A DNA stretch of 64,000 nucleotides from Clostridia bacterium (GTDB taxonomy: Bacteria; Bacillota; Clostridia; Christensenellales; UBA1242), in NCBI GenBank assembly GCA_045534555.1, contig JAZSJW010000002.1:15828-79827 (forward strand), given 5' to 3'. Position 1 is the first letter of the stretch. Each line of letters opens with the position of its first letter. Both the position numbers and the translations under genes were made by a program. Below are positions 1 through 64,000 of this stretch, one piece after another. The notes under the pieces are model-generated. The model saw only the letters and a list, made by a program, of their open reading frames with translations, was not told where the DNA came from and did no database searches.

Positions 1-495
1 TTTTCTAGCTGCAGATGTTTTTGTGTTTTTAGCTGCTGCAGTTGCAACAACTTTCTTTTCTGCAGGTTTTTTAGCTGTTTCTTTTTTAACTGTTTCTTTC
101 TTTTCAGCTGTTTCAGTTTTTTCAGCCTTAGCTTCAGCAGTTTTCTTAGAAGTTTTCTTTGTTTCTTTTACAAACTTCTTATCTAAAGCTTGACCACATT
201 TACATGTTCTAACAACCTTTCCTTCTTCATTTACAGCATGTTTAACTCTTGTAGGTTTTCCACAAGTAGGACAAACTACCATAACGTTAGAAACATCGAT
301 TGTTCCTTCTTTTTTAACAATAGCACTCTTTTCTTGAGCTCTTCTTGCTTTTTGATGACGAGAAATCATATTCACGCCTTCAACTACAATTCTACCAGTT
401 TTAGGAGAAGTTTTTAAAACTTTGCCTTGTTTACCTTTGTCTTTACCAGTGATAACAAGAACTAAATCTCCTGATTTAACATTAAGACTATTCAT
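1..495 (-). CDS. rplX: 50S ribosomal protein L24, with its 3' end beyond the left window edge. It carries a CxxC...CxC insert and a Lys/Ala/Glu-rich C-terminal tail.
   Basis: The gene is absent from the ORF track because there is no stop codon in the window. My reverse-strand translation from the ATG at 495..493 gives MNSLNVKSGDLVLVITGKDKGKQGKVLKTSPKTGRIVVEGVNMISRHQKA..., a KOW-type L24 N-terminus. A GGAGG lies 9 nt upstream. The gene follows rplN as in S10/spc clusters. Confidence 0.85.
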   Translation of the reverse strand, partial: MNSLNVKSGDLVLVITGKDKGKQGKVLKTSPKTGRIVVEGVNMISRHQKARRAQEKSAIVKKEGTIDVSNVMVVCPTCGKPTRVKHAVNEEGKVVRTCKCGQALDKKFVKETKKTSKKTAEAKAEKTETAEKKETVKKETAKKPAEKKVVATAAAKNTKTSAARK

Positions 496-508
496 CAAGT
501 TGTTCCTC

Positions 509-877
509 CTAAATTACTTCTGGTGCAAGTGAAATAATTTTCATGTAATCTTTATCACGAAGTTCACGTGCAATAGGTCCAAAAATACGAGTTCCTTTTG
601 GTTGCTTTTGGTTATCAATAATAACTGCAGCATTTTCGTCAAACTTAATGTAGCTTCCGTCATTACGTCTAATTCCTTTAACAGAACGAACAATAACAGC
701 TTTAACTACATCACCCTTTTTAACAGAACCACCAGGGATAGCAGATTTAACAGAAGCAATGATTACATCACCGATGTTACCAAATTTTCTTTTAGATCCA
801 CCAAGAACACGAATACACATAATTTCTTTAGCGCCTGTGTTATCAGCCACTTTAAGTCTTGATTGTTGTTGTATCAT
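509..877 (-). CDS. rplN: 50S ribosomal protein L14
   Basis: The translation [27 protein letters not shown]... is a canonical L14, and the operon position fits. Confidence 0.97.
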
Positions 878-894
878 AATCTTCGCTCCTTGGA

Positions 895-1167
895 CTATTT
901 AACTTTTTCAACGATTCTAACTAAACGCCATCTTTTGTTTTTAGAAAGAGGACGAGTTTCAGCGATTTCGACTGTATCACCGATTGAACATTCATTGTTC
1001 TCATCATGAGCAACGAACTTAGTTGTATCGTTCATTGTTTTCTTGTAGATTGGGTGCTTAACTTTTGTATGCACTTCTACAACAATTGTTTTGTCCATCT
1101 TATTAGATGAAACAATACCAATTCTAGTTTTTCTTAAATTTCTCTCTACGCTTTCAACATTTGCCAT
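895..1167 (-). CDS. rpsQ: 30S ribosomal protein S17
   Basis: S17-like sequence ([16 protein letters not shown]...KHPIYKK) and operon order. Confidence 0.95.
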
Positions 1168-1175
1168 AATTCACC

Positions 1176-1427
1176 TTAACCTCTAGCCTTTTTAGCTACT
1201 TTTTTAGTCTCGCTTACAGGAGCAGGACTGTTTGCTAAGCCAAGTTCTCTTTCACGAATGATAGTTTTAACTTTAGCAATGTCTTTTTTGCAAGTTTTTA
1301 GAGCAAGAGGATTAGCTAAGTTGCCTGTAGCGTGTGAGAAACGCAAATTGAAAAGCTCAGCTTTTAAATCAGCAAGCTTATTTGCAAGTTCTTTATCTGT
1401 CATAGATGCAAAATTTTGCGCTTTCAT
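1176..1427 (-). CDS. rpmC: 50S ribosomal protein L29 with a short basic C-terminal extension
   Basis: The L29 motif [20 protein letters not shown] is present, and the gene lies between rplP and rpsQ. Confidence 0.93.
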
Positions 1428-1864
1428 TATTTATCCTCCCCTTGAGCAGCGTCTAAATCTGCCTTTTTAACAATTTTAACTTTACATGGAAGTTTATAAG
1501 TAGCAAGTCTCATAGCTTCCATAGCTGTTTCTTCTTTAATTCCACCGATTTCAAATAGAACTCTGCCTGGTTTAACAACAGCTACCCAGTATTCTGGAGA
1601 ACCTTTACCTGAACCCATACGAGTTTCGGCTGGTTTCTTTGTTACAGGCTTATGTGGGAATATATTGATCCAAACTTGGCCACCTCTTTTTGTATAACGA
1701 GTCATCGCAATACGAGCAGCTTCGATTTGGTTAGATGTAATCCAGCAAGGCTCTTGTGCTACGATACCGTATTCACCGTGACAGATTTTGTTACCACGAG
1801 TAGCTTTACCTGTCATTCTACCTCTTTGAACTCTTCTTCTTTTAACTGTTTTAGGCATCAACAT
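1427..1864 (-). CDS. rplP: 50S ribosomal protein L16
   Basis: [25 protein letters not shown]... is a canonical L16 N-terminus. Confidence 0.97.
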
Positions 1865-1865
1865 A

Positions 1866-2531
1866 TTAGTTTCCTCCCTTAACGCTAGAGTTTAAGTTCT
1901 TTTTACCAAGAATTTCACCTTTATAGATCCAAACTTTAACACCAAGTAATCCTGAAACGTGTGCTTCAGCAAAACCATAGTCAATGTCTGCTCTTAAAGT
2001 TTGAAGAGGTAAAGAACCATCTTGATAGAATTCACTTCTAGCGATTTCAGCGCCGTCAAGACGACCGCTAAGCATGATTTTGATACCCTTAACGCCAGCT
2101 TTTTGACATCTAGCAAGACCTTGTTTCATAGCTCTACGGAAACCAACTCTTTGGTCAAGTTGATTAGCGATGCTTTCTGCAACAAGTTGAGCATCTAAAT
2201 CTGGATTTTTAATTTCAACAACATTGATTGAAACTGCTTTTTTAGTAACTTTTTCAAGTTTAGCTTTCATAGCTTCAACACCAGCACCTTTTTGACCGAT
2301 AACCATACCAGGTCTAGCAGTGTGTAAAGTTACAGTGATTTTGTTTTCAGCATTTCTTTCAATGATTGTTTTAGAAATACTACAATTTTTGTAGTTATTT
2401 TCAATTACTTCACGAATTTTGTTGTCTTCTAAAATATAGTCAGCAAAGTTTTTCTTATCAGCAAACCATTTGCTTTCCCATTCTTTATTGACACCAACTC
2501 TCATTCCTATTGGATTAACTTTCTGTCCCAT
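1866..2531 (-). CDS. rpsC: 30S ribosomal protein S3
   Basis: [24 protein letters not shown]... is a canonical S3. Confidence 0.97.
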
Positions 2532-2540
2532 AGTATCCTC

Positions 2541-2930
2541 CTACGCCTTTGCCTCGTCTAAAATGACGGTGATGTGGCTTGTGCGCTTTTTGATTTCGTG
2601 TGCTCTACCTTTGCTTACAGGTTGGAATCTCTTTAAAATTGGACCACCATCAGCAAAAGCTTCACTAACGATTAAGTCAGCTTTATTTAGTCCTAAATTG
2701 TTTTCAGCGTTAGCGCCAGCACTTTCTAGAACTTTAAGAACACTTTCAGTTGCAGCATTAGGCATATTTTTTAAGATTGCTACTGCTTCTTCATATTTTT
2801 GTCCACGAATTACATCTAGTACAATTCTAACTTTTGAAGGAGAAATTCTAATGTATTTAGCAACAGCTTTTGGACGTCTATCAGCATTTTGTTTTCTTGC
2901 TAATGATTTTTCACGAACTCTTGTAGCCAT
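2541..2930 (-). CDS. rplV: 50S ribosomal protein L22
   Basis: L22-like sequence ([16 protein letters not shown]...) and operon order. Confidence 0.95.
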
Positions 2931-2933
2931 TTA

Positions 2934-3215
2934 TTATTTTCCTCCCTTTGTAGTCTTTGCGCCTTTGTGACCCTTAAATGTACGAGTTGGAGCAAATTCA
3001 CCAAGTTTATAACCTACCATTTCAGAGGTAATATAAACTGGAACATGCTTTCTACCGTCATACACGCCAATAGTATGACCTACCATTGATGGGATAATTG
3101 TTGATGCACGAGACCATGTTTTAACAACGGTTTTTTCTCTTGATTCATTCATAGCATCAATCTTTTTTACAAGACTTTCTGCAACGAAAGGACCTTTTTT
3201 AACACTTCTACTCAT
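2934..3215 (-). CDS. rpsS: 30S ribosomal protein S19
   Basis: [11 protein letters not shown]...[17 protein letters not shown] is a canonical S19. Confidence 0.97.
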
Positions 3216-3226
3216 ATTTCCCTCTC

Positions 3227-4054
3227 CTAATTGATACGTTTAACAATTAACTTGTTACTTTGATTCTTTTTCTTACGAGTCTTATAACCCATAGCAGGTT
3301 TACCCCATGGAGTCATAGGACCAGCGTGACCTACTGGTGATTTACCTTCACCACCACCATGAGGGTGGTCAACTGGGTTCATAACTGAACCACGAACTGT
3401 AGGCTTAACGCCCATGTGACGTTTTCTACCAGCTTTACCAAGAGATACGATTTCGTGTTCAACGTTACCTACTTGACCAAGTGTAGCACGGCAAGTAACA
3501 AGAACTTTTCTCATTTCTCCTGATGGCATACGAAGTGTAGCATATCTACCTTCTTTAGCCATATATTGTGCTGAAATACCAGCACTTCTAGCGATTTGTC
3601 CACCACGACCTGGATGGAATTCGATGTTATGAACAACAGAACCTACTGGAATGTTGTCAAGTGCTAATGTGTTACCAACTTTGATTTCTGCGTTTACTCC
3701 ACTCATAACAGTGTCGCCAACGTTTAAACCAACCGGCGCCAAAATATATCTCTTTTCACCATCAGCATAGTTTAAAAGTGCAATATATGCAGATCTGTTT
3801 GGATCGTATTCAATACTTGCAACTTTTGCAGGAATGTTATCCTTATTTCTTCTAAAGTCAATAACTCTATATTTTTGACGATTTCCACCGCCGATATGTC
3901 TTACAGTAATTCTACCAGCGTTATTTCTACCACCTGATTTCTTCTTTGTTTCAAGTAAAGATTTTTCAGGAGTTGTTGTAGTAATTTCGTCAAAGGAAGC
4001 GCTAGTCATGCCTCTACGACCAGCAGTTGTCGGCTTAAATCTTTTTAGTGCCAT
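3227..4054 (-). CDS. rplB: 50S ribosomal protein L2
   Basis: [17 protein letters not shown]...HPHGGGEGK is a canonical L2. Confidence 0.98.
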
Positions 4055-4075
4055 AATTATTCTCCCCTCGTCCTA

Positions 4076-4366
4076 TTATGATAGACTATCAAAGAACTCA
4101 ATTGTCTTAGAATCGCTTGTTAATTGAACGATTGCTTTTTTATATGAACCAGTAAGTCCTTCGTGTCTTCCTTGTCTTTTAATTTTTCCGTAAACGTTAG
4201 AAATGTTTACGCTTTCAACCTTTACTTTGAAGATTTCTTCAACAGCTTTCTTAACATTAGTTTTAGTTGCTTCTTTTGCTACTTCAAAAGTGTATTTTTT
4301 GTTAGCAATATCAGCATAACTTTTTTCAGAAAGGATAGGTCTAATAATAATATCGTGTGCTACCAT
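4076..4366 (-). CDS. rplW: 50S ribosomal protein L23
   Basis: L23-like sequence (IIRPILSEKS...YTFEV) and operon order. Confidence 0.93.
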   Translation of the reverse strand: MVAHDIIIRPILSEKSYADIANKKYTFEVAKEATKTNVKKAVEEIFKVKVESVNISNVYGKIKRQGRHEGLTGSYKKAIVQLTSDSKTIEFFDSLS

Positions 4367-4986
4367 TATTTGTTTGCCTCCTCGATAGATTTAATAGCTT
4401 CCTTAGTTACAAGGAGTTTGTCGCTAACCACGATATCGTAAGTGCAAAGTTGAGCTGCTGTTGTAACATATGCATTTTCAATGTTAGCAGCTGATTTAAC
4501 AACGTTTTCGTCATTTTCTGCAGTTACAATTGTAGTTCTCTTATCAAGTTTTAAGTTCTTTAAAACTTCAGCCATAGCTTTTGTTTTTGGAGCTTCAAAC
4601 TTAAGTTCGTCAACTACTACCAAGCATTTTTCAGCTAAACAAGTTGAAATAGCTGATAAGAAAGCAGCTTGTTTCATTTGTTTGTTAACTTTCTTAGAAA
4701 AATCTCTTGGCTTTGGAGCAAATACCACGCCACCTTTAATCCATTGTGGAGCACGTATAGATCCTTGACGAGCATTACCAGTACCTTTTTGTCTCCAAGG
4801 TTTTCTACCACCACCACGAACTTCAGAACGAGTAAGTGTTGATTTAGTTCCTTGACGTTGATTAGCAAGGTATGCTACAACGATTTGATGAATTAGCGCT
4901 TCGTTGTAAGGAGCTTTGAATACTGTGTCGTTTAAGCTAACTTTACCAACTTCTTCGCCTTTAATATTAAAAACTTTAGTTTGCAT
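4366..4986 (-). CDS. rplD: 50S ribosomal protein L4
   Basis: L4-like sequence (RQGTKSTLTRSEVRGGGRKPWRQKGTGNARQGS). Confidence 0.96.
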   Translation of the reverse strand: MQTKVFNIKGEEVGKVSLNDTVFKAPYNEALIHQIVVAYLANQRQGTKSTLTRSEVRGGGRKPWRQKGTGNARQGSIRAPQWIKGGVVFAPKPRDFSKKVNKQMKQAAFLSAISTCLAEKCLVVVDELKFEAPKTKAMAEVLKNLKLDKRTTIVTAENDENVVKSAANIENAYVTTAAQLCTYDIVVSDKLLVTKEAIKSIEEANK

Positions 4987-5002
4987 TATTCTCTCCCCCT
5001 AC

Positions 5003-5635
5003 TTATTTCGCTTTTACTGCAGAGCAGATTGTAACAACAGAACCTTTAGCACCTGGGATAGCACCCTTAACTAAAAGAAGATTTCTTTCTGTATCTACTT
5101 TTGCAATTTCTAGATTTTGAATAGTTACTTTCTCGTGACCGTATTGACCTGGAAGTTTTCTATTTTTGAAAACTCTTGATGGGTCTGAGTTTGCTGAAAG
5201 TGAACCTGGTGCTCTGTGAACAGGGCCAGCACCGTGTGTCATATCAATTCTGTGGAAGTTCCATCTCTTAATAACACCAGAGAAACCTCTACCTTTTGTA
5301 TAGCCAGAAACGTCTACGATGTCGCCTTCTTTAAATACATCACATTTAATTTCTGCACCTAGAGTTAATCCTTCAGCTGGGATTTTAAACTCTTTTAAAT
5401 ATTTCTTAGGAGCAATGTTAGCTTTCTTTAAGTGACCAACTTCTGCCTTAGAAAGTCTGCTTTCTTTTGTATCAGTGAAAGCTAATTGAACTGAACTATA
5501 ACCATCTTTTTCAACAGTTTTGATTTGTGAAACTTGACATGGGCCAGCTTCAACAACAGTTACAGGTATTACAAGACCAGAGTCTGTAAAAATCTGTGAC
5601 ATGCCAATTTTCTTACCAAGTATTGCTTTATCCAT
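5003..5635 (-). CDS. rplC: 50S ribosomal protein L3
   Basis: L3-like sequence (ILGKKIGMSQIF...VTVVE...KGRGFSGVIKRWNF). Confidence 0.97.
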   Translation of the reverse strand: MDKAILGKKIGMSQIFTDSGLVIPVTVVEAGPCQVSQIKTVEKDGYSSVQLAFTDTKESRLSKAEVGHLKKANIAPKKYLKEFKIPAEGLTLGAEIKCDVFKEGDIVDVSGYTKGRGFSGVIKRWNFHRIDMTHGAGPVHRAPGSLSANSDPSRVFKNRKLPGQYGHEKVTIQNLEIAKVDTERNLLLVKGAIPGAKGSVVTICSAVKAK

Positions 5636-5656
5636 AAATTATACTTCCCCTCCGCC

Positions 5657-5965
5657 TTATAATTTAATATTGATATCTACGCCAGCTGGTAAGTCGATTT
5701 TCATAAGTGAATCAACAGTTTTAGCTGATGGATTGTAAATATCAATCACTCTTTTATGAGTTCTCATTTCAAATTGTTCTCTTGAATCTTTATGTTTATG
5801 AACTGAACGAAGAATTGTTACAACTTCTTTTTCAGTAGGCATTGGAATAGGACCAGATACCTTAGCGCCTGCTTTTTTAGCAGATTCCACAATTCTTGCA
5901 GCAGATTCATCAACAAGGTTGTGATCATAAGCACGTAGCTTAATTCTAATTTTTTGTGTTGCCAT
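5657..5965 (-). CDS. rpsJ: 30S ribosomal protein S10
   Basis: [15 protein letters not shown]... is a canonical S10 start, with GGAGG 7 nt upstream of the ATG at 5965. The track ORF's extra 14 codons (to 6007) lie in the leader. Confidence 0.95.
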
Positions 5966-6154
5966 TTTTAACCTCCGAGTATTTTTTTCAGATTGACTAT
6001 TCTTCATTTATCGCACTGCAAAGTTTATTGTCGCGAGCAAACACTAATGAAGAAAATCTGTCGCCTAAAATCTTTGTATAGACTTGTCCGCGAAAGTTCT
6101 CCCAATCAAGGCTCATGGGTAACCTTCCGCATCTTCCCATATTGCAGCCTGTTT

Positions 6155-6183
6155 ATTATACTAAACACACGGCACCGTGTCAA
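6155..6183 (-). promoter_or_regulatory. Near-consensus sigma-70-type promoter of the S10 operon
   Basis: The reverse strand reads TTGACA (6183..6178), then a 17-nt spacer cggtgccgtgtgtttag, then TATAAT (6160..6155). The spacer contains the palindrome CACGG-TG-CCGTG (6168..6179). Confidence 0.8.
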
Positions 6184-6315
6184 GACTTTTATTAAAAATA
6201 ATTGACAAATTTTTTTGGTCAATTTGCACAAACTTTTAAAGTTTCTGTATAAACATCTTTAACATTAATAAAAATATCTTTTTTCAAACTATTAAACCTA
6301 TATTTTAGGCAATAA

Positions 6316-6345
6316 AAAAGGTGAGTTTATCGCTCACCTTTTATT
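6316..6345 (-). terminator. Rho-independent terminator after rplA (bidirectional shape)
   Basis: aaaaGGTGAGtttatcgCTCACCtttt sits immediately downstream of the rplA stop. Confidence 0.75.
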
Positions 6346-6347
6346 AA

Positions 6348-7028
6348 TTACATTTTAACTTTAACACCAGGTCCCATTGAAGAAGCTAAAGAAATGCTTC
6401 TAATGTAAACACCTTTTGCAGCTTGTGGTTTCGCTTTGATAATAGCGTCCATAAGAGCATCAAAGTTTTCTTGAAGTTTTTCAACACCAAAGCTCTTTTT
6501 ACCGATAACGCAGTGAATGATACCAAACTTATCAAGTCTGTATTCAACTTTACCAGCTTTAATATCTTTAATAGCTTTAGCAACGTCCGGAGTTACAGTA
6601 CCACTCTTTGGGTTTGGCATTAAACCACGAGGTCCTAAAACTCTAGCAATTCTACCAACAAGACCCATCATATCAGGTGTTGTAACACAGGCATCAAAAC
6701 CTAACCAGTTTTCTTTCATGATTTTATCAATCATTTCTTCAGCACCAACAAAGTCAGCACCTTCAGCTTTAGCTATTTCAGCTTTATCTCCTTTAGCAAT
6801 AACTAAAACTTTCTTTTCTTTACCAGTACCATTTGGAAGTACTACAGAACCACGAACTTGTTGATCAGCATTCTTAGGGTCAACACCAAGTTTTACATGG
6901 ATTTCAATACTTTCATCAAATTTAGCAGTTGCAGTATCAATAGCTAGTGCTAAACCTTCAGCTACATCATAAAGTTTTTGTCTTTCAATTTTTTCAGCAG
7001 AAGCTCTATAATTTTTTCCGTGTTTCAT
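6348..7028 (-). CDS. rplA: 50S ribosomal protein L1
   Basis: L1-like sequence ([15 protein letters not shown]...[16 protein letters not shown]). Confidence 0.96.
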
Positions 7029-7038
7029 AATGCCCCTC

Positions 7039-7473
7039 CTATTCCTCTACAACTGTCACGCCCATAGAACGTGCTGTACCTTCAATCATGCTCATAGCAG
7101 CTTCAATATTTGCTGCATTGAGGTCAGGCATTTTTGTTTCCGCAATTTTACGAACTTGAGCCTTTGTGATTTTTGCGACTTTTTGTGTGTTTGGTTTACC
7201 AGAACCAGATTCGATACCAATTGTTTTCTTAATTAAAACTGCTGCTGGAGGAGTTTTTAAAACAAATGTAAATGAACGGTCTTGATAAATTGTCATCTCT
7301 ACTGGAATAATAAATCCTTCTTGAGATGCTGTTTTTTCGTTAAACTCTTTAACGAATGCTGGAATATTGATACCATGAGGACCAAGAGATGAACCAACTG
7401 GAGGACCAGCTGTAGCTTTACCAGCTTGAAGTTGAAGTTTAACGACTGCTGTTATTTTTTTAACAGGTGCCAT
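7039..7473 (-). CDS. rplK: 50S ribosomal protein L11
   Basis: The L11 motif [27 protein letters not shown] is present. Confidence 0.97.
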
Positions 7474-7600
7474 AAATTTTTTCTCCTTATATAGTAAATT
7501 CTGTGGTTACTTATGTGAGGCATGAAAAGATTTACCTCTCCCACATATATTTAAAATGGTATAGCATTTGCTATAACATGTTAAACCAAATTAGTTGAGA

Positions 7601-8131
7601 TTAAATAATCTCGATCTGAACAAAGTCCAAATCAACTGGAGTTTGACGACCAAACATTTCTACTGAAACTTTACATTTTTGTTCATCAACATCAACAGCT
7701 AAAACATCACCAACAAATCCTTCAAGAGGACCAGAGATGACCTTAACTTTATTTCCTACATCAACCTTTAAATCTACAACTATTTTCTCTAGACGCATTT
7801 TTCTTACTTCATCATCAGTTAAAGGAAGAGGCCTTCCCGCAGGACCAACGAAACCTGTTACGCCACGAGTATTAACAATTGTGTGCCAAAGATTATCTGT
7901 ATATCTCATTTTCAAAAGCACGTATGTTGGAAACATTTTTCTTTGTACAACTTTCTTTTTGCCATTTTTTTCTTCAATGGCATCTTCCATAGGAATTTTT
8001 ACTTCAACAATATAATCTTGAAGTTGGTTGTTTTCAATAGTTTTATATAGGTTATCTTGAACCATATTTTCATAACCAGAGAAAGTATGTAAAACATACC
8101 ACTTTGGCTCTTCGTTTAAAACATCATCCAT
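7601..8131 (-). CDS. nusG: Transcription termination/antitermination factor NusG
   Basis: The NGN domain (KWYVLHTFSGYENMV) and a KOW domain (GNKVKVISGPLEGFVGDV) are present. The ATG at 8131 is preferred over the TTG at 8140 because AGGA lies 9 nt upstream. Confidence 0.92.
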   Translation of the reverse strand: MDDVLNEEPKWYVLHTFSGYENMVQDNLYKTIENNQLQDYIVEVKIPMEDAIEEKNGKKKVVQRKMFPTYVLLKMRYTDNLWHTIVNTRGVTGFVGPAGRPLPLTDDEVRKMRLEKIVVDLKVDVGNKVKVISGPLEGFVGDVLAVDVDEQKCKVSVEMFGRQTPVDLDFVQIEII

Positions 8132-8175
8132 ATTATACAATCCTTATAAATTTTACACGAAAATCAAACTCAATC

Positions 8176-8445
8176 CTAGATATTGGTAATGAGTTTTAAT
8201 AGCCATGAAAGCAAGCTATCTATACCTAAAGTTACTAGCATAAATAACGCAACAACAGAAATAACCATTCCTGTTTGTTTCATAGTCTTTCCAAATGAAG
8301 GCCAAGAAACTTTTTTAAGTTCAGAAACAGTTTCTTTAGCTCTAGAACGTTTTGGTTCTTTATTAGCTTTTTTTACTTTCTTTTGCTTATCTTTTTGCTT
8401 AACTTCAGTAGTGCCTTTTGCAAGAGTTTTTTCTACTTTTGCCAC
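8176..8445 (-). CDS. secE: Preprotein translocase subunit SecE with a long basic N-terminal tail
   Basis: The protein has a single C-terminal TM helix preceded by ELKKVSWPS. It starts at a GTG behind GGGAGA and lies between rpmG and nusG. Confidence 0.85.
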   Translation of the reverse strand: MAKVEKTLAKGTTEVKQKDKQKKVKKANKEPKRSRAKETVSELKKVSWPSFGKTMKQTGMVISVVALFMLVTLGIDSLLSWLLKLITNI

Positions 8446-8468
8446 GTTAATATCTCCCAGTTATAATT

Positions 8469-8618
8469 TTACTTTGATTCTTTGTGAACTGTATGCTTCT
8501 TACAGAATCTGCAATATTTTTCTAATTGAATTCTGTCAGGATCGTTCTTTTTATTTTTATAGTTATCGTAATTTCTTTGTTTACATTCTGTACATTCTAG
8601 TGTTATCTTGGTTCTCAT
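8469..8618 (-). CDS. rpmG: 50S ribosomal protein L33 (zinc-ribbon form)
   Basis: The gene is not in the ORF track because it encodes only 49 aa. My reverse-strand translation is [54 protein letters not shown] lies upstream, and the position before secE is classic. Confidence 0.9.
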
Positions 8619-8666
8619 AAAAAATTTTCTCCTAAAAAATTACACCCCTTGGCGGTGTGCGTTAGT

Positions 8667-8696
8667 ATAATAACACACGGAACCGTGGTCTGTCAA
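8667..8696 (-). promoter_or_regulatory. Promoter of the rpmG-secE-nusG(-rplKA) unit
   Basis: The reverse strand reads TTGACA (8696..8691), an 18-nt spacer, then TATTAT (8672..8667). The spacer contains the palindrome CACGG-TT-CCGTG (8676..8687), the same core as in the S10 promoter. Confidence 0.65.
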
Positions 8697-8749
8697 GTGC
8701 GAAATTAATCATTTTTTAACATTTTTTCTTTTTTACTTTAAGTTTACAT

Positions 8750-9766
8750 TTACAACGCAATTGTTGATGACGGTTTTAATGTTAACTTATCTGCAATATT
8801 TTTACCTTCTATAAACGCAAAGTAGGCGGCGGAGCCAACCATAGCAGCATTATCTGTACAAAGTTTAAGCGGCGGATATAAAACTTTAATCCCTGCTTTT
8901 TGCCCCTCAATTGTAGCAAGCTCTCTTAATCTTAAGTTTGCACTCACCCCGCCAGCAAGCACAAGTGTTTTTAAGCCATACTTTTTACAAGCTTCTATTG
9001 ATTTATATACAACCTGATAAACAGCTTCTTCTTGGAAAGAATGACACACATCAGGAATAGAAACATTTTCACCCTTTTGTCTTTTATTATGCATATAGTT
9101 TATAACCGCCGTCTTTAAACCACTATAAGAGAAGTTAAAATCCTTCAATTTTTCATGTGGCTTAATTATAAAGTTAATGTTTTTCTTTCCAAAAACTGCC
9201 TGTTTTTGAACATTTGGACCGCCGGGATATTCAAGCCCGCACTCTCTAGCAACCTTATCAAAGGCTTCTCCTATCGCATCATCTGTGGTTGTTCCTATTA
9301 AAGTTTTCGTTGTGTAAGTATCCATTTTGCAAAGAGCTGTATGCCCGCCACTAACGATTAAGCATGCAAATGGAGGCTCTAAATCTTTATGTTCAATATA
9401 ATTTGCTGCAATATGCCCTTCTATGTGATTTACCGCAATTAATGGCTTATTTAATTTATAACTTAGAGCTTTAGCAAAGTTTACACCTACTATTAAAGCC
9501 CCTAAAAGTCCCGCACCATATGTAACTGCTATAGCATCTATATCATCTAAAGAAATTTTAGCTTCTCTAAGAGCTTCATTTAAAACTCCATCTATGTTAA
9601 CCACATGGTTTCTTGATGCAATCTCTGGCACTACACCGCCATATAATTTATGTATATCTATCTGACTTGAAATCGCATTCGATAATACTTCTCTACCATT
9701 TTTTACAACAGCAATACTTGTTTCGTCACAAGAGGATTCAATTGCCAAAATCAATATATCTTTTTT
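8750..9766 (-). CDS. tsaD: tRNA N6-adenosine threonylcarbamoyltransferase TsaD
   Basis: ILAIESSCDETS...HIEGH...GGVSAN are Kae1/TsaD hallmarks. The ATG at 9766 is preferred, with a GTG at 9787 as an alternative. Confidence 0.93.
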   Translation of the reverse strand, partial: KKDILILAIESSCDETSIAVVKNGREVLSNAISSQIDIHKLYGGVVPEIASRNHVVNIDGVLNEALREAKISLDDIDAIAVTYGAGLLGALIVGVNFAKALSYKLNKPLIAVNHIEGHIAANYIEHKDLEPPFACLIVSGGHTALCKMDTYTTKTLIGTTTDDAIGEAFDKVARECGLEYPGGPNVQKQAVFGKKNINFIIKPHEKLKDFNFSYSGLKTAVINYMHNKRQKGENVSIPDVCHSFQEEAVYQVVYKSIEACKKYGLKTLVLAGGVSANLRLRELATIEGQKAGIKVLYPPLKLCTDNAAMVGSAAYFAFIEGKNIADKLTLKPSSTIAL

Positions 9767-9833
9767 CATATTTTTCTCTAACCCCACAATTAATACATCT
9801 TTAATATTTCAAAACAGACAAAATCAATAATGT

Positions 9834-10935
9834 CTAATTTTCAAATGTTGATTTGTTTTTTAAATTTGCAATAACAAACTCTTCTATATTTCCACTTAAA
9901 AACTCATCAACATTAGATGTTTCCATATTTGTTCTTAAATCTTTTATCATTTTATAAGGGTATAACACATAACTTCGAATTTGGCTACCCCATTCGTTTT
10001 TCATCTGCAATCCTTTCTCTTTTGCTTTTAATTCATTCTGTCTTTTCTCTTCTAGTTCCACAAGTTTAGCCTGCAACATTTGAAACGCCATTTCTTTGTT
10101 TTGTAGCTGACTTCTTTCATTTTGAGAACTAACCACAATACCCGTAGGAATATGTGTTAACCTAATTGCAGATTCCACTTTATTAACATTTTGACCACCG
10201 GCACCACCACTGCGGAACGTATCTATTTTTACATCTTTATCATCAATGGTTATTTTTTGTTTTTCAAGTATTGGAGACACCTCTACACTAGCAAACGAAG
10301 TATGTCTTCTTTTGTTCGCATCAAAAGGAGAAATTCTAACAAGTCTGTGCACTCCTCTTTCATTTTTTAAGTTACCGTAAGCATTTCTTCCTTTAAAAAT
10401 ATATCCTGCACTTTTAAAACCAGCCCCATCGCCATTGTTTTTAAAAACCAAGCTAACACTAAAATTCATTTTGTCTGCATAGCCAAAATACATTCTTTCT
10501 AACATCTCTGCCCAATCCTGCGCCTCTTCTCCGCCAGCCCCCGAATGAATTTCTACTAAAGCATCAGCATTATCATTTTCTTCACTATATAAACTTTCTA
10601 TATATAGTTTATTAATCAATATATCATTATTATAAAGCTCTTTCTCAAAGTCTCTAACATCATTATCAGAGCACCCCTCATCAATAATAGACAAAAACTC
10701 CCGCAAATAAATTAAATTATTTCTAGCTTGTTCATAATTAGTTATAATTTTTAATAAATCGTTTTGTTTTTTGCTTATAGAACTAGATTTTTCAAAATCA
10801 TTATAAACCTCAGGTTTTAATAGCTCCTGCTTTAATTCCTCTTCCTGTTTTATCAAATTATCAACATCAAAGACAGTCGCTAACATCTGTTAGCTTTTTT
10901 TCTAAACTTTGTAATTTTTCTTTATAATCAGCCAT
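9834..10935 (-). CDS. prfB: Peptide chain release factor 2, with a programmed +1 frameshift
   Basis: Frame 0 from the ATG at 10935 encodes MADYKEKLQSLEKKLTDVSDCL and ends at CTT TGA (CTT 10872..10870, TGA 10869..10867). The +1 frame continues DVDNLIKQ... and contains the SPF and GGQ motifs. Confidence 0.92.
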
Positions 10936-11018
10936 TTTATAATCTCCAAAACTAATATAACACACTTTTTTATTTTTATAAACACTTTTTTTGTCTTTAA
11001 CTATTTTTTTAAAATAAA

Positions 11019-11052
11019 AGAGAGTGCGTTTCCGCATTCTCTCTTTTTATTT
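11019..11052 (-). terminator. Rho-independent terminator after the 1665-aa gene
   Basis: The hairpin AGAGAGTGCG-tttc-CGCATTCTCT has one mismatch and is flanked by A and T runs. Confidence 0.65.
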
Positions 11053-11053
11053 T

Positions 11054-14000
11054 TTAATCAAGATCAGGTCCATCTTGTTCTTCAAAATTTTCCTCTTGTT
11101 TTTTCACAGCATTTCTTTGATTTCTAAACTCATTTTGAACATGTTGAATAGCCGCATCTGAAAGACCGAGTTTTTTCATTTGTGCATGAGCTTGAAGTGA
11201 ACTCATACCAGAATAATTTTTAATAGCAAAATCTATTAAGTCTTTTTCTTCTGCACTAAACTCAACTTCTTTTGAACGATCTATTCTAGCCCTAATACCA
11301 TTGGATCTCTCGTCTTTTGACATACCCATTTGTTGTTTGTAGTCCTCATAAGCTTTATTTATCTGTGCTGCATTATTTTGACTTTGCTTAGTCTTTGAAA
11401 ATTTATCATCAAACTCTCTAGAAGCATTTAATATTGCATTATCACTCTCTTCTTGAGCCTTTCTTCTTCTTTCAATTTCTTCTTGATCTTTTTGTTGAGC
11501 CCTTACTTCAGCCATTGTTCTTGCTTCTTCTATCCTTTTTTCATTTCTGACTTTTGAAGCCCATAAGCTCATAGTGTTATCTAATATTTCTTTTCCTACT
11601 TCCGAATTTGAATGATCAAATAAGGTTAAGCCTATACCAAAATCATTTTCCGCTATTGCAGAAATATAATATTCTTCATCTTCCCTAATTTTTTGAACAA
11701 GTTCAACATCGTCTTTATGATTTTCAAGATATGTATTAAGAATCTTACTTGCATTTTCTATACGAATTCTATTATTTTCTTCTATAGCTTTTCGAGCTGC
11801 ATCCTCTTGTTCCTCTTTAATTCTAGCCTCCTCTTGAGCTTTAGCCTCTTTTTTCAAAGCTCTTTTTAGGCCAAATTGATACCATGCTGGATTTTTAGCA
11901 GCTTCTTCTGCCTTTATTTCTTTAGCATAATCTTTTAATTCTTGTTCACTTAATTTGTTTGGATCCACTTCTGGAGCATTTGCTTCAGCAATCTTATCTA
12001 CTGAATCTTTGCTTATTGTGTATGCAGGTTTTTCTTGACTTACACCACCATTTAAGCCCCTTTCTGCAGTTCTTGAAAGACCGCTTATATCAAAACCTGG
12101 AAGATCTGGAATTTCCTGCTCAATTTCACTATCAGTAGCAGTTTTAGAAACTTCTTTATGAGGCTCTTCTGTTGGCTGTTTGTTTTCAGCATCTTCTTTT
12201 GTTGCTGTATTTTCTGCCGCTGATTTTTTCCTATCTTTTTGACCTTGAGCCCAAACTTCAGCAATATGTTTCTTTCTCTCTTCAATCTCTTTTGCTTTTG
12301 CTTTGTCTCTATCCCTCTCTAGTTCAGCATCAAGCATTGCATTTACTTCATGCAACTTATCAGACACTAATGTATCAATTACATCATCACTTAATGTTGG
12401 ATTTGCTTTCTTTAAAGCAGCCCTTATTGCATTTATTTGAACTTGATTAATCTTGTCAAACTCTTCATCTGAAATTGACGCGCTGTTATATAGCTTCATT
12501 GCATCTTTAAGGGCAATCAAATTTTTCCCTACCTTAACTTTCGTTTTCGGTGTTGCAACTTTTGTATCTTCTGTTTTTCCATCTATATTTGGATCTACTC
12601 GCTCTTGCTTCTTTGCTAGCAACTCGTTATTTAAATCAAAATAACTCTTTCCATCTTTAGTAATTTTGCTTAATGTTAATCTTATAGCATTAGCATCATT
12701 TAAAGATAATCCCCTCGCAGTCAACGATTCATCATCAAGATCAACTGCTTTTCCTTGTAGTATTTGTGAAACAATAGAATTAACTTCTTTATCTAAATCT
12801 ACTTTACTTGGTGCTGGAGCAGCTTTATCTGCTTCTGTATCTTTGCTTTCTTCATGAGCCAAAGCTTCTTCCACAGGCTCTTTAGCTTCTTTTTCTTCTG
12901 GTTTGTTTATTTCACCTACATTATCTTGTTTTGAAGCTTCCTCAACATCTTCCGCTCTGCCTAATTCTCCCCAAATTTCTTCGGCTTCTTTAGCTGTTAT
13001 ACCTAAATCAGCCATTGCCTGAAATGCTTCTGCAGTATCTTTTTCTTTTATGATTTCTTTTGCTTTTTGTTTTAATTCTTCTCTGTCTATATCACCGTCA
13101 AAATAGAATACCGTTTTTCCATCAGCTGTTGTTTCTTTCCTTGTAGGTTTTGATGCCGCATCCTCAATAGCTCTTTCTTGTTCTGGAGTTAATGGTTCAT
13201 GACTTCCACCAACACCAAACTCCATTTCATATCCAGAATTTTCGGCATCTTTCATTATCTCTTCAACTTGTTCAGAATCTGGAATACTCTCAAATTCGTT
13301 AGGAACCAAAGCCGCATTCTCTGGAGCTCTATGAACTTTGGCTACAGAATCTTTACTAATTGTATATTTTGGCTTGTTTTCTTGAGGAGCCATTCCTCTA
13401 AAACTCCTACTTGCAGCTCCTGTAACAGCATCAATCGAAAAGTCTGGCATTTTTGGAAATTGTGGAGCCTTGGAAGCACCAATATTTGCAGCTGCCACTT
13501 TTTCAACTTCCAATCCCGGAACTAAGTCTTGAATAGTAATTGGAACTTTATAGCTATATACAGAACCAGCCATCTCCATTGCATGAGTTAATACTTGCTC
13601 TGCAATAACAGCCTTGTTAACATTAGGATTTTCTTGTGCAAGAATATCGACAGCCTCTTTTAATGAGTTGATTTTATCTTGCTTCTTAACACCTGTTTTA
13701 CCTTTGCCGCGTAGTTTTTCTTTATAAATTTCTTCAATACGTTTCGAATCTATGCATGTAACTTGTTTCTTTGCACCATTTTCAACAATAAATCTCGAAC
13801 CAGATTCTTGAATCTTAACACCGCTTGCAAGCAATTTTGCATATTCTTCAGCATCAACTTTTCTAATTCCAGTCTTGCCATCTAGGCCAACTATTGTTAC
13901 AACCTTTTTTGCTTTAAATTGTTGCAATCCTGCATTTGCAGTTGGTATTGTTGAAACAACCACAGGAACATGCTTTCTTCCAACAAACTCAGCTCCAACA

Positions 14001-16051
14001 AATTTACTTGCAGGTTTTTCTTCATCTTTTTTAGGTTGCTCACCTGTTAATAAATTTTGAATTGTATCTGCTGCAGTTTTTGGTTTTTCTGGTGTTGAAA
14101 TAGTATCAACATTATCAATTTTAATTTCTGGATTTTTGACAATAATGTCTGCAGGAACAGTATTTGCAGGAATGTTTTTAATTTCAGGAGAAGGATTAAT
14201 TTGTTTAGCAACCCCAGTTACAACTGACGCAACTGCCATCTCTGGAGACACATCCCCTTTTTCTCCCTGTAGGTCAAGTATGTTTTGCTTGAAATATTCA
14301 TTTTCACTTACAACTTGCATTGCATTTTCAATATTAGGGTTTTTTGTTAACGCCTCTTCAATTTTTGCTTGCATTTGGTTATACACCACTGTAGGCATCT
14401 TTAATTCTCTTGTTTTGTTGCCATCTTTAACCACTATAGTAACGAAATCAGGCTCACTTCCTTTTTTATCTTCTGCTTCTTTGTTACTACCAACAATACT
14501 ATCTACAGTAACATCTTTAAATGTTGCTGGAGATTTTTCTTGAACAAATAATAAAGCTTTTTTTGCAACAACCCTTTTAATCTGTTCTTCTGTAAGACCT
14601 TTATTAGCAGTATTTGAACTTTTTAAAATGGTTAATGTTGTTTTGTTCACAAATTCCAATAAAGCCTCTCTTCTCTTCTGCATGCCTACTTTATTTCTTG
14701 GTTTTTCGGAAATTGTTTTATACATCTTCTTTAACTCTTCGTCAGAAAGCAAGTCATTAAACCATGTATTTACCGTAGTATCAAAACCATAGTCTACATA
14801 AGAAGAAGCAAGTTCTGTTGTTTTTGCAGAATCTGAATTTTTCGCAGGTGCTGGATCTACCAAACTATCACCTTTGTCCAATATTGGTTCCTCCTCTATA
14901 TCATTTTCAACAGATTCTACAGCAATTGGTGCTGGATTATCATTTGCTCTCACCTGAACTATAGGCTCTTTAGCTTGTTCATTTGCATTAGCTGGTACTG
15001 ATACTTCTAGGTCTTTTGTTTGTTCTCTTGCATCAACCTGTTCTCTTGCATCAGCTTGTTCTTGCATATTACTTAAATCAATCGATGCATCTAAAGCATT
15101 ACTTAAAGAAACCATGTCTTCATTTTCAATTGTTTTTAATGCTGATAAGTCATTACCAGGATAAGGATATTTTGTCATCTGTGCACCATCTAGAGACATT
15201 GCATTTTGGTTAACACTTAATCTTTCTTTCGCTGCTTTATATTCAGCTTTTATACCCTTTGCTTTTTCTTTTGCAGCTTTTCTTTCATCAAAAGCTTTTT
15301 TAACCCACTTATTTGCCTTTGAAAATATTGCCCCAATACCTTTAATTGCATATTTACCACCAACAAGCATGGTTAAAATTCCAGCAATACCAGCACCGCT
15401 AGTCAAACCAAAAGTTGACGTTACGGCAGAGGCAACAACACCCCAAACCGATAAACCAGCAAGACCTATTAAAGAAAGAGGCAACAAAGTTATCAATGGA
15501 TAAATAAGCATTCTTCTAGCAACCTTTCTACCCGCAGCCCTTTTTTCTGCCCTAGCACCTTTCACAGGCACTTCACCATCTTTTTTAGAGCCAAGCCACT
15601 CTTTCTTTTTTGCATTAAAATTTTCTTCTGATTCTTGATATTTTTTATTAGCAATTGCAAGATATTCAGCACGCTCTTCATCTACATCTTTTGGAACAGG
15701 AAAATGGCCTCTGTTTGCATAAGAACCTTTTCTTGCACCCAACTCAACTGCATGATTTGCTAATCTTTCAATCTCTGCATCATTAGAAACAACATCTCCA
15801 AGGTTAAAAAGATCAGGGTATGCCTTCAAAACCCTATTTAAACTTCTTAAGGTTACCTCGCCCCTTTCATTTTTCATTTCTTCTTCTATTCTTGGATTTT
15901 GGCTCACTAGCCTTTGATATCCTTCACCAGAAGCTCTCATGATTTGGTCTACAGCATTAACATATTTCCATAATTTATTATAATCCATAGCTGTTTGCAA
16001 ATACTTTTTACGAGGCGAATTTTCTTCTTGATTTTTAACTTCGTCTGCCAT
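11054..16051 (-). CDS. Giant (1665 aa) Glu/Lys-rich membrane-anchored protein of unknown function
   Basis: The ORF is uninterrupted over 5 kb, with GGAGG upstream of the ATG. Two hydrophobic helices lie around aa 190-250. The remainder is highly charged, with internal repeats, and I recognised no enzymatic motif. Confidence 0.8.
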   Translation of the reverse strand: MADEVKNQEENSPRKKYLQTAMDYNKLWKYVNAVDQIMRASGEGYQRLVSQNPRIEEEMKNERGEVTLRSLNRVLKAYPDLFNLGDVVSNDAEIERLANHAVELGARKGSYANRGHFPVPKDVDEERAEYLAIANKKYQESEENFNAKKKEWLGSKKDGEVPVKGARAEKRAAGRKVARRMLIYPLITLLPLSLIGLAGLSVWGVVASAVTSTFGLTSGAGIAGILTMLVGGKYAIKGIGAIFSKANKWVKKAFDERKAAKEKAKGIKAEYKAAKERLSVNQNAMSLDGAQMTKYPYPGNDLSALKTIENEDMVSLSNALDASIDLSNMQEQADAREQVDAREQTKDLEVSVPANANEQAKEPIVQVRANDNPAPIAVESVENDIEEEPILDKGDSLVDPAPAKNSDSAKTTELASSYVDYGFDTTVNTWFNDLLSDEELKKMYKTISEKPRNKVGMQKRREALLEFVNKTTLTILKSSNTANKGLTEEQIKRVVAKKALLFVQEKSPATFKDVTVDSIVGSNKEAEDKKGSEPDFVTIVVKDGNKTRELKMPTVVYNQMQAKIEEALTKNPNIENAMQVVSENEYFKQNILDLQGEKGDVSPEMAVASVVTGVAKQINPSPEIKNIPANTVPADIIVKNPEIKIDNVDTISTPEKPKTAADTIQNLLTGEQPKKDEEKPASKFVGAEFVGRKHVPVVVSTIPTANAGLQQFKAKKVVTIVGLDGKTGIRKVDAEEYAKLLASGVKIQESGSRFIVENGAKKQVTCIDSKRIEEIYKEKLRGKGKTGVKKQDKINSLKEAVDILAQENPNVNKAVIAEQVLTHAMEMAGSVYSYKVPITIQDLVPGLEVEKVAAANIGASKAPQFPKMPDFSIDAVTGAASRSFRGMAPQENKPKYTISKDSVAKVHRAPENAALVPNEFESIPDSEQVEEIMKDAENSGYEMEFGVGGSHEPLTPEQERAIEDAASKPTRKETTADGKTVFYFDGDIDREELKQKAKEIIKEKDTAEAFQAMADLGITAKEAEEIWGELGRAEDVEEASKQDNVGEINKPEEKEAKEPVEEALAHEESKDTEADKAAPAPSKVDLDKEVNSIVSQILQGKAVDLDDESLTARGLSLNDANAIRLTLSKITKDGKSYFDLNNELLAKKQERVDPNIDGKTEDTKVATPKTKVKVGKNLIALKDAMKLYNSASISDEEFDKINQVQINAIRAALKKANPTLSDDVIDTLVSDKLHEVNAMLDAELERDRDKAKAKEIEERKKHIAEVWAQGQKDRKKSAAENTATKEDAENKQPTEEPHKEVSKTATDSEIEQEIPDLPGFDISGLSRTAERGLNGGVSQEKPAYTISKDSVDKIAEANAPEVDPNKLSEQELKDYAKEIKAEEAAKNPAWYQFGLKRALKKEAKAQEEARIKEEQEDAARKAIEENNRIRIENASKILNTYLENHKDDVELVQKIREDEEYYISAIAENDFGIGLTLFDHSNSEVGKEILDNTMSLWASKVRNEKRIEEARTMAEVRAQQKDQEEIERRRKAQEESDNAILNASREFDDKFSKTKQSQNNAAQINKAYEDYKQQMGMSKDERSNGIRARIDRSKEVEFSAEEKDLIDFAIKNYSGMSSLQAHAQMKKLGLSDAAIQHVQNEFRNQRNAVKKQEENFEEQDGPDLD

Positions 16052-16541
16052 TTTTTATCCTCCAGAATTAACTGTTTTTTTCCTTTTGATGATTTAGTCC
16101 GTATTTTTATGCACTCATTATAACATATCTTTTTAAAAATTACAAGGTCTTTTTTATAAAAAAAGAGGTGCTTAAAAAAATGAATTATTTACAACTCTTT
16201 TAATGCTCAAACTTTATAAATTATAACTCTGTCACTCAATACCACATATTCCCACTCGCAAACATTAAAAAATATGAGCTTTTTGTTTACTTATTATTAA
16301 TTGTTACCTTTCAACATTTTTCTTATGTATAATTTTTTTTTAAAACACCATAATTCTTTTATGAAAAAAGTCACGAACCAAGAAGCGTTAGATCAAGCAT
16401 ATAAAAACTTATATAACTGCAAACTTAACAAAATTGACAAGAATTTGAAAGTGTTAATTAAGGCGAAAAAATACTTGTCAACACATTCGTCTAGTAAAAT
16501 TTAAGAAATAAAAATGCCTTATTATAAATAAGGCATTTGAT

Positions 16542-17369
16542 TTATTTTTTTATATTGGTTGTTAGTTTTTCATTAACAATTTTGTATTGCTCTGGCACCC
16601 TCTCCCAAAGTTCACTAATAGTCCTATCTAGTAAATTACCGAGTATAAATTCTTCTTTTTTAATTGGTGGGTGCAACACAACATTTCCGTTACTTCTAAC
16701 TAAAAAATGTTTTCCTTTAGCCCATCTAAAAACTTTTATATTTCTTTCTTTGTCTCCATATTGTTTGATAAGTTTTTTAGCTTCTTTTGCCGAAACCAAA
16801 TCTTTTAACATTTTTGCCTTTCCTACGGGAATTATCGGAATTAAGACAATTTCATCCACATTAAATTCTTTTAATCTATCTAAAATTCTAAACAGATTTT
16901 TTACATTGTTGTTAAATAATGGTATTTTCACTTGGACTTTTAATTTGCTGTCGCATAGCAATTTTAATGTTTTCAAAAATTTCTCTTCGTTTGAGCCATT
17001 CGTTTGTGTATTTGCGTGCCAACTTCTATTCATTCCGTAATGCGAAACTCTTATTTTCTTAAAATACCTTTCTATAAGCTTTATATTTTGCTCGGTTATA
17101 AGAGATACATTACTATCTAAACATAATAAGGTTTTTCTAATTCTTACTTGCTTTAATAGGTCAAATAAACCTTGGTATAACAAGGGTTCTCCGCCCGTTA
17201 TCGTAATACTTTGTATTTTCTCTTTACATATATTGTTAAATATTTTTTTCCAACTTTCCACCTTAAGTTCAAAGTCGTTTTTATTTGCAAAGCAATGTTT
17301 ACATTTAAAATTACATTTATCCGTTATCTCAACGATAACTCGCTTTGGCTTTAGAATTTTATTATCCAT
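16542..17369 (-). CDS. Radical SAM protein (small, no SPASM-type extra Cys clusters seen)
   Basis: The CxxxCxxC cluster C-NFK-C-KH-C sits at aa 19-26, followed by a GGEPLL motif. Confidence 0.8.
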   Translation of the reverse strand: MDNKILKPKRVIVEITDKCNFKCKHCFANKNDFELKVESWKKIFNNICKEKIQSITITGGEPLLYQGLFDLLKQVRIRKTLLCLDSNVSLITEQNIKLIERYFKKIRVSHYGMNRSWHANTQTNGSNEEKFLKTLKLLCDSKLKVQVKIPLFNNNVKNLFRILDRLKEFNVDEIVLIPIIPVGKAKMLKDLVSAKEAKKLIKQYGDKERNIKVFRWAKGKHFLVRSNGNVVLHPPIKKEEFILGNLLDRTISELWERVPEQYKIVNEKLTTNIKK

Positions 17370-17665
17370 AAATTTTGGTATTTTTTCTGAAACTTAAACC
17401 GCATATTTAAGTTTCTATAAATTGATTTAGCCTTAAATTTTATTTAACACTTTCAATTAATACCAATTATATTCCTCCTATACTTTAAAATTTTCAATAG
17501 CTATGTTTATTGCGACTATAAACAATGACCATTAAATATTAACTTATAGAAGTTGACCCTTATATTATACTCTTTAAAAAAAATCTTTGCAACTTAAAAA
17601 AATAGTCATCGTTTTTTTAGCCAAACAGCATAAAAAATCCCTAAACTATAGTTTAGGGATAATCT

Positions 17666-20026
17666 TTAATTGTTCCAATTCCATTCTGAAACTTCAGGCA
17701 TGTCAATTCCATATTCAACAATATATTCTTGATGAGCTTTAAGTTTTTCATTCATGGCTTTTGTTATTTCTTCTTTCTTTTTCTTTGGTAAATCAATATA
17801 TTTAATCACTCTTAGAAGAGTATGATATCTATCTATATGATTTCTAACCCTCATATCAAAAGGTGTTGTTATTGTTCCCTCTTCAACATAGCCAGCAACA
17901 TGTAAATTTTCATTTACCCTATTATAAGTTAGTTGATGTATAAGTTGTGGATAACCATGGAAATTAAATATAATTGGTTTATCTTTAGTAAACAATTTAT
18001 CATACTCATTATCTGTCATACCATGTGGATGCGACTTATCTGACACCAATTTCATAAGGTCTACAACATTAACAAATTTCACATTTAATTCTGGTAAATA
18101 TTCCTTTATTAAAGAAACTGTAGCAATTGTCTCTAAAGTTGGTGTATCACCACAACAAGCTAAAACAACATCTGGATTTCTTGTATCATTCAGACCAGCC
18201 CACTTCCACTCACTAGCTCCTTTTTCACAATGTTCTTTAGCTTCTTTCATTGTTAGCCATTGGAATGACGGATGCTTAGATGCAACTATTACATTTACAT
18301 AATTTTTAGTTTTTGCACAGTGATCGTAACACGAAATAAGACAATTTGCATCTGGTGGCAAGTACATTCTAACAACGTCTGGTTTTTTATTTGTTATATG
18401 ATCTAAAAATCCCGGGTCTTGATGAGTAAAACCATTATGGTCTTGCTGCCAAGTGTGACTTGTTAAAATTAAGTTAAGTGAAGAAATAGGTTTTCTCCAT
18501 TCAATTTCATTACAAACTTTCAACCATTTTGCATGTTGAGCTACCATACTATCAACCACTCTGATAAAAGCTTCATAACTGTCAAACATACCATGTCTAC
18601 CAGTCAACAAATACCCCTCAAGTAACCCCTCGCTCATGTGCTCAGAAAGATAAGAATCCATAATTCTTCCGTTTGTTGATAAATCTTCATCTGTATCTAA
18701 AATTTCCGCATTAAATGAACGTTTTTCAACTTCAAAAGCACTATACAACCTATTACTTTTCGCTTCGTCAGGGCTAAATATTCTATAGTTTTGATTTTCT
18801 TTGTTTAGCACAAATAAATCACGAATATATCTACCAAGTTCTTTCATATCTTGGACTTTTGTTTTGCCTCTGCCATCAATTTTTACTTCGTATTCATCAA
18901 TATTTGGAGTTATAATATCTTTAAGTAATAATCCACCGTTAGCATATGGACTTGCAGTCATTCTTTTGTTGCCTTTAGGCAAAATTTCAAATATATCCTT
19001 TCGCAATTTATAGTTTTCGTCAAAAAGCTCTTCTGGTCGATAACTTAAAAGCCAATCTTCTAACAAACTTAGATGTCCTGGCTCAGTCATTGTAATTGGT
19101 ATTTGGTGTGCACGAAAACTATTTTCAATCTGTTTTCCATCGACATATTCTGGACCAGTCCAACCCTTTGGTGTTCTTAAAACAATCATCGGCCAGTAAA
19201 TGCCCGTTACTTTACCATATTTTCTGGCATCATTTTGGATTTTCCTAATCTCTTCAATACATTCGTCCATAGCTACAGCCATCAACTTATGCATTTTTAC
19301 AGGATCATCACCTTCAACAAAATGAGGCTTGTATCCATAACCTTCCATAAATTTTTGAAGATCTTTTTTCGGTATTCTTGAAAGCACCGTTGGGTTTGCA
19401 ATTTTATAACCATTCAAATGAAGAATAGGAAGAACTGCACCGTCAGTTTTAGGGTTAATAAATTTATAACCATGCCAAGATGTAGCAAGAGGTCCTGTTT
19501 CTGCTTCTCCATCACCTACAACCACTGTTGCTATTAAATTTGGATAATCTAAAACAGCACCAAAAGCATGAGCAAGTGAATATCCAAGCTCACCACCTTC
19601 ATTTATTGAGCCAGGTGTTTCTGGAACACAATGAGAACCTATGCCACCAGGAAATGAAAATTGCTTACAAAGCCTAGCCATTCCTATTTTATCTAAAGAC
19701 ACTTCAGGGTAAACCTCTGAGTAAACACCCTCTAAATAGCTATTGGCTGTCAAGAAATTTCCACCATGACCAGGACCTGATATAAAAATCATGTCTAAAT
19801 CATACTTAGTGATAACTCTATTACAATGTGTGTAAATAAAGTTTTGTCCAGGTACCGTTCCCCAATGCCCAACCAATTTTTTCTTAATATCCGCTTCACA
19901 TAATTTGTGGTCACGAAGAAGTGGATTATCTAATAAATACAATTGAGCCGCTGATAAATAGTTAACAGCTCTAAAATATTCATCTAATTTTTTTAAATAT
20001 TTCTTATCAAGTAATTTTTTATTCAT
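17666..20026 (-). CDS. xfp: Xylulose-5-phosphate/fructose-6-phosphate phosphoketolase
   Basis: Phosphoketolase signatures are present (GHWGT.PG, EGGELGYSL, GDGEAETGP). The ATG at 20026 follows AAGAGGT, and the track's longer start is unlikely. Confidence 0.93.
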   Translation of the reverse strand: MNKKLLDKKYLKKLDEYFRAVNYLSAAQLYLLDNPLLRDHKLCEADIKKKLVGHWGTVPGQNFIYTHCNRVITKYDLDMIFISGPGHGGNFLTANSYLEGVYSEVYPEVSLDKIGMARLCKQFSFPGGIGSHCVPETPGSINEGGELGYSLAHAFGAVLDYPNLIATVVVGDGEAETGPLATSWHGYKFINPKTDGAVLPILHLNGYKIANPTVLSRIPKKDLQKFMEGYGYKPHFVEGDDPVKMHKLMAVAMDECIEEIRKIQNDARKYGKVTGIYWPMIVLRTPKGWTGPEYVDGKQIENSFRAHQIPITMTEPGHLSLLEDWLLSYRPEELFDENYKLRKDIFEILPKGNKRMTASPYANGGLLLKDIITPNIDEYEVKIDGRGKTKVQDMKELGRYIRDLFVLNKENQNYRIFSPDEAKSNRLYSAFEVEKRSFNAEILDTDEDLSTNGRIMDSYLSEHMSEGLLEGYLLTGRHGMFDSYEAFIRVVDSMVAQHAKWLKVCNEIEWRKPISSLNLILTSHTWQQDHNGFTHQDPGFLDHITNKKPDVVRMYLPPDANCLISCYDHCAKTKNYVNVIVASKHPSFQWLTMKEAKEHCEKGASEWKWAGLNDTRNPDVVLACCGDTPTLETIATVSLIKEYLPELNVKFVNVVDLMKLVSDKSHPHGMTDNEYDKLFTKDKPIIFNFHGYPQLIHQLTYNRVNENLHVAGYVEEGTITTPFDMRVRNHIDRYHTLLRVIKYIDLPKKKKEEITKAMNEKLKAHQEYIVEYGIDMPEVSEWNWNN

Positions 20027-20116
20027 TTTTCTACCTCTTAGTATTATTATACACAAACAACCTTTCAAATAAAAACAAAAAAACTAGTTTTATGAAAATA
20101 AAAAGCACTAAATTTA

Positions 20117-20617
20117 TTATTTAGCGCCTTTTTTAATTAATCTTAACTCATATAAATAATATTGATGACCGTAACGAACTGTTTCTCCACAATTGTAAAA
20201 ACCGAACTTTTTATAAAGTTTTTTTGCATTTTCATTATTTTTTCCGACTAAAATCCTTACACCATCAAACCCTTGATTTTTTAATTCATTTAAAATAAAA
20301 TCTAGAAGTTTTGTTGCCACACCTTTATTTTGAAACTTTGGTGAAACACCAATTCTTGCAAAAGTTCCTCTTCTTTCAAAAGTATCCTTCCAAGAAAAAT
20401 CTTCTTCACCATCTTCACACCTCTGCCCTGCAAAGCATACAGCAATTATCTCTCCGCCTTCAATCACCCCCCACAAGCCTTTTCTCTCAATATCAAATAT
20501 TATAAGTTCTTCACTTGGATAGCCATTATCCCAAAGTGTATAAGTGTTATTTCTAATGTCATCATATAAATTCACTATTTCATTAACATTTTCTTTTTCT
20601 AATCTTTTAATTTCCAT
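20117..20617 (-). CDS. GNAT family N-acetyltransferase
   Basis: GNAT motif A: IGVSPKFQNKGVATKLL. Confidence 0.8.
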   Translation of the reverse strand: MEIKRLEKENVNEIVNLYDDIRNNTYTLWDNGYPSEELIIFDIERKGLWGVIEGGEIIAVCFAGQRCEDGEEDFSWKDTFERRGTFARIGVSPKFQNKGVATKLLDFILNELKNQGFDGVRILVGKNNENAKKLYKKFGFYNCGETVRYGHQYYLYELRLIKKGAK

Positions 20618-20676
20618 ATTTTATCCTTATCAAATTGTAATATAAATTATAAATTGACTTGTCGTTGTTAAGATAA

Positions 20677-21702
20677 TTATCTTTGAATACTTGCATTTCC
20701 ATTTGAATTAATAAATTCTTCAACTTCTTTTTCTGAAAGTGTGGATACATCACCGTACAGAGTGTGTTCTAAAATTGATGTTGCAAGGCCAAAAGTTAAG
20801 GCATATTGTGGATTTTTATAATCTTTTAGTAATCCATGAATAACCCCTGAAGCAAAAGCATCACCACCGCCAATTCTATCATAGATTGAAAATCTTATTG
20901 GTCCTTCATTTTTATAGTTTCCATCTTTATCCACACAATATGAAGATAAAGAATTGTCACTAGCAGAATGTACAATTCTGTCAGTTCCAAAAATATAATT
21001 AATCTTAGTTTGAGAAATTAATTTTTTAGAAAGTTCCATTTTTTCTTGTGTCTTATTTTCACAAGCCTTATCAAGCTTTACTTCTAAAATTTCTCTAATA
21101 TCAAAGTCGTTTGCAAACAAAACATCAACATATGGTATAACCTTTTTAAAATATGGCTTAGCTTCATCAATACTTTTCCAAAGTTTAGAACGATAATTAA
21201 AATCAAAAGAAACTTTAACTTTATACTTTTCACAATATTCTAAACATTTAAACACCAATTTTCTAACATGATTTCCTAAAGCTAAAGTAATCCCAGATAA
21301 ATGGAACCATTGTGCACGTGAAAACACTTTATCAAAATCAATTTCTTCTGGTTCAATAGTTGTAACAGAAGAATGTTTTCTATTGTATAAAACCTTAGAT
21401 GGTCTACCCCCAAATCCTGTTTCAACGAAATACATTCCAAGATTTGAACCACCTCTATAAATATTTTCTGTATGAACCCCATGCGCCTTTAAATGCTTTA
21501 TAGCAGAATCGCCAAGTTGATTATCTGGAAGTTTTGTTATAAATTCTGTTTCGTGGCCAAGATGAGAGAGAGAAACTAGAACATTCGCCTCTCCGCCGCC
21601 ATAATTTGCAATAAAATTTCTTGCTTGAGAAATGGTTGTGTAATCTGGAGGGGTAAGTCTTAGCATAATTTCCCCAAAAGCAATAATTCGTTTATTATTC
21701 AT
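20677..21702 (-). CDS. kdgK: 2-dehydro-3-deoxygluconokinase / PfkB-family sugar kinase
   Basis: PfkB features are present (FGEIMLRL N-terminus, GGGDAFASG near the C-terminus). The ATG at 21702 follows GGAGG. Confidence 0.8.
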   Translation of the reverse strand: MNNKRIIAFGEIMLRLTPPDYTTISQARNFIANYGGGEANVLVSLSHLGHETEFITKLPDNQLGDSAIKHLKAHGVHTENIYRGGSNLGMYFVETGFGGRPSKVLYNRKHSSVTTIEPEEIDFDKVFSRAQWFHLSGITLALGNHVRKLVFKCLEYCEKYKVKVSFDFNYRSKLWKSIDEAKPYFKKVIPYVDVLFANDFDIREILEVKLDKACENKTQEKMELSKKLISQTKINYIFGTDRIVHSASDNSLSSYCVDKDGNYKNEGPIRFSIYDRIGGGDAFASGVIHGLLKDYKNPQYALTFGLATSILEHTLYGDVSTLSEKEVEEFINSNGNASIQR

Positions 21703-21968
21703 AAAAGCCTCCAATTATTGATTAGTGTTTGACAAATTAATTATACCATCTATATTTACTTCTTTCAAACAAAAAACATATTTACATCAAATTAAAACTC
21801 TAAAAACTATTCGCAATTGAACCTCTGTTTACATTTTTAATTTCTTAGTTATGTTTTTATTAAATCATATTTTATTTGATTTATAATCATCTCTCATTTG
21901 TCTTTTTTGAACTATATTTACAAAAAATCTATTTTTTTTTATAAAACAATCAACAAATAAACAAAATT

Positions 21969-21978
21969 GTGGTATAAT
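21969..21978 (+). promoter_or_regulatory. Extended -10 promoter element upstream of the type II R-M cassette
   Basis: TGgTATAAT lies at 21970..21978, about 40 nt before the ATG at 22019. No good -35 was seen. Confidence 0.5.
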
Positions 21979-22018
21979 TTTTACATAAATTGATTTTTAG
22001 ATACAAAAGGGGCCATTA

Positions 22019-22645
22019 ATGCAAGAAAACAAGTTTATTTTTGATTGTTCTAAATGTCACAACCCTTGTGATGGTGTTAGTAAAGGAACTTATATATTTG
22101 AAAACGATACAGATTATTCTGAGCGCAAAGAAAATATGATTATTAATCAAATAAATACTCTTCCTGATTATAGGGCTGAAAAATGCACAAAAGATGGATA
22201 CCCAGACATATTAGTTCATCATATTCCAACCTCAAAAATTTTTTATATTGAAATTAAAGCACAAAGAAGAACCTTTATGGCAGTAAAAAAGAAATTACCA
22301 TATGCAGACTTGGAACCTTCTGAAACTGTAGCTTGTAATCTAAGCGATTTATTAAGATATATAAAAATCAGAAAAGAAACTCATGAAAAAATCTTTGTTT
22401 TGTGGTGTTTAGAAAATAGACCCTGTATTGTTGAGCCTGGAAAAACTAATTATTATTATCAAAATATAGATGAACTTGAAAAAATATATAATAAATATAA
22501 AGATAAAAGGAGATTTAGAAGAGAAAGCGGTTTTGGAGATGTGGTCAACGGTCAACACAAAGGTGTTGTCGTTAATTACCATTTTAGCCTTAACGAATTT
22601 AAAGAAATGCATCTTCTTGAGTTATTAAAAAGGGGAATAATCTAA
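22019..22645 (+). CDS. PD-(D/E)xK nuclease-fold protein with an N-terminal Cys cluster (accessory or second restriction subunit?)
   Basis: YPDILVHHIPTSKIFYIEIK gives D-x14-E-x-K. A CxxCxxxC cluster sits at the N-terminus. The stop overlaps the next ATG (ATGA at 22645). Confidence 0.5.
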   Translation: MQENKFIFDCSKCHNPCDGVSKGTYIFENDTDYSERKENMIINQINTLPDYRAEKCTKDGYPDILVHHIPTSKIFYIEIKAQRRTFMAVKKKLPYADLEPSETVACNLSDLLRYIKIRKETHEKIFVLWCLENRPCIVEPGKTNYYYQNIDELEKIYNKYKDKRRFRRESGFGDVVNGQHKGVVVNYHFSLNEFKEMHLLELLKRGII

Positions 22646-23499
22646 TGATTGATTCATATCAAAATTTTGCAGATAAATTAAATAATAAAATTAGAAATGG
22701 TGTCGACTTTTATAAAGAAATTCTTTCTACAATTATTAAAAATCCATATAGATATGCCGGTTTATATAGACTTTCAAATGCTAAAACAAAACTATTACAA
22801 AACATAACTCAAAGCCGAGAGATTAAATTTGGAGACTTCATGGAAGACATTATTACTGATTATTTAGCTCTTCGCGGTTTTTCTAATAAACCAAAAAATC
22901 TCGGCAAAAATATCGATGGAGACGAATTATCAGCAGATCAAATATGCGTAAAAAACAACATTTTATATTTTGTTGAGCAAAAAATTAGAGATGACCACGA
23001 TAGCACAAAAAAACGCGGGCAATTTGCTAATTTTGAAAAGAAAATTAAGCATCTCAAATCTCTATACCCACAATATAACTTAAAAGCATACATGTGGTTT
23101 ATTGATGATAGCTTACACAAAAACAAAAAATACTATGAACAGCAAATCGAACAAATTCAGTCTGTTTATACAGATGTTGAGATAGGCTGTTTATATGGAG
23201 ACGATTTGTTTATTAGCGTATTTAATGATGTCGACTTGTGGGAAGAAATAAAATCTTACTTATCTATATATAAATCGCAAAATGCAAATAATATTAATAT
23301 TCCAAATTTAGATACAGACAATACCGTACTTGATGCGATGAAAAAACTGTCTGCTAATGAACTAAAAAAAATTACCTCAAATAAAGATATTTATGTTCTA
23401 ATACGACAAGAACTATTCCCTACCGAACATAATTTTAGAAAATTAAAACAACATTTTACAAATATTGGTGATGCTAGGGCAAGCAAAATCAATATCTAA
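22645..23499 (+). CDS. Putative type II restriction endonuclease
   Basis: GDFMEDIITDYL followed by ADQICVKNNILYFVEQK (D-x12-E-x-K) resembles the catalytic layout of PD-(D/E)xK type II enzymes. The gene is directly upstream of the methyltransferase. Confidence 0.55.
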   Translation: MIDSYQNFADKLNNKIRNGVDFYKEILSTIIKNPYRYAGLYRLSNAKTKLLQNITQSREIKFGDFMEDIITDYLALRGFSNKPKNLGKNIDGDELSADQICVKNNILYFVEQKIRDDHDSTKKRGQFANFEKKIKHLKSLYPQYNLKAYMWFIDDSLHKNKKYYEQQIEQIQSVYTDVEIGCLYGDDLFISVFNDVDLWEEIKSYLSIYKSQNANNINIPNLDTDNTVLDAMKKLSANELKKITSNKDIYVLIRQELFPTEHNFRKLKQHFTNIGDARASKINI

Positions 23500-23512
23500 C
23501 TAGGAGAAATTA

Positions 23513-24583
23513 ATGGACTACATAAATAAAATTCTGCAAGGCGACTGTATTGAAATACTAAAACAATTACCAGATAATTCAATGGATTTAATCTTTGCAG
23601 ACCCACCATATAACATGCAACTTGAAGACGACCTTATAAGATATGAAGGAACCAAGTTTGACGGTGTTAATGATGACTGGGATAAATTCCCTACCCTTGA
23701 AGCATATGCAGATTTTTGCACACAATGGATATCTGAATGTAAGCGAGTACTTAAAAAGAATGGTTCTCTTTGGATTATTGGCTCCTTCCAAAATATATAT
23801 AAAATCGGAAGCATTTTACAAGATATGGGTTTTTGGATTATAAACGATATCGTTTGGGCTAAATCTAATCCCGTACCAAACTTTAGCGGCACAAGATTTA
23901 CTAACGCACACGAAACTCTCTTATGGGTTGTAAAAGATAAAAAATCAAAACCAACATTTAATTATAAAACCATGAAAGATTATAATGGTGGAAAACAAAT
24001 GAAATCTGTGTGGGAAATTCCTCTTTGCACAGGAAATGAACGAATTAAGGATAAGGACGGCCACAAAGTTCACTCAACTCAAAAACCTGAAGAAATACTA
24101 AAAAGAGTAATTTTATCCACTAGTAAAGAAGGAGACATTGTGCTAGATCCATTTTTTGGAACAGGTACTACTGGGGCTGTTGCTAAAAAATATAATCGAA
24201 ATTTTGTTGGTATTGAAATGGATAAATCTTATTGTGAAGTTGCTGAACAAAGAATTAACAATATCAAAATTGAAGATTTGTCATATTTTAGAAAGCTAGA
24301 AGAAAAACCTGCAAAAGTAACCCATAAAAATTTGTTAGAAAAAAATATGATTTCAATTAATGAGACTTTATATTCTCCAGACGGAAAAATACAGGCAACA
24401 TGGAAAGAAGATAGCTACGTTGATCTAGAAAACGAACACCTAAGTATACATATTGCAGCAGCTAAATGTCTAAATAGAACTAATTATAATGGTTGGACAT
24501 ACTGGCACATAATAAGAGACGGAAAGTTAATTTTAATAGACAATTTACGAGCAGACTACAGAAAAAAATTTTGTAATAAGTAG
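23513..24583 (+). CDS. Beta-class N6-adenine DNA methyltransferase, CcrM/M.HinfI-like
   Basis: Motif IV IFADPPYN precedes motif I DPFFGTGTTG, which is the beta order. From memory, the protein is colinear with CcrM-type blocks (GFWIINDIVWAKSNPVPNF, IPLCTGNERIK, HSTQKPEE) and with the C-terminal NGWTYWH domain. Confidence 0.85.
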   Translation: MDYINKILQGDCIEILKQLPDNSMDLIFADPPYNMQLEDDLIRYEGTKFDGVNDDWDKFPTLEAYADFCTQWISECKRVLKKNGSLWIIGSFQNIYKIGSILQDMGFWIINDIVWAKSNPVPNFSGTRFTNAHETLLWVVKDKKSKPTFNYKTMKDYNGGKQMKSVWEIPLCTGNERIKDKDGHKVHSTQKPEEILKRVILSTSKEGDIVLDPFFGTGTTGAVAKKYNRNFVGIEMDKSYCEVAEQRINNIKIEDLSYFRKLEEKPAKVTHKNLLEKNMISINETLYSPDGKIQATWKEDSYVDLENEHLSIHIAAAKCLNRTNYNGWTYWHIIRDGKLILIDNLRADYRKKFCNK

Positions 24584-24595
24584 AAAACAAAAAAA

Positions 24596-24624
24596 CAGCA
24601 GGCATTATCCGCCCGCTGTTTTTT
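24596..24624 (+). terminator. Rho-independent terminator. It acts on the + strand after the methylase and is also the likely original terminator of the split tRNA on the - strand.
   Basis: The hairpin CAGCAGGC-attatcc-GCCCGCTG is followed by TTTTTT, and an A-run precedes it. Confidence 0.7.
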
Positions 24625-24668
24625 GGTGTAACCGAGACGATTCGAATGTCCGACCTGCCGCTTAGGAG
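24624..24668 (-). pseudogene. 3' part of a disrupted tRNA-Arg(CCU), from the anticodon loop to CCA (attR-like junction)
   Basis: The reverse strand reads CTCCTAA GCGGC AGGTC GGACA TTCGAAT CGTCT CGGTTAC A CCA. It pairs with the 5' half at 37413..37452. Confidence 0.8.
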
Positions 24669-24963
24669 CGCTTCCCAGATGGAATTTTTATAACAATACT
24701 ATTAAACATTCGCAACTATTCAAACATAATAATACCTATCGTTATATGTATATTATATAAAAAATATCTTTTCTTGCAGACAGTATATATTTGGGTACTG
24801 CGTTGGTGACTTTTTAGGCAATTTTACGCTTTGGGTGACTTTTGCTCATTTTACTTCTTTTTATGATTGTGATAGTGACCATGAAAATGCACATGCTTAC
24901 TATTATCATTTTTATTAAAAGAAATATTGTTTGTTGTTTTCTTTACTTCAGTTTTTGGTTGTT

Positions 24964-25149
24964 TTAGTTCGGCATAAGCAATTTTGTTTCAACATTATTT
25001 TTATGTATTTTTTTATTGATATTGCTTATTTTCTTTTCGTCAAAAACAGGATCTAACTTTGAACGTTGATTTCTTAATTTTTGAGTAGAATTATCAGCTT
25101 TTCTAATTCTGTCTTGTGGTGATTTTTTACCAAATAATTTTTCAAACAT
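24964..25149 (-). CDS. Hypothetical small basic protein (61 aa)
   Basis: This is the last gene of a four-gene minus-strand operon. The ATG at 25149 follows GGAGGT. No motif was recognised. Confidence 0.5.
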   Translation of the reverse strand: MFEKLFGKKSPQDRIRKADNSTQKLRNQRSKLDPVFDEKKISNINKKIHKNNVETKLLMPN

Positions 25150-25164
25150 ACTTACCTCCAAATT

Positions 25165-25536
25165 TTATGCAAATTGGCGAAAACATCGCCATATTATTAA
25201 AGCTATAAGAGCGGTAATAGCCAAACCTAAAAGCAGCCACATCCACCAAACTGTACCAACAGTCATAAAGCCCAATACAAATAAATCAATAATAAAATAA
25301 ACTGCACAGTAAGCTATGCTTCCTAACCAAGGACATTCTCCAGGTATATAGAACAAACCAACAACAAAGAAAGAAACTGGAAAAAGTATAAGCCCAAATA
25401 ACCAATTAAAAGTTGTTGAGAAAAACCAATTAAGACTTTCAAATGGATTCGGCACAAAGAATTGTCTTATAAAATAACTAGCAGTGGAAATTGATCCATA
25501 TAAACTTAATTTTTTCATGAAATCATTATAGCACAA
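25165..25536 (-). CDS. Hypothetical integral membrane protein (3-4 TM)
   Basis: Hydrophobic segments run throughout and are Trp-rich (TVWWMWLLLGL). The start codon is uncertain. Confidence 0.55.
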   Translation of the reverse strand: MCYNDFMKKLSLYGSISTASYFIRQFFVPNPFESLNWFFSTTFNWLFGLILFPVSFFVVGLFYIPGECPWLGSIAYCAVYFIIDLFVLGFMTVGTVWWMWLLLGLAITALIALIIWRCFRQFA

Positions 25537-25557
25537 ATTCTTAAAATTTACAATATT

Positions 25558-25935
25558 CTACAGAAATTTTTTAAATCCGGTATATCTATTTGCAGTCGTA
25601 TATCTTTTCTCAACTTGTTCGCCGCCATTGTTTATAACTGCGCAATATCTCGCATATTTAAAAACTTCGCTATTAACAAGTATCATAATATCTGAAATCA
25701 CGCAGCAAAACATTAACACGTGCCACACTCCGTTATCGTCAACATACATATCTTTTTTATATTTGATTACATTGGGATCATCTTCAAGCAAATGACTTCT
25801 GAAATGAATAAACTCTAATTTTGGAAGATATATCGTCCTTTCAACAATATATTGAACTTCTTTACCTTTGTTTTTATCGGTTTTGTTTCTAATTAACTTT
25901 GGATCAGGTATTTTATAAAAGAAGCTTGCTTTCAT
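25558..25935 (-). CDS. Hypothetical protein; it resembles a family I recall from Firmicutes mobile elements (..SE..YARY.A.. motif)
   Basis: The motif NSEVFKYARYCAV is present. The start overlaps the upstream gene by 4 nt (ATGA). Confidence 0.55.
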   Translation of the reverse strand: MKASFFYKIPDPKLIRNKTDKNKGKEVQYIVERTIYLPKLEFIHFRSHLLEDDPNVIKYKKDMYVDDNGVWHVLMFCCVISDIMILVNSEVFKYARYCAVINNGGEQVEKRYTTANRYTGFKKFL

Positions 25936-26174
25936 AATTTTATCTCCTTGATTAACTCAATCGCAAAATCAAGCAACTGATCAGTTTCAATATCATGTAA
26001 ACTACTGACTTCCAAAGATAAATCAAAATATTCCTTCCATTTTTCTTTGCTAAATTCTTTAGTAAATTTATCTTCCATTTCAACAATCTTTGTTAACTGC
26101 AATTGATATTCTGCATTCATTTTTTGTTCTTGAAATCGCTCTTTGATTATTTGAATTATAGTTAGATTTTTCAT
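25932..26174 (-). CDS. Hypothetical small helical acidic protein (80 aa)
   Basis: The ATG at 26174 follows GGAGGGAG. This is the first gene of the four-gene operon. Confidence 0.55.
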   Translation of the reverse strand: MKNLTIIQIIKERFQEQKMNAEYQLQLTKIVEMEDKFTKEFSKEKWKEYFDLSLEVSSLHDIETDQLLDFAIELIKEIKL

Positions 26175-26236
26175 ACTCCCTCCATATCGCTTGACACTAT
26201 AAATCAAAAACCAACAAAAGCCAAGACAATTTCAAA

Positions 26237-26258
26237 ATTATATCATCACAATGATATA
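26237..26258 (-). promoter_or_regulatory. Extended -10 promoter overlapped by a perfect 8-4-8 inverted repeat (candidate operator)
   Basis: The reverse strand has TGaTATAAT (-10 at 26242..26237). The inverted repeat TATATCAT-caca-ATGATATA spans 26239..26258. Confidence 0.5.
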
Positions 26259-26284
26259 GTTTTTGTTTTTTAATGGATATAACA

Positions 26285-26334
26285 GCGCCCTCCTAAGCGA
26301 TAGGTCGGAGGTATAAGACACTACGGGAACACCA
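26285..26334 (+). pseudogene. Degenerate 3' fragment of a tRNA-Arg(CCU)-type gene, inverted relative to the other copies
   Basis: CCTCCTAAGCGATAGGTCGGA (26289..26309) is identical to the intact tRNA at 37209..37285 over 21 nt. The T-arm that follows is decayed, and the fragment ends ...CGGGAACACCA. Confidence 0.6.
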
Positions 26335-26386
26335 AATAAAAATTTTTATAAATTTTCTGAAATTATCAACAATTTTGAAATATATA

Positions 26387-26395
26387 TGCTATAAT
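26387..26395 (+). promoter_or_regulatory. Extended -10 element upstream of hsdM
   Basis: TGcTATAAT lies at 26387..26395, 24 nt before the ATG, and the RBS AAGGAG follows. Confidence 0.5.
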
Positions 26396-26418
26396 TAATT
26401 TATTATAAGGAGTAAAGT

Positions 26419-27918
26419 ATGGCAGAAAGTAATATTGGATTTGAAGAAAAAATATGGAAAGCAGCATGTGTGCTTCGTGGAAATATGGATGCAAGCGAAT
26501 ACAAACATGTTGTTTTAGGTTTAATCTTTTTAAAATATTTAAGCGATAGCTTTGAAACAAGATATAAAGAACTTGTTGCTGAAGGCGAAGGATTTGAAGA
26601 AGATGTAGATGAATACACAAGAAAAGGAATTTTCTTCGTCCCAGAAAATGCAAGATGGAGTTATATCTCAAAATATGCACATGAGCCTATTATTGGAAAA
26701 GTTATTGATGAAGCAATGCAATCTATTGAAAAGTCTAATCACAGATTAGATGGTATTTTGCCAGATAACCATTTTGGAAGACCAGAGCTTGATAAAAGAA
26801 GGCTTGGAGAAGTTGTTGATTTGTTTACAAATATTTCAATGATAGATAGAAGTAAGGATTTACTAGGTAGAGTTTATGAGTATTGTTTATCAAAATTTGC
26901 TGAACAAGAAGGTAAGCTTGCTGGCGAATTCTATACTCCAAGTTGTATTGTTAAATTACTTGTTGAAATATTAAAACCTTTTAATGGAAGAATTTATGAT
27001 CCTTGCTGTGGTTCTGGTGGAATGTTTGTTCAAAGTGTAAAATTTATTGAAAACCATCAAGGAAGAATTAAAGATATTTCTGTATATGGACAAGATGCAA
27101 ACCCAACAACAAGAAAACTTTGTGCAATGAACTTGGCTATTCGTGGTATTGAGGCAGATCTTGGCAAATATGCAGACGACACATTCTTTAATGATTTACA
27201 TCCTCAATTAAAAGCAGACTATATTTTAGCAAACCCTCCATTCAACCTTTCTGCTTGGGGCGGAGATAAACTTGTTAATGATAAAAGATGGGTTTATGGT
27301 GTGCCACCAACAGGAAATGCAAACTTTGCTTGGCTTCAACATATGATTCACCATCTTTCTCCAAATGGAAAGATTGGTATGGTTCTTGCTAATGGTGCTC
27401 TTTCATCAAACACTGGTAACGAAGGAGAAATAAGAGCCAATATAATTAAAGCAGATTTGGTTGAAGCTATTGTTGCATTACCTGCTCAATTATTCTATAC
27501 AACAGGAATCCCTGTTACTCTATGGTTCTTAAACAAAAATAAAAAACAAAAAGGCAAAATTCTTTTCATAGATGCTCGTGAAATGGGAACTATGGAAACC
27601 AGAAAACTTAGAGTGTTAACTGACGATGAGAACGGTGACATTCAAAAAATAGCATCTACATTTAATGCGTTTGAAAATAATGATAATTATCAAGATATTA
27701 AAGGATATTGCAGAGTTGCAACATTAGAAGATGTAGAAAAAGAAGGATTTATTTTAACTCCAGGTAGATATGTTGGTGTTGCTGAAATTAAGCAAGACTC
27801 TGAACCATTTGAAACAAAGATGCCAAGATTAAAACAAGAGCTTTATGCAATGTTTGAACAAAATCATAAACTAGAAGAAAATATAAAAGCACAATTGGAG
27901 AAATTAAGTGGAAAATAA
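26419..27918 (+). CDS. hsdM: Type I restriction-modification system, methyltransferase subunit HsdM
   Basis: The HsdM N-terminal domain (EEKIWKAACVLRG, LGLIFLKYLSD), the AdoMet motif DPCCGSGGMF and the catalytic NPPF are all present. Confidence 0.95.
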   Translation: MAESNIGFEEKIWKAACVLRGNMDASEYKHVVLGLIFLKYLSDSFETRYKELVAEGEGFEEDVDEYTRKGIFFVPENARWSYISKYAHEPIIGKVIDEAMQSIEKSNHRLDGILPDNHFGRPELDKRRLGEVVDLFTNISMIDRSKDLLGRVYEYCLSKFAEQEGKLAGEFYTPSCIVKLLVEILKPFNGRIYDPCCGSGGMFVQSVKFIENHQGRIKDISVYGQDANPTTRKLCAMNLAIRGIEADLGKYADDTFFNDLHPQLKADYILANPPFNLSAWGGDKLVNDKRWVYGVPPTGNANFAWLQHMIHHLSPNGKIGMVLANGALSSNTGNEGEIRANIIKADLVEAIVALPAQLFYTTGIPVTLWFLNKNKKQKGKILFIDAREMGTMETRKLRVLTDDENGDIQKIASTFNAFENNDNYQDIKGYCRVATLEDVEKEGFILTPGRYVGVAEIKQDSEPFETKMPRLKQELYAMFEQNHKLEENIKAQLEKLSGK

Positions 27919-28801
27919 ATCAAATCCAGTATATGAACTAAGATTAGAGTTAGAAGCAATCAATGAAAAGCTAAATGTGTTTTGGGAATTTTATCAATAT
28001 TTAACATCTGCAGATTTAATTACTAAAAGATATTACAATGACTTGTTTCAAGAATTTTCTGCTGGCAATTTTCTCAATGCTAAAACTTGCCTTACAAAAA
28101 TTATCGAAAGATTACAAAAAGAATCTGAATATTCTTCACACATGTATGTAAAAGATATGTTTGTTTCTGCAATATCAATCTTAGAGGAAGCTAGTAGTCT
28201 ATGTGATAAAGCTTTAGATTTGATTGAGAATTCTGCATATCAAGGGATGAATGAAAAACAAATAATAAAAGCAAAGAAAAAAGATCTTGATTTGCAGTTG
28301 GCAGAAAAACAAGAAAAACAAGCGCCTTATCTCAATTTGAGCCTATCTATAGTATTTATTTTAATGTCTGTTACATTTGTTTTTGTTCCTCACTATTTTA
28401 ACAATTCTACTCTTCTTTATCACATTTGTGGATTTATGTTTTTCTTTGGATTTCTTTTTGCAAAACAAGAAATTGAACTAAGAAATAAAGTTGGATTTGT
28501 AACCCAGTCTGAAAAGCTTACTACTAAACGAGCATTTATTTCTTTGGTACAAGCTGTATTATACATGATACCCTTAGCAATATTATCTATTTTCTTTTAC
28601 GAGTTATTGTCTATCAGAATTTTATTATTTGTTCAAATATGGTTTTGTGCAGTACTTCTCATTAATGGCATTTTGATTTTAACTGTCCATTCATATACAA
28701 ACAAGAAAATGGAAAAGTTTAGCATCTGGGGATTTATTCTTGGTGCAATTTCAATTATTGGATTTGTAATTCAAATTTTACAATTGTTTGATGTTTTATA
28801 A
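27908..28801 (+). CDS. Hypothetical protein with an N-terminal helical domain of about 145 aa and five C-terminal TM helices, embedded in the type I R-M operon
   Basis: The GTG start at 27908 follows GGAG at 9 nt and overlaps the end of hsdM by 11 nt. No internal Met occurs before aa 78. The TM segments were read from the sequence. Confidence 0.65.
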   Translation: MENKSNPVYELRLELEAINEKLNVFWEFYQYLTSADLITKRYYNDLFQEFSAGNFLNAKTCLTKIIERLQKESEYSSHMYVKDMFVSAISILEEASSLCDKALDLIENSAYQGMNEKQIIKAKKKDLDLQLAEKQEKQAPYLNLSLSIVFILMSVTFVFVPHYFNNSTLLYHICGFMFFFGFLFAKQEIELRNKVGFVTQSEKLTTKRAFISLVQAVLYMIPLAILSIFFYELLSIRILLFVQIWFCAVLLINGILILTVHSYTNKKMEKFSIWGFILGAISIIGFVIQILQLFDVL

Positions 28802-28816
28802 TGCAAAGGAGAAAAT

Positions 28817-29851
28817 ATGGATAAAAATTATTCATTAATAATTGATACAAATGTTTTTGATTTACAAAAAGAGTTAGATGATTTTTCTGAGCCCTATTTA
28901 TTTTTCAAAATTGAAGAACTTGTTAATAAATTTGAAATTAATGATATTATTAGTAAAATAAACGTCTGTATTCCTAAAGTTGTATTAATGGAATTTGCTA
29001 AGCAACAAGATGAAAGATATGAAGATGAAATGAAAAAATTTCTAGGTAAAACATATCCATTATTCACTCCTCAAAAAAGAGAAAATTATATGTCCTGGTT
29101 AAATAAAAAATTTATAAAGTATCTAAAAGAAAATAATAATTTTGGAAACTGTGTATTTATTTTGGATTACCCTTCAGGTAAAAGCTTCAAAAATATTATT
29201 AATAGAGCAATTTTAAAACAAGAACCATTTGAGGGGAAAAATGGCAAAAGCGACAAAGGATTTAAAGATGCATTAATTTGGCAAACCTTATTGGAATATA
29301 AAACTTCGAATCCAACAACAAAAATTATATTATTTTCTAATGATTCAAAATTAACAAGCGAATATTGTCAAAAAGAATATAAACTTTTATTTAATGATGA
29401 CCTTATTATTGCTAAAAATGTTAAAGAACCATACCTTGATGAAGTGATTAAAAAGGAATTTAATTTAGATAAAATTGAACTATCTTTAGAAAACAAGTTG
29501 AAAAATAAACTTTTAGAAAAATTGGAAAACAATTTAGAATTTACAAATTTGATTGGTAAGTTTATTTTTTCTAAAATGGGAGAAAAAGAAGAAATATGCG
29601 AAGTTTTAGATCCGAATTTTAGAATTTCTAACATGGGAGGAGAAGAAGATTTACCTGCTTTTTATGTATGGATTTCTGTACGAGTAGGTGTAAAACATAA
29701 AGATGATGTAATTTTTGAAGAACTTCAATCAGGAATAGAAATTTCATATAATTTTGAAAAAGAAAAATTTATGATAGAAGCAAGCTTCCCAATCCATTCT
29801 GACTTTACAGATGAACAATATTACAATTTGATTAAATTTATAGAAGAATAA
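28817..29851 (+). CDS. PIN-like (DUF4935-type) predicted nuclease, embedded in the type I R-M operon
   Basis: The N-terminal LIIDTNVFD, plus later acidic positions (..VLMEF.., ..GFKDALIW.., ..FSNDSKL..), match the PIN acidic quartet pattern. The RBS is a strong AAGGAG. Confidence 0.6.
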   Translation: MDKNYSLIIDTNVFDLQKELDDFSEPYLFFKIEELVNKFEINDIISKINVCIPKVVLMEFAKQQDERYEDEMKKFLGKTYPLFTPQKRENYMSWLNKKFIKYLKENNNFGNCVFILDYPSGKSFKNIINRAILKQEPFEGKNGKSDKGFKDALIWQTLLEYKTSNPTTKIILFSNDSKLTSEYCQKEYKLLFNDDLIIAKNVKEPYLDEVIKKEFNLDKIELSLENKLKNKLLEKLENNLEFTNLIGKFIFSKMGEKEEICEVLDPNFRISNMGGEEDLPAFYVWISVRVGVKHKDDVIFEELQSGIEISYNFEKEKFMIEASFPIHSDFTDEQYYNLIKFIEE

Positions 29852-29867
29852 TTATTTGGAGAAATAA

Positions 29868-31037
29868 ATGAGTAATTGGAAACATATAGAACTCGGTGGT
29901 TTAATAAATTTTAGAAGAGGTTTTGACCTTCCAAAAACAGATATGATCTCTGGCCAATATCCAGTTGTTGCATCTAATGGAATTATTGGTTATCATAATC
30001 AATATACAACTAAAGCGCCTGTGATAACAATTGGAAGAAGTGGAAATGTTGGCACACCTTATTTTTACAATGAAAATTGTTGGGCTCATAATACAACCTT
30101 GGTTATAGATGCGTTTTATGATTGTGACCCTAAATTTATATATTATATACTAAAAACTTTAAATTTGCAAAATTATAGAGGTGGAAGTGCTGTCCCTACT
30201 CTAAATAGAAATCATATACATCCAATAAAGGTTTATGTGCCAGAATTAAAGGAGGAACAGCAAGCTATTGCAGATGTGTTAAGCTCTTTTGATGACAAGA
30301 TTGTATTAAATAATAAAATTATTAAAAATCTTGAAGAACAAGCGCAAAGTTTATATAAGCACTGGTTTGTTGATTTTGAATTCCCAAATGAAGAAGGTAA
30401 ACCATACAAATCAAGTGGGTGCAAATTTAAAGAATCTGAATTAGGTTTAATACCAGAAAAATGGGAATTGTCAAGTATTGATGATTTTGTTCAAATTAAT
30501 AAAAGAGGTATTAGTCCATTATATTCAGAGAATCATGATACCCCTGTTATAAATCAAAAGTGTATAAGAGATTCATTAATTGATATTAATGAGATTACTT
30601 TTAATGACGATTCAAAAAGTTATAGTTCAGAAATTGAGTTGAAATTTATGGATACTTTAGTAAACTCTATGGGGGTTGGGACTTTAGGTAGAATTTCACC
30701 TTATATATTAAATATAAAAGCAGTGCCTCATAGTTGTGTAACGTTAATAAGAAATGAAAATTATCCATGTTTTACATATTTAACAATTAAATCTTTGGAA
30801 GAAAGAATAACACAAATGGGAACTGGAACTACTGGGCAGACTTCATTAAATAATAAATCTTTAGGCGCATTGAAGATCTTGGTTCCAGATAAATTGATAT
30901 TAAAAAAGATAGAAGACACAATAATAATTCATTACAAAGAACTTGCTCAGCTATTATTAGAAAATAAAAAACTAGAAGAAACAAGAGATTATTTATTACA
31001 AAAGTTAATGAAAGGAGAAATAAAAGTTGGAAACTAA
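29868..31037 (+). CDS. hsdS: Type I restriction-modification system, specificity subunit HsdS
   Basis: Two target-recognition halves are separated by the conserved helices LEEQAQSLYKHWFVDFEFP and LEETRDYLLQKLM. Confidence 0.9.
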   Translation: MSNWKHIELGGLINFRRGFDLPKTDMISGQYPVVASNGIIGYHNQYTTKAPVITIGRSGNVGTPYFYNENCWAHNTTLVIDAFYDCDPKFIYYILKTLNLQNYRGGSAVPTLNRNHIHPIKVYVPELKEEQQAIADVLSSFDDKIVLNNKIIKNLEEQAQSLYKHWFVDFEFPNEEGKPYKSSGCKFKESELGLIPEKWELSSIDDFVQINKRGISPLYSENHDTPVINQKCIRDSLIDINEITFNDDSKSYSSEIELKFMDTLVNSMGVGTLGRISPYILNIKAVPHSCVTLIRNENYPCFTYLTIKSLEERITQMGTGTTGQTSLNNKSLGALKILVPDKLILKKIEDTIIIHYKELAQLLLENKKLEETRDYLLQKLMKGEIKVGN

Positions 31038-31668
31038 AGAAACTTTTTTACAAATGTGCTATCATTGTGGAAATGAGGGTCTTTTATATGTGAAATCTAA
31101 ATTTATAGACAAATATAATGATTATGAAAAGAATACTCCTATATATTGGTATGAGGATCAATATTCTTTATTAAAATGTCCTGTTTGTGGGAATGTTACA
31201 TGTATAAAGAGATCTACGGAAGAGGGTATGAGAAGTTTTCAGGGAAAACAGGAATATGATTTGTTTGTATTGTATCCAAATGTTAGCTGTGAATATAATG
31301 ATGTGCCAAATGAAATAAAATCATCTTTTGAAGCGGCAAAAAAAGTTGAAAAAATAGACAGCTCAATTTGTGCTTTATCATTAAGAAGAGTTTTAGAATT
31401 AATATGTATTGATAAACAAGCATTAGGAGACAATCTTGAGAAGAAGATAAAGGATTTAGTAAATAAAAATATATTACCATCAACCTTCGATGCTGCATGT
31501 AAGCATATTAGGATTATAGGAAATGAAGGTGCTCACGAAAATCAACTTTCAATTCCAGCAAGAGAATTAAAAACACTTATAGAATATTTGGAAAGTATCA
31601 TAAACTATTTATATGTATTACCAGAAAAGATTAAAAGGTTAACTAATATAAAAACAGGAAATGCTTAA
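31027..31668 (+). CDS. Zn-ribbon plus DUF4145-like protein, embedded between hsdS and hsdR
   Basis: The TTG start follows AAAGGAG and overlaps the end of hsdS by 11 nt. The pair CYHCGN...CPVCGN is present. The C-terminal half (LSLRRVLELICIDK...IRIIGNEGAHE) resembles the DUF4145 pattern often linked to type I R-M loci. Confidence 0.6.
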   Translation: METKETFLQMCYHCGNEGLLYVKSKFIDKYNDYEKNTPIYWYEDQYSLLKCPVCGNVTCIKRSTEEGMRSFQGKQEYDLFVLYPNVSCEYNDVPNEIKSSFEAAKKVEKIDSSICALSLRRVLELICIDKQALGDNLEKKIKDLVNKNILPSTFDAACKHIRIIGNEGAHENQLSIPARELKTLIEYLESIINYLYVLPEKIKRLTNIKTGNA

Positions 31669-31688
31669 GATAGATAAGGAGAAAACAA

Positions 31689-34600
31689 ATGAGTATAACA
31701 TTTAATGAAGAAAGTTTTGAACAAGCATTAATTGAACTATTTCAAAGAAATTTGAAATATGATTTTTGCTGTGGTTATGATATTGAAAGAGATTATACTG
31801 AGCCTTTACTTTTAGATAATGTTTTTTCTGCTTTAACAAAAATTAATAAAGGTTTGCCTAGAGTTGCAATTGAAGAAGCTATTAAAAAGATTAAATCGAT
31901 TAAAGGTAAAGATTTAGTTTCAAATAATGAACATTTTATGAATTATCTTCAAAATGGTGTTGAAGTTAAATTTTCTGATAATGGAAAAATTAAAACTGAT
32001 ATTGTTAACCTAGTTGATTACTCCGCTCAAGGAGTTGTTAATAATGAGTTCTTAATTGTTAATCAATACTCAATGCTTCAAAACGATATTACTAAACGCC
32101 CTGATATTATTGTTTTCTTAAACGGATTTCCTATTGTTGTTATTGAACTTAAAAGTTGTAGCAGAGAACAAACAGATAGTTCTCATGCTTTTAGACAAAT
32201 TAAAAATTATCAACACGATATTTCTAATTTATTTACATATAACTGCTTCAACATTGTTTCAGATATGACAAACTCAAAGCTTGGAACAATCACTGCTGAT
32301 GAAGATAGGTATATGGAATGGAAAAGCAAATCTGGTGATTATGAAGAAACCAAGTACTCTAACTTTACCACATTGTTTGAAGGTGTTTTTGCAAAAGATA
32401 GATTATTAAATATTATTAAAAACTTTATGCTATTTAGCAAAGGTGACAAAAAGATAAAAATTGTTTCTGCTTATCATCAATATTTTGCTGTTAATAAAGC
32501 AGTTGAAAGAACTTTGCAGGCTGTTGAAGATAATGGAAAAGCTGGTGTTGTTTGGCATACTCAAGGAAGTGGAAAAAGTTGCTCAATGGTGTTTTATTCT
32601 CACCTGCTTGATCACTATGCCGATAATCCAACAATTGTAGTATTGACAGACAGAAACGATCTTGATGGTCAGCTATATGAAACATTTAGTAAGTGTAAAG
32701 ACTTTTTAAGACAAACGCCTGTTCAAGCAGATTCCAGAGCTGGTCTTAAAAAGCTATTAAAAGACCGTGTTGCTGGTGGAATTATTTTCACAACAATGCA
32801 AAAATTTGCAGAAAGTGATGATGCATTAAGTGATAGAAAAAATATTATTGTAATGGCTGATGAGGCTCATAGAAGTCAATATGGTTTAAATGAAAAAATT
32901 GATCAGAAGACCGGAAAAATAAATGTAGGCTATGCAAGAATGGTTAGAAATAGCTTACCAAATGCTACTTTTATTGGCTTTACAGGAACACCAATTGATA
33001 CAAAAGATAAATCAACTCAAGAAATATTTGGTTCTTATATAGATATTTATGACATTACTCAAGCAGTAATGGATAAAGCAACAAAACCAATTTATTATGA
33101 AAGTCGTGTTGTTAAATTATCTTTAGACGATAAAGTTTTAAAACAAATTGATGAAGCCTATGCAGAAATGGCTCCTAATGCTGAAGAATATCAGATTGAA
33201 AAGAGCAAAAAAGATTTAGCAAAGCTCGAAGAGATATTATCTACAGAAAAAACTATTTCTACGCTTGTTAAAGACATTGTTACACACTATTCAGATAACA
33301 GAAGTCAAATATTATCTGGTAAAGCAATGATAGTTGCATATTCTAGACCAATTGCTATAAAGATTTGGCAAGAGATAATGGCTAAATATCCACAAATGAA
33401 AGGTAAAGTTAAAGTTGTTATGACAAGTGACAATAACGATCCTGAATCGTGGAGAAAAGTTGATGGAGTTAATCAAAACAAGAAAGACTTAGAAAAAGAA
33501 TTTAAAGACGATGAAAGCAACTTTAAGATTGCGATAGTTGTTGATATGTGGCTTACTGGTTTTGACCTTCCATCACTACACACAATGTATGTGTTTAAAC
33601 CAATGAAAGATCATAACTTGATGCAAGCAATTGCAAGAGTTAATAGAGTTTTCAAAGACAAAGAAGGCGGACTTATTGTTGACTATATTGGAATTGCACA
33701 AGCATTGAAAAAAGCAATGAAACAATATACAGTAAGAGACCAAAAGAATTTTGCTGAAAATGATATTTCTAAAAAAGCACTACCATTATTTCAAGAAAAA
33801 CTTTCAATATGTAGAGACTTTATGTATGGTTTTGATTACTCAAAATTTATTAAAGGAACAAATCTTGATCGTGCTAATTTAATTGTAGGTGGAATTAATC
33901 ACATATTACGAGATGAAGAAGATAAAAAAGTCTTCTTGAAAGAATCTCTAGCTTTACATCAAGCTGAAAGTTTGTGTATGAGTTTGATTGATTATGAGAC
34001 AAGACTTGAGGCGGCTTTTATGGAAAGTGTAAGAGTTGCTATTACGAGAATAAATCAAAGCAGAAAACTGAGTTTAAAAGAAATTAATGAAAGAATTTCC
34101 GAATTGTTGAGACATACAATTAAAACAAGTGAAGTTATAGATATTTTTGCGGATGCAAAGCTAGAATTCTCAATCTTTGATGATAAATATCTTGCAAGCT
34201 TACAAAGAATGAAAGAAAAAAATGTTGCAGTTGAAATACTTGCAAGACTTCTTAATGATGAATTAAAGTTGTTTGAAAGAACAAACCTTGTTCAAAGTGA
34301 ATTGTTTAGTGAAAAAATTCGAAGAATTATGCTTGCATACAACAATGGGCAAATTAATAATATTGAAGTTCTTGATGAGCTTATAAAACTTGCTCAGGAA
34401 ATTAAAGAAGTAGAAGATGCAGGTCAAAAACTAGGATTAAATAAAGAAGAAAAAGCTTTCTACGATGCACTGCTTAAACCTCAAGCATTGAAAGATTATT
34501 ATGAAGATAAAAATGAAGATCTTATTGCAATAGTTAGAGAGTTAACAGATATGTTAAACAAAAACAAAACTATTGACTGGCAAAAAAGAGAAACAGCAAG

Positions 34601-34721
34601 AGCGGATATGAGAAGTTTAGTTAAAAGACTTCTTAAGAAATATAACTACCCACCTAGAGAAAGAGATGAAGCTTTACAATATGTAATGGCTCAATGTGAA
34701 AGATGGGCAGATAATATTTAG
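31689..34721 (+). CDS. hsdR: Type I restriction endonuclease, subunit HsdR
   Basis: The N-terminal PD-(D/E)xK motif (RPDIIVFLNGFPIVVIELK) is present. Helicase motifs are GSGKS, DEAH (MADEAHRSQ), TGTP and QAIARVNR. Confidence 0.95.
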   Translation: MSITFNEESFEQALIELFQRNLKYDFCCGYDIERDYTEPLLLDNVFSALTKINKGLPRVAIEEAIKKIKSIKGKDLVSNNEHFMNYLQNGVEVKFSDNGKIKTDIVNLVDYSAQGVVNNEFLIVNQYSMLQNDITKRPDIIVFLNGFPIVVIELKSCSREQTDSSHAFRQIKNYQHDISNLFTYNCFNIVSDMTNSKLGTITADEDRYMEWKSKSGDYEETKYSNFTTLFEGVFAKDRLLNIIKNFMLFSKGDKKIKIVSAYHQYFAVNKAVERTLQAVEDNGKAGVVWHTQGSGKSCSMVFYSHLLDHYADNPTIVVLTDRNDLDGQLYETFSKCKDFLRQTPVQADSRAGLKKLLKDRVAGGIIFTTMQKFAESDDALSDRKNIIVMADEAHRSQYGLNEKIDQKTGKINVGYARMVRNSLPNATFIGFTGTPIDTKDKSTQEIFGSYIDIYDITQAVMDKATKPIYYESRVVKLSLDDKVLKQIDEAYAEMAPNAEEYQIEKSKKDLAKLEEILSTEKTISTLVKDIVTHYSDNRSQILSGKAMIVAYSRPIAIKIWQEIMAKYPQMKGKVKVVMTSDNNDPESWRKVDGVNQNKKDLEKEFKDDESNFKIAIVVDMWLTGFDLPSLHTMYVFKPMKDHNLMQAIARVNRVFKDKEGGLIVDYIGIAQALKKAMKQYTVRDQKNFAENDISKKALPLFQEKLSICRDFMYGFDYSKFIKGTNLDRANLIVGGINHILRDEEDKKVFLKESLALHQAESLCMSLIDYETRLEAAFMESVRVAITRINQSRKLSLKEINERISELLRHTIKTSEVIDIFADAKLEFSIFDDKYLASLQRMKEKNVAVEILARLLNDELKLFERTNLVQSELFSEKIRRIMLAYNNGQINNIEVLDELIKLAQEIKEVEDAGQKLGLNKEEKAFYDALLKPQALKDYYEDKNEDLIAIVRELTDMLNKNKTIDWQKRETARADMRSLVKRLLKKYNYPPRERDEALQYVMAQCERWADNI

Positions 34722-34729
34722 TTGTTAAA

Positions 34730-34756
34730 GAACAGATAAATTATCTGTTCTTTTTT
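34730..34756 (+). terminator. Rho-independent terminator after hsdR
   Basis: The hairpin GAACAGATA-aat-TATCTGTTC is followed by TTTTTT. Confidence 0.8.
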
Positions 34757-35035
34757 AGTGTAACCTGTAAAATTATAATTTTTCTGTTAGCGGAAATTTT
34801 TGCGTTATCTTATAAATATAAGACAAAAAAATTTAGAGTAATAGTGTAATTATCTGACGCTATTACACTAATGACACTAATTATTTATCACACGCGAGCG
34901 CGTATGTGAAACCCCTTAATTAAATAATTTAATATATCACTAATATATTTCAAATTCGCGTTATTCTATAATATATATAACAAAATAATAATCCGTCATT
35001 CTGTCATATCCGTCATAAATGACGGTAGTGACAGT

Positions 35036-35680
35036 ATGAAAGGCTATAAAAAAGAAGTCAAAATACTAAATGATAAAGAAGCTAAGATACTAGCCAACTA
35101 CTTACACACAGAACCAAACCCTAGATGGAAGATTGCATTGCTTACAGTACTATTTATGGGTTTAAGGCGTGGAGAACTTGCAGGACTAGAATGGAAGGAT
35201 ATAGATTTTGAGAATAAAACAATGAAGATTGCTCGTTCTGTACAAGAAGTAAATGGATTTGGAATTATTACTAAAGAGCCAAAGACTGAAACATCTAAAA
35301 GAGTTATTTATATCCCTGAAAGATTAATTGGTTACTTATTAGAATATAAAACCTTTTGGGATAATAGGAAGAAATATCTTGGCGATAGATGGTCAAAAAC
35401 TGATAGACTATTTTGCACAGATGATGGTGATGATATCAGTCCTGGATTGTTTATTGTATGGCTACATAAAATTTTAGACCGTGCAGGCTTGCCACGAGTA
35501 ACTCTACACTCACTTCGCCACACAAATATAACATTGCAATTGGCTAACGGTGTTGATATGAAAACAGTATCGGTAAGAGCTGGCCATTCAAAAGCCTCAA
35601 CAACTTCCGACTTCTATTCGCATTTCTTAAAAACACCAGATCAACACGCCAGCGCCACAATTGATAAAATTTTTGAGTAA
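35036..35680 (+). pseudogene. Tyrosine recombinase/integrase with the catalytic domain only (N-terminal ~150 aa missing)
   Basis: The catalytic residues are in context: GLRRGEL (Arg), HSLRHT (His-x-x-Arg), AGHS and FYSHF (Tyr). At 214 aa it is much shorter than the ~350-400 aa typical size. No ORF lies upstream and no SD precedes the ATG. Confidence 0.7.
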
Positions 35681-35743
35681 ATTTTATAATATCTTGTAAA
35701 AATGACAGCTTTATGATAAACTTATGAAATATAAGGAGATATT

Positions 35744-46247: not shown

Positions 46248-49200
46248 TTAAAAGTCATCATCAAAATCGAATAGACTACCAGCATCACTGATTGAGTCAT
46301 CTTCATATACTGTTTCACCAAGATCTTCTTGAGTAATTTCTTCAAGTTCAACCTCAATTTCTTCTTGATCTTTCTTCTTTTCAGCTCTGAAGTCCATAAT
46401 ATCACGGTCGTCTTCCACAATATCTTTTAGACCGATTTCTTGTTTGTCTTCTGTAAGAACTTTAATATCAAGAGCTAAACCTTGAAGTTCCTTAATAAGA
46501 ACCTTAAATGATTCTGGAATACCAGGTTCAGCAACATTTTCATTTTTAACGATAGATTCGTAAGTTTTAAGTCTACCAACAATATCGTCAGACTTAACTG
46601 TAAGCATTTCTTGGAGTGAGTTAGCAGCACCGTAAGCTTCAAGTGCCCAAACTTCCATTTCACCAAATCTTTGGCCACCAAATTGAGCTTTACCTCCAAG
46701 TGGTTGTTGTGTTACTAAGCTATATGGTCCAGTTGAACGAGCATGCATCTTATCATCAACAAGGTGGTGAAGTTTAAGCATGTACATGATACCAACTGTT
46801 GCACGATTTTCGAAAGGCATACCAGTTCTTCCATCGTAAAGTTGAGTTTTACCATCATCTGGTAAACCGTTTTCAACAAATAGTTGTTGAATTTCATCTT
46901 GCTTAGCACCGTCAAATACGGGTGTAGCAACTTTCCAGTTAAGCATTTTTGCTACAAATCCTAAGTGTGTTTCGAATAACTGACCGATGTTCATACGAGA
47001 AGGAACGCCTAGTGGGTTAAGAATAATCTCAACCGGAGTTCCGTCTGGCATAAATGGCATATCTTCTACTGGAAGAATTCTTGAAACAACACCCTTGTTT
47101 CCGTGACGACCAGACATCTTATCACCAACGCTCATTTTACGTTTTTGTGCAATATATACACGAACAACTTTGTTTACGCCAGTTCCAAGTTCATCTTTGT
47201 TTTCACGAGTAAACACTTTAACATCAACAACGACACCGCCTTCACCGTGTTGTACACGTAAAGAGGTATCTCTAACTTCTCTAGCTTTTTCACCGAAGAT
47301 AGCTCTTAAAAGTCTTTCTTCTGGTGTTAATTCAGTTTCACCCTTAGGTGTAACTTTACCAACCAAGATATCTCCTGGTTCAACTTCAGCACCAATACGG
47401 ATAATACCATTTTCGTCCAAATCGTGAAGAGCTTCTTCACCAAGGTTTGGAATATCACGAGTAATATCTTCTGGTCCGAGTTTTGTATCACGTGCATCAA
47501 TTTCATATTCTTCAATGTGAACTGATGTTAACACGTCATCTCTAACAAGACTTTCTGAAATAAGGATAGCGTCTTCAAAGTTGTATCCTTCCCAAGGCAT
47601 GAATGCAACAAGAATATTTTTACCGATTGACAATTCACCATTCTTTGTTGCTGGACCATCGGCAAGAACATCTCCTACTTTAACTTTATCACCATGGGCA
47701 ACAATTGGTCTTTGACGCATACATGTACCATTGTTTGAACGGATAAACTTAGTCAATAGATATTCTTCGTCACCATTTTCGGTCTCAAGAATAATTTTAT
47801 CACCACTTACATATTTAACAACACCATTACTTTTAGAAACTTGCATTACACCACTATCAACAGCAATCTTGTGTTCTACACCAGTTGCAACAATAGGGGC
47901 TTCTGTTTTTAGAAGTGGAACTGCTTGACGTTGCATGTTTGATGCAAGCATCGCACGAGTTGCGTTATCGTTTTCAATAAATGGGATTAGAGTTGTTGCA
48001 ATAGAAACAAGTTCTTTTGGAGATACGTCCATATAATCAACTTGCTCTCTTGGAAGTTCCTCAATTTCACCGACTTTTCTACAAGTAACTCTTTCATTAA
48101 CAAATGTTCCTTCAGGAGTTAATGGTTCGTTAGCTTGAGCAACAACGAAGTTTTCTTCCCTATTCGCTGTCATATATTCAATTTTATCTGTAACTTTACC
48201 AGTTGCTTTATCAACTTTTCTGTATGGAGCTTCAAGGAAGCCATATTTATTAACTTTAGCATATGTTGCAAGAGAGTTAATAAGACCAATGTTTTGACCT
48301 TCTGGAGTTTCGTTAGGACAAAGACGACCATAGTGAGTGTTATGCACGTCACGCACTTCAAAACCAGCTCTTTCACGAGTTAGCGCACCAGGTCCTAAAG
48401 ATGATACTTTTCTCTTGTGAGTAAGAGATGCAATTGGGTTTGTTTGTTCCATGAACTGAGACATTTGTGAAGAACCAAAGAATTCACGAATTGCAGCAGA
48501 TACAGGTCTAACATTAATAAGTGAACTTGGGCTTACTTCATTAACATTTTGAACTTGCATTCTTTCTGAAATAACTCTTTCAAGACGAGCCATACCAATA
48601 AAGAATTGAGCAGTTAAAAGTTCACCAACAGTTTTTACACGACGGTTGCCAAGGTGGTCAACATCATCTAATCCACCAAGACCTTGAGCTATAGATAAAT
48701 GATAGTTAACTGATGAAAGAATATCATCAAATACCATGTTTCTACCAGCAAGAATATCACGATTAGCAATAATTGCTTGTTTCTTTTCTTCGTTAGTTTT
48801 ACAACCTTTTACAACTTCTAAAAGCGTTGGAAGGTGAACTAAATCATCAATTTCTGCTTCCGGAGGATTAACCCCTAAATAAGCCTTAAGGTCAACACGG
48901 TTGTTACCAACTAGTGCGAATGGACCTTTATCACCTTCAACAACAACTCTGTTTACACCGGCATTTTGGATAGCCCATGCTGTTTCTTCTGAAACAATTT
49001 CACCAGCAGCTGCTAAAAGTTTAGATTTTACTTTAACATCTTCAGCTAAAGTTCTTCCCATAATACGATTAGCAATTGATAATTTTTGGTTGTATTTATA
49101 TCTACCAACTACAGACACATCATATCTTCTAGTTGAATAGAACATTTTTTCAAGGTTTTTCTTAATAGCCTTAAGGTTAAGAACTTCACCAGGACGAAGT

Positions 49201-49973
49201 CTTTTAGACATTTCTACTAAAGCTTCATCTTCACTCTTTGTGAAGTCTTTTTCAATAGTCTTAACAATTGTTGGGTTGTTTTCAAAAGCTTCAAGTAATG
49301 CTTCATCTGAACCAAGTCCCATAGCACGAAGAAAAATAGTACCAATCATTTTACGGTTTCTATCAACGTGAACCCATAAAATACCATTAGTATCTTCTTC
49401 AAAATCAATCCAAGCACCACGATGTGGCATAATAGAAGTAGTGGTAACAAAATTACCAGTTTTGTTAACACCTTGTTTGCAATATACGCCTGGGCTTCTA
49501 ACAAGCTGACTTACAACAGCACGCTCTGCACCATTAATGATGAACGAACCATTATCTGTCATCATAGGTATATCACCCATGTAAACTTCTTGGTCTACAA
49601 CTTCACCTGTTTCTTTGTAAACCAAACGAACTTTAACCTTTAAAGGTAAAGAGTATGTAGCATCTCTTGATCTACATTCTTCTTGAGAATATTTTGGAGT
49701 TCCAGAAACAGAGTGGTCCAAGAAATGGAGTTCCACTCTAGAGTCCTTATTCTCTTCTCTTCCTTCACCACGATTAAGGTTATCTGTATCAGAAATTGGA
49801 GAGAAATCTCTAAGAACATCACGAATACCTTTTGTTAAGAAATTGTTGAAAGAATCTTTTTGAACTTCAACAAGATAAGGTATATCTAAAATCTCATCGA
49901 TTTCACCAAATTTATATCTTTCAGTTTTGCCATATTTTACTTTTTTGACATTAATCTTTTTAGAGTTTGCCAT
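46248..49973 (-). CDS. rpoB: DNA-directed RNA polymerase subunit beta, with an acidic C-terminal tail
   Basis: Canonical beta-subunit blocks are present ([42 protein letters not shown]). Confidence 0.98.
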
Positions 49974-50245
49974 AAACCCCTCCGGCGAAATATTTTATTT
50001 TTATTGATGATTATCAAAATTTTTTCTAATTTAGATACATTTTAAAAGATTTGTCGAAATAATAAGTGTTAAGAGAATTTTTTAATAGGTTAAAAAAGAG
50101 CCGAAAAAAGCCAGAGTTGCAACATTTTTACAACTTGGATTTTTTAGCTTAAATTATTAAAAAAGTCTATTCAACCTTATCTCAATCCCCTAAATTTACC
50201 ATTAATTAGAGACAATTAGCGATAATACTCATAGTAAACTACTAT

Positions 50246-50274
50246 ATGATACCACAAGGGAAAAGTCATGTCAA
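50246..50274 (-). promoter_or_regulatory. Promoter of rpoBC
   Basis: The reverse strand reads TTGACA (50274..50269), a 17-nt spacer, then TATCAT (50251..50246). The leader to the rpoB ATG is about 265 nt. Confidence 0.6.
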
Positions 50275-50380
50275 CCACTAAAGTTCAAAAAAAAGCAACT
50301 TTTTTCTAAAAAATGTCGTTTTTGCTTGACAAAACAGCTACATTTTAGCAAAAATAATTATTTTTAACAACTTTTCATAA

Positions 50381-50417
50381 AAAAAAGAGATTGCGCCTTA
50401 ATGCAATCTCTTTTTTC
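50381..50417 (-). terminator. Bidirectional hairpin terminator after the LtaS-like gene
   Basis: aaaaaaaaGAGATTGCgccttaatGCAATCTCttttttc. Confidence 0.7.
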
Positions 50418-50423
50418 TTGTTT

Positions 50424-52418
50424 TTATGAACATATATTTTTATAATCGTGGTTTTTGAAGTAATTATTGTAGTAAATCTTATCTAAATATTCTTGCTTAT
50501 TTAAAAGAATTTTTGCCCTTTCTTCAAAATCTTTTAAATCTTCGTCTGTGAAACCATCACATGTGTATTCCAAGCCTTTAGCTGAATAACAAACCAATTT
50601 ATCTGTAACAAACATAGCATAAGACCTAGAAAAAATAACACTTTCAATATCATCTATAAACATTGATGTTCCATAATATAAATTCTTATATGCTTTTATT
50701 CCAAACAAATCGCATACCGTTGGAATAATATCAGAAGTTGTTGTAAATTTTGTAATCGCCGCAGATCCTTCATTTAGAGTATATTTGTTGTATAATTTTT
50801 CATCATAAATCATAAATGGAACTCTATACAACTCACTATTATATCGTTCTTCAATGTTTTTTGCATAACGACTCAAGTCATTGTAATATGTATTATGGTC
50901 TGCAAACATAACAATTGTTGTATTATCTAAATCACCATTTGCTTCAAGTTTTTCCATCATAATACCAACAGCCCTATCAAAATCCATAACACAAGCTGCA
51001 TAAGTTCTCAAATAATCAGACATGGTTCCTTTGCCTTTAGGATATGCTCCTACACTATCAATTTTATCATAGTATCCCAAATCTTTAAATGATTGCCTTT
51101 CCCCATAAAAGCCATGCATAACAAACGTTAAGAAATATGTCATGTATTGTTCATTAGCAGCAGTTTGAGGAAACATTACATCTTGCATCTTCTCTACAGC
51201 AATAGAATCTAGATTTTTTTCGCCCGTCCAATCACTAATATCAGACCAACCATCGTCTACTCCATATTCATTCATTTTTTCTATACTATAAAACTCTTCA
51301 AAACCAAGGCTGAGATGCAAAGTATCTCTATTATAAAAACTTCCCGTATTATTATGGAATGAGTAAATTTGTTTAATCTCGTTTCCTGAAGCCTCAACGC
51401 AATCTCTAAACATGTTCGGTAGAGACCAGTTAAATGTATTTGTTGGAAAATCATAATTTGTATATTTATTTGTCGGATTACTACCTAATAATGCAAGCAT
51501 TTCAGAAGTATCTGTTTTCTCTCTTGCATAGAAATTGTCAGCATAAATACTATTGCCTAAAAACTTGTTGAGATTTGGAAATAATTCAAGCGATTGTTCC
51601 TTTGTACAGTTTTGTAAGAAAACATACCACTCAAAAGATTCTACCATTATGTACACAAGATTGTTTCTGCTACTAATTCCATGATATTCAGATGTTGTGA
51701 GATATGTGTCGCCGTCATTATATATAAATTCTTCAATACCTTCATCATCTATATCCATGGTCGCATTAACTATAGTACCATTAAAAAATTCGTATATGGT
51801 ATTTGCACTAATACCCATTTGTTGATATTTGTTTTCCGCCGAACCATATAAATATTTATCAACATAACTTTGACCACTAGTCGCAACAGCACTCAATACA
51901 GGCACTAAAACTGTTGCTAAACTACTTATAAATAATACCGCAATAAATGTTAACTTGACAGGTTTTATAGCAGAGTATTTTTGGTTCTTTCCGTCATATA
52001 AAAATCTATAAAAAAGTATGATTGCTGTTATGTGTATTGCTAAACAAGACAACAACAATGCAACCAACCCCCACCTTAATGTCAATTGCTCAATTATTGC
52101 AAAAGCATCGTTTCTTTGATTAAGCATAGCCCACTCAAAAAAGGTGCCATTAGAGTCATATAAATATATAAATCCCACATTCATAACAATCTGTATTAAA
52201 AACAAAATACTTGTAAGAACCGCTTTTGTTGTTGTGTTTCTAACAACAAATAACAATGAGAGGATAAGTAAAAATAATGTGATTGAATACAAAGGACTTG
52301 TTAAAAATGGCACACAACCAATAAAACAAATACTAATAAGCTCACAAAATAACATGAAAAAAAGATAAACAAATACAATTGCATTATATTTAAAAAAGTC
52401 TTTAACTTTATTTTTCAT
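50424..52418 (-). CDS. LTA synthase family protein (membrane-anchored sulfatase-fold phosphoglycerol transferase)
   Basis: An N-terminal polytopic segment is followed by an extracellular domain with MVESFE and NFYAREKTDTSEM (LtaS-like nucleophile context). The ATG at 52418 follows AGGGAG. Confidence 0.8.
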   Translation of the reverse strand: MKNKVKDFFKYNAIVFVYLFFMLFCELISICFIGCVPFLTSPLYSITLFLLILSLLFVVRNTTTKAVLTSILFLIQIVMNVGFIYLYDSNGTFFEWAMLNQRNDAFAIIEQLTLRWGLVALLLSCLAIHITAIILFYRFLYDGKNQKYSAIKPVKLTFIAVLFISSLATVLVPVLSAVATSGQSYVDKYLYGSAENKYQQMGISANTIYEFFNGTIVNATMDIDDEGIEEFIYNDGDTYLTTSEYHGISSRNNLVYIMVESFEWYVFLQNCTKEQSLELFPNLNKFLGNSIYADNFYAREKTDTSEMLALLGSNPTNKYTNYDFPTNTFNWSLPNMFRDCVEASGNEIKQIYSFHNNTGSFYNRDTLHLSLGFEEFYSIEKMNEYGVDDGWSDISDWTGEKNLDSIAVEKMQDVMFPQTAANEQYMTYFLTFVMHGFYGERQSFKDLGYYDKIDSVGAYPKGKGTMSDYLRTYAACVMDFDRAVGIMMEKLEANGDLDNTTIVMFADHNTYYNDLSRYAKNIEERYNSELYRVPFMIYDEKLYNKYTLNEGSAAITKFTTTSDIIPTVCDLFGIKAYKNLYYGTSMFIDDIESVIFSRSYAMFVTDKLVCYSAKGLEYTCDGFTDEDLKDFEERAKILLNKQEYLDKIYYNNYFKNHDYKNICS

Positions 52419-52502
52419 TTCACTTAACTCCCTAAAACGCACATTATTATATCATAATAACTAAATTTGTCAACCACCTACTCGTGCCAAAGTTTTAAAA
52501 AT

Positions 52503-52531
52503 TTGACAATCAATAAATTATATGATAATAT
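52503..52531 (+). promoter_or_regulatory. Promoter of the lipoprotein gene
   Basis: TTGACA (52503..52508), a 17-nt spacer ending TGa, then TAATAT (52526..52531). Confidence 0.65.
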
Positions 52532-52561
52532 AATCATACTTTAAACTTTAAGGAGACTTAT

Positions 52562-53008
52562 ATGAAGAAAATATTTAGTTTAATATTAATTGCATTAATG
52601 ATTGCACCTGTTTCAATCTTAGCAGGTTGCTCGAGCGACAAAAATAAGGCTTCTAATGTTCGTAACACTGTATACTATGTAACAAAAGCAACAAAAAAAG
52701 ATGTAGACGTTAGCAAAAAATATACTGACGGAAACATGAAAATAATTTTCTATAATGATTTATTCGAAGTAGAAATATATAATGAAGAAAATATAGCAAA
52801 TTACGGCAAATACTGGGGAACCTTTTCAACCAAAGATGATGTTGTTTCTTTCACAATAGATGGTGCTAGTGGTTACTTTAATCAGTATGAAGTAAGTGCT
52901 GAAAAGAGAGTTGCTGTATTTAAAACACTTCGTTATAACGACAAAAAACTTTATACAGAATTAGTAGATGGCGGAGATATTTACTCTTTCGTTCTAGAAC
53001 AGAAGTAA
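52562..53008 (+). CDS. Lipoprotein, function unknown
   Basis: The signal peptide carries the lipobox LAGC at aa 19-22, and AAGGAG lies upstream. Confidence 0.75.
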   Translation: MKKIFSLILIALMIAPVSILAGCSSDKNKASNVRNTVYYVTKATKKDVDVSKKYTDGNMKIIFYNDLFEVEIYNEENIANYGKYWGTFSTKDDVVSFTIDGASGYFNQYEVSAEKRVAVFKTLRYNDKKLYTELVDGGDIYSFVLEQK

Positions 53009-53040
53009 TAATAAAAAAAGAGCTTTTTGAAAGCTCTTTT

Positions 53041-53727
53041 TTATTTTGTCTTATAATAGTCATTTTGTATTTTTCCATACTTTAATATCTGTTTTGATGC
53101 AATTAACGAATTTTCTTTTATAAATCTTAACACATCTGGATTTTTTAATTTAATTTTAAATTTATCCATAATAGACAACATGTTTAAATTAAAAGGCATT
53201 GAGAACTGAGTAACACCTCTTTGCTCTCCATCTTCCTTATCCCCATTATTATTTCTACTAAAAACCATTATTAAGTTTACTTTATTCAAATAATTGCTGG
53301 TAAACAACCCACAATCAAAAGCATCATAGGAGTACTCAATATCTTCTATCTTTATGCCTTTTTCATAAAACTGAAGAGTAACAATTCCAAGCTCATTTGC
53401 CCTTGGCATAACATATTCTAGTTCTGGATTTTCAATCAATTTTGAAGAAAAGAAATCATCTAGTTTTTTAGCCTCGATTACAACTTCTTTTTTCCTAATA
53501 TTTATTTCATAAACAACATAACCAATTACCGATAAAAACATAACACCAATCAAAACTAATATTATAACTGTTGGATTTTTAACTTTGGCAAGTAACACCA
53601 AACAAGTTATTAAATCTAATATGCAAAATGATAATAAAATTGGCAAGAATATATACTTTTGTTTAAATCTAATACTATTCAAATTTGCTTTTGCATATTT
53701 ATAATTTTCTATTATTCTCTCAAACAT
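53041..53727 (-). CDS. Hypothetical membrane protein (2 TM)
   Basis: The call rests on the hydrophobic pair at aa 25-75. No other motif was seen. Confidence 0.5.
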   Translation of the reverse strand: MFERIIENYKYAKANLNSIRFKQKYIFLPILLSFCILDLITCLVLLAKVKNPTVIILVLIGVMFLSVIGYVVYEINIRKKEVVIEAKKLDDFFSSKLIENPELEYVMPRANELGIVTLQFYEKGIKIEDIEYSYDAFDCGLFTSNYLNKVNLIMVFSRNNNGDKEDGEQRGVTQFSMPFNLNMLSIMDKFKIKLKNPDVLRFIKENSLIASKQILKYGKIQNDYYKTK

Positions 53728-53734
53728 TTTTCAC

Positions 53735-55888
53735 CTACCTGTAAACGTCATAAACATTCCCTAAGGCTTTTATCTTGTTTATAACTTCAACCAACTGTTT
53801 TCTTGAAGAAATTCTTACCCCAACATTTATAATTGTATCTTCTTTTTTGTTGTTTTTATCCATATTAACATAGGTAATATCTATTTTATTTTCTGCGATT
53901 TTATTTGTAACAGATGCTAATACACCCATAGTGTTTTTTGCATACACCTTAAAAGTTGCATCATATAGTTCTTTAGAAGTTTCTTCAGCCCATTCTGTAG
54001 TAATAATTCTGTCATTTTCTAAACTACTCAAACACGGGCAATCACTTCTATGAACTGTTACACCTTTACCCCTTGATACAAAGCCTACGATATCATCTCC
54101 CGGAATAGGATTACAACATTTTGCGAACTTTTTAAGTAAATCGCTATGACCACCAATCATTACACTATCACTAGATTTAGACACTTTATTTCCAACAAAA
54201 GATTTCTGTTTCTTTTGCTCTTCTTTTAAGTTTAACAAAAATTTACCTAAAGCTTGTGATGATGTTAATCCACCATATCCAACAATAGCATATAATTCTT
54301 CTATTGTTGATAAGTTATATTTGTTTTGAATTTCACTTAAGGTTTCTTTATCTTCAAATAATTTATTTAGTGTAGTTCCGTTTCTCTTTGCATATTCATC
54401 AAGGATATCTTTTCCTATTTTAATATTTTCTTCTTTCTTTTCTTTCTTGAAGTATGCTTTTATTTTAGATAAAGCTTCTTTACTCTTTACAAGCTTCATC
54501 CAGTCCCTAGATGGACCTTTAGAAGCTGTTGATGTTATAATTTCAACTTGATCGCCCGTCTTTAAAGGTGTAACCAAAGTCACCATTTTACCATTAACTT
54601 TAGCACCTACACATCTATTACCAAGTGAACTATGTATAATGTATGCAAAATCAAGAGGTATTGCGTCCTTTGGAAGCTCTATAACACTCATATCTGGAGT
54701 AAACACAAAGATTTTATCTTTATAATATTCCCTTTGAATTTCATCTAAAACTTGTTCAGACTTTTCTTTTAATGTTAACTCCTCAGAACTTTTTGTAAGG
54801 CTATTTTTAAGAGCTAAAATACCACCTTTGTTATTTATAGCTTTAACACCTTTTTCTTTATATATCCAGTGAGCCGCAATACCATATTCACAATAGTTAT
54901 GCATTTCTTCAGTTCTTATTTGAACTTCAAATGGGACAACACCATCTTCACCCTCATGTTGCACCGTTGTATGAAGAGACATATATAAATTTGGCTTAGG
55001 ATTTGCAATATAATCTTTAATTCTACCCTCAACAGGCTTCCATTTGTCATTCACCGCACCAAGCATTGTGTAACAATCCTGTACATTTTTAACAATAATT
55101 CTGTGCGCAACAATATCAAATAAACCTTGTTTACCTTTCTTTTGAATTTTATTAAATATACTAAACCCGCTTTTTCTTCTACTTTGAACTATTGCATCAA
55201 TACCATGTTGTTTTGCAAGTTTTTTGATTTCATCTGCAATCTCTTGAACTAAACTTTCGCTTCGTTTAAAATAGTCATCTAAATATTGATTAATTTCTTT
55301 ATAATCTTCTGGATACACATATCTAAAACACAAATCTTCCATTTGTCTTTTAAACACACTCATACCTAAGCGCTCTGCTATTGGGACATATATATCTAAT
55401 GTCTCTTTTGCTATTTTCACTTGCTTTTCTGGTGATAAATATTCAAGTGTTTGAATATTGTGTAACCTATCAGCTAGTTTTACAAAAGCAACCCTTGTAT
55501 CGCTTCCCATAGCCAAAAATATGTTTCTTAGTTTTTCAATTTGGTCACCATGTAAATAATATGCTCTTTTGATATCGTTAATTTTAGTAACACCAACTAA
55601 AATTCTAGTTATTGTTTCACCAAAATTTTCTCGAAGTTCTTTTTCTGTTGTATCAGTATCGTCTAAACAATCATGCAAAATACCACAGATAACAGTATTA
55701 TCATCTGCTTTTAAATCTGCGAGGATTTTAGAAACTGTATATGGGTGAAGAATATAGTCTTCTCCACTAGCCCTCTTTCGTCCCTCATGTTTTTTGCTTG
55801 CAAAAGCAAGAGCTTTTTCAATCTTTTTAAGCCCTTCCTCTCCGTATAAATCTAACAACTGTTTTTTATAGTTCTTTTCTAATTGCAT
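53735..55888 (-). CDS. relA: Bifunctional (p)ppGpp synthetase/hydrolase, RelA/SpoT (Rel) family
   Basis: The HD hydrolase domain (HPYTV...GILHDCLDDT), the synthetase block (RIKDYIANPKPNLYMSLHTTV), and TGS and C-terminal ACT-like regions are present. Confidence 0.93.
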   Translation of the reverse strand: MQLEKNYKKQLLDLYGEEGLKKIEKALAFASKKHEGRKRASGEDYILHPYTVSKILADLKADDNTVICGILHDCLDDTDTTEKELRENFGETITRILVGVTKINDIKRAYYLHGDQIEKLRNIFLAMGSDTRVAFVKLADRLHNIQTLEYLSPEKQVKIAKETLDIYVPIAERLGMSVFKRQMEDLCFRYVYPEDYKEINQYLDDYFKRSESLVQEIADEIKKLAKQHGIDAIVQSRRKSGFSIFNKIQKKGKQGLFDIVAHRIIVKNVQDCYTMLGAVNDKWKPVEGRIKDYIANPKPNLYMSLHTTVQHEGEDGVVPFEVQIRTEEMHNYCEYGIAAHWIYKEKGVKAINNKGGILALKNSLTKSSEELTLKEKSEQVLDEIQREYYKDKIFVFTPDMSVIELPKDAIPLDFAYIIHSSLGNRCVGAKVNGKMVTLVTPLKTGDQVEIITSTASKGPSRDWMKLVKSKEALSKIKAYFKKEKKEENIKIGKDILDEYAKRNGTTLNKLFEDKETLSEIQNKYNLSTIEELYAIVGYGGLTSSQALGKFLLNLKEEQKKQKSFVGNKVSKSSDSVMIGGHSDLLKKFAKCCNPIPGDDIVGFVSRGKGVTVHRSDCPCLSSLENDRIITTEWAEETSKELYDATFKVYAKNTMGVLASVTNKIAENKIDITYVNMDKNNKKEDTIINVGVRISSRKQLVEVINKIKALGNVYDVYR

Positions 55889-55897
55889 AAAATTCCC

Positions 55898-56476
55898 TTA
55901 TAACTGTTTTTCCATATGATAGCACTTTGGCTTCTTTTCTCTATATCCATTATACCCATAGTATTCATTAATTACTTTAAAGCCTTGCGATTTATACAAC
56001 TCTAAAGCTGGTGTATTTTCAACTAAAACATCTAAACTCAAAGTTTTAACATTCTGTTTCGCAAAATATTCAAGAAACTTCGTACCGAAACCTCTACGCC
56101 TATAATTTTCATCAATTGTTAAAGCCAAAATGTAGAGTTCGTTTTCTTTTTTATAATTCTTTATAGGTAAAAAATAATTTTCTATAACGTGGTCTTGATA
56201 TTTATTTACACCAAGCCACTTTGAATAATCAGATGTTAATTTTGTGTGTTCATCTATAACAACAGTAATGCCAATAATCTTTTTTTGATATTCAAAAACA
56301 TATACATTATCAAAATTAAAAGCAGTTCCTTCATTGTCTAACATTTCAATTAGTGTTTGAATAGCTTCTTCATAACTGGATTTTGCAAGACTTGGGTAAA
56401 TATACCTATCAGTTTTGTAGATAAGTTCAGCAATTACTCGTTTGTCATCACCATTTTTTACATTCCTAATTACCAT
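55898..56476 (-). CDS. GNAT family N-acetyltransferase
   Basis: GNAT motif A: IDENYRRRGFGTKFLEY. Confidence 0.8.
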   Translation of the reverse strand: MVIRNVKNGDDKRVIAELIYKTDRYIYPSLAKSSYEEAIQTLIEMLDNEGTAFNFDNVYVFEYQKKIIGITVVIDEHTKLTSDYSKWLGVNKYQDHVIENYFLPIKNYKKENELYILALTIDENYRRRGFGTKFLEYFAKQNVKTLSLDVLVENTPALELYKSQGFKVINEYYGYNGYREKKPKCYHMEKQL

Positions 56477-56667
56477 ATATAATTATTATAAATAAAAAAG
56501 TAATTTTTTCAAAACCTTTTAATAATTATTTTGTAAATTGACATTTAAAACAATTTAATTTTGTAAATGATAGGAGAAATCCTAATAAACATATTTTATA
56601 AATGTTTTAATTTTTTTTAACAAAATCAACAGAAAAAAAACACACTAATTGATAGTGTGTTTTTATC

Positions 56668-57609
56668 TTAATTTTTCTTAATAGCCGCTTTTTTAGGTTC
56701 TTCTTTTGCTTTTACTTTTTCTTCTTTTTTAGATTTTACAGGTTCTTTTGCATAATTAACAGTTTCCGTAACACTTGCTACCATACTTGCAACATCTGTT
56801 AGGTTTGATGGAACTATTAATTTTGTGGCATTTCCATTCGCTAGTGTTTTTAATGCCTCATATCCTTCTAAAGTTAGATATGCTTGGTCGGGTTTTGCAT
56901 CAATAATTTTTTGAATTGCAAGAGCCTTACCTTCTGCCTCTGCTATTAAAGCTGCTTTTTGCGCTTCTGCTCTTAAAATTGCAGCCTCTTTCTCACCTTC
57001 TGCAATTAAAATGTTACTTCTCTTCTCACCTTCTGCAAGAAGTATTGCTTCTCTTCTTTCACGCTCTGCCCTCATTTGCTTTTCCATCGCTTCACGAATT
57101 GCTTGAGGCGGGTCAATGTTTTTAAGTTCAACACGGTTAATTTTAATTCCCCAAGGGTCTGTAGCCTCATCAAGAATAGATCTCATTTTTGAATTTACTG
57201 TATCACGACTAGTTAATGTTTCATCTAATTCAAGTTCACCAACAATGTTTCTTAAGGTTGTTGCAGTTAAATTTTCAATAGCTGCAATAGGTCTTTCAAC
57301 ACCATAAGAATATAATTTAGGGTCTGTTATTTGAAAATAAACAACCGTATCAATTTGCATAGTAACGTTATCTTTAGTAATAATAGGTTGTGGTTGGAAA
57401 TCAGCAACCTTTTCTTTTAAGCTAATTTCTGGTCCACATCTATCGAAAAATGGCAATATTAAATGCACACCTGTTTGTAAAGTTTTATTGTATTTACCAA
57501 GCCTTTCAACAACCCTTGCTGTAGACTGCCTTACAATTCTAATACTTGCACCTAAAAGCACAACTGCTAAAATTCCTAATACTAATAAAATTATTCCCAA
57601 TGGAGACAT
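56668..57609 (-). CDS. SPFH/band-7 (stomatin-like) membrane protein
   Basis: An N-terminal TM helix, then IVRQSTARVVERLGKY, and a coiled-coil tail rich in AEGEK repeats. Confidence 0.88.
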   Translation of the reverse strand: MSPLGIILLVLGILAVVLLGASIRIVRQSTARVVERLGKYNKTLQTGVHLILPFFDRCGPEISLKEKVADFQPQPIITKDNVTMQIDTVVYFQITDPKLYSYGVERPIAAIENLTATTLRNIVGELELDETLTSRDTVNSKMRSILDEATDPWGIKINRVELKNIDPPQAIREAMEKQMRAERERREAILLAEGEKRSNILIAEGEKEAAILRAEAQKAALIAEAEGKALAIQKIIDAKPDQAYLTLEGYEALKTLANGNATKLIVPSNLTDVASMVASVTETVNYAKEPVKSKKEEKVKAKEEPKKAAIKKN

Positions 57610-57610
57610 A

Positions 57611-58042
57611 TTATTTTTCCTCCTTCCTTACTATTAATTTATTTCCTTCTATTTTTTCAATAATTACGTACTCTTTTTCTTCTACTACTTGATTATTCTT
57701 TTCTTTGACAGAATATGTTATACCATTAATTTTTACCGTTCCCATCTCGTCTTCAGTAATTTTGGTAATCAATTTCACCCTTTTGCCAATTAATAAGTCC
57801 AAATTTGTCTTCTCTTTTGATTTATTAAGCCATTTTAAAGCAACTTTTCTCAATCCCAAGATAGAACCAACAGCAATAACCACAGCTACAATTATTTGAA
57901 TTTCAAAGCCAACTTTACAGCCAGCTAAAATCATAGCTACAAATGCACCAAGTGCAATCCAAATACTAACTAAATCTAGTGTTAAAAACTCTACAACTAA
58001 AGTAATAACTACCACACCTAGCCAAATATATAGCCAAGCCAT
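57611..58042 (-). CDS. NfeD family membrane protein
   Basis: Three TM helices are followed by a C-terminal OB-like soluble domain. The gene sits immediately upstream of the SPFH gene, the classic NfeD-SPFH pairing. Confidence 0.8.
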   Translation of the reverse strand: MAWLYIWLGVVVITLVVEFLTLDLVSIWIALGAFVAMILAGCKVGFEIQIIVAVVIAVGSILGLRKVALKWLNKSKEKTNLDLLIGKRVKLITKITEDEMGTVKINGITYSVKEKNNQVVEEKEYVIIEKIEGNKLIVRKEEK

Positions 58043-58166
58043 ATTTACCCTCCTTTCTCATTTTATGATATAATAATATCATATTCAAAAAGGTTTTGGC
58101 AAATGATTTGGTATTGACATTAGGCATATTTAGTGTTAAAATCAGCTCAATTTAAAGGAGCCAAAA

Positions 58167-58886
58167 ATGAAACTAGATAAAGAACAAGTTGCTATGTTAC
58201 TAGAATTATCACAAGAATATCTTAGCGAAAACATAGAAAGATATACCGAACAAGAAAAAAGAAAATTTATGAACGAACTTTTACAAAGCATTAAAGGCGA
58301 TCAAAATTTCATATATGACGGAGTATATGATTTTCTTGTATATTATAATTTGGTAAAGGGAGTTTCAAGACACAAAAGTTTTGCAAATTATATAACCCGC
58401 AAGTATTCTCCTCTTCACCATAAAAAAGTTCTTGATGTTGGAGCAGGCAGACTTTGCAATCTTTCAACCATGCTTGCAAAAAGAGGGTTTGACATGTTTG
58501 CTATGGACCCAAATATCAGATTGCTCCCAAACGAAGCAAAAACTTTAAATATCCATATCGACAAAAATTTGTTTTTATGTGACGAATTTGCAAAAAATAA
58601 AAAGGGAACCAATATAAAAGATTTTAATTTACTTATTGGTCTTGAACCTTGCATCGGAACAGAACATATAATAAGACAAGCTTTAAAATATGATAAACCA
58701 TTTGATGTTGTTTTATGTTATGAAGCCCATAAAGCCTTAAATGGTAAAAGTTTTAAAACTGTTGATGAATGGTTTGATTTTATTTTAAAAATATCAAAAG
58801 AAATATCAATAATTAAACATGACGGAAATTATATTGCAACAAATTTTGCACCTCAACAAATTAAAGAACTTGAGCCTGAAGCATAA
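58167..58886 (+). CDS. Hypothetical protein with a Rossmann/SAM-methyltransferase-like motif
   Basis: VLDVGAGRL followed by FAMDPN resembles class I methyltransferase motifs I and II. The evidence is weak. Confidence 0.4.
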   Translation: MKLDKEQVAMLLELSQEYLSENIERYTEQEKRKFMNELLQSIKGDQNFIYDGVYDFLVYYNLVKGVSRHKSFANYITRKYSPLHHKKVLDVGAGRLCNLSTMLAKRGFDMFAMDPNIRLLPNEAKTLNIHIDKNLFLCDEFAKNKKGTNIKDFNLLIGLEPCIGTEHIIRQALKYDKPFDVVLCYEAHKALNGKSFKTVDEWFDFILKISKEISIIKHDGNYIATNFAPQQIKELEPEA

Positions 58887-58913
58887 AAAAACACTTCTTT
58901 ACGAAGTGCTTTT

Positions 58914-59456
58914 TTATTTATCATTTATCATAGCTTTTTTCATTAAAACTTGAATACCCTCATAAGTAACATCTTTTTCTGTCAAACCATATTTCTTTAC
59001 ATAATCATAAATTTCATTGATATTTTCACTATCTTTTAGCTCAATTTCCATTAACTCACCTAAGTTTTTAACAGTATCAAAATCAAATTCAAAATTGTCT
59101 AACTTATAAGAAATTCTCGTTTTGTCTATCACCATTTGCACTGAAAACCCTAAAGCAAATAACACTTTCTCCAATTGGTTTTTATCTTCTACCTCAGTTT
59201 CATATTCATCACAGTATATTGGATTTGCTTCATAATGGATTTTTTTGTAACATAAAATATTACCTTTTTCTGTTTCTCTAATCCTCAAACATTCTTGAGT
59301 TACTCCATCAATTTCAAAATCTTTAAATGCGGGAATATAATATGTATCAATTTGTCTAATCGTTTTCTTTTTTTTCGCAATCTTTTCTAAATCGCTTATT
59401 ATTTTTTCTTTAATGTCTTTGTTTATCACAAATTTACACTCTATTTCTTTTCCCAT
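58914..59456 (-). CDS. CYTH domain protein (CyaB/thiamine-triphosphatase-like triphosphate tunnel enzyme)
   Basis: The N-terminal EIECKF (ExExK), then LRIRE and the later MEIEL strands are present. Confidence 0.75.
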   Translation of the reverse strand: MGKEIECKFVINKDIKEKIISDLEKIAKKKKTIRQIDTYYIPAFKDFEIDGVTQECLRIRETEKGNILCYKKIHYEANPIYCDEYETEVEDKNQLEKVLFALGFSVQMVIDKTRISYKLDNFEFDFDTVKNLGELMEIELKDSENINEIYDYVKKYGLTEKDVTYEGIQVLMKKAMINDK

Positions 59457-59618
59457 AACTTTTACTCCCTTTATAAATTAAGGATACCAAAAAAACGAAC
59501 TAAAAACAAATATTTAATAGTTTATAACAAAAATTTTTTTATCTTTCTTTTTATTTGCTTTTATTTTTTCACTTTGATATACTGCTAAAGTTTTCGAGTA
59601 AAATAAAGGAGAATATTT

Positions 59619-60638
59619 ATGAGTATATTTTTAAATGTTTTATTTCTTATTTTTGGTATGGTATTTTTAATCAAAGGTGCAGACTTTTTTGTATCTGGCG
59701 CAAGTGCAGTTGCTAAAAAACTAAAAGTGCCATCAATATTTATTGGTCTTACAATTGTTGCCGTTGGAACAAGTTTGCCTGAGCTATCAGTTAGTATTGC
59801 AAGTGCTATTTCTGGAAGCATTGATATGAGTGTTGGTAATATTGTCGGTTCAAATCTTTTTAACATGTTATTTGTTACAGGTTTAGTTGCAGTATTTTCA
59901 CCTATTCCAATGTCACAAACAACAAAAAAAATTGATTTTCCATTCTTAAACGCAATAACTGCTGTTTTACTACTTTTCAGTTTAGATAGAGCATTAAATG
60001 GCGCTAACAAAAACTTGTTATCAAGAACGGATAGTATTCTCCTTGTTGTTCTAGTCATATTGTACATTTGTATTCTTATATTTAATGCAAATCGTGATAG
60101 AAAAAGAAAAATCAGACAAGACCTTTATCTTAATAAGACAAAAGACCCAAACTATATTGAACCACCTAAAGAAAAAGAATTAAAAGTTTGGCAAATTATT
60201 GTTTATTTTATCTTTGGATTAGCCGCCGTTGTTTTTGGCGGAGAATGTGTTTCTTCAACTGCTAAATTCTTAGCTATAAAAATGGGTATGAGTGAAGCTT
60301 TAGTCGGATTAACAATTGTCGCTTTCGGCACTAGCCTACCTGAACTTGTAACAAGTGTTGTCGCATCTAGAAAAGGTGACAATGAATTAGCTCTTGGAAA
60401 TGTTGTTGGGTCAAACATTATGAATATTGGAGTAATTTTAGGATTGGTTGGTACTATTGGTCAAGCACCGGTATCAACTGTTATTTTAACAGATATAATC
60501 ATACTCTTAGTTTCAACAATTATTTTTACTTTCTTCTGTTGCAGGAAAAATGATATCAACAAAAAAGAAGGCACACTTTTTATGTGTATGTACCTTCTAT
60601 ATATTGCTTTTGCAATTGTCAGAAATTATTGTTTCTAA
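59619..60638 (+). CDS. Calcium/sodium antiporter (CaCA/YrbG family)
   Basis: Two alpha-repeat signatures, GTSLPELSVS and GTSLPELVTS, lie within a polytopic protein. Confidence 0.88.
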   Translation: MSIFLNVLFLIFGMVFLIKGADFFVSGASAVAKKLKVPSIFIGLTIVAVGTSLPELSVSIASAISGSIDMSVGNIVGSNLFNMLFVTGLVAVFSPIPMSQTTKKIDFPFLNAITAVLLLFSLDRALNGANKNLLSRTDSILLVVLVILYICILIFNANRDRKRKIRQDLYLNKTKDPNYIEPPKEKELKVWQIIVYFIFGLAAVVFGGECVSSTAKFLAIKMGMSEALVGLTIVAFGTSLPELVTSVVASRKGDNELALGNVVGSNIMNIGVILGLVGTIGQAPVSTVILTDIIILLVSTIIFTFFCCRKNDINKKEGTLFMCMYLLYIAFAIVRNYCF

Positions 60639-60675
60639 GAAAAAAACCATGCTTTAAATAAGCATGGTTTTTTCT

Positions 60676-60882
60676 TTAAAAATAAAATAAGTTTTCAAAT
60701 TTTTCATCTAAAGCAACACATATTAATAGTGCCAATTTTGCTGATGGATTAAATAAATTTTTCTCAATTGAAATAATTGTTTGTCTTGTTGTTCCAACCA
60801 TTTTTGCAAGTTCTTCTTGGCTTACACCTCGTTTTTGTCTAACTTCTTTTAAATTGTTTTTTAATATTAAGTCTTTATCCAT
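60676..60882 (-). CDS. XRE-family helix-turn-helix transcriptional regulator (68 aa)
   Basis: LKEVRQKRGVSQEELAKMVGTTRQTIISIE is a typical HTH_3 sequence. Confidence 0.85.
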   Translation of the reverse strand: MDKDLILKNNLKEVRQKRGVSQEELAKMVGTTRQTIISIEKNLFNPSAKLALLICVALDEKFENLFYF

Positions 60883-61214
60883 TATAAAACTCCAACATTA
60901 AATAAAATATAAAGAACAAGCATTGTTATTGCTCCCAAAGCCTCTAAAACAGCACCTATTAAAACCCCATAAGGCCTTTTAGCAATAAAGAACTGACAAA
61001 AATAGAAAACGCTTGCCCATGAAAAACAAATCATCGCAATTGCATAAATTGCTGTATAATGCCCTAAATATCCCTCTATAATCATTAAGACTACAGCTAT
61101 AAAACAAGCAACAATATTTCCTATCCAACAAGATTTATTTATTTTTGCCTTTTCCATTTCTCCCACAACTATTTTTTTCTTTTGTGCTTTTTCTAAAATT
61201 TCTTGTTTTTCCAT
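60882..61214 (-). CDS. Small membrane protein co-transcribed with the HTH regulator
   Basis: Three TM helices are present, and the stop overlaps the regulator's start. Confidence 0.55.
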   Translation of the reverse strand: MEKQEILEKAQKKKIVVGEMEKAKINKSCWIGNIVACFIAVVLMIIEGYLGHYTAIYAIAMICFSWASVFYFCQFFIAKRPYGVLIGAVLEALGAITMLVLYILFNVGVL

Positions 61215-61377
61215 AAACATCTCCTTTATGTAAAGTTTTATTTACATTTATATTATATGCAACAAACACATGAATGTCAAGTTTTATTTACATTTTTTAT
61301 TTAATTTTTTATATTTTCAAATTTGTGTGACTTTTTAACAAAAATAAAATATAATTACATTAGTTTAAGGAGTATTT

Positions 61378-62256
61378 ATGGCAAAAGTATTAGTATCTAA
61401 GGTTTGTGGATTATGTGCAGGCTCTCGTCTAGCAATTGACAAAACACGAGAAGCTGTGAAAAATCAAAAAAATGTTGTTCTATTTAAAGAAATTTTACAT
61501 AATAAAAACGTTTTAAAAGAACTTGAAAATCAAGGAGCATCGACAAAAAATCTTTTAGAAGAAATGACCGAAAAAGATTATGTTATTATTAGAGCTCATG
61601 GAGAACCAAAATCAACTTATGACAACTTAAATAGTCGAAACATTAAATATCTTGACTGTACTTGTGGCAACGTTAAGGCAATAAACTTTCTTGTAAACAA
61701 AAAAGAAGCTGAAGGTTATAAAATAATTCTCATCGGAAAATACGGATTTAATGGAAAAGAAATGCACCCAGAAGTAAAAGGAACTTCTGGTTGGTGCACA
61801 AATCCAATTATGATTGAGGACGAAAGCGAAGTCGATAATATCGACATGTCCTACCCTAAATATTTTTTAGTAATTCAAACAACATTCTCTAAAACAAAAG
61901 CTGAAAAAATACTAGAAAAAATTAAGAACGTTATGAACGAAAACAAAAAAATATTTGAGTATAAAAATACTATTTGTGATGCACAAAAAAATATTAATAT
62001 AGCATCAAAACAACTAGCTGAAAAAGTTGATGTTATGATAATTATTGGTGGAAAAAACTCAAGCAATACAAAAGAGCTTTATAATGCTATGAAAGATATA
62101 AAACCGTCTTATCATATTGAAAACCAAACTGATTTACTTGAGCTTATAAACTTAGGATTAATAAGCCACAACCAAACAATTGGTTTAACTGCCGGCGCAT
62201 CAACAATGCTTGAAGATATTGAAAATATAAAAAAGTTTTTAGAAACAAAGGTGTAA
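61378..62256 (+). CDS. ispH: 4-hydroxy-3-methylbut-2-enyl diphosphate reductase
   Basis: IspH blocks are colinear: RAHGEP, CTCGNV, HPEVKG, QTTFS, TICDAQ and IIGGKNSSNTKEL. Confidence 0.8.
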   Translation: MAKVLVSKVCGLCAGSRLAIDKTREAVKNQKNVVLFKEILHNKNVLKELENQGASTKNLLEEMTEKDYVIIRAHGEPKSTYDNLNSRNIKYLDCTCGNVKAINFLVNKKEAEGYKIILIGKYGFNGKEMHPEVKGTSGWCTNPIMIEDESEVDNIDMSYPKYFLVIQTTFSKTKAEKILEKIKNVMNENKKIFEYKNTICDAQKNINIASKQLAEKVDVMIIIGGKNSSNTKELYNAMKDIKPSYHIENQTDLLELINLGLISHNQTIGLTAGASTMLEDIENIKKFLETKV

Positions 62257-62258
62257 CT

Positions 62259-62870
62259 ATGATAACATTTGAAAATTTAAAAGAAGATGAAATTGATATA
62301 TTTATCGATTTTCATAAAAAACTTAATAATTTAATTGGATTTAGTGATGAAGTTTTAAACACACAAGACATGAGAGAATATTTAAAAGAAAATTTAAAAT
62401 CTGAAGAACAATGTTATATTATTGCAAAAGAAAATAATGAGCCCGTAGGGTTAATTTCTATTGATTTTAGCAACGAACTCGAATTTAATGGAACAATTTA
62501 CAATGCAGCAATACCTCTTATTTTTGTAGAAGAAAAAAATAGAAATGGAGTCTTATCTTACGACTTATTAAAACTCGCTCTAAATGAGTGCAAAAAAAGA
62601 GGATCTAATTCTGTTGCCATTTCTGTTGAAGATAATAACCCGCACAAATTTTTACACTTTGCAATATCTGACACTTTAATTGATATAAATCAAGAATACT
62701 TAACAGATCAAAAAACAGTAACTCAATACATTCTGGGAATTTCAAACATCAATAACCTCTTAAATTTACCTTTTTCAAAACTTGCTAAAAATGTAAGTTC
62801 AACAAGAAAAGATTTTCATAAACGCCTCCAAGAAATTAAAGAAAATTCCATTCGAGAAAAAGAGGCATAA
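62259..62870 (+). CDS. GNAT-like acetyltransferase (weak)
   Basis: IFVEEKNRNGVLSYDLLKLALNECKKRG resembles GNAT motif A. Confidence 0.4.
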   Translation: MITFENLKEDEIDIFIDFHKKLNNLIGFSDEVLNTQDMREYLKENLKSEEQCYIIAKENNEPVGLISIDFSNELEFNGTIYNAAIPLIFVEEKNRNGVLSYDLLKLALNECKKRGSNSVAISVEDNNPHKFLHFAISDTLIDINQEYLTDQKTVTQYILGISNINNLLNLPFSKLAKNVSSTRKDFHKRLQEIKENSIREKEA

Positions 62871-62882
62871 AAAAACGCAGCG

Positions 62883-63197
62883 CTAATCTGCGTTTTTATT
62901 TTGATCTGTTACTTTTTCTTTCATTTGTTTTTTATTTGGTTTTTCTCTATAAATAATAGCAAAAGTTAAAATGATTACACAAAAGCTTAGTTCTAAACAA
63001 GTCTCAAAAACAAGCATAAAACTATCTGTACACAGAAAAGCATATAACGTATAACTTAAAGAGCTTACCACCCACAAAATCCAAGATGTTATACTTAAAT
63101 CTTCAAGTTCCTTAGATCTTATGCATTTAACAATTTGTGGAAAATATGAAAAAAACGTACAAACAGACACTATTCCTAAAAGTATATTTTCTAACAT
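62883..63197 (-). CDS. PQ-loop / SemiSWEET-type 3-TM transporter
   Basis: The protein is 104 aa with three TM helices, and a PQ motif (FSYFPQIVK) sits in TM1. Confidence 0.6.
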   Translation of the reverse strand: MLENILLGIVSVCTFFSYFPQIVKCIRSKELEDLSITSWILWVVSSLSYTLYAFLCTDSFMLVFETCLELSFCVIILTFAIIYREKPNKKQMKEKVTDQNKNAD

Positions 63198-63217
63198 TTC
63201 GTCACCCCAATGATTTC

Positions 63218-63526
63218 TTATTCTGTGCTAATCAAAAATATTTTTTTATCAAAAGATCCGCGTTTATTTACTTTGCTTGTTCTAATTTTCTCAAACTCTT
63301 CAATAGAACAATTTTTAACTTTTAAAATGGCCCTTAACACCTCTTCTAAATCAGCAAGTTCTTCAATCTCTCCGCTTTCTAGATATTCTTTTACTTCCTC
63401 TTGTATTTTCTTGTTTAATTCTTCTAAATATTCATTATTATTTAAAATTTTAGTTTTACAAGTTTCATTATTCTTTTCAATAATCTCTGGAATGTTATCT
63501 CTAACTAATTTATTGTAAATTTTCAT
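63218..63526 (-). CDS. MazG-like nucleoside triphosphate pyrophosphohydrolase (all-alpha NTP-PPase)
   Basis: YNKLVRDNIPEII...EEVKEYLESGEIEELADLEEV is an EExxE/D-type metal motif. The ATG at 63526 is preferred. Confidence 0.55.
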   Translation of the reverse strand: MKIYNKLVRDNIPEIIEKNNETCKTKILNNNEYLEELNKKIQEEVKEYLESGEIEELADLEEVLRAILKVKNCSIEEFEKIRTSKVNKRGSFDKKIFLISTE

Positions 63527-63539
63527 AATTTTTCTCCAT

Positions 63540-64000
63540 TTATATTTGAAGTTCACATTCGATACTTTTATCTATTAAACATTTAAACTCTTTTCCCATT
63601 TCCCTATTCCCAACAACTTCACCATAGTGTGTAGGAATAACTTTCTTTGGCTTTATTAAATTCGTAAGCTCTGCCGCTTCATATAAATCCATTGTGTAAT
63701 GTCCACCAATAGGAACAAGTAAAACATCTGTTTTTATTGTCTTTAATTCTTCTGTTAAATCACTATCACCAATAATTGTAATACGTTTGTTTTCAACATT
63801 TAATGTATACCCTACCCAATTGTTTTCTTTTGGGTGATATTTCTTTGAAATGTTATAAGAATTAAATGTTTCAAATTTAATATCCTTTAAAATATAACTT
63901 TTATTTGGTTCAACCCCAAAAAGATTGTTTGCAAAATTAAATTTTACATCTTGTTCCATTGATTTTGGGCAAATAATTATTGTATCTTTTGTTAAAATCT
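63540..64000 (-). CDS. MBL-fold metallo-hydrolase (5' end beyond the right window edge)
   Basis: The C-terminal MBL-like pattern (ITIIGDSD...LLVPIGGHYTM...VIPTHYG) is present. The reading frame stays open upstream of the track's Met through position 64000. Confidence 0.55.
   Translation of the reverse strand, partial: ILTKDTIIICPKSMEQDVKFNFANNLFGVEPNKSYILKDIKFETFNSYNISKKYHPKENNWVGYTLNVENKRITIIGDSDLTEELKTIKTDVLLVPIGGHYTMDLYEAAELTNLIKPKKVIPTHYGEVVGNREMGKEFKCLIDKSIECELQI

Follow-up and report, generated by a model that had tools for sequence, protein, structure and literature searches.

A type I restriction–modification operon of a Clostridia bacterium with three accessory genes between its subunits

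The region described here is a genuine six-gene type I restriction–modification (R-M) operon with three extra genes between its subunits, and its layout belongs to an already described type of layered defence against phages, in which genes are embedded in type I R-M. The unit, which spans approximately positions 26366–34760 of the window (the whole 64,000-nt stretch of DNA analysed), carries the genes for a complete type I R-M enzyme and three accessory genes that were inserted separately, at two sites. The first site (slot A) separates hsdM from hsdS and contains a gene for a putative PIN_12 nuclease, a near-constant companion of the R-M family of the window; in a small clade, a gene for a rare membrane (TM) protein appears to have been added directly after hsdM, upstream of the PIN gene. 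The second site (slot B) separates hsdS from hsdR and contains a gene for a predicted RNase with a zinc ribbon and a DUF4145 domain, a member of the RAZR (PD-T7-4) family. The best explanation, which we consider probable, is an R-M operon with three separate, co-expressed embedded second-line effectors.

Layout, boundaries, and R-M subunits

The six co-directional ORFs and the gaps reported in an earlier, sequence-only reading were present at the claimed places (Table 1), the intergenic distances being −11, +15, +16, −11, and +20 nt in gene order. The GTG and TTG starts that it had assigned to two accessory genes were found, and its domain assignments for the six products were the same as our profile results. 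GGAG(A/T)AA preceded the start by 6–9 nt in all six genes, and the traits of a coupled operon were present, namely co-directional genes, overlaps or very short spacers, and a Shine–Dalgarno sequence (SD) within the upstream gene.

Table 1. Features of the operon and its boundaries, in window positions
Feature	Position	Strand	Description and basis
Candidate sigma-70 promoter	26366..26395	+	TCAACA, 18-nt spacer, extended −10 TGcTATAAT (26387–26395); predicted function
hsdM	26419..27918	+	Methyltransferase subunit, 499 aa; Pfam, PADLOC, motifs
hsdM/TM overlap junction	27894..27918	+	SD GGAG in hsdM codons L-E-K-L; GTG 27908; 11-nt overlap with hsdM stop
TM protein gene	27908..28801	+	Rare-family membrane protein, 297 aa, GTG start; helical N-domain and 5-TM C-domain
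PIN_12 gene	28817..29851	+	PIN_12 (PF16289, formerly DUF4935) predicted nuclease, 344 aa; Pfam, alignment A2
hsdS	29868..31037	+	Specificity subunit, 389 aa, two target-recognition domains; Pfam, PADLOC
hsdS/RAZR-like overlap junction	31011..31037	+	SD GGAG in HsdS codons G-E-I-K-V; TTG 31027; 11-nt overlap
RAZR-like gene	31027..31668	+	RAZR/PD-T7-4-family gene, 213 aa, TTG start; Cys4 zinc ribbon and DUF4145 (divergent HEPN) RNase domain
hsdR	31689..34721	+	Restriction/translocase subunit, 1010 aa; Pfam, PADLOC, motifs
Intrinsic terminator	34727..34760	+	12-bp perfect hairpin (34727–34753), then U-run

The promoter element proposed earlier, TGCTATAAT, was confirmed as the extended −10 of the top promoter-like site of the region, in a scan that lacked statistical power (66 sites versus 53 ± 8 expected). 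The motif TATGyTATAAT was invariant in five loci (window, L008, L064, L004, and L001), and L001 kept it though its upstream DNA was otherwise unrelated. At the other end, the lone terminator of the sequence-only reading corresponded to the one terminator-like site found on the + strand in 25900–35100 (−12.5 kcal/mol; z = −3.9), and the scan of this interval revealed no internal terminator-like site within the operon. Because homology to L008 and L004 stopped at 34756/34757, the terminator represents the edge of the conserved unit. A single operon running from one promoter to one terminator agrees with the conserved −10, the lack of internal terminators, and the end of homology, although AT-rich DNA leaves room for internal promoters and thereby weakens the single-transcript part of the explanation.

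The R-M subunits were complete with intact motifs, and both methylation and restriction activity are predicted. HsdM matched N6_Mtase (PF02384; 4e-109), HsdM_N (PF12161; 4.5e-28), and the PADLOC model MTase_I (6e-198), and its translation contained the NPPF and DPCCGSGG motifs of a type I HsdM. HsdS matched Methylase_S (PF01420) in two stretches (3.5e-30) and Specificity_I over residues 2–387 (4e-93), and it combined two target-recognition domains (TRDs) with a C-terminal G-E-I-K-V common to its relatives. HsdR contained the Pfam domains HSDR_N, SWI2_SNF2/ResIII, T1R_D3-like, and T1RH-like_C, that is, nuclease, translocase, and assembly domains, together with GSGKS and DEAH motifs; it matched REase_I (5e-291), and its closest solved structure was EcoR124I HsdR (5e-30). 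The SD-plus-start of hsdR, GGAGAAAACAAATG, had the same letters in L004 and L008.

Exchange of accessory genes among related loci

Near-identical hsdM/hsdR backbones occurred with and without the three non-R-M genes, as expected of the inserts that the sequence-only reading had taken them for. The comparison of homologous type I loci that it had proposed as a check showed that L008 and L004 were without the DUF4145 gene, slot B being empty, and that L064 was without the TM gene. The RAZR-like gene occupied slot B in the window, L001, and L096, whereas L007 retained a deleted remnant, and this slot contained Peptidase_M78 in L009 and Bflower in L064. Across the window, L001, L004, L008, and L064, identity was 96–99% for HsdM and HsdR, 57–94% for the TM protein, 24–98% for PIN, and 39–96% for HsdS. 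L004 and L008 had TM proteins and HsdS that were 94% and 96% identical, but their PIN proteins were only 30% identical, with DNA breakpoints at the edges of the PIN ORF. Between the window and L008, TRD1 of hsdS was shared and TRD2 (about 30500–30959) was different, and the limits of the slot B insert were 31029–31674. The type of the TM N-domain and the type of PIN assorted independently (A+1, B+1, B+2, and A'+3).

Judged from sequence, the three inserts are independent of each other and have separate evolutionary histories. The nearly invariant hsdM and hsdR would serve as homology arms for exchange between strains, and the exchanged middle segments would be the TM N-domain, the PIN gene, the hsdS recognition domains, and the slot B cargo. 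An embedded gene was present in 39 of the 41 genome loci of the R-M family of the window, and the embedded domains in loci of this family included Fic, Abi_C, TIR, AAA_15, YhcG, DUF4238, and DUF3800.

These comparisons bear on whether the accessory proteins act in support of the R-M enzyme rather than as separate defences, for example as a membrane anchor at the DNA entry site or as a modulator of restriction or restriction alleviation, which we regard as very unlikely. The tight co-expression design and the constant linkage of PIN_12 with the R-M family of the window would suit such a role, as would the conserved TM body, whose invariant polar residues suggest a defined membrane function. However, close and apparently complete R-M loci existed without the TM and RAZR-like genes, and the R-M enzyme therefore needs neither of them. 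Moreover, sister loci carried abortive-infection or toxin domains (Fic, Abi_C, TIR, and AAA_15) in the same slots, PIN and the TM N-domain diverge fast, as conflict genes typically do, and in E. coli RAZR defends autonomously (PMC13017515).

The two overlap junctions

The junction strings to which the sequence-only reading had drawn attention, ttGGAGAAATTAAGTGGAAAATAAA and GGAGAAATAAAAGTTGGAAACTAAA, were both present, and the products of the two overlapping genes begin, as it had noted, with MENK and METK. The likeness of the strings, however, did not go beyond chance: when the SD-plus-start contexts of 45 genes in the window were compared in 990 pairs, the junction pair ranked 8th, within the range of unrelated gene starts. 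Four unrelated pairs outscored it, including the TM junction paired with the start of an unrelated methyltransferase gene at 23513. The suggested upkeep of the junctions held in so far as each was conserved among orthologues, but a common junction for both was not supported. The hsdM/TM junction was kept in at least eight loci, including L001, L004, and L008; L007 had a variant with a 14-nt overlap, and L094–L096 had ATG at the GTG position, with HsdM S changed to N. The TTG junction of hsdS and the RAZR-like gene was kept in three lineages (window, L001, and L096), and the string GGAGA(A/G)AT(T/A)AA(A/G)GTT also occurred in hsdS of L004, L008, and L007, all without an intact downstream insert.

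The idea that both overlapping genes arrived or stay by means of one cassette-like attachment or coupling motif at both insertion points was largely refuted by the comparative loci, and we give it only a very slight probability. It draws on an alignment of approximately 23 nt with one 2-nt indel, on the 11-nt overlap, non-ATG start, and ME(N/T)K common to both genes, on the rarity of non-ATG starts in the window (3 of 45 SD-preceded genes, two of which are these), and on the conservation of each junction in orthologous loci. Nevertheless, GGAGAAA is the SD common to five of the six genes, and GGAGAAAT is read in different frames, as L-E-K-L in hsdM and as G-E-I in hsdS. G-E-I-K-V is a conserved C-terminal motif of HsdS that is present in L004 and L008 with nothing inserted downstream. 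TM orthologues use ATG and overlaps of 14–17 nt, other cargo at the hsdS end differs in sequence (e.g., M78, with a 23-nt overlap and ATG), and where PIN_12 genes join the end of hsdM, the junction sequences are quite different. Like these differences, the separate histories of the three accessory genes argue against a common coupling junction. The likeness comes mostly from the shared SD, the HsdS G-E-I-K-V codons, and A-rich early codons. The overlapping accessory genes would be translated by coupling, via SD-like sequences that already exist in the conserved last codons of hsdM and hsdS, and their weak GTG and TTG starts would limit the amount of potentially toxic products and link it to the expression of R-M.

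Predicted roles of the accessory proteins

By its profile matches, the slot B product belongs to the RAZR (PD-T7-4) family. It matched DUF4145 (PF13643; 8e-16) and the PADLOC model PD-T7-4 (5.5e-14; residues 11–203), and its translation contained a Cys4 ribbon formed by C11-x2-C14 (CYHC) and C51-x2-C54 (CPVC). The match to PDB 9y9c, a 24-chain "DUF4145 domain-containing protein" entry that we take to be RAZR, fell mostly in the HEPN half (2.4e-7; 33.7 bits), where RIIGNEGAH aligned with RIVGNQAVH, including the catalytic Arg and His; the ribbon gave no significant alignment with 9y9c by phmmer. RAZR is a ring-activated zinc-finger RNase of E. coli with catalytic residues R146/H154, which provides autonomous defence by oligomerising around phage ring proteins, leading to nonspecific ssRNA cleavage and abortive infection (Nature 2026, PMC13017515). 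The protein of the window shares with RAZR an N-terminal Cys4 zinc ribbon, a linker, a DUF4145/HEPN domain, and the aligned R-x7-H pair, and has 213 aa versus 219 aa. It is distant in sequence, and the zinc finger, which determines phage specificity in RAZR, is the part that phmmer could not align. Whereas the E. coli gene is described as often overlapping an integrase gene, the gene here overlaps hsdS and has a TTG start; fusions of DUF4145 to a zinc ribbon in R-M operons have been documented (PMC3710099). Homology suggests that assembly on ring-forming phage proteins, for example portals, would switch on the RAZR-like RNase.

The PIN_12 protein matched its Pfam profile over residues 7–178 (6e-18; 66.2 bits versus a gathering cut-off of 32) and consisted of an N-terminal PIN domain and a variable beta-rich C-terminal domain. 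D10, E59, D146, and D151 were invariant in the 12 sequences of alignment A2, and the fourth acidic position (SND, D176) was kept in 10 of them. Its AF2 model had a pLDDT of 79 and a pTM of 0.72. Fold searches for the PIN_12 and TM proteins returned nothing usable, and neither protein matched a PADLOC 2.0 model. A survey described PIN_12/DUF4935 as a family of unknown function that is "usually mono-cistronic" (Matelska et al. 2017, PMC5499597). The protein here resembles the surveyed ones in its N-terminal VapC-like PIN with conserved acidic residues, its weakly conserved alpha/beta C-terminal part of unknown fold, and a total length of ~350 aa; in contrast to the mostly mono-cistronic family, this subfamily nearly always lies within a type I R-M operon and overlaps the hsdM stop.

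Type I R-M genes adjoined PIN_12 relatives in 77 of 80 metagenome loci; among the 23 loci with ample flanks, this was so for 22. This survey, based on simple ORF/BLAST labelling, represents the 80 best PIN_12 relatives of the window protein rather than the whole PF16289 family. TM and DUF4145 genes were absent from all 80 loci, and R-M-embedded PIN_12 without TM or DUF4145 was also found in E. faecalis, Vulcanibacillus, and Selenomonas. In many loci, the PIN_12 start overlapped the hsdM stop by 4–26 nt, with the SD in conserved C-terminal codons of HsdM. A VapBC-type toxin–antitoxin pair was rejected, since the upstream gene encodes a 297-aa membrane protein or, mostly, is hsdM, with no small ORF between.

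The near-obligate R-M linkage of PIN_12 suits an R-M-dependent protein no less well than an autonomous one. It is conceivable, albeit unlikely, that PIN_12, possibly with other inserts, is a non-autonomous, PrrC-like guard held inactive on the HsdM/HsdS core, and that, once a phage has disabled R-M with an Ocr-, ArdA-, or Stp-like anti-restriction protein, PIN_12 would be released to cut RNA and abort the infection. Besides the linkage counts, this reading is favoured by the fixed place right after hsdM, where the start/stop overlap suggests stoichiometric co-production, by the lack of an antitoxin-like gene beside PIN in the window and related loci, and by the precedent of PrrC, which is almost exclusively R-M-embedded, in the EcoprrI hsdMSR locus (PMC3710099). 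However, PIN proteins only 24–32% identical occur within HsdM/HsdR backbones of 96–99% identity, and the PIN ORF is swapped alone; a co-evolved PIN/R-M interface is thus hard to reconcile with these data unless contact is made via the conserved PIN core. PIN_12 also occurs in either slot or both (L039, L087, L097, and five double-PIN loci), and it has no ATPase or sensor module resembling the ABC domain of PrrC. As a latent RNase gene in a type I R-M locus, PIN_12 may be functionally analogous to the anticodon nucleases PrrC and RloC; there is no homology to PrrC, which combines an ABC ATPase with HEPN, whereas PIN_12 combines PIN with a beta-rich domain and no NTPase. PrrC-type membership was rejected, as neither the PIN nor the TM protein had an ATPase or HEPN domain by Pfam and PADLOC, leaving an analogy only.

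The TM protein comprised a variable helical N-terminal domain (about residues 1–135) and a conserved five-helix transmembrane C-terminal domain; for P0006–P0009, identity was 18–24% in the former versus 90–93% in the latter, and polar residues of the transmembrane part were invariant (alignment A1). It matched nothing in Pfam, PADLOC, NCBIfam, or PHROGs, and its family amounted to 16 clusters among 5.8 billion proteins and, by profile search, 10 representatives among 1.84 billion. The AF2 model was all-helical (pLDDT 80), with no significant match to PDB folds. In every R-M-embedded case observed, the TM gene directly preceded PIN_12 with a gap of 10–16 nt (window, L001–L008, and L094–L096), as would fit a two-component system of a TM sensor, anchor, or killing pore and a PIN_12 nuclease, but we consider such a system quite unlikely. 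PIN_12 occurred without TM in L009–L011, L064, L097, L098, and the 80 metagenome loci, and the TM homologue in L092/L093 was solitary, with its own SD and ATG, beside Abi_2 and without PIN or R-M. The independent assortment of their types likewise argues against it, and the adjacency is simply explained by insertion of the TM gene into a pre-existing hsdM/PIN junction.

In the favoured explanation of three separate second-line effectors, the defence roles of the PIN_12 and TM proteins are suggested by genomic context. PIN_12 has a fast-evolving C-terminal domain, and the TM protein would combine a conserved 5-TM body with a cytoplasmic N-domain that can be swapped. The rlo genes of Campylobacter are one case of defence genes embedded in type I R-M. 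Others are DarTG2 between hsdS and hsdR in EPEC (PMC12255303), TgvAB in the type I R-M operon of Vibrio cholerae VPI-2 (PMC11411939), and PrrC in EcoprrI (PMC3710099), and the precedent is also documented under the name "guilt-by-embedding" (bioRxiv 10.1101/2024.01.29.577857). The operon of the window resembles these in having co-directional, probably co-transcribed non-R-M genes between hsd genes, an hsdS–hsdR gap that is a cargo slot with content varying among close relatives, and a layered defence logic. It differs in that two slots are filled at once by three unrelated single-gene modules, that none of the characterised embedded systems contains the slot A cargo, and that PIN_12, in contrast to sporadic cargo, is nearly fixed in its R-M lineage. 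PIN_12 and the TM protein are without prior characterisation and have no characterised homologue. As a first line, the R-M enzyme would cleave incoming DNA that lacks methylation, and the embedded proteins would be abortive-infection-type effectors against phages that escape restriction.

Operon architecture and the adjoining defence island

The six co-directional ORFs described by the sequence-only reading were reproduced exactly in our ORF list, with spacings of −11, +15, +16, −11, and +20 nt, and its gene labels agreed with the domain matches for HsdM, PIN, HsdS, DUF4145, and HsdR. The candidate promoter element proposed upstream of hsdM was located as the extended −10 of the best-scoring promoter-like site; a promoter scan is powerless in such AT-rich DNA (66 sites versus 53 ± 8 expected). 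The −10 element TATGyTATAAT was invariant in five loci, including L001 (L-numbers denote related loci compared with the window), whose upstream DNA is otherwise unrelated. The single terminator was likewise recovered as the only plus-strand terminator-like site in 25900–35100: it lies 6 nt past the hsdR stop codon and forms a perfect 12-bp hairpin followed by a U-run (−12.5 kcal/mol, z = −3.9; 0 of 200 shuffles folded equally well). Rfam and ARAGORN detected no RNA element inside the operon, their only match being the tRNA-Arg gene. Upstream of the promoter, the DNA of the left part of a hairpin-capable segment is common to L008, L064, and L004; the hairpin itself is not conserved, because only the window has its right arm (GGAGG).

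Features of the type I R-M operon and the surrounding island in window coordinates
Feature	Position	Strand	Start, length	Match or remark
ORF, unannotatable	22019–22645		208 aa	abuts the type II REase gene
Type II REase	22645–23499			PADLOC REase_II, 1e-45
CcrM-like N6/N4 methyltransferase	23513–24583			C-terminal RAMA domain; type II R-M pair with the REase, just upstream of the operon
Hairpin-capable segment	26285–26316			CCTCC...GGAGG
Promoter element	26387–26395			TGCTATAAT
hsdM	26419–27918	+	ATG, 499 aa	N6_Mtase, 4e-109
TM gene (ORF2)	27908–28801	+	GTG, 297 aa
PIN_12 gene (ORF3)	28817–29851	+	ATG, 344 aa	PIN_12, 6e-18
hsdS	29868–31037	+	ATG, 389 aa	Methylase_S, two stretches
RAZR-like gene (ORF5)	31027–31668	+	TTG, 213 aa	DUF4145, 8e-16
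hsdR	31689–34721	+	ATG, 1010 aa	HSDR_N, SWI2_SNF2, T1R_D3-like, T1RH-like_C
Tyrosine integrase, truncated	35036–35680			catalytic half only
DUF3800 protein	35744–36475			PADLOC candidate two-gene system PDC-M04 A/B, 1e-69
162-aa protein	36459–36947		GTG, 162 aa	17-nt overlap; PADLOC PDC-M04 A/B, 4e-25
tRNA-Arg(CCT)	37209–37285	−

The operon sits in a defence island adjoining tRNA-Arg(CCT), and this tRNA gene and the truncated integrase mark the island edge. L004 and L064 share with the window the homology at the integrase end (35458–35681) and on the tRNA side (37170–37487); the cargo between hsdR and the tRNA gene differs, with ApeA-HEPN, for example, in L004. The PDC-M04 pair (35744–36947) is a further case in this island of a non-ATG start that overlaps the preceding gene.

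The two overlap junctions

The sequence-only reading had proposed a common coupling junction for the TM and DUF4145 genes, which overlap their upstream neighbours. The MENK and METK N-termini and both quoted junction strings were found in the window, and each junction is kept among its own orthologues. The hsdM/TM junction was near-identical in L001, L004, and L008 and recognizable in L007. In L094–L096, one base change replaces the GTG by ATG at the same position (HsdM ...LSGK becoming ...LNG(E)NK), which confirms the TM start site on comparative grounds. The hsdS/DUF4145 junction, including the TTG, was kept in the window, L001, and L096, the proteins of which are only ~70% identical. The tenth codon of the window gene is an in-frame ATG, which L001 and L096 lack, reading LQTCYHCG there. 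Non-ATG starts occurred in 3 of the 45 window genes preceded by a Shine-Dalgarno (SD) sequence, two of them being these overlapped genes. Such starts are expected at overlaps, since the start codon must be carved from the upstream coding sequence, and they plausibly keep expression low.

The idea that the two junctions constitute a shared special motif was rejected. GGAG(A/T)AA precedes all six operon genes, 6–9 nt before the start (GGAGAAA in five of the six), so that the "shared" junction consists, over its first third, simply of this organism's Shine-Dalgarno sequence. The string is read in different frames, as ttG GAG AAA TTA (L-E-K-L) in hsdM and as GGA GAA ATA (G-E-I) in hsdS, where it encodes the conserved HsdS C-terminus G-E-I-K-V. 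The G-E-I-K-V-coding string is also present in hsdS genes with no insert behind them (L004, GGAGAGATTAAGGTT; L008, GGAGAAATTAAAGTT). When the start contexts (−16 to +15) of the 45 SD-preceded window genes were scored as 990 pairs, the TM/DUF4145 pair ranked eighth (top 0.8%); four unrelated pairs scored higher, one of them pairing the TM junction with the start context of the methyltransferase gene at 23513, which is unrelated. The resemblance is real, yet within the range given by the SD sequence and A-rich early codons, and recognizing that it is no special motif spares follow-up effort.

Cargo slots and mosaicism in related loci

That the accessory genes are inserts, as had been suggested, agreed with the comparison of related type I loci, in which all, some, or none of the TM and RAZR-like genes were present and gene order varied. 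We refer to the position between hsdM and hsdS as slot A and to that between hsdS and hsdR as slot B. The full six-gene order was found in two further lineages (L001–L003 and L096), and hsdM-TM-PIN_12-hsdS-hsdR without the RAZR-like gene in L004–L008 and L095. Among the window, L001, L004, L008, and L064, HsdM and HsdR were 96–99% identical; the corresponding ranges were 57–94% for the TM protein, 24–98% for PIN, and 39–96% for HsdS. Between L004 and L008, TM and HsdS shared 94% and 96% identity, and the PINs 30%. DNA breakpoints relative to L004 fell at the PIN ORF boundaries (28853–29856 in the window), and those relative to L008 delimited the TM N-domain (27920–28302), the hsdS TRD2 (30500–30959), and the RAZR-like insert (31029–31674), in place of which L008 has 12 nt. 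Homology between the window and L008 spans 26273–34757 and stops precisely at the terminator.

Slot B was variously occupied. In L007, ~50 nt from the start of the RAZR-like gene and ~170 nt from its end survive, indicating an internally deleted remnant; in the 203-nt hsdS-hsdR gap of this locus (12226–12430), pieces coding for the N-terminal ...TCYHCGN and the C-terminal AHENQISIPARELKTLIEYL... remain. Other small genes fill the slot in backbones close to that of the window: L064, with an HsdM of 98% identity, encodes a 4-fold beta-flower protein there (10610–10972; PF21784, 1e-34), and L009/L010 a Peptidase_M78 of the ImmA/IrrE type that overlaps hsdS by 23 nt (L009, 11296–11937). In L039 (HsdM 70% identical), DUF4145 and PIN_12 genes lie side by side in slot B (12908–14623), so that the two families co-occur in a different arrangement.

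An HsdM scan of the genome collection returned 80 loci from many phyla (65–98% identity). In 41 of them, the fetched stretch included hsdM as well as hsdR; of these, 39 contained an extra ORF of at least 100 aa between the two genes and 34 carried cargo beyond a shufflon integrase or half-hsdS, counts in which, given the crude ORF labelling, a few ORFs may be unrecognized hsdS genes. The cargo included Fic/DOC, Abi_C, YhcG nuclease, FRG, Bflower, DUF2971, AAA_15, DUF4238, CAP12-type TIR, DUF3800, PIN_12, and DUF4145.

PIN_12 (formerly DUF4935) was classified in 2017 as a VapC-like PIN family of unassigned function, the C-terminal region of which could not be assigned and the genes of which are "usually mono-cistronic" (PMC5499597). 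Aligning 12 homologues showed D10, E59, D146, and D151 to be invariant and residues 200–344 to be very variable. The AF2 model (pLDDT 79, pTM 0.72) combined an alpha/beta PIN core with a beta-rich C-domain, and yielded only low-TM-score matches in a Foldseek search against the PDB. Other PIN_12 loci exhibited the orders hsdM-PIN_12-hsdS-Peptidase_M78-hsdR (L009/L010), hsdM-IS-PIN_12-hsdS-hsdR (L011, Selenomonas), hsdM-PIN_12-hsdS-hsdR (L098, Vulcanibacillus), and hsdM-hsdS-PIN_12-182 aa-hsdR (L097, E. faecalis), none of them with a TM gene. We scanned JGI metagenomes with the PIN alignment and labelled the genes of the 80 best loci by our own ORF/BLAST procedure. The PIN gene was adjoined by hsd genes in 77 of these 80 loci, and in 22 of the 23 loci with at least 3.5 kb of upstream and 5 kb of downstream flank; the commonest order was hsdM-PIN_12-hsdS-(inverted hsdS copies)-hsdR. 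The PIN start overlapped the hsdM stop by 4–26 nt, with an SD-like GGAGG/GGGGG in the conserved C-terminal codons of HsdM (L-G-x-I-G-Y), which makes overlap coupling a general design of slot A, normally with ATG. Neither TM nor DUF4145 genes occurred in any of the 80 loci, and a tblastn search of a plasmid collection detected no PIN relatives. A second PIN_12 gene stood directly before hsdR in 5 of the 80 best loci; in these double loci (L131, L150, L155, L157, and L169), the other copy overlaps the hsdM stop, with invertible hsdS copies between the two.

In this survey, the PIN_12 subfamily was thus almost never found outside type I R-M operons. A toxin-antitoxin pair was rejected because an antitoxin gene is absent. 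The main rival explanation, a non-autonomous PIN_12 bound up with the R-M complex as PrrC is, is favoured by this near-obligate linkage, but a tight co-evolved interface is difficult to reconcile with PINs that are 24–32% identical inside 96–99% identical backbones and with a gene that fits either slot. The near-absence elsewhere makes this subfamily a testable candidate for a second, structurally unrelated instance of the PrrC principle, in which a nuclease is linked to a restriction enzyme.

ORF2 is a real gene of a very small family: it had no match in Pfam, PADLOC, NCBIfam, or PHROGs, its family comprised 16 clusters among 5.8 billion proteins, a profile search of 1.84 billion representatives returned only 10 relatives, and the JGI metagenome scan with the TM alignment found no homologues. 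The AF2 model (pLDDT 80) consisted of five N-terminal helices and five TM helices, and no solved structure significantly resembled it. Conservation was strong in the TM half, whose invariant polar residues include N143, H172, E188, R192, R208, R237, Q243, and N265-K266-K267, and this one TM body was found joined to at least two unrelated versions of the N-terminal 135 residues; among homologues P0006–P0009, the N-domains were 18–24% identical versus 90–93% for the C-domains. A conserved body with exchangeable N-domains suggests a modular sensor-effector. The most divergent homologue, P0016 (48% identity), stands alone in L092/L093, which is not an R-M locus. There (L092, 176–1287; L093, 89–1200), the gene lies behind a two-TM ORF of 60 aa and starts with an SD sequence and ATG of its own; Abi_2 is encoded alongside on the opposite strand. 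In L092, a sequence coding for ...SL(N/S)LRHLQPKTNPKVCFRF occurs twice (1362–1493 and 3569–3703), suggesting that repeats flank the segment. A two-component system of TM and PIN is unlikely: the two genes are neighbours in the window, but each is found without the other and their variants assort independently, and an obligate pair was rejected on these grounds.

Its sequence matches place ORF5 in the RAZR (PD-T7-4) family. It matched PADLOC PD-T7-4 over residues 11–203 (5.5e-14), and its translation contains a CYHC...CPVC zinc ribbon. It also matched PDB 9y9c (2.4e-7), with RIIGNEGAH aligned to RIVGNQAVH; this 24-chain entry, named by its depositors DUF4145 domain-containing protein, is presumably RAZR. 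RAZR is a zinc-finger, divergent-HEPN RNase in which R146 and H154 are essential, and its 24-mers form around ring-shaped phage proteins (portal or putative recombinase) before it cleaves RNA and causes abortive infection (PMC13017515). Zinc-ribbon-fused DUF4145 proteins in R-M operons were catalogued in 2013 (PMC3710099; PMC3632139). Four distant DUF4145 matches in the plasmid collection (tblastn) were uninformative on context. The RAZR-like protein additionally matched phrog_1305, "DNA binding protein" (5e-26), indicating that relatives are carried by phages themselves.

Proposed assembly of the operon and its implications

These data fit a history in which a type I R-M operon with two cargo slots received three inserts independently. 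PIN_12 would have been established in slot A for a long time; the TM gene would have been wedged later into the hsdM/PIN junction in a narrow clade, taking over the hsdM overlap and leaving PIN with its own SD sequence; and the RAZR-like gene would be one of several alternative occupants of slot B. The R-M enzyme would act as the first line of defence and the embedded proteins as back-up abortive-type effectors, with the conserved hsdM and hsdR serving as recombination arms for exchange of the variable middle.

Type I R-M operons already serve as "bait" in searches for new defence genes. The locus matches the documented pattern of embedded defence genes, with precedents in PrrC (PMC3710099), DarTG2 between hsdS and hsdR (PMC12255303), TgvAB (PMC11411939), and the Campylobacter rlo genes, and a "guilt-by-embedding" survey reported thousands of embedded genes (bioRxiv 10.1101/2024.01.29.577857). 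The R-M enzyme and the RAZR-like gene belong to known families, and the embedding principle is known. In the searched literature, we found no description of the near-exclusive residence of the PIN_12 subfamily in type I R-M operons, of a rare TM family with exchangeable N-domains, or of the triple occupancy seen here.

We consider rather unlikely a more far-reaching joint reading. In it, a type I R-M lineage that is widespread and largely gut-associated would have the PIN_12 subfamily as its dedicated fourth component, a nuclease dependent on or guarding the HsdM/HsdS core as PrrC does but of unrelated fold. In a narrow clade, a previously undescribed membrane protein would join it, with a conserved 5-TM body acting as an effector triggered by infection and a cytoplasmic N-domain exchanged to alter what is sensed. 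If it were true, the window would hold a three-layer back-up (PIN, membrane effector, and RAZR-like RNase) wired to a single R-M enzyme.

The locus offers a natural, Gram-positive-type, R-M-embedded RAZR relative that helps to ask whether ring-templated activation is general, and it adds two uncharacterized defence candidates, PIN_12 and the TM protein, with unusually clean comparative signals. Its near-identical hsdM and hsdR arms around a mosaic middle illustrate the shuffling of defence cargo between strains.
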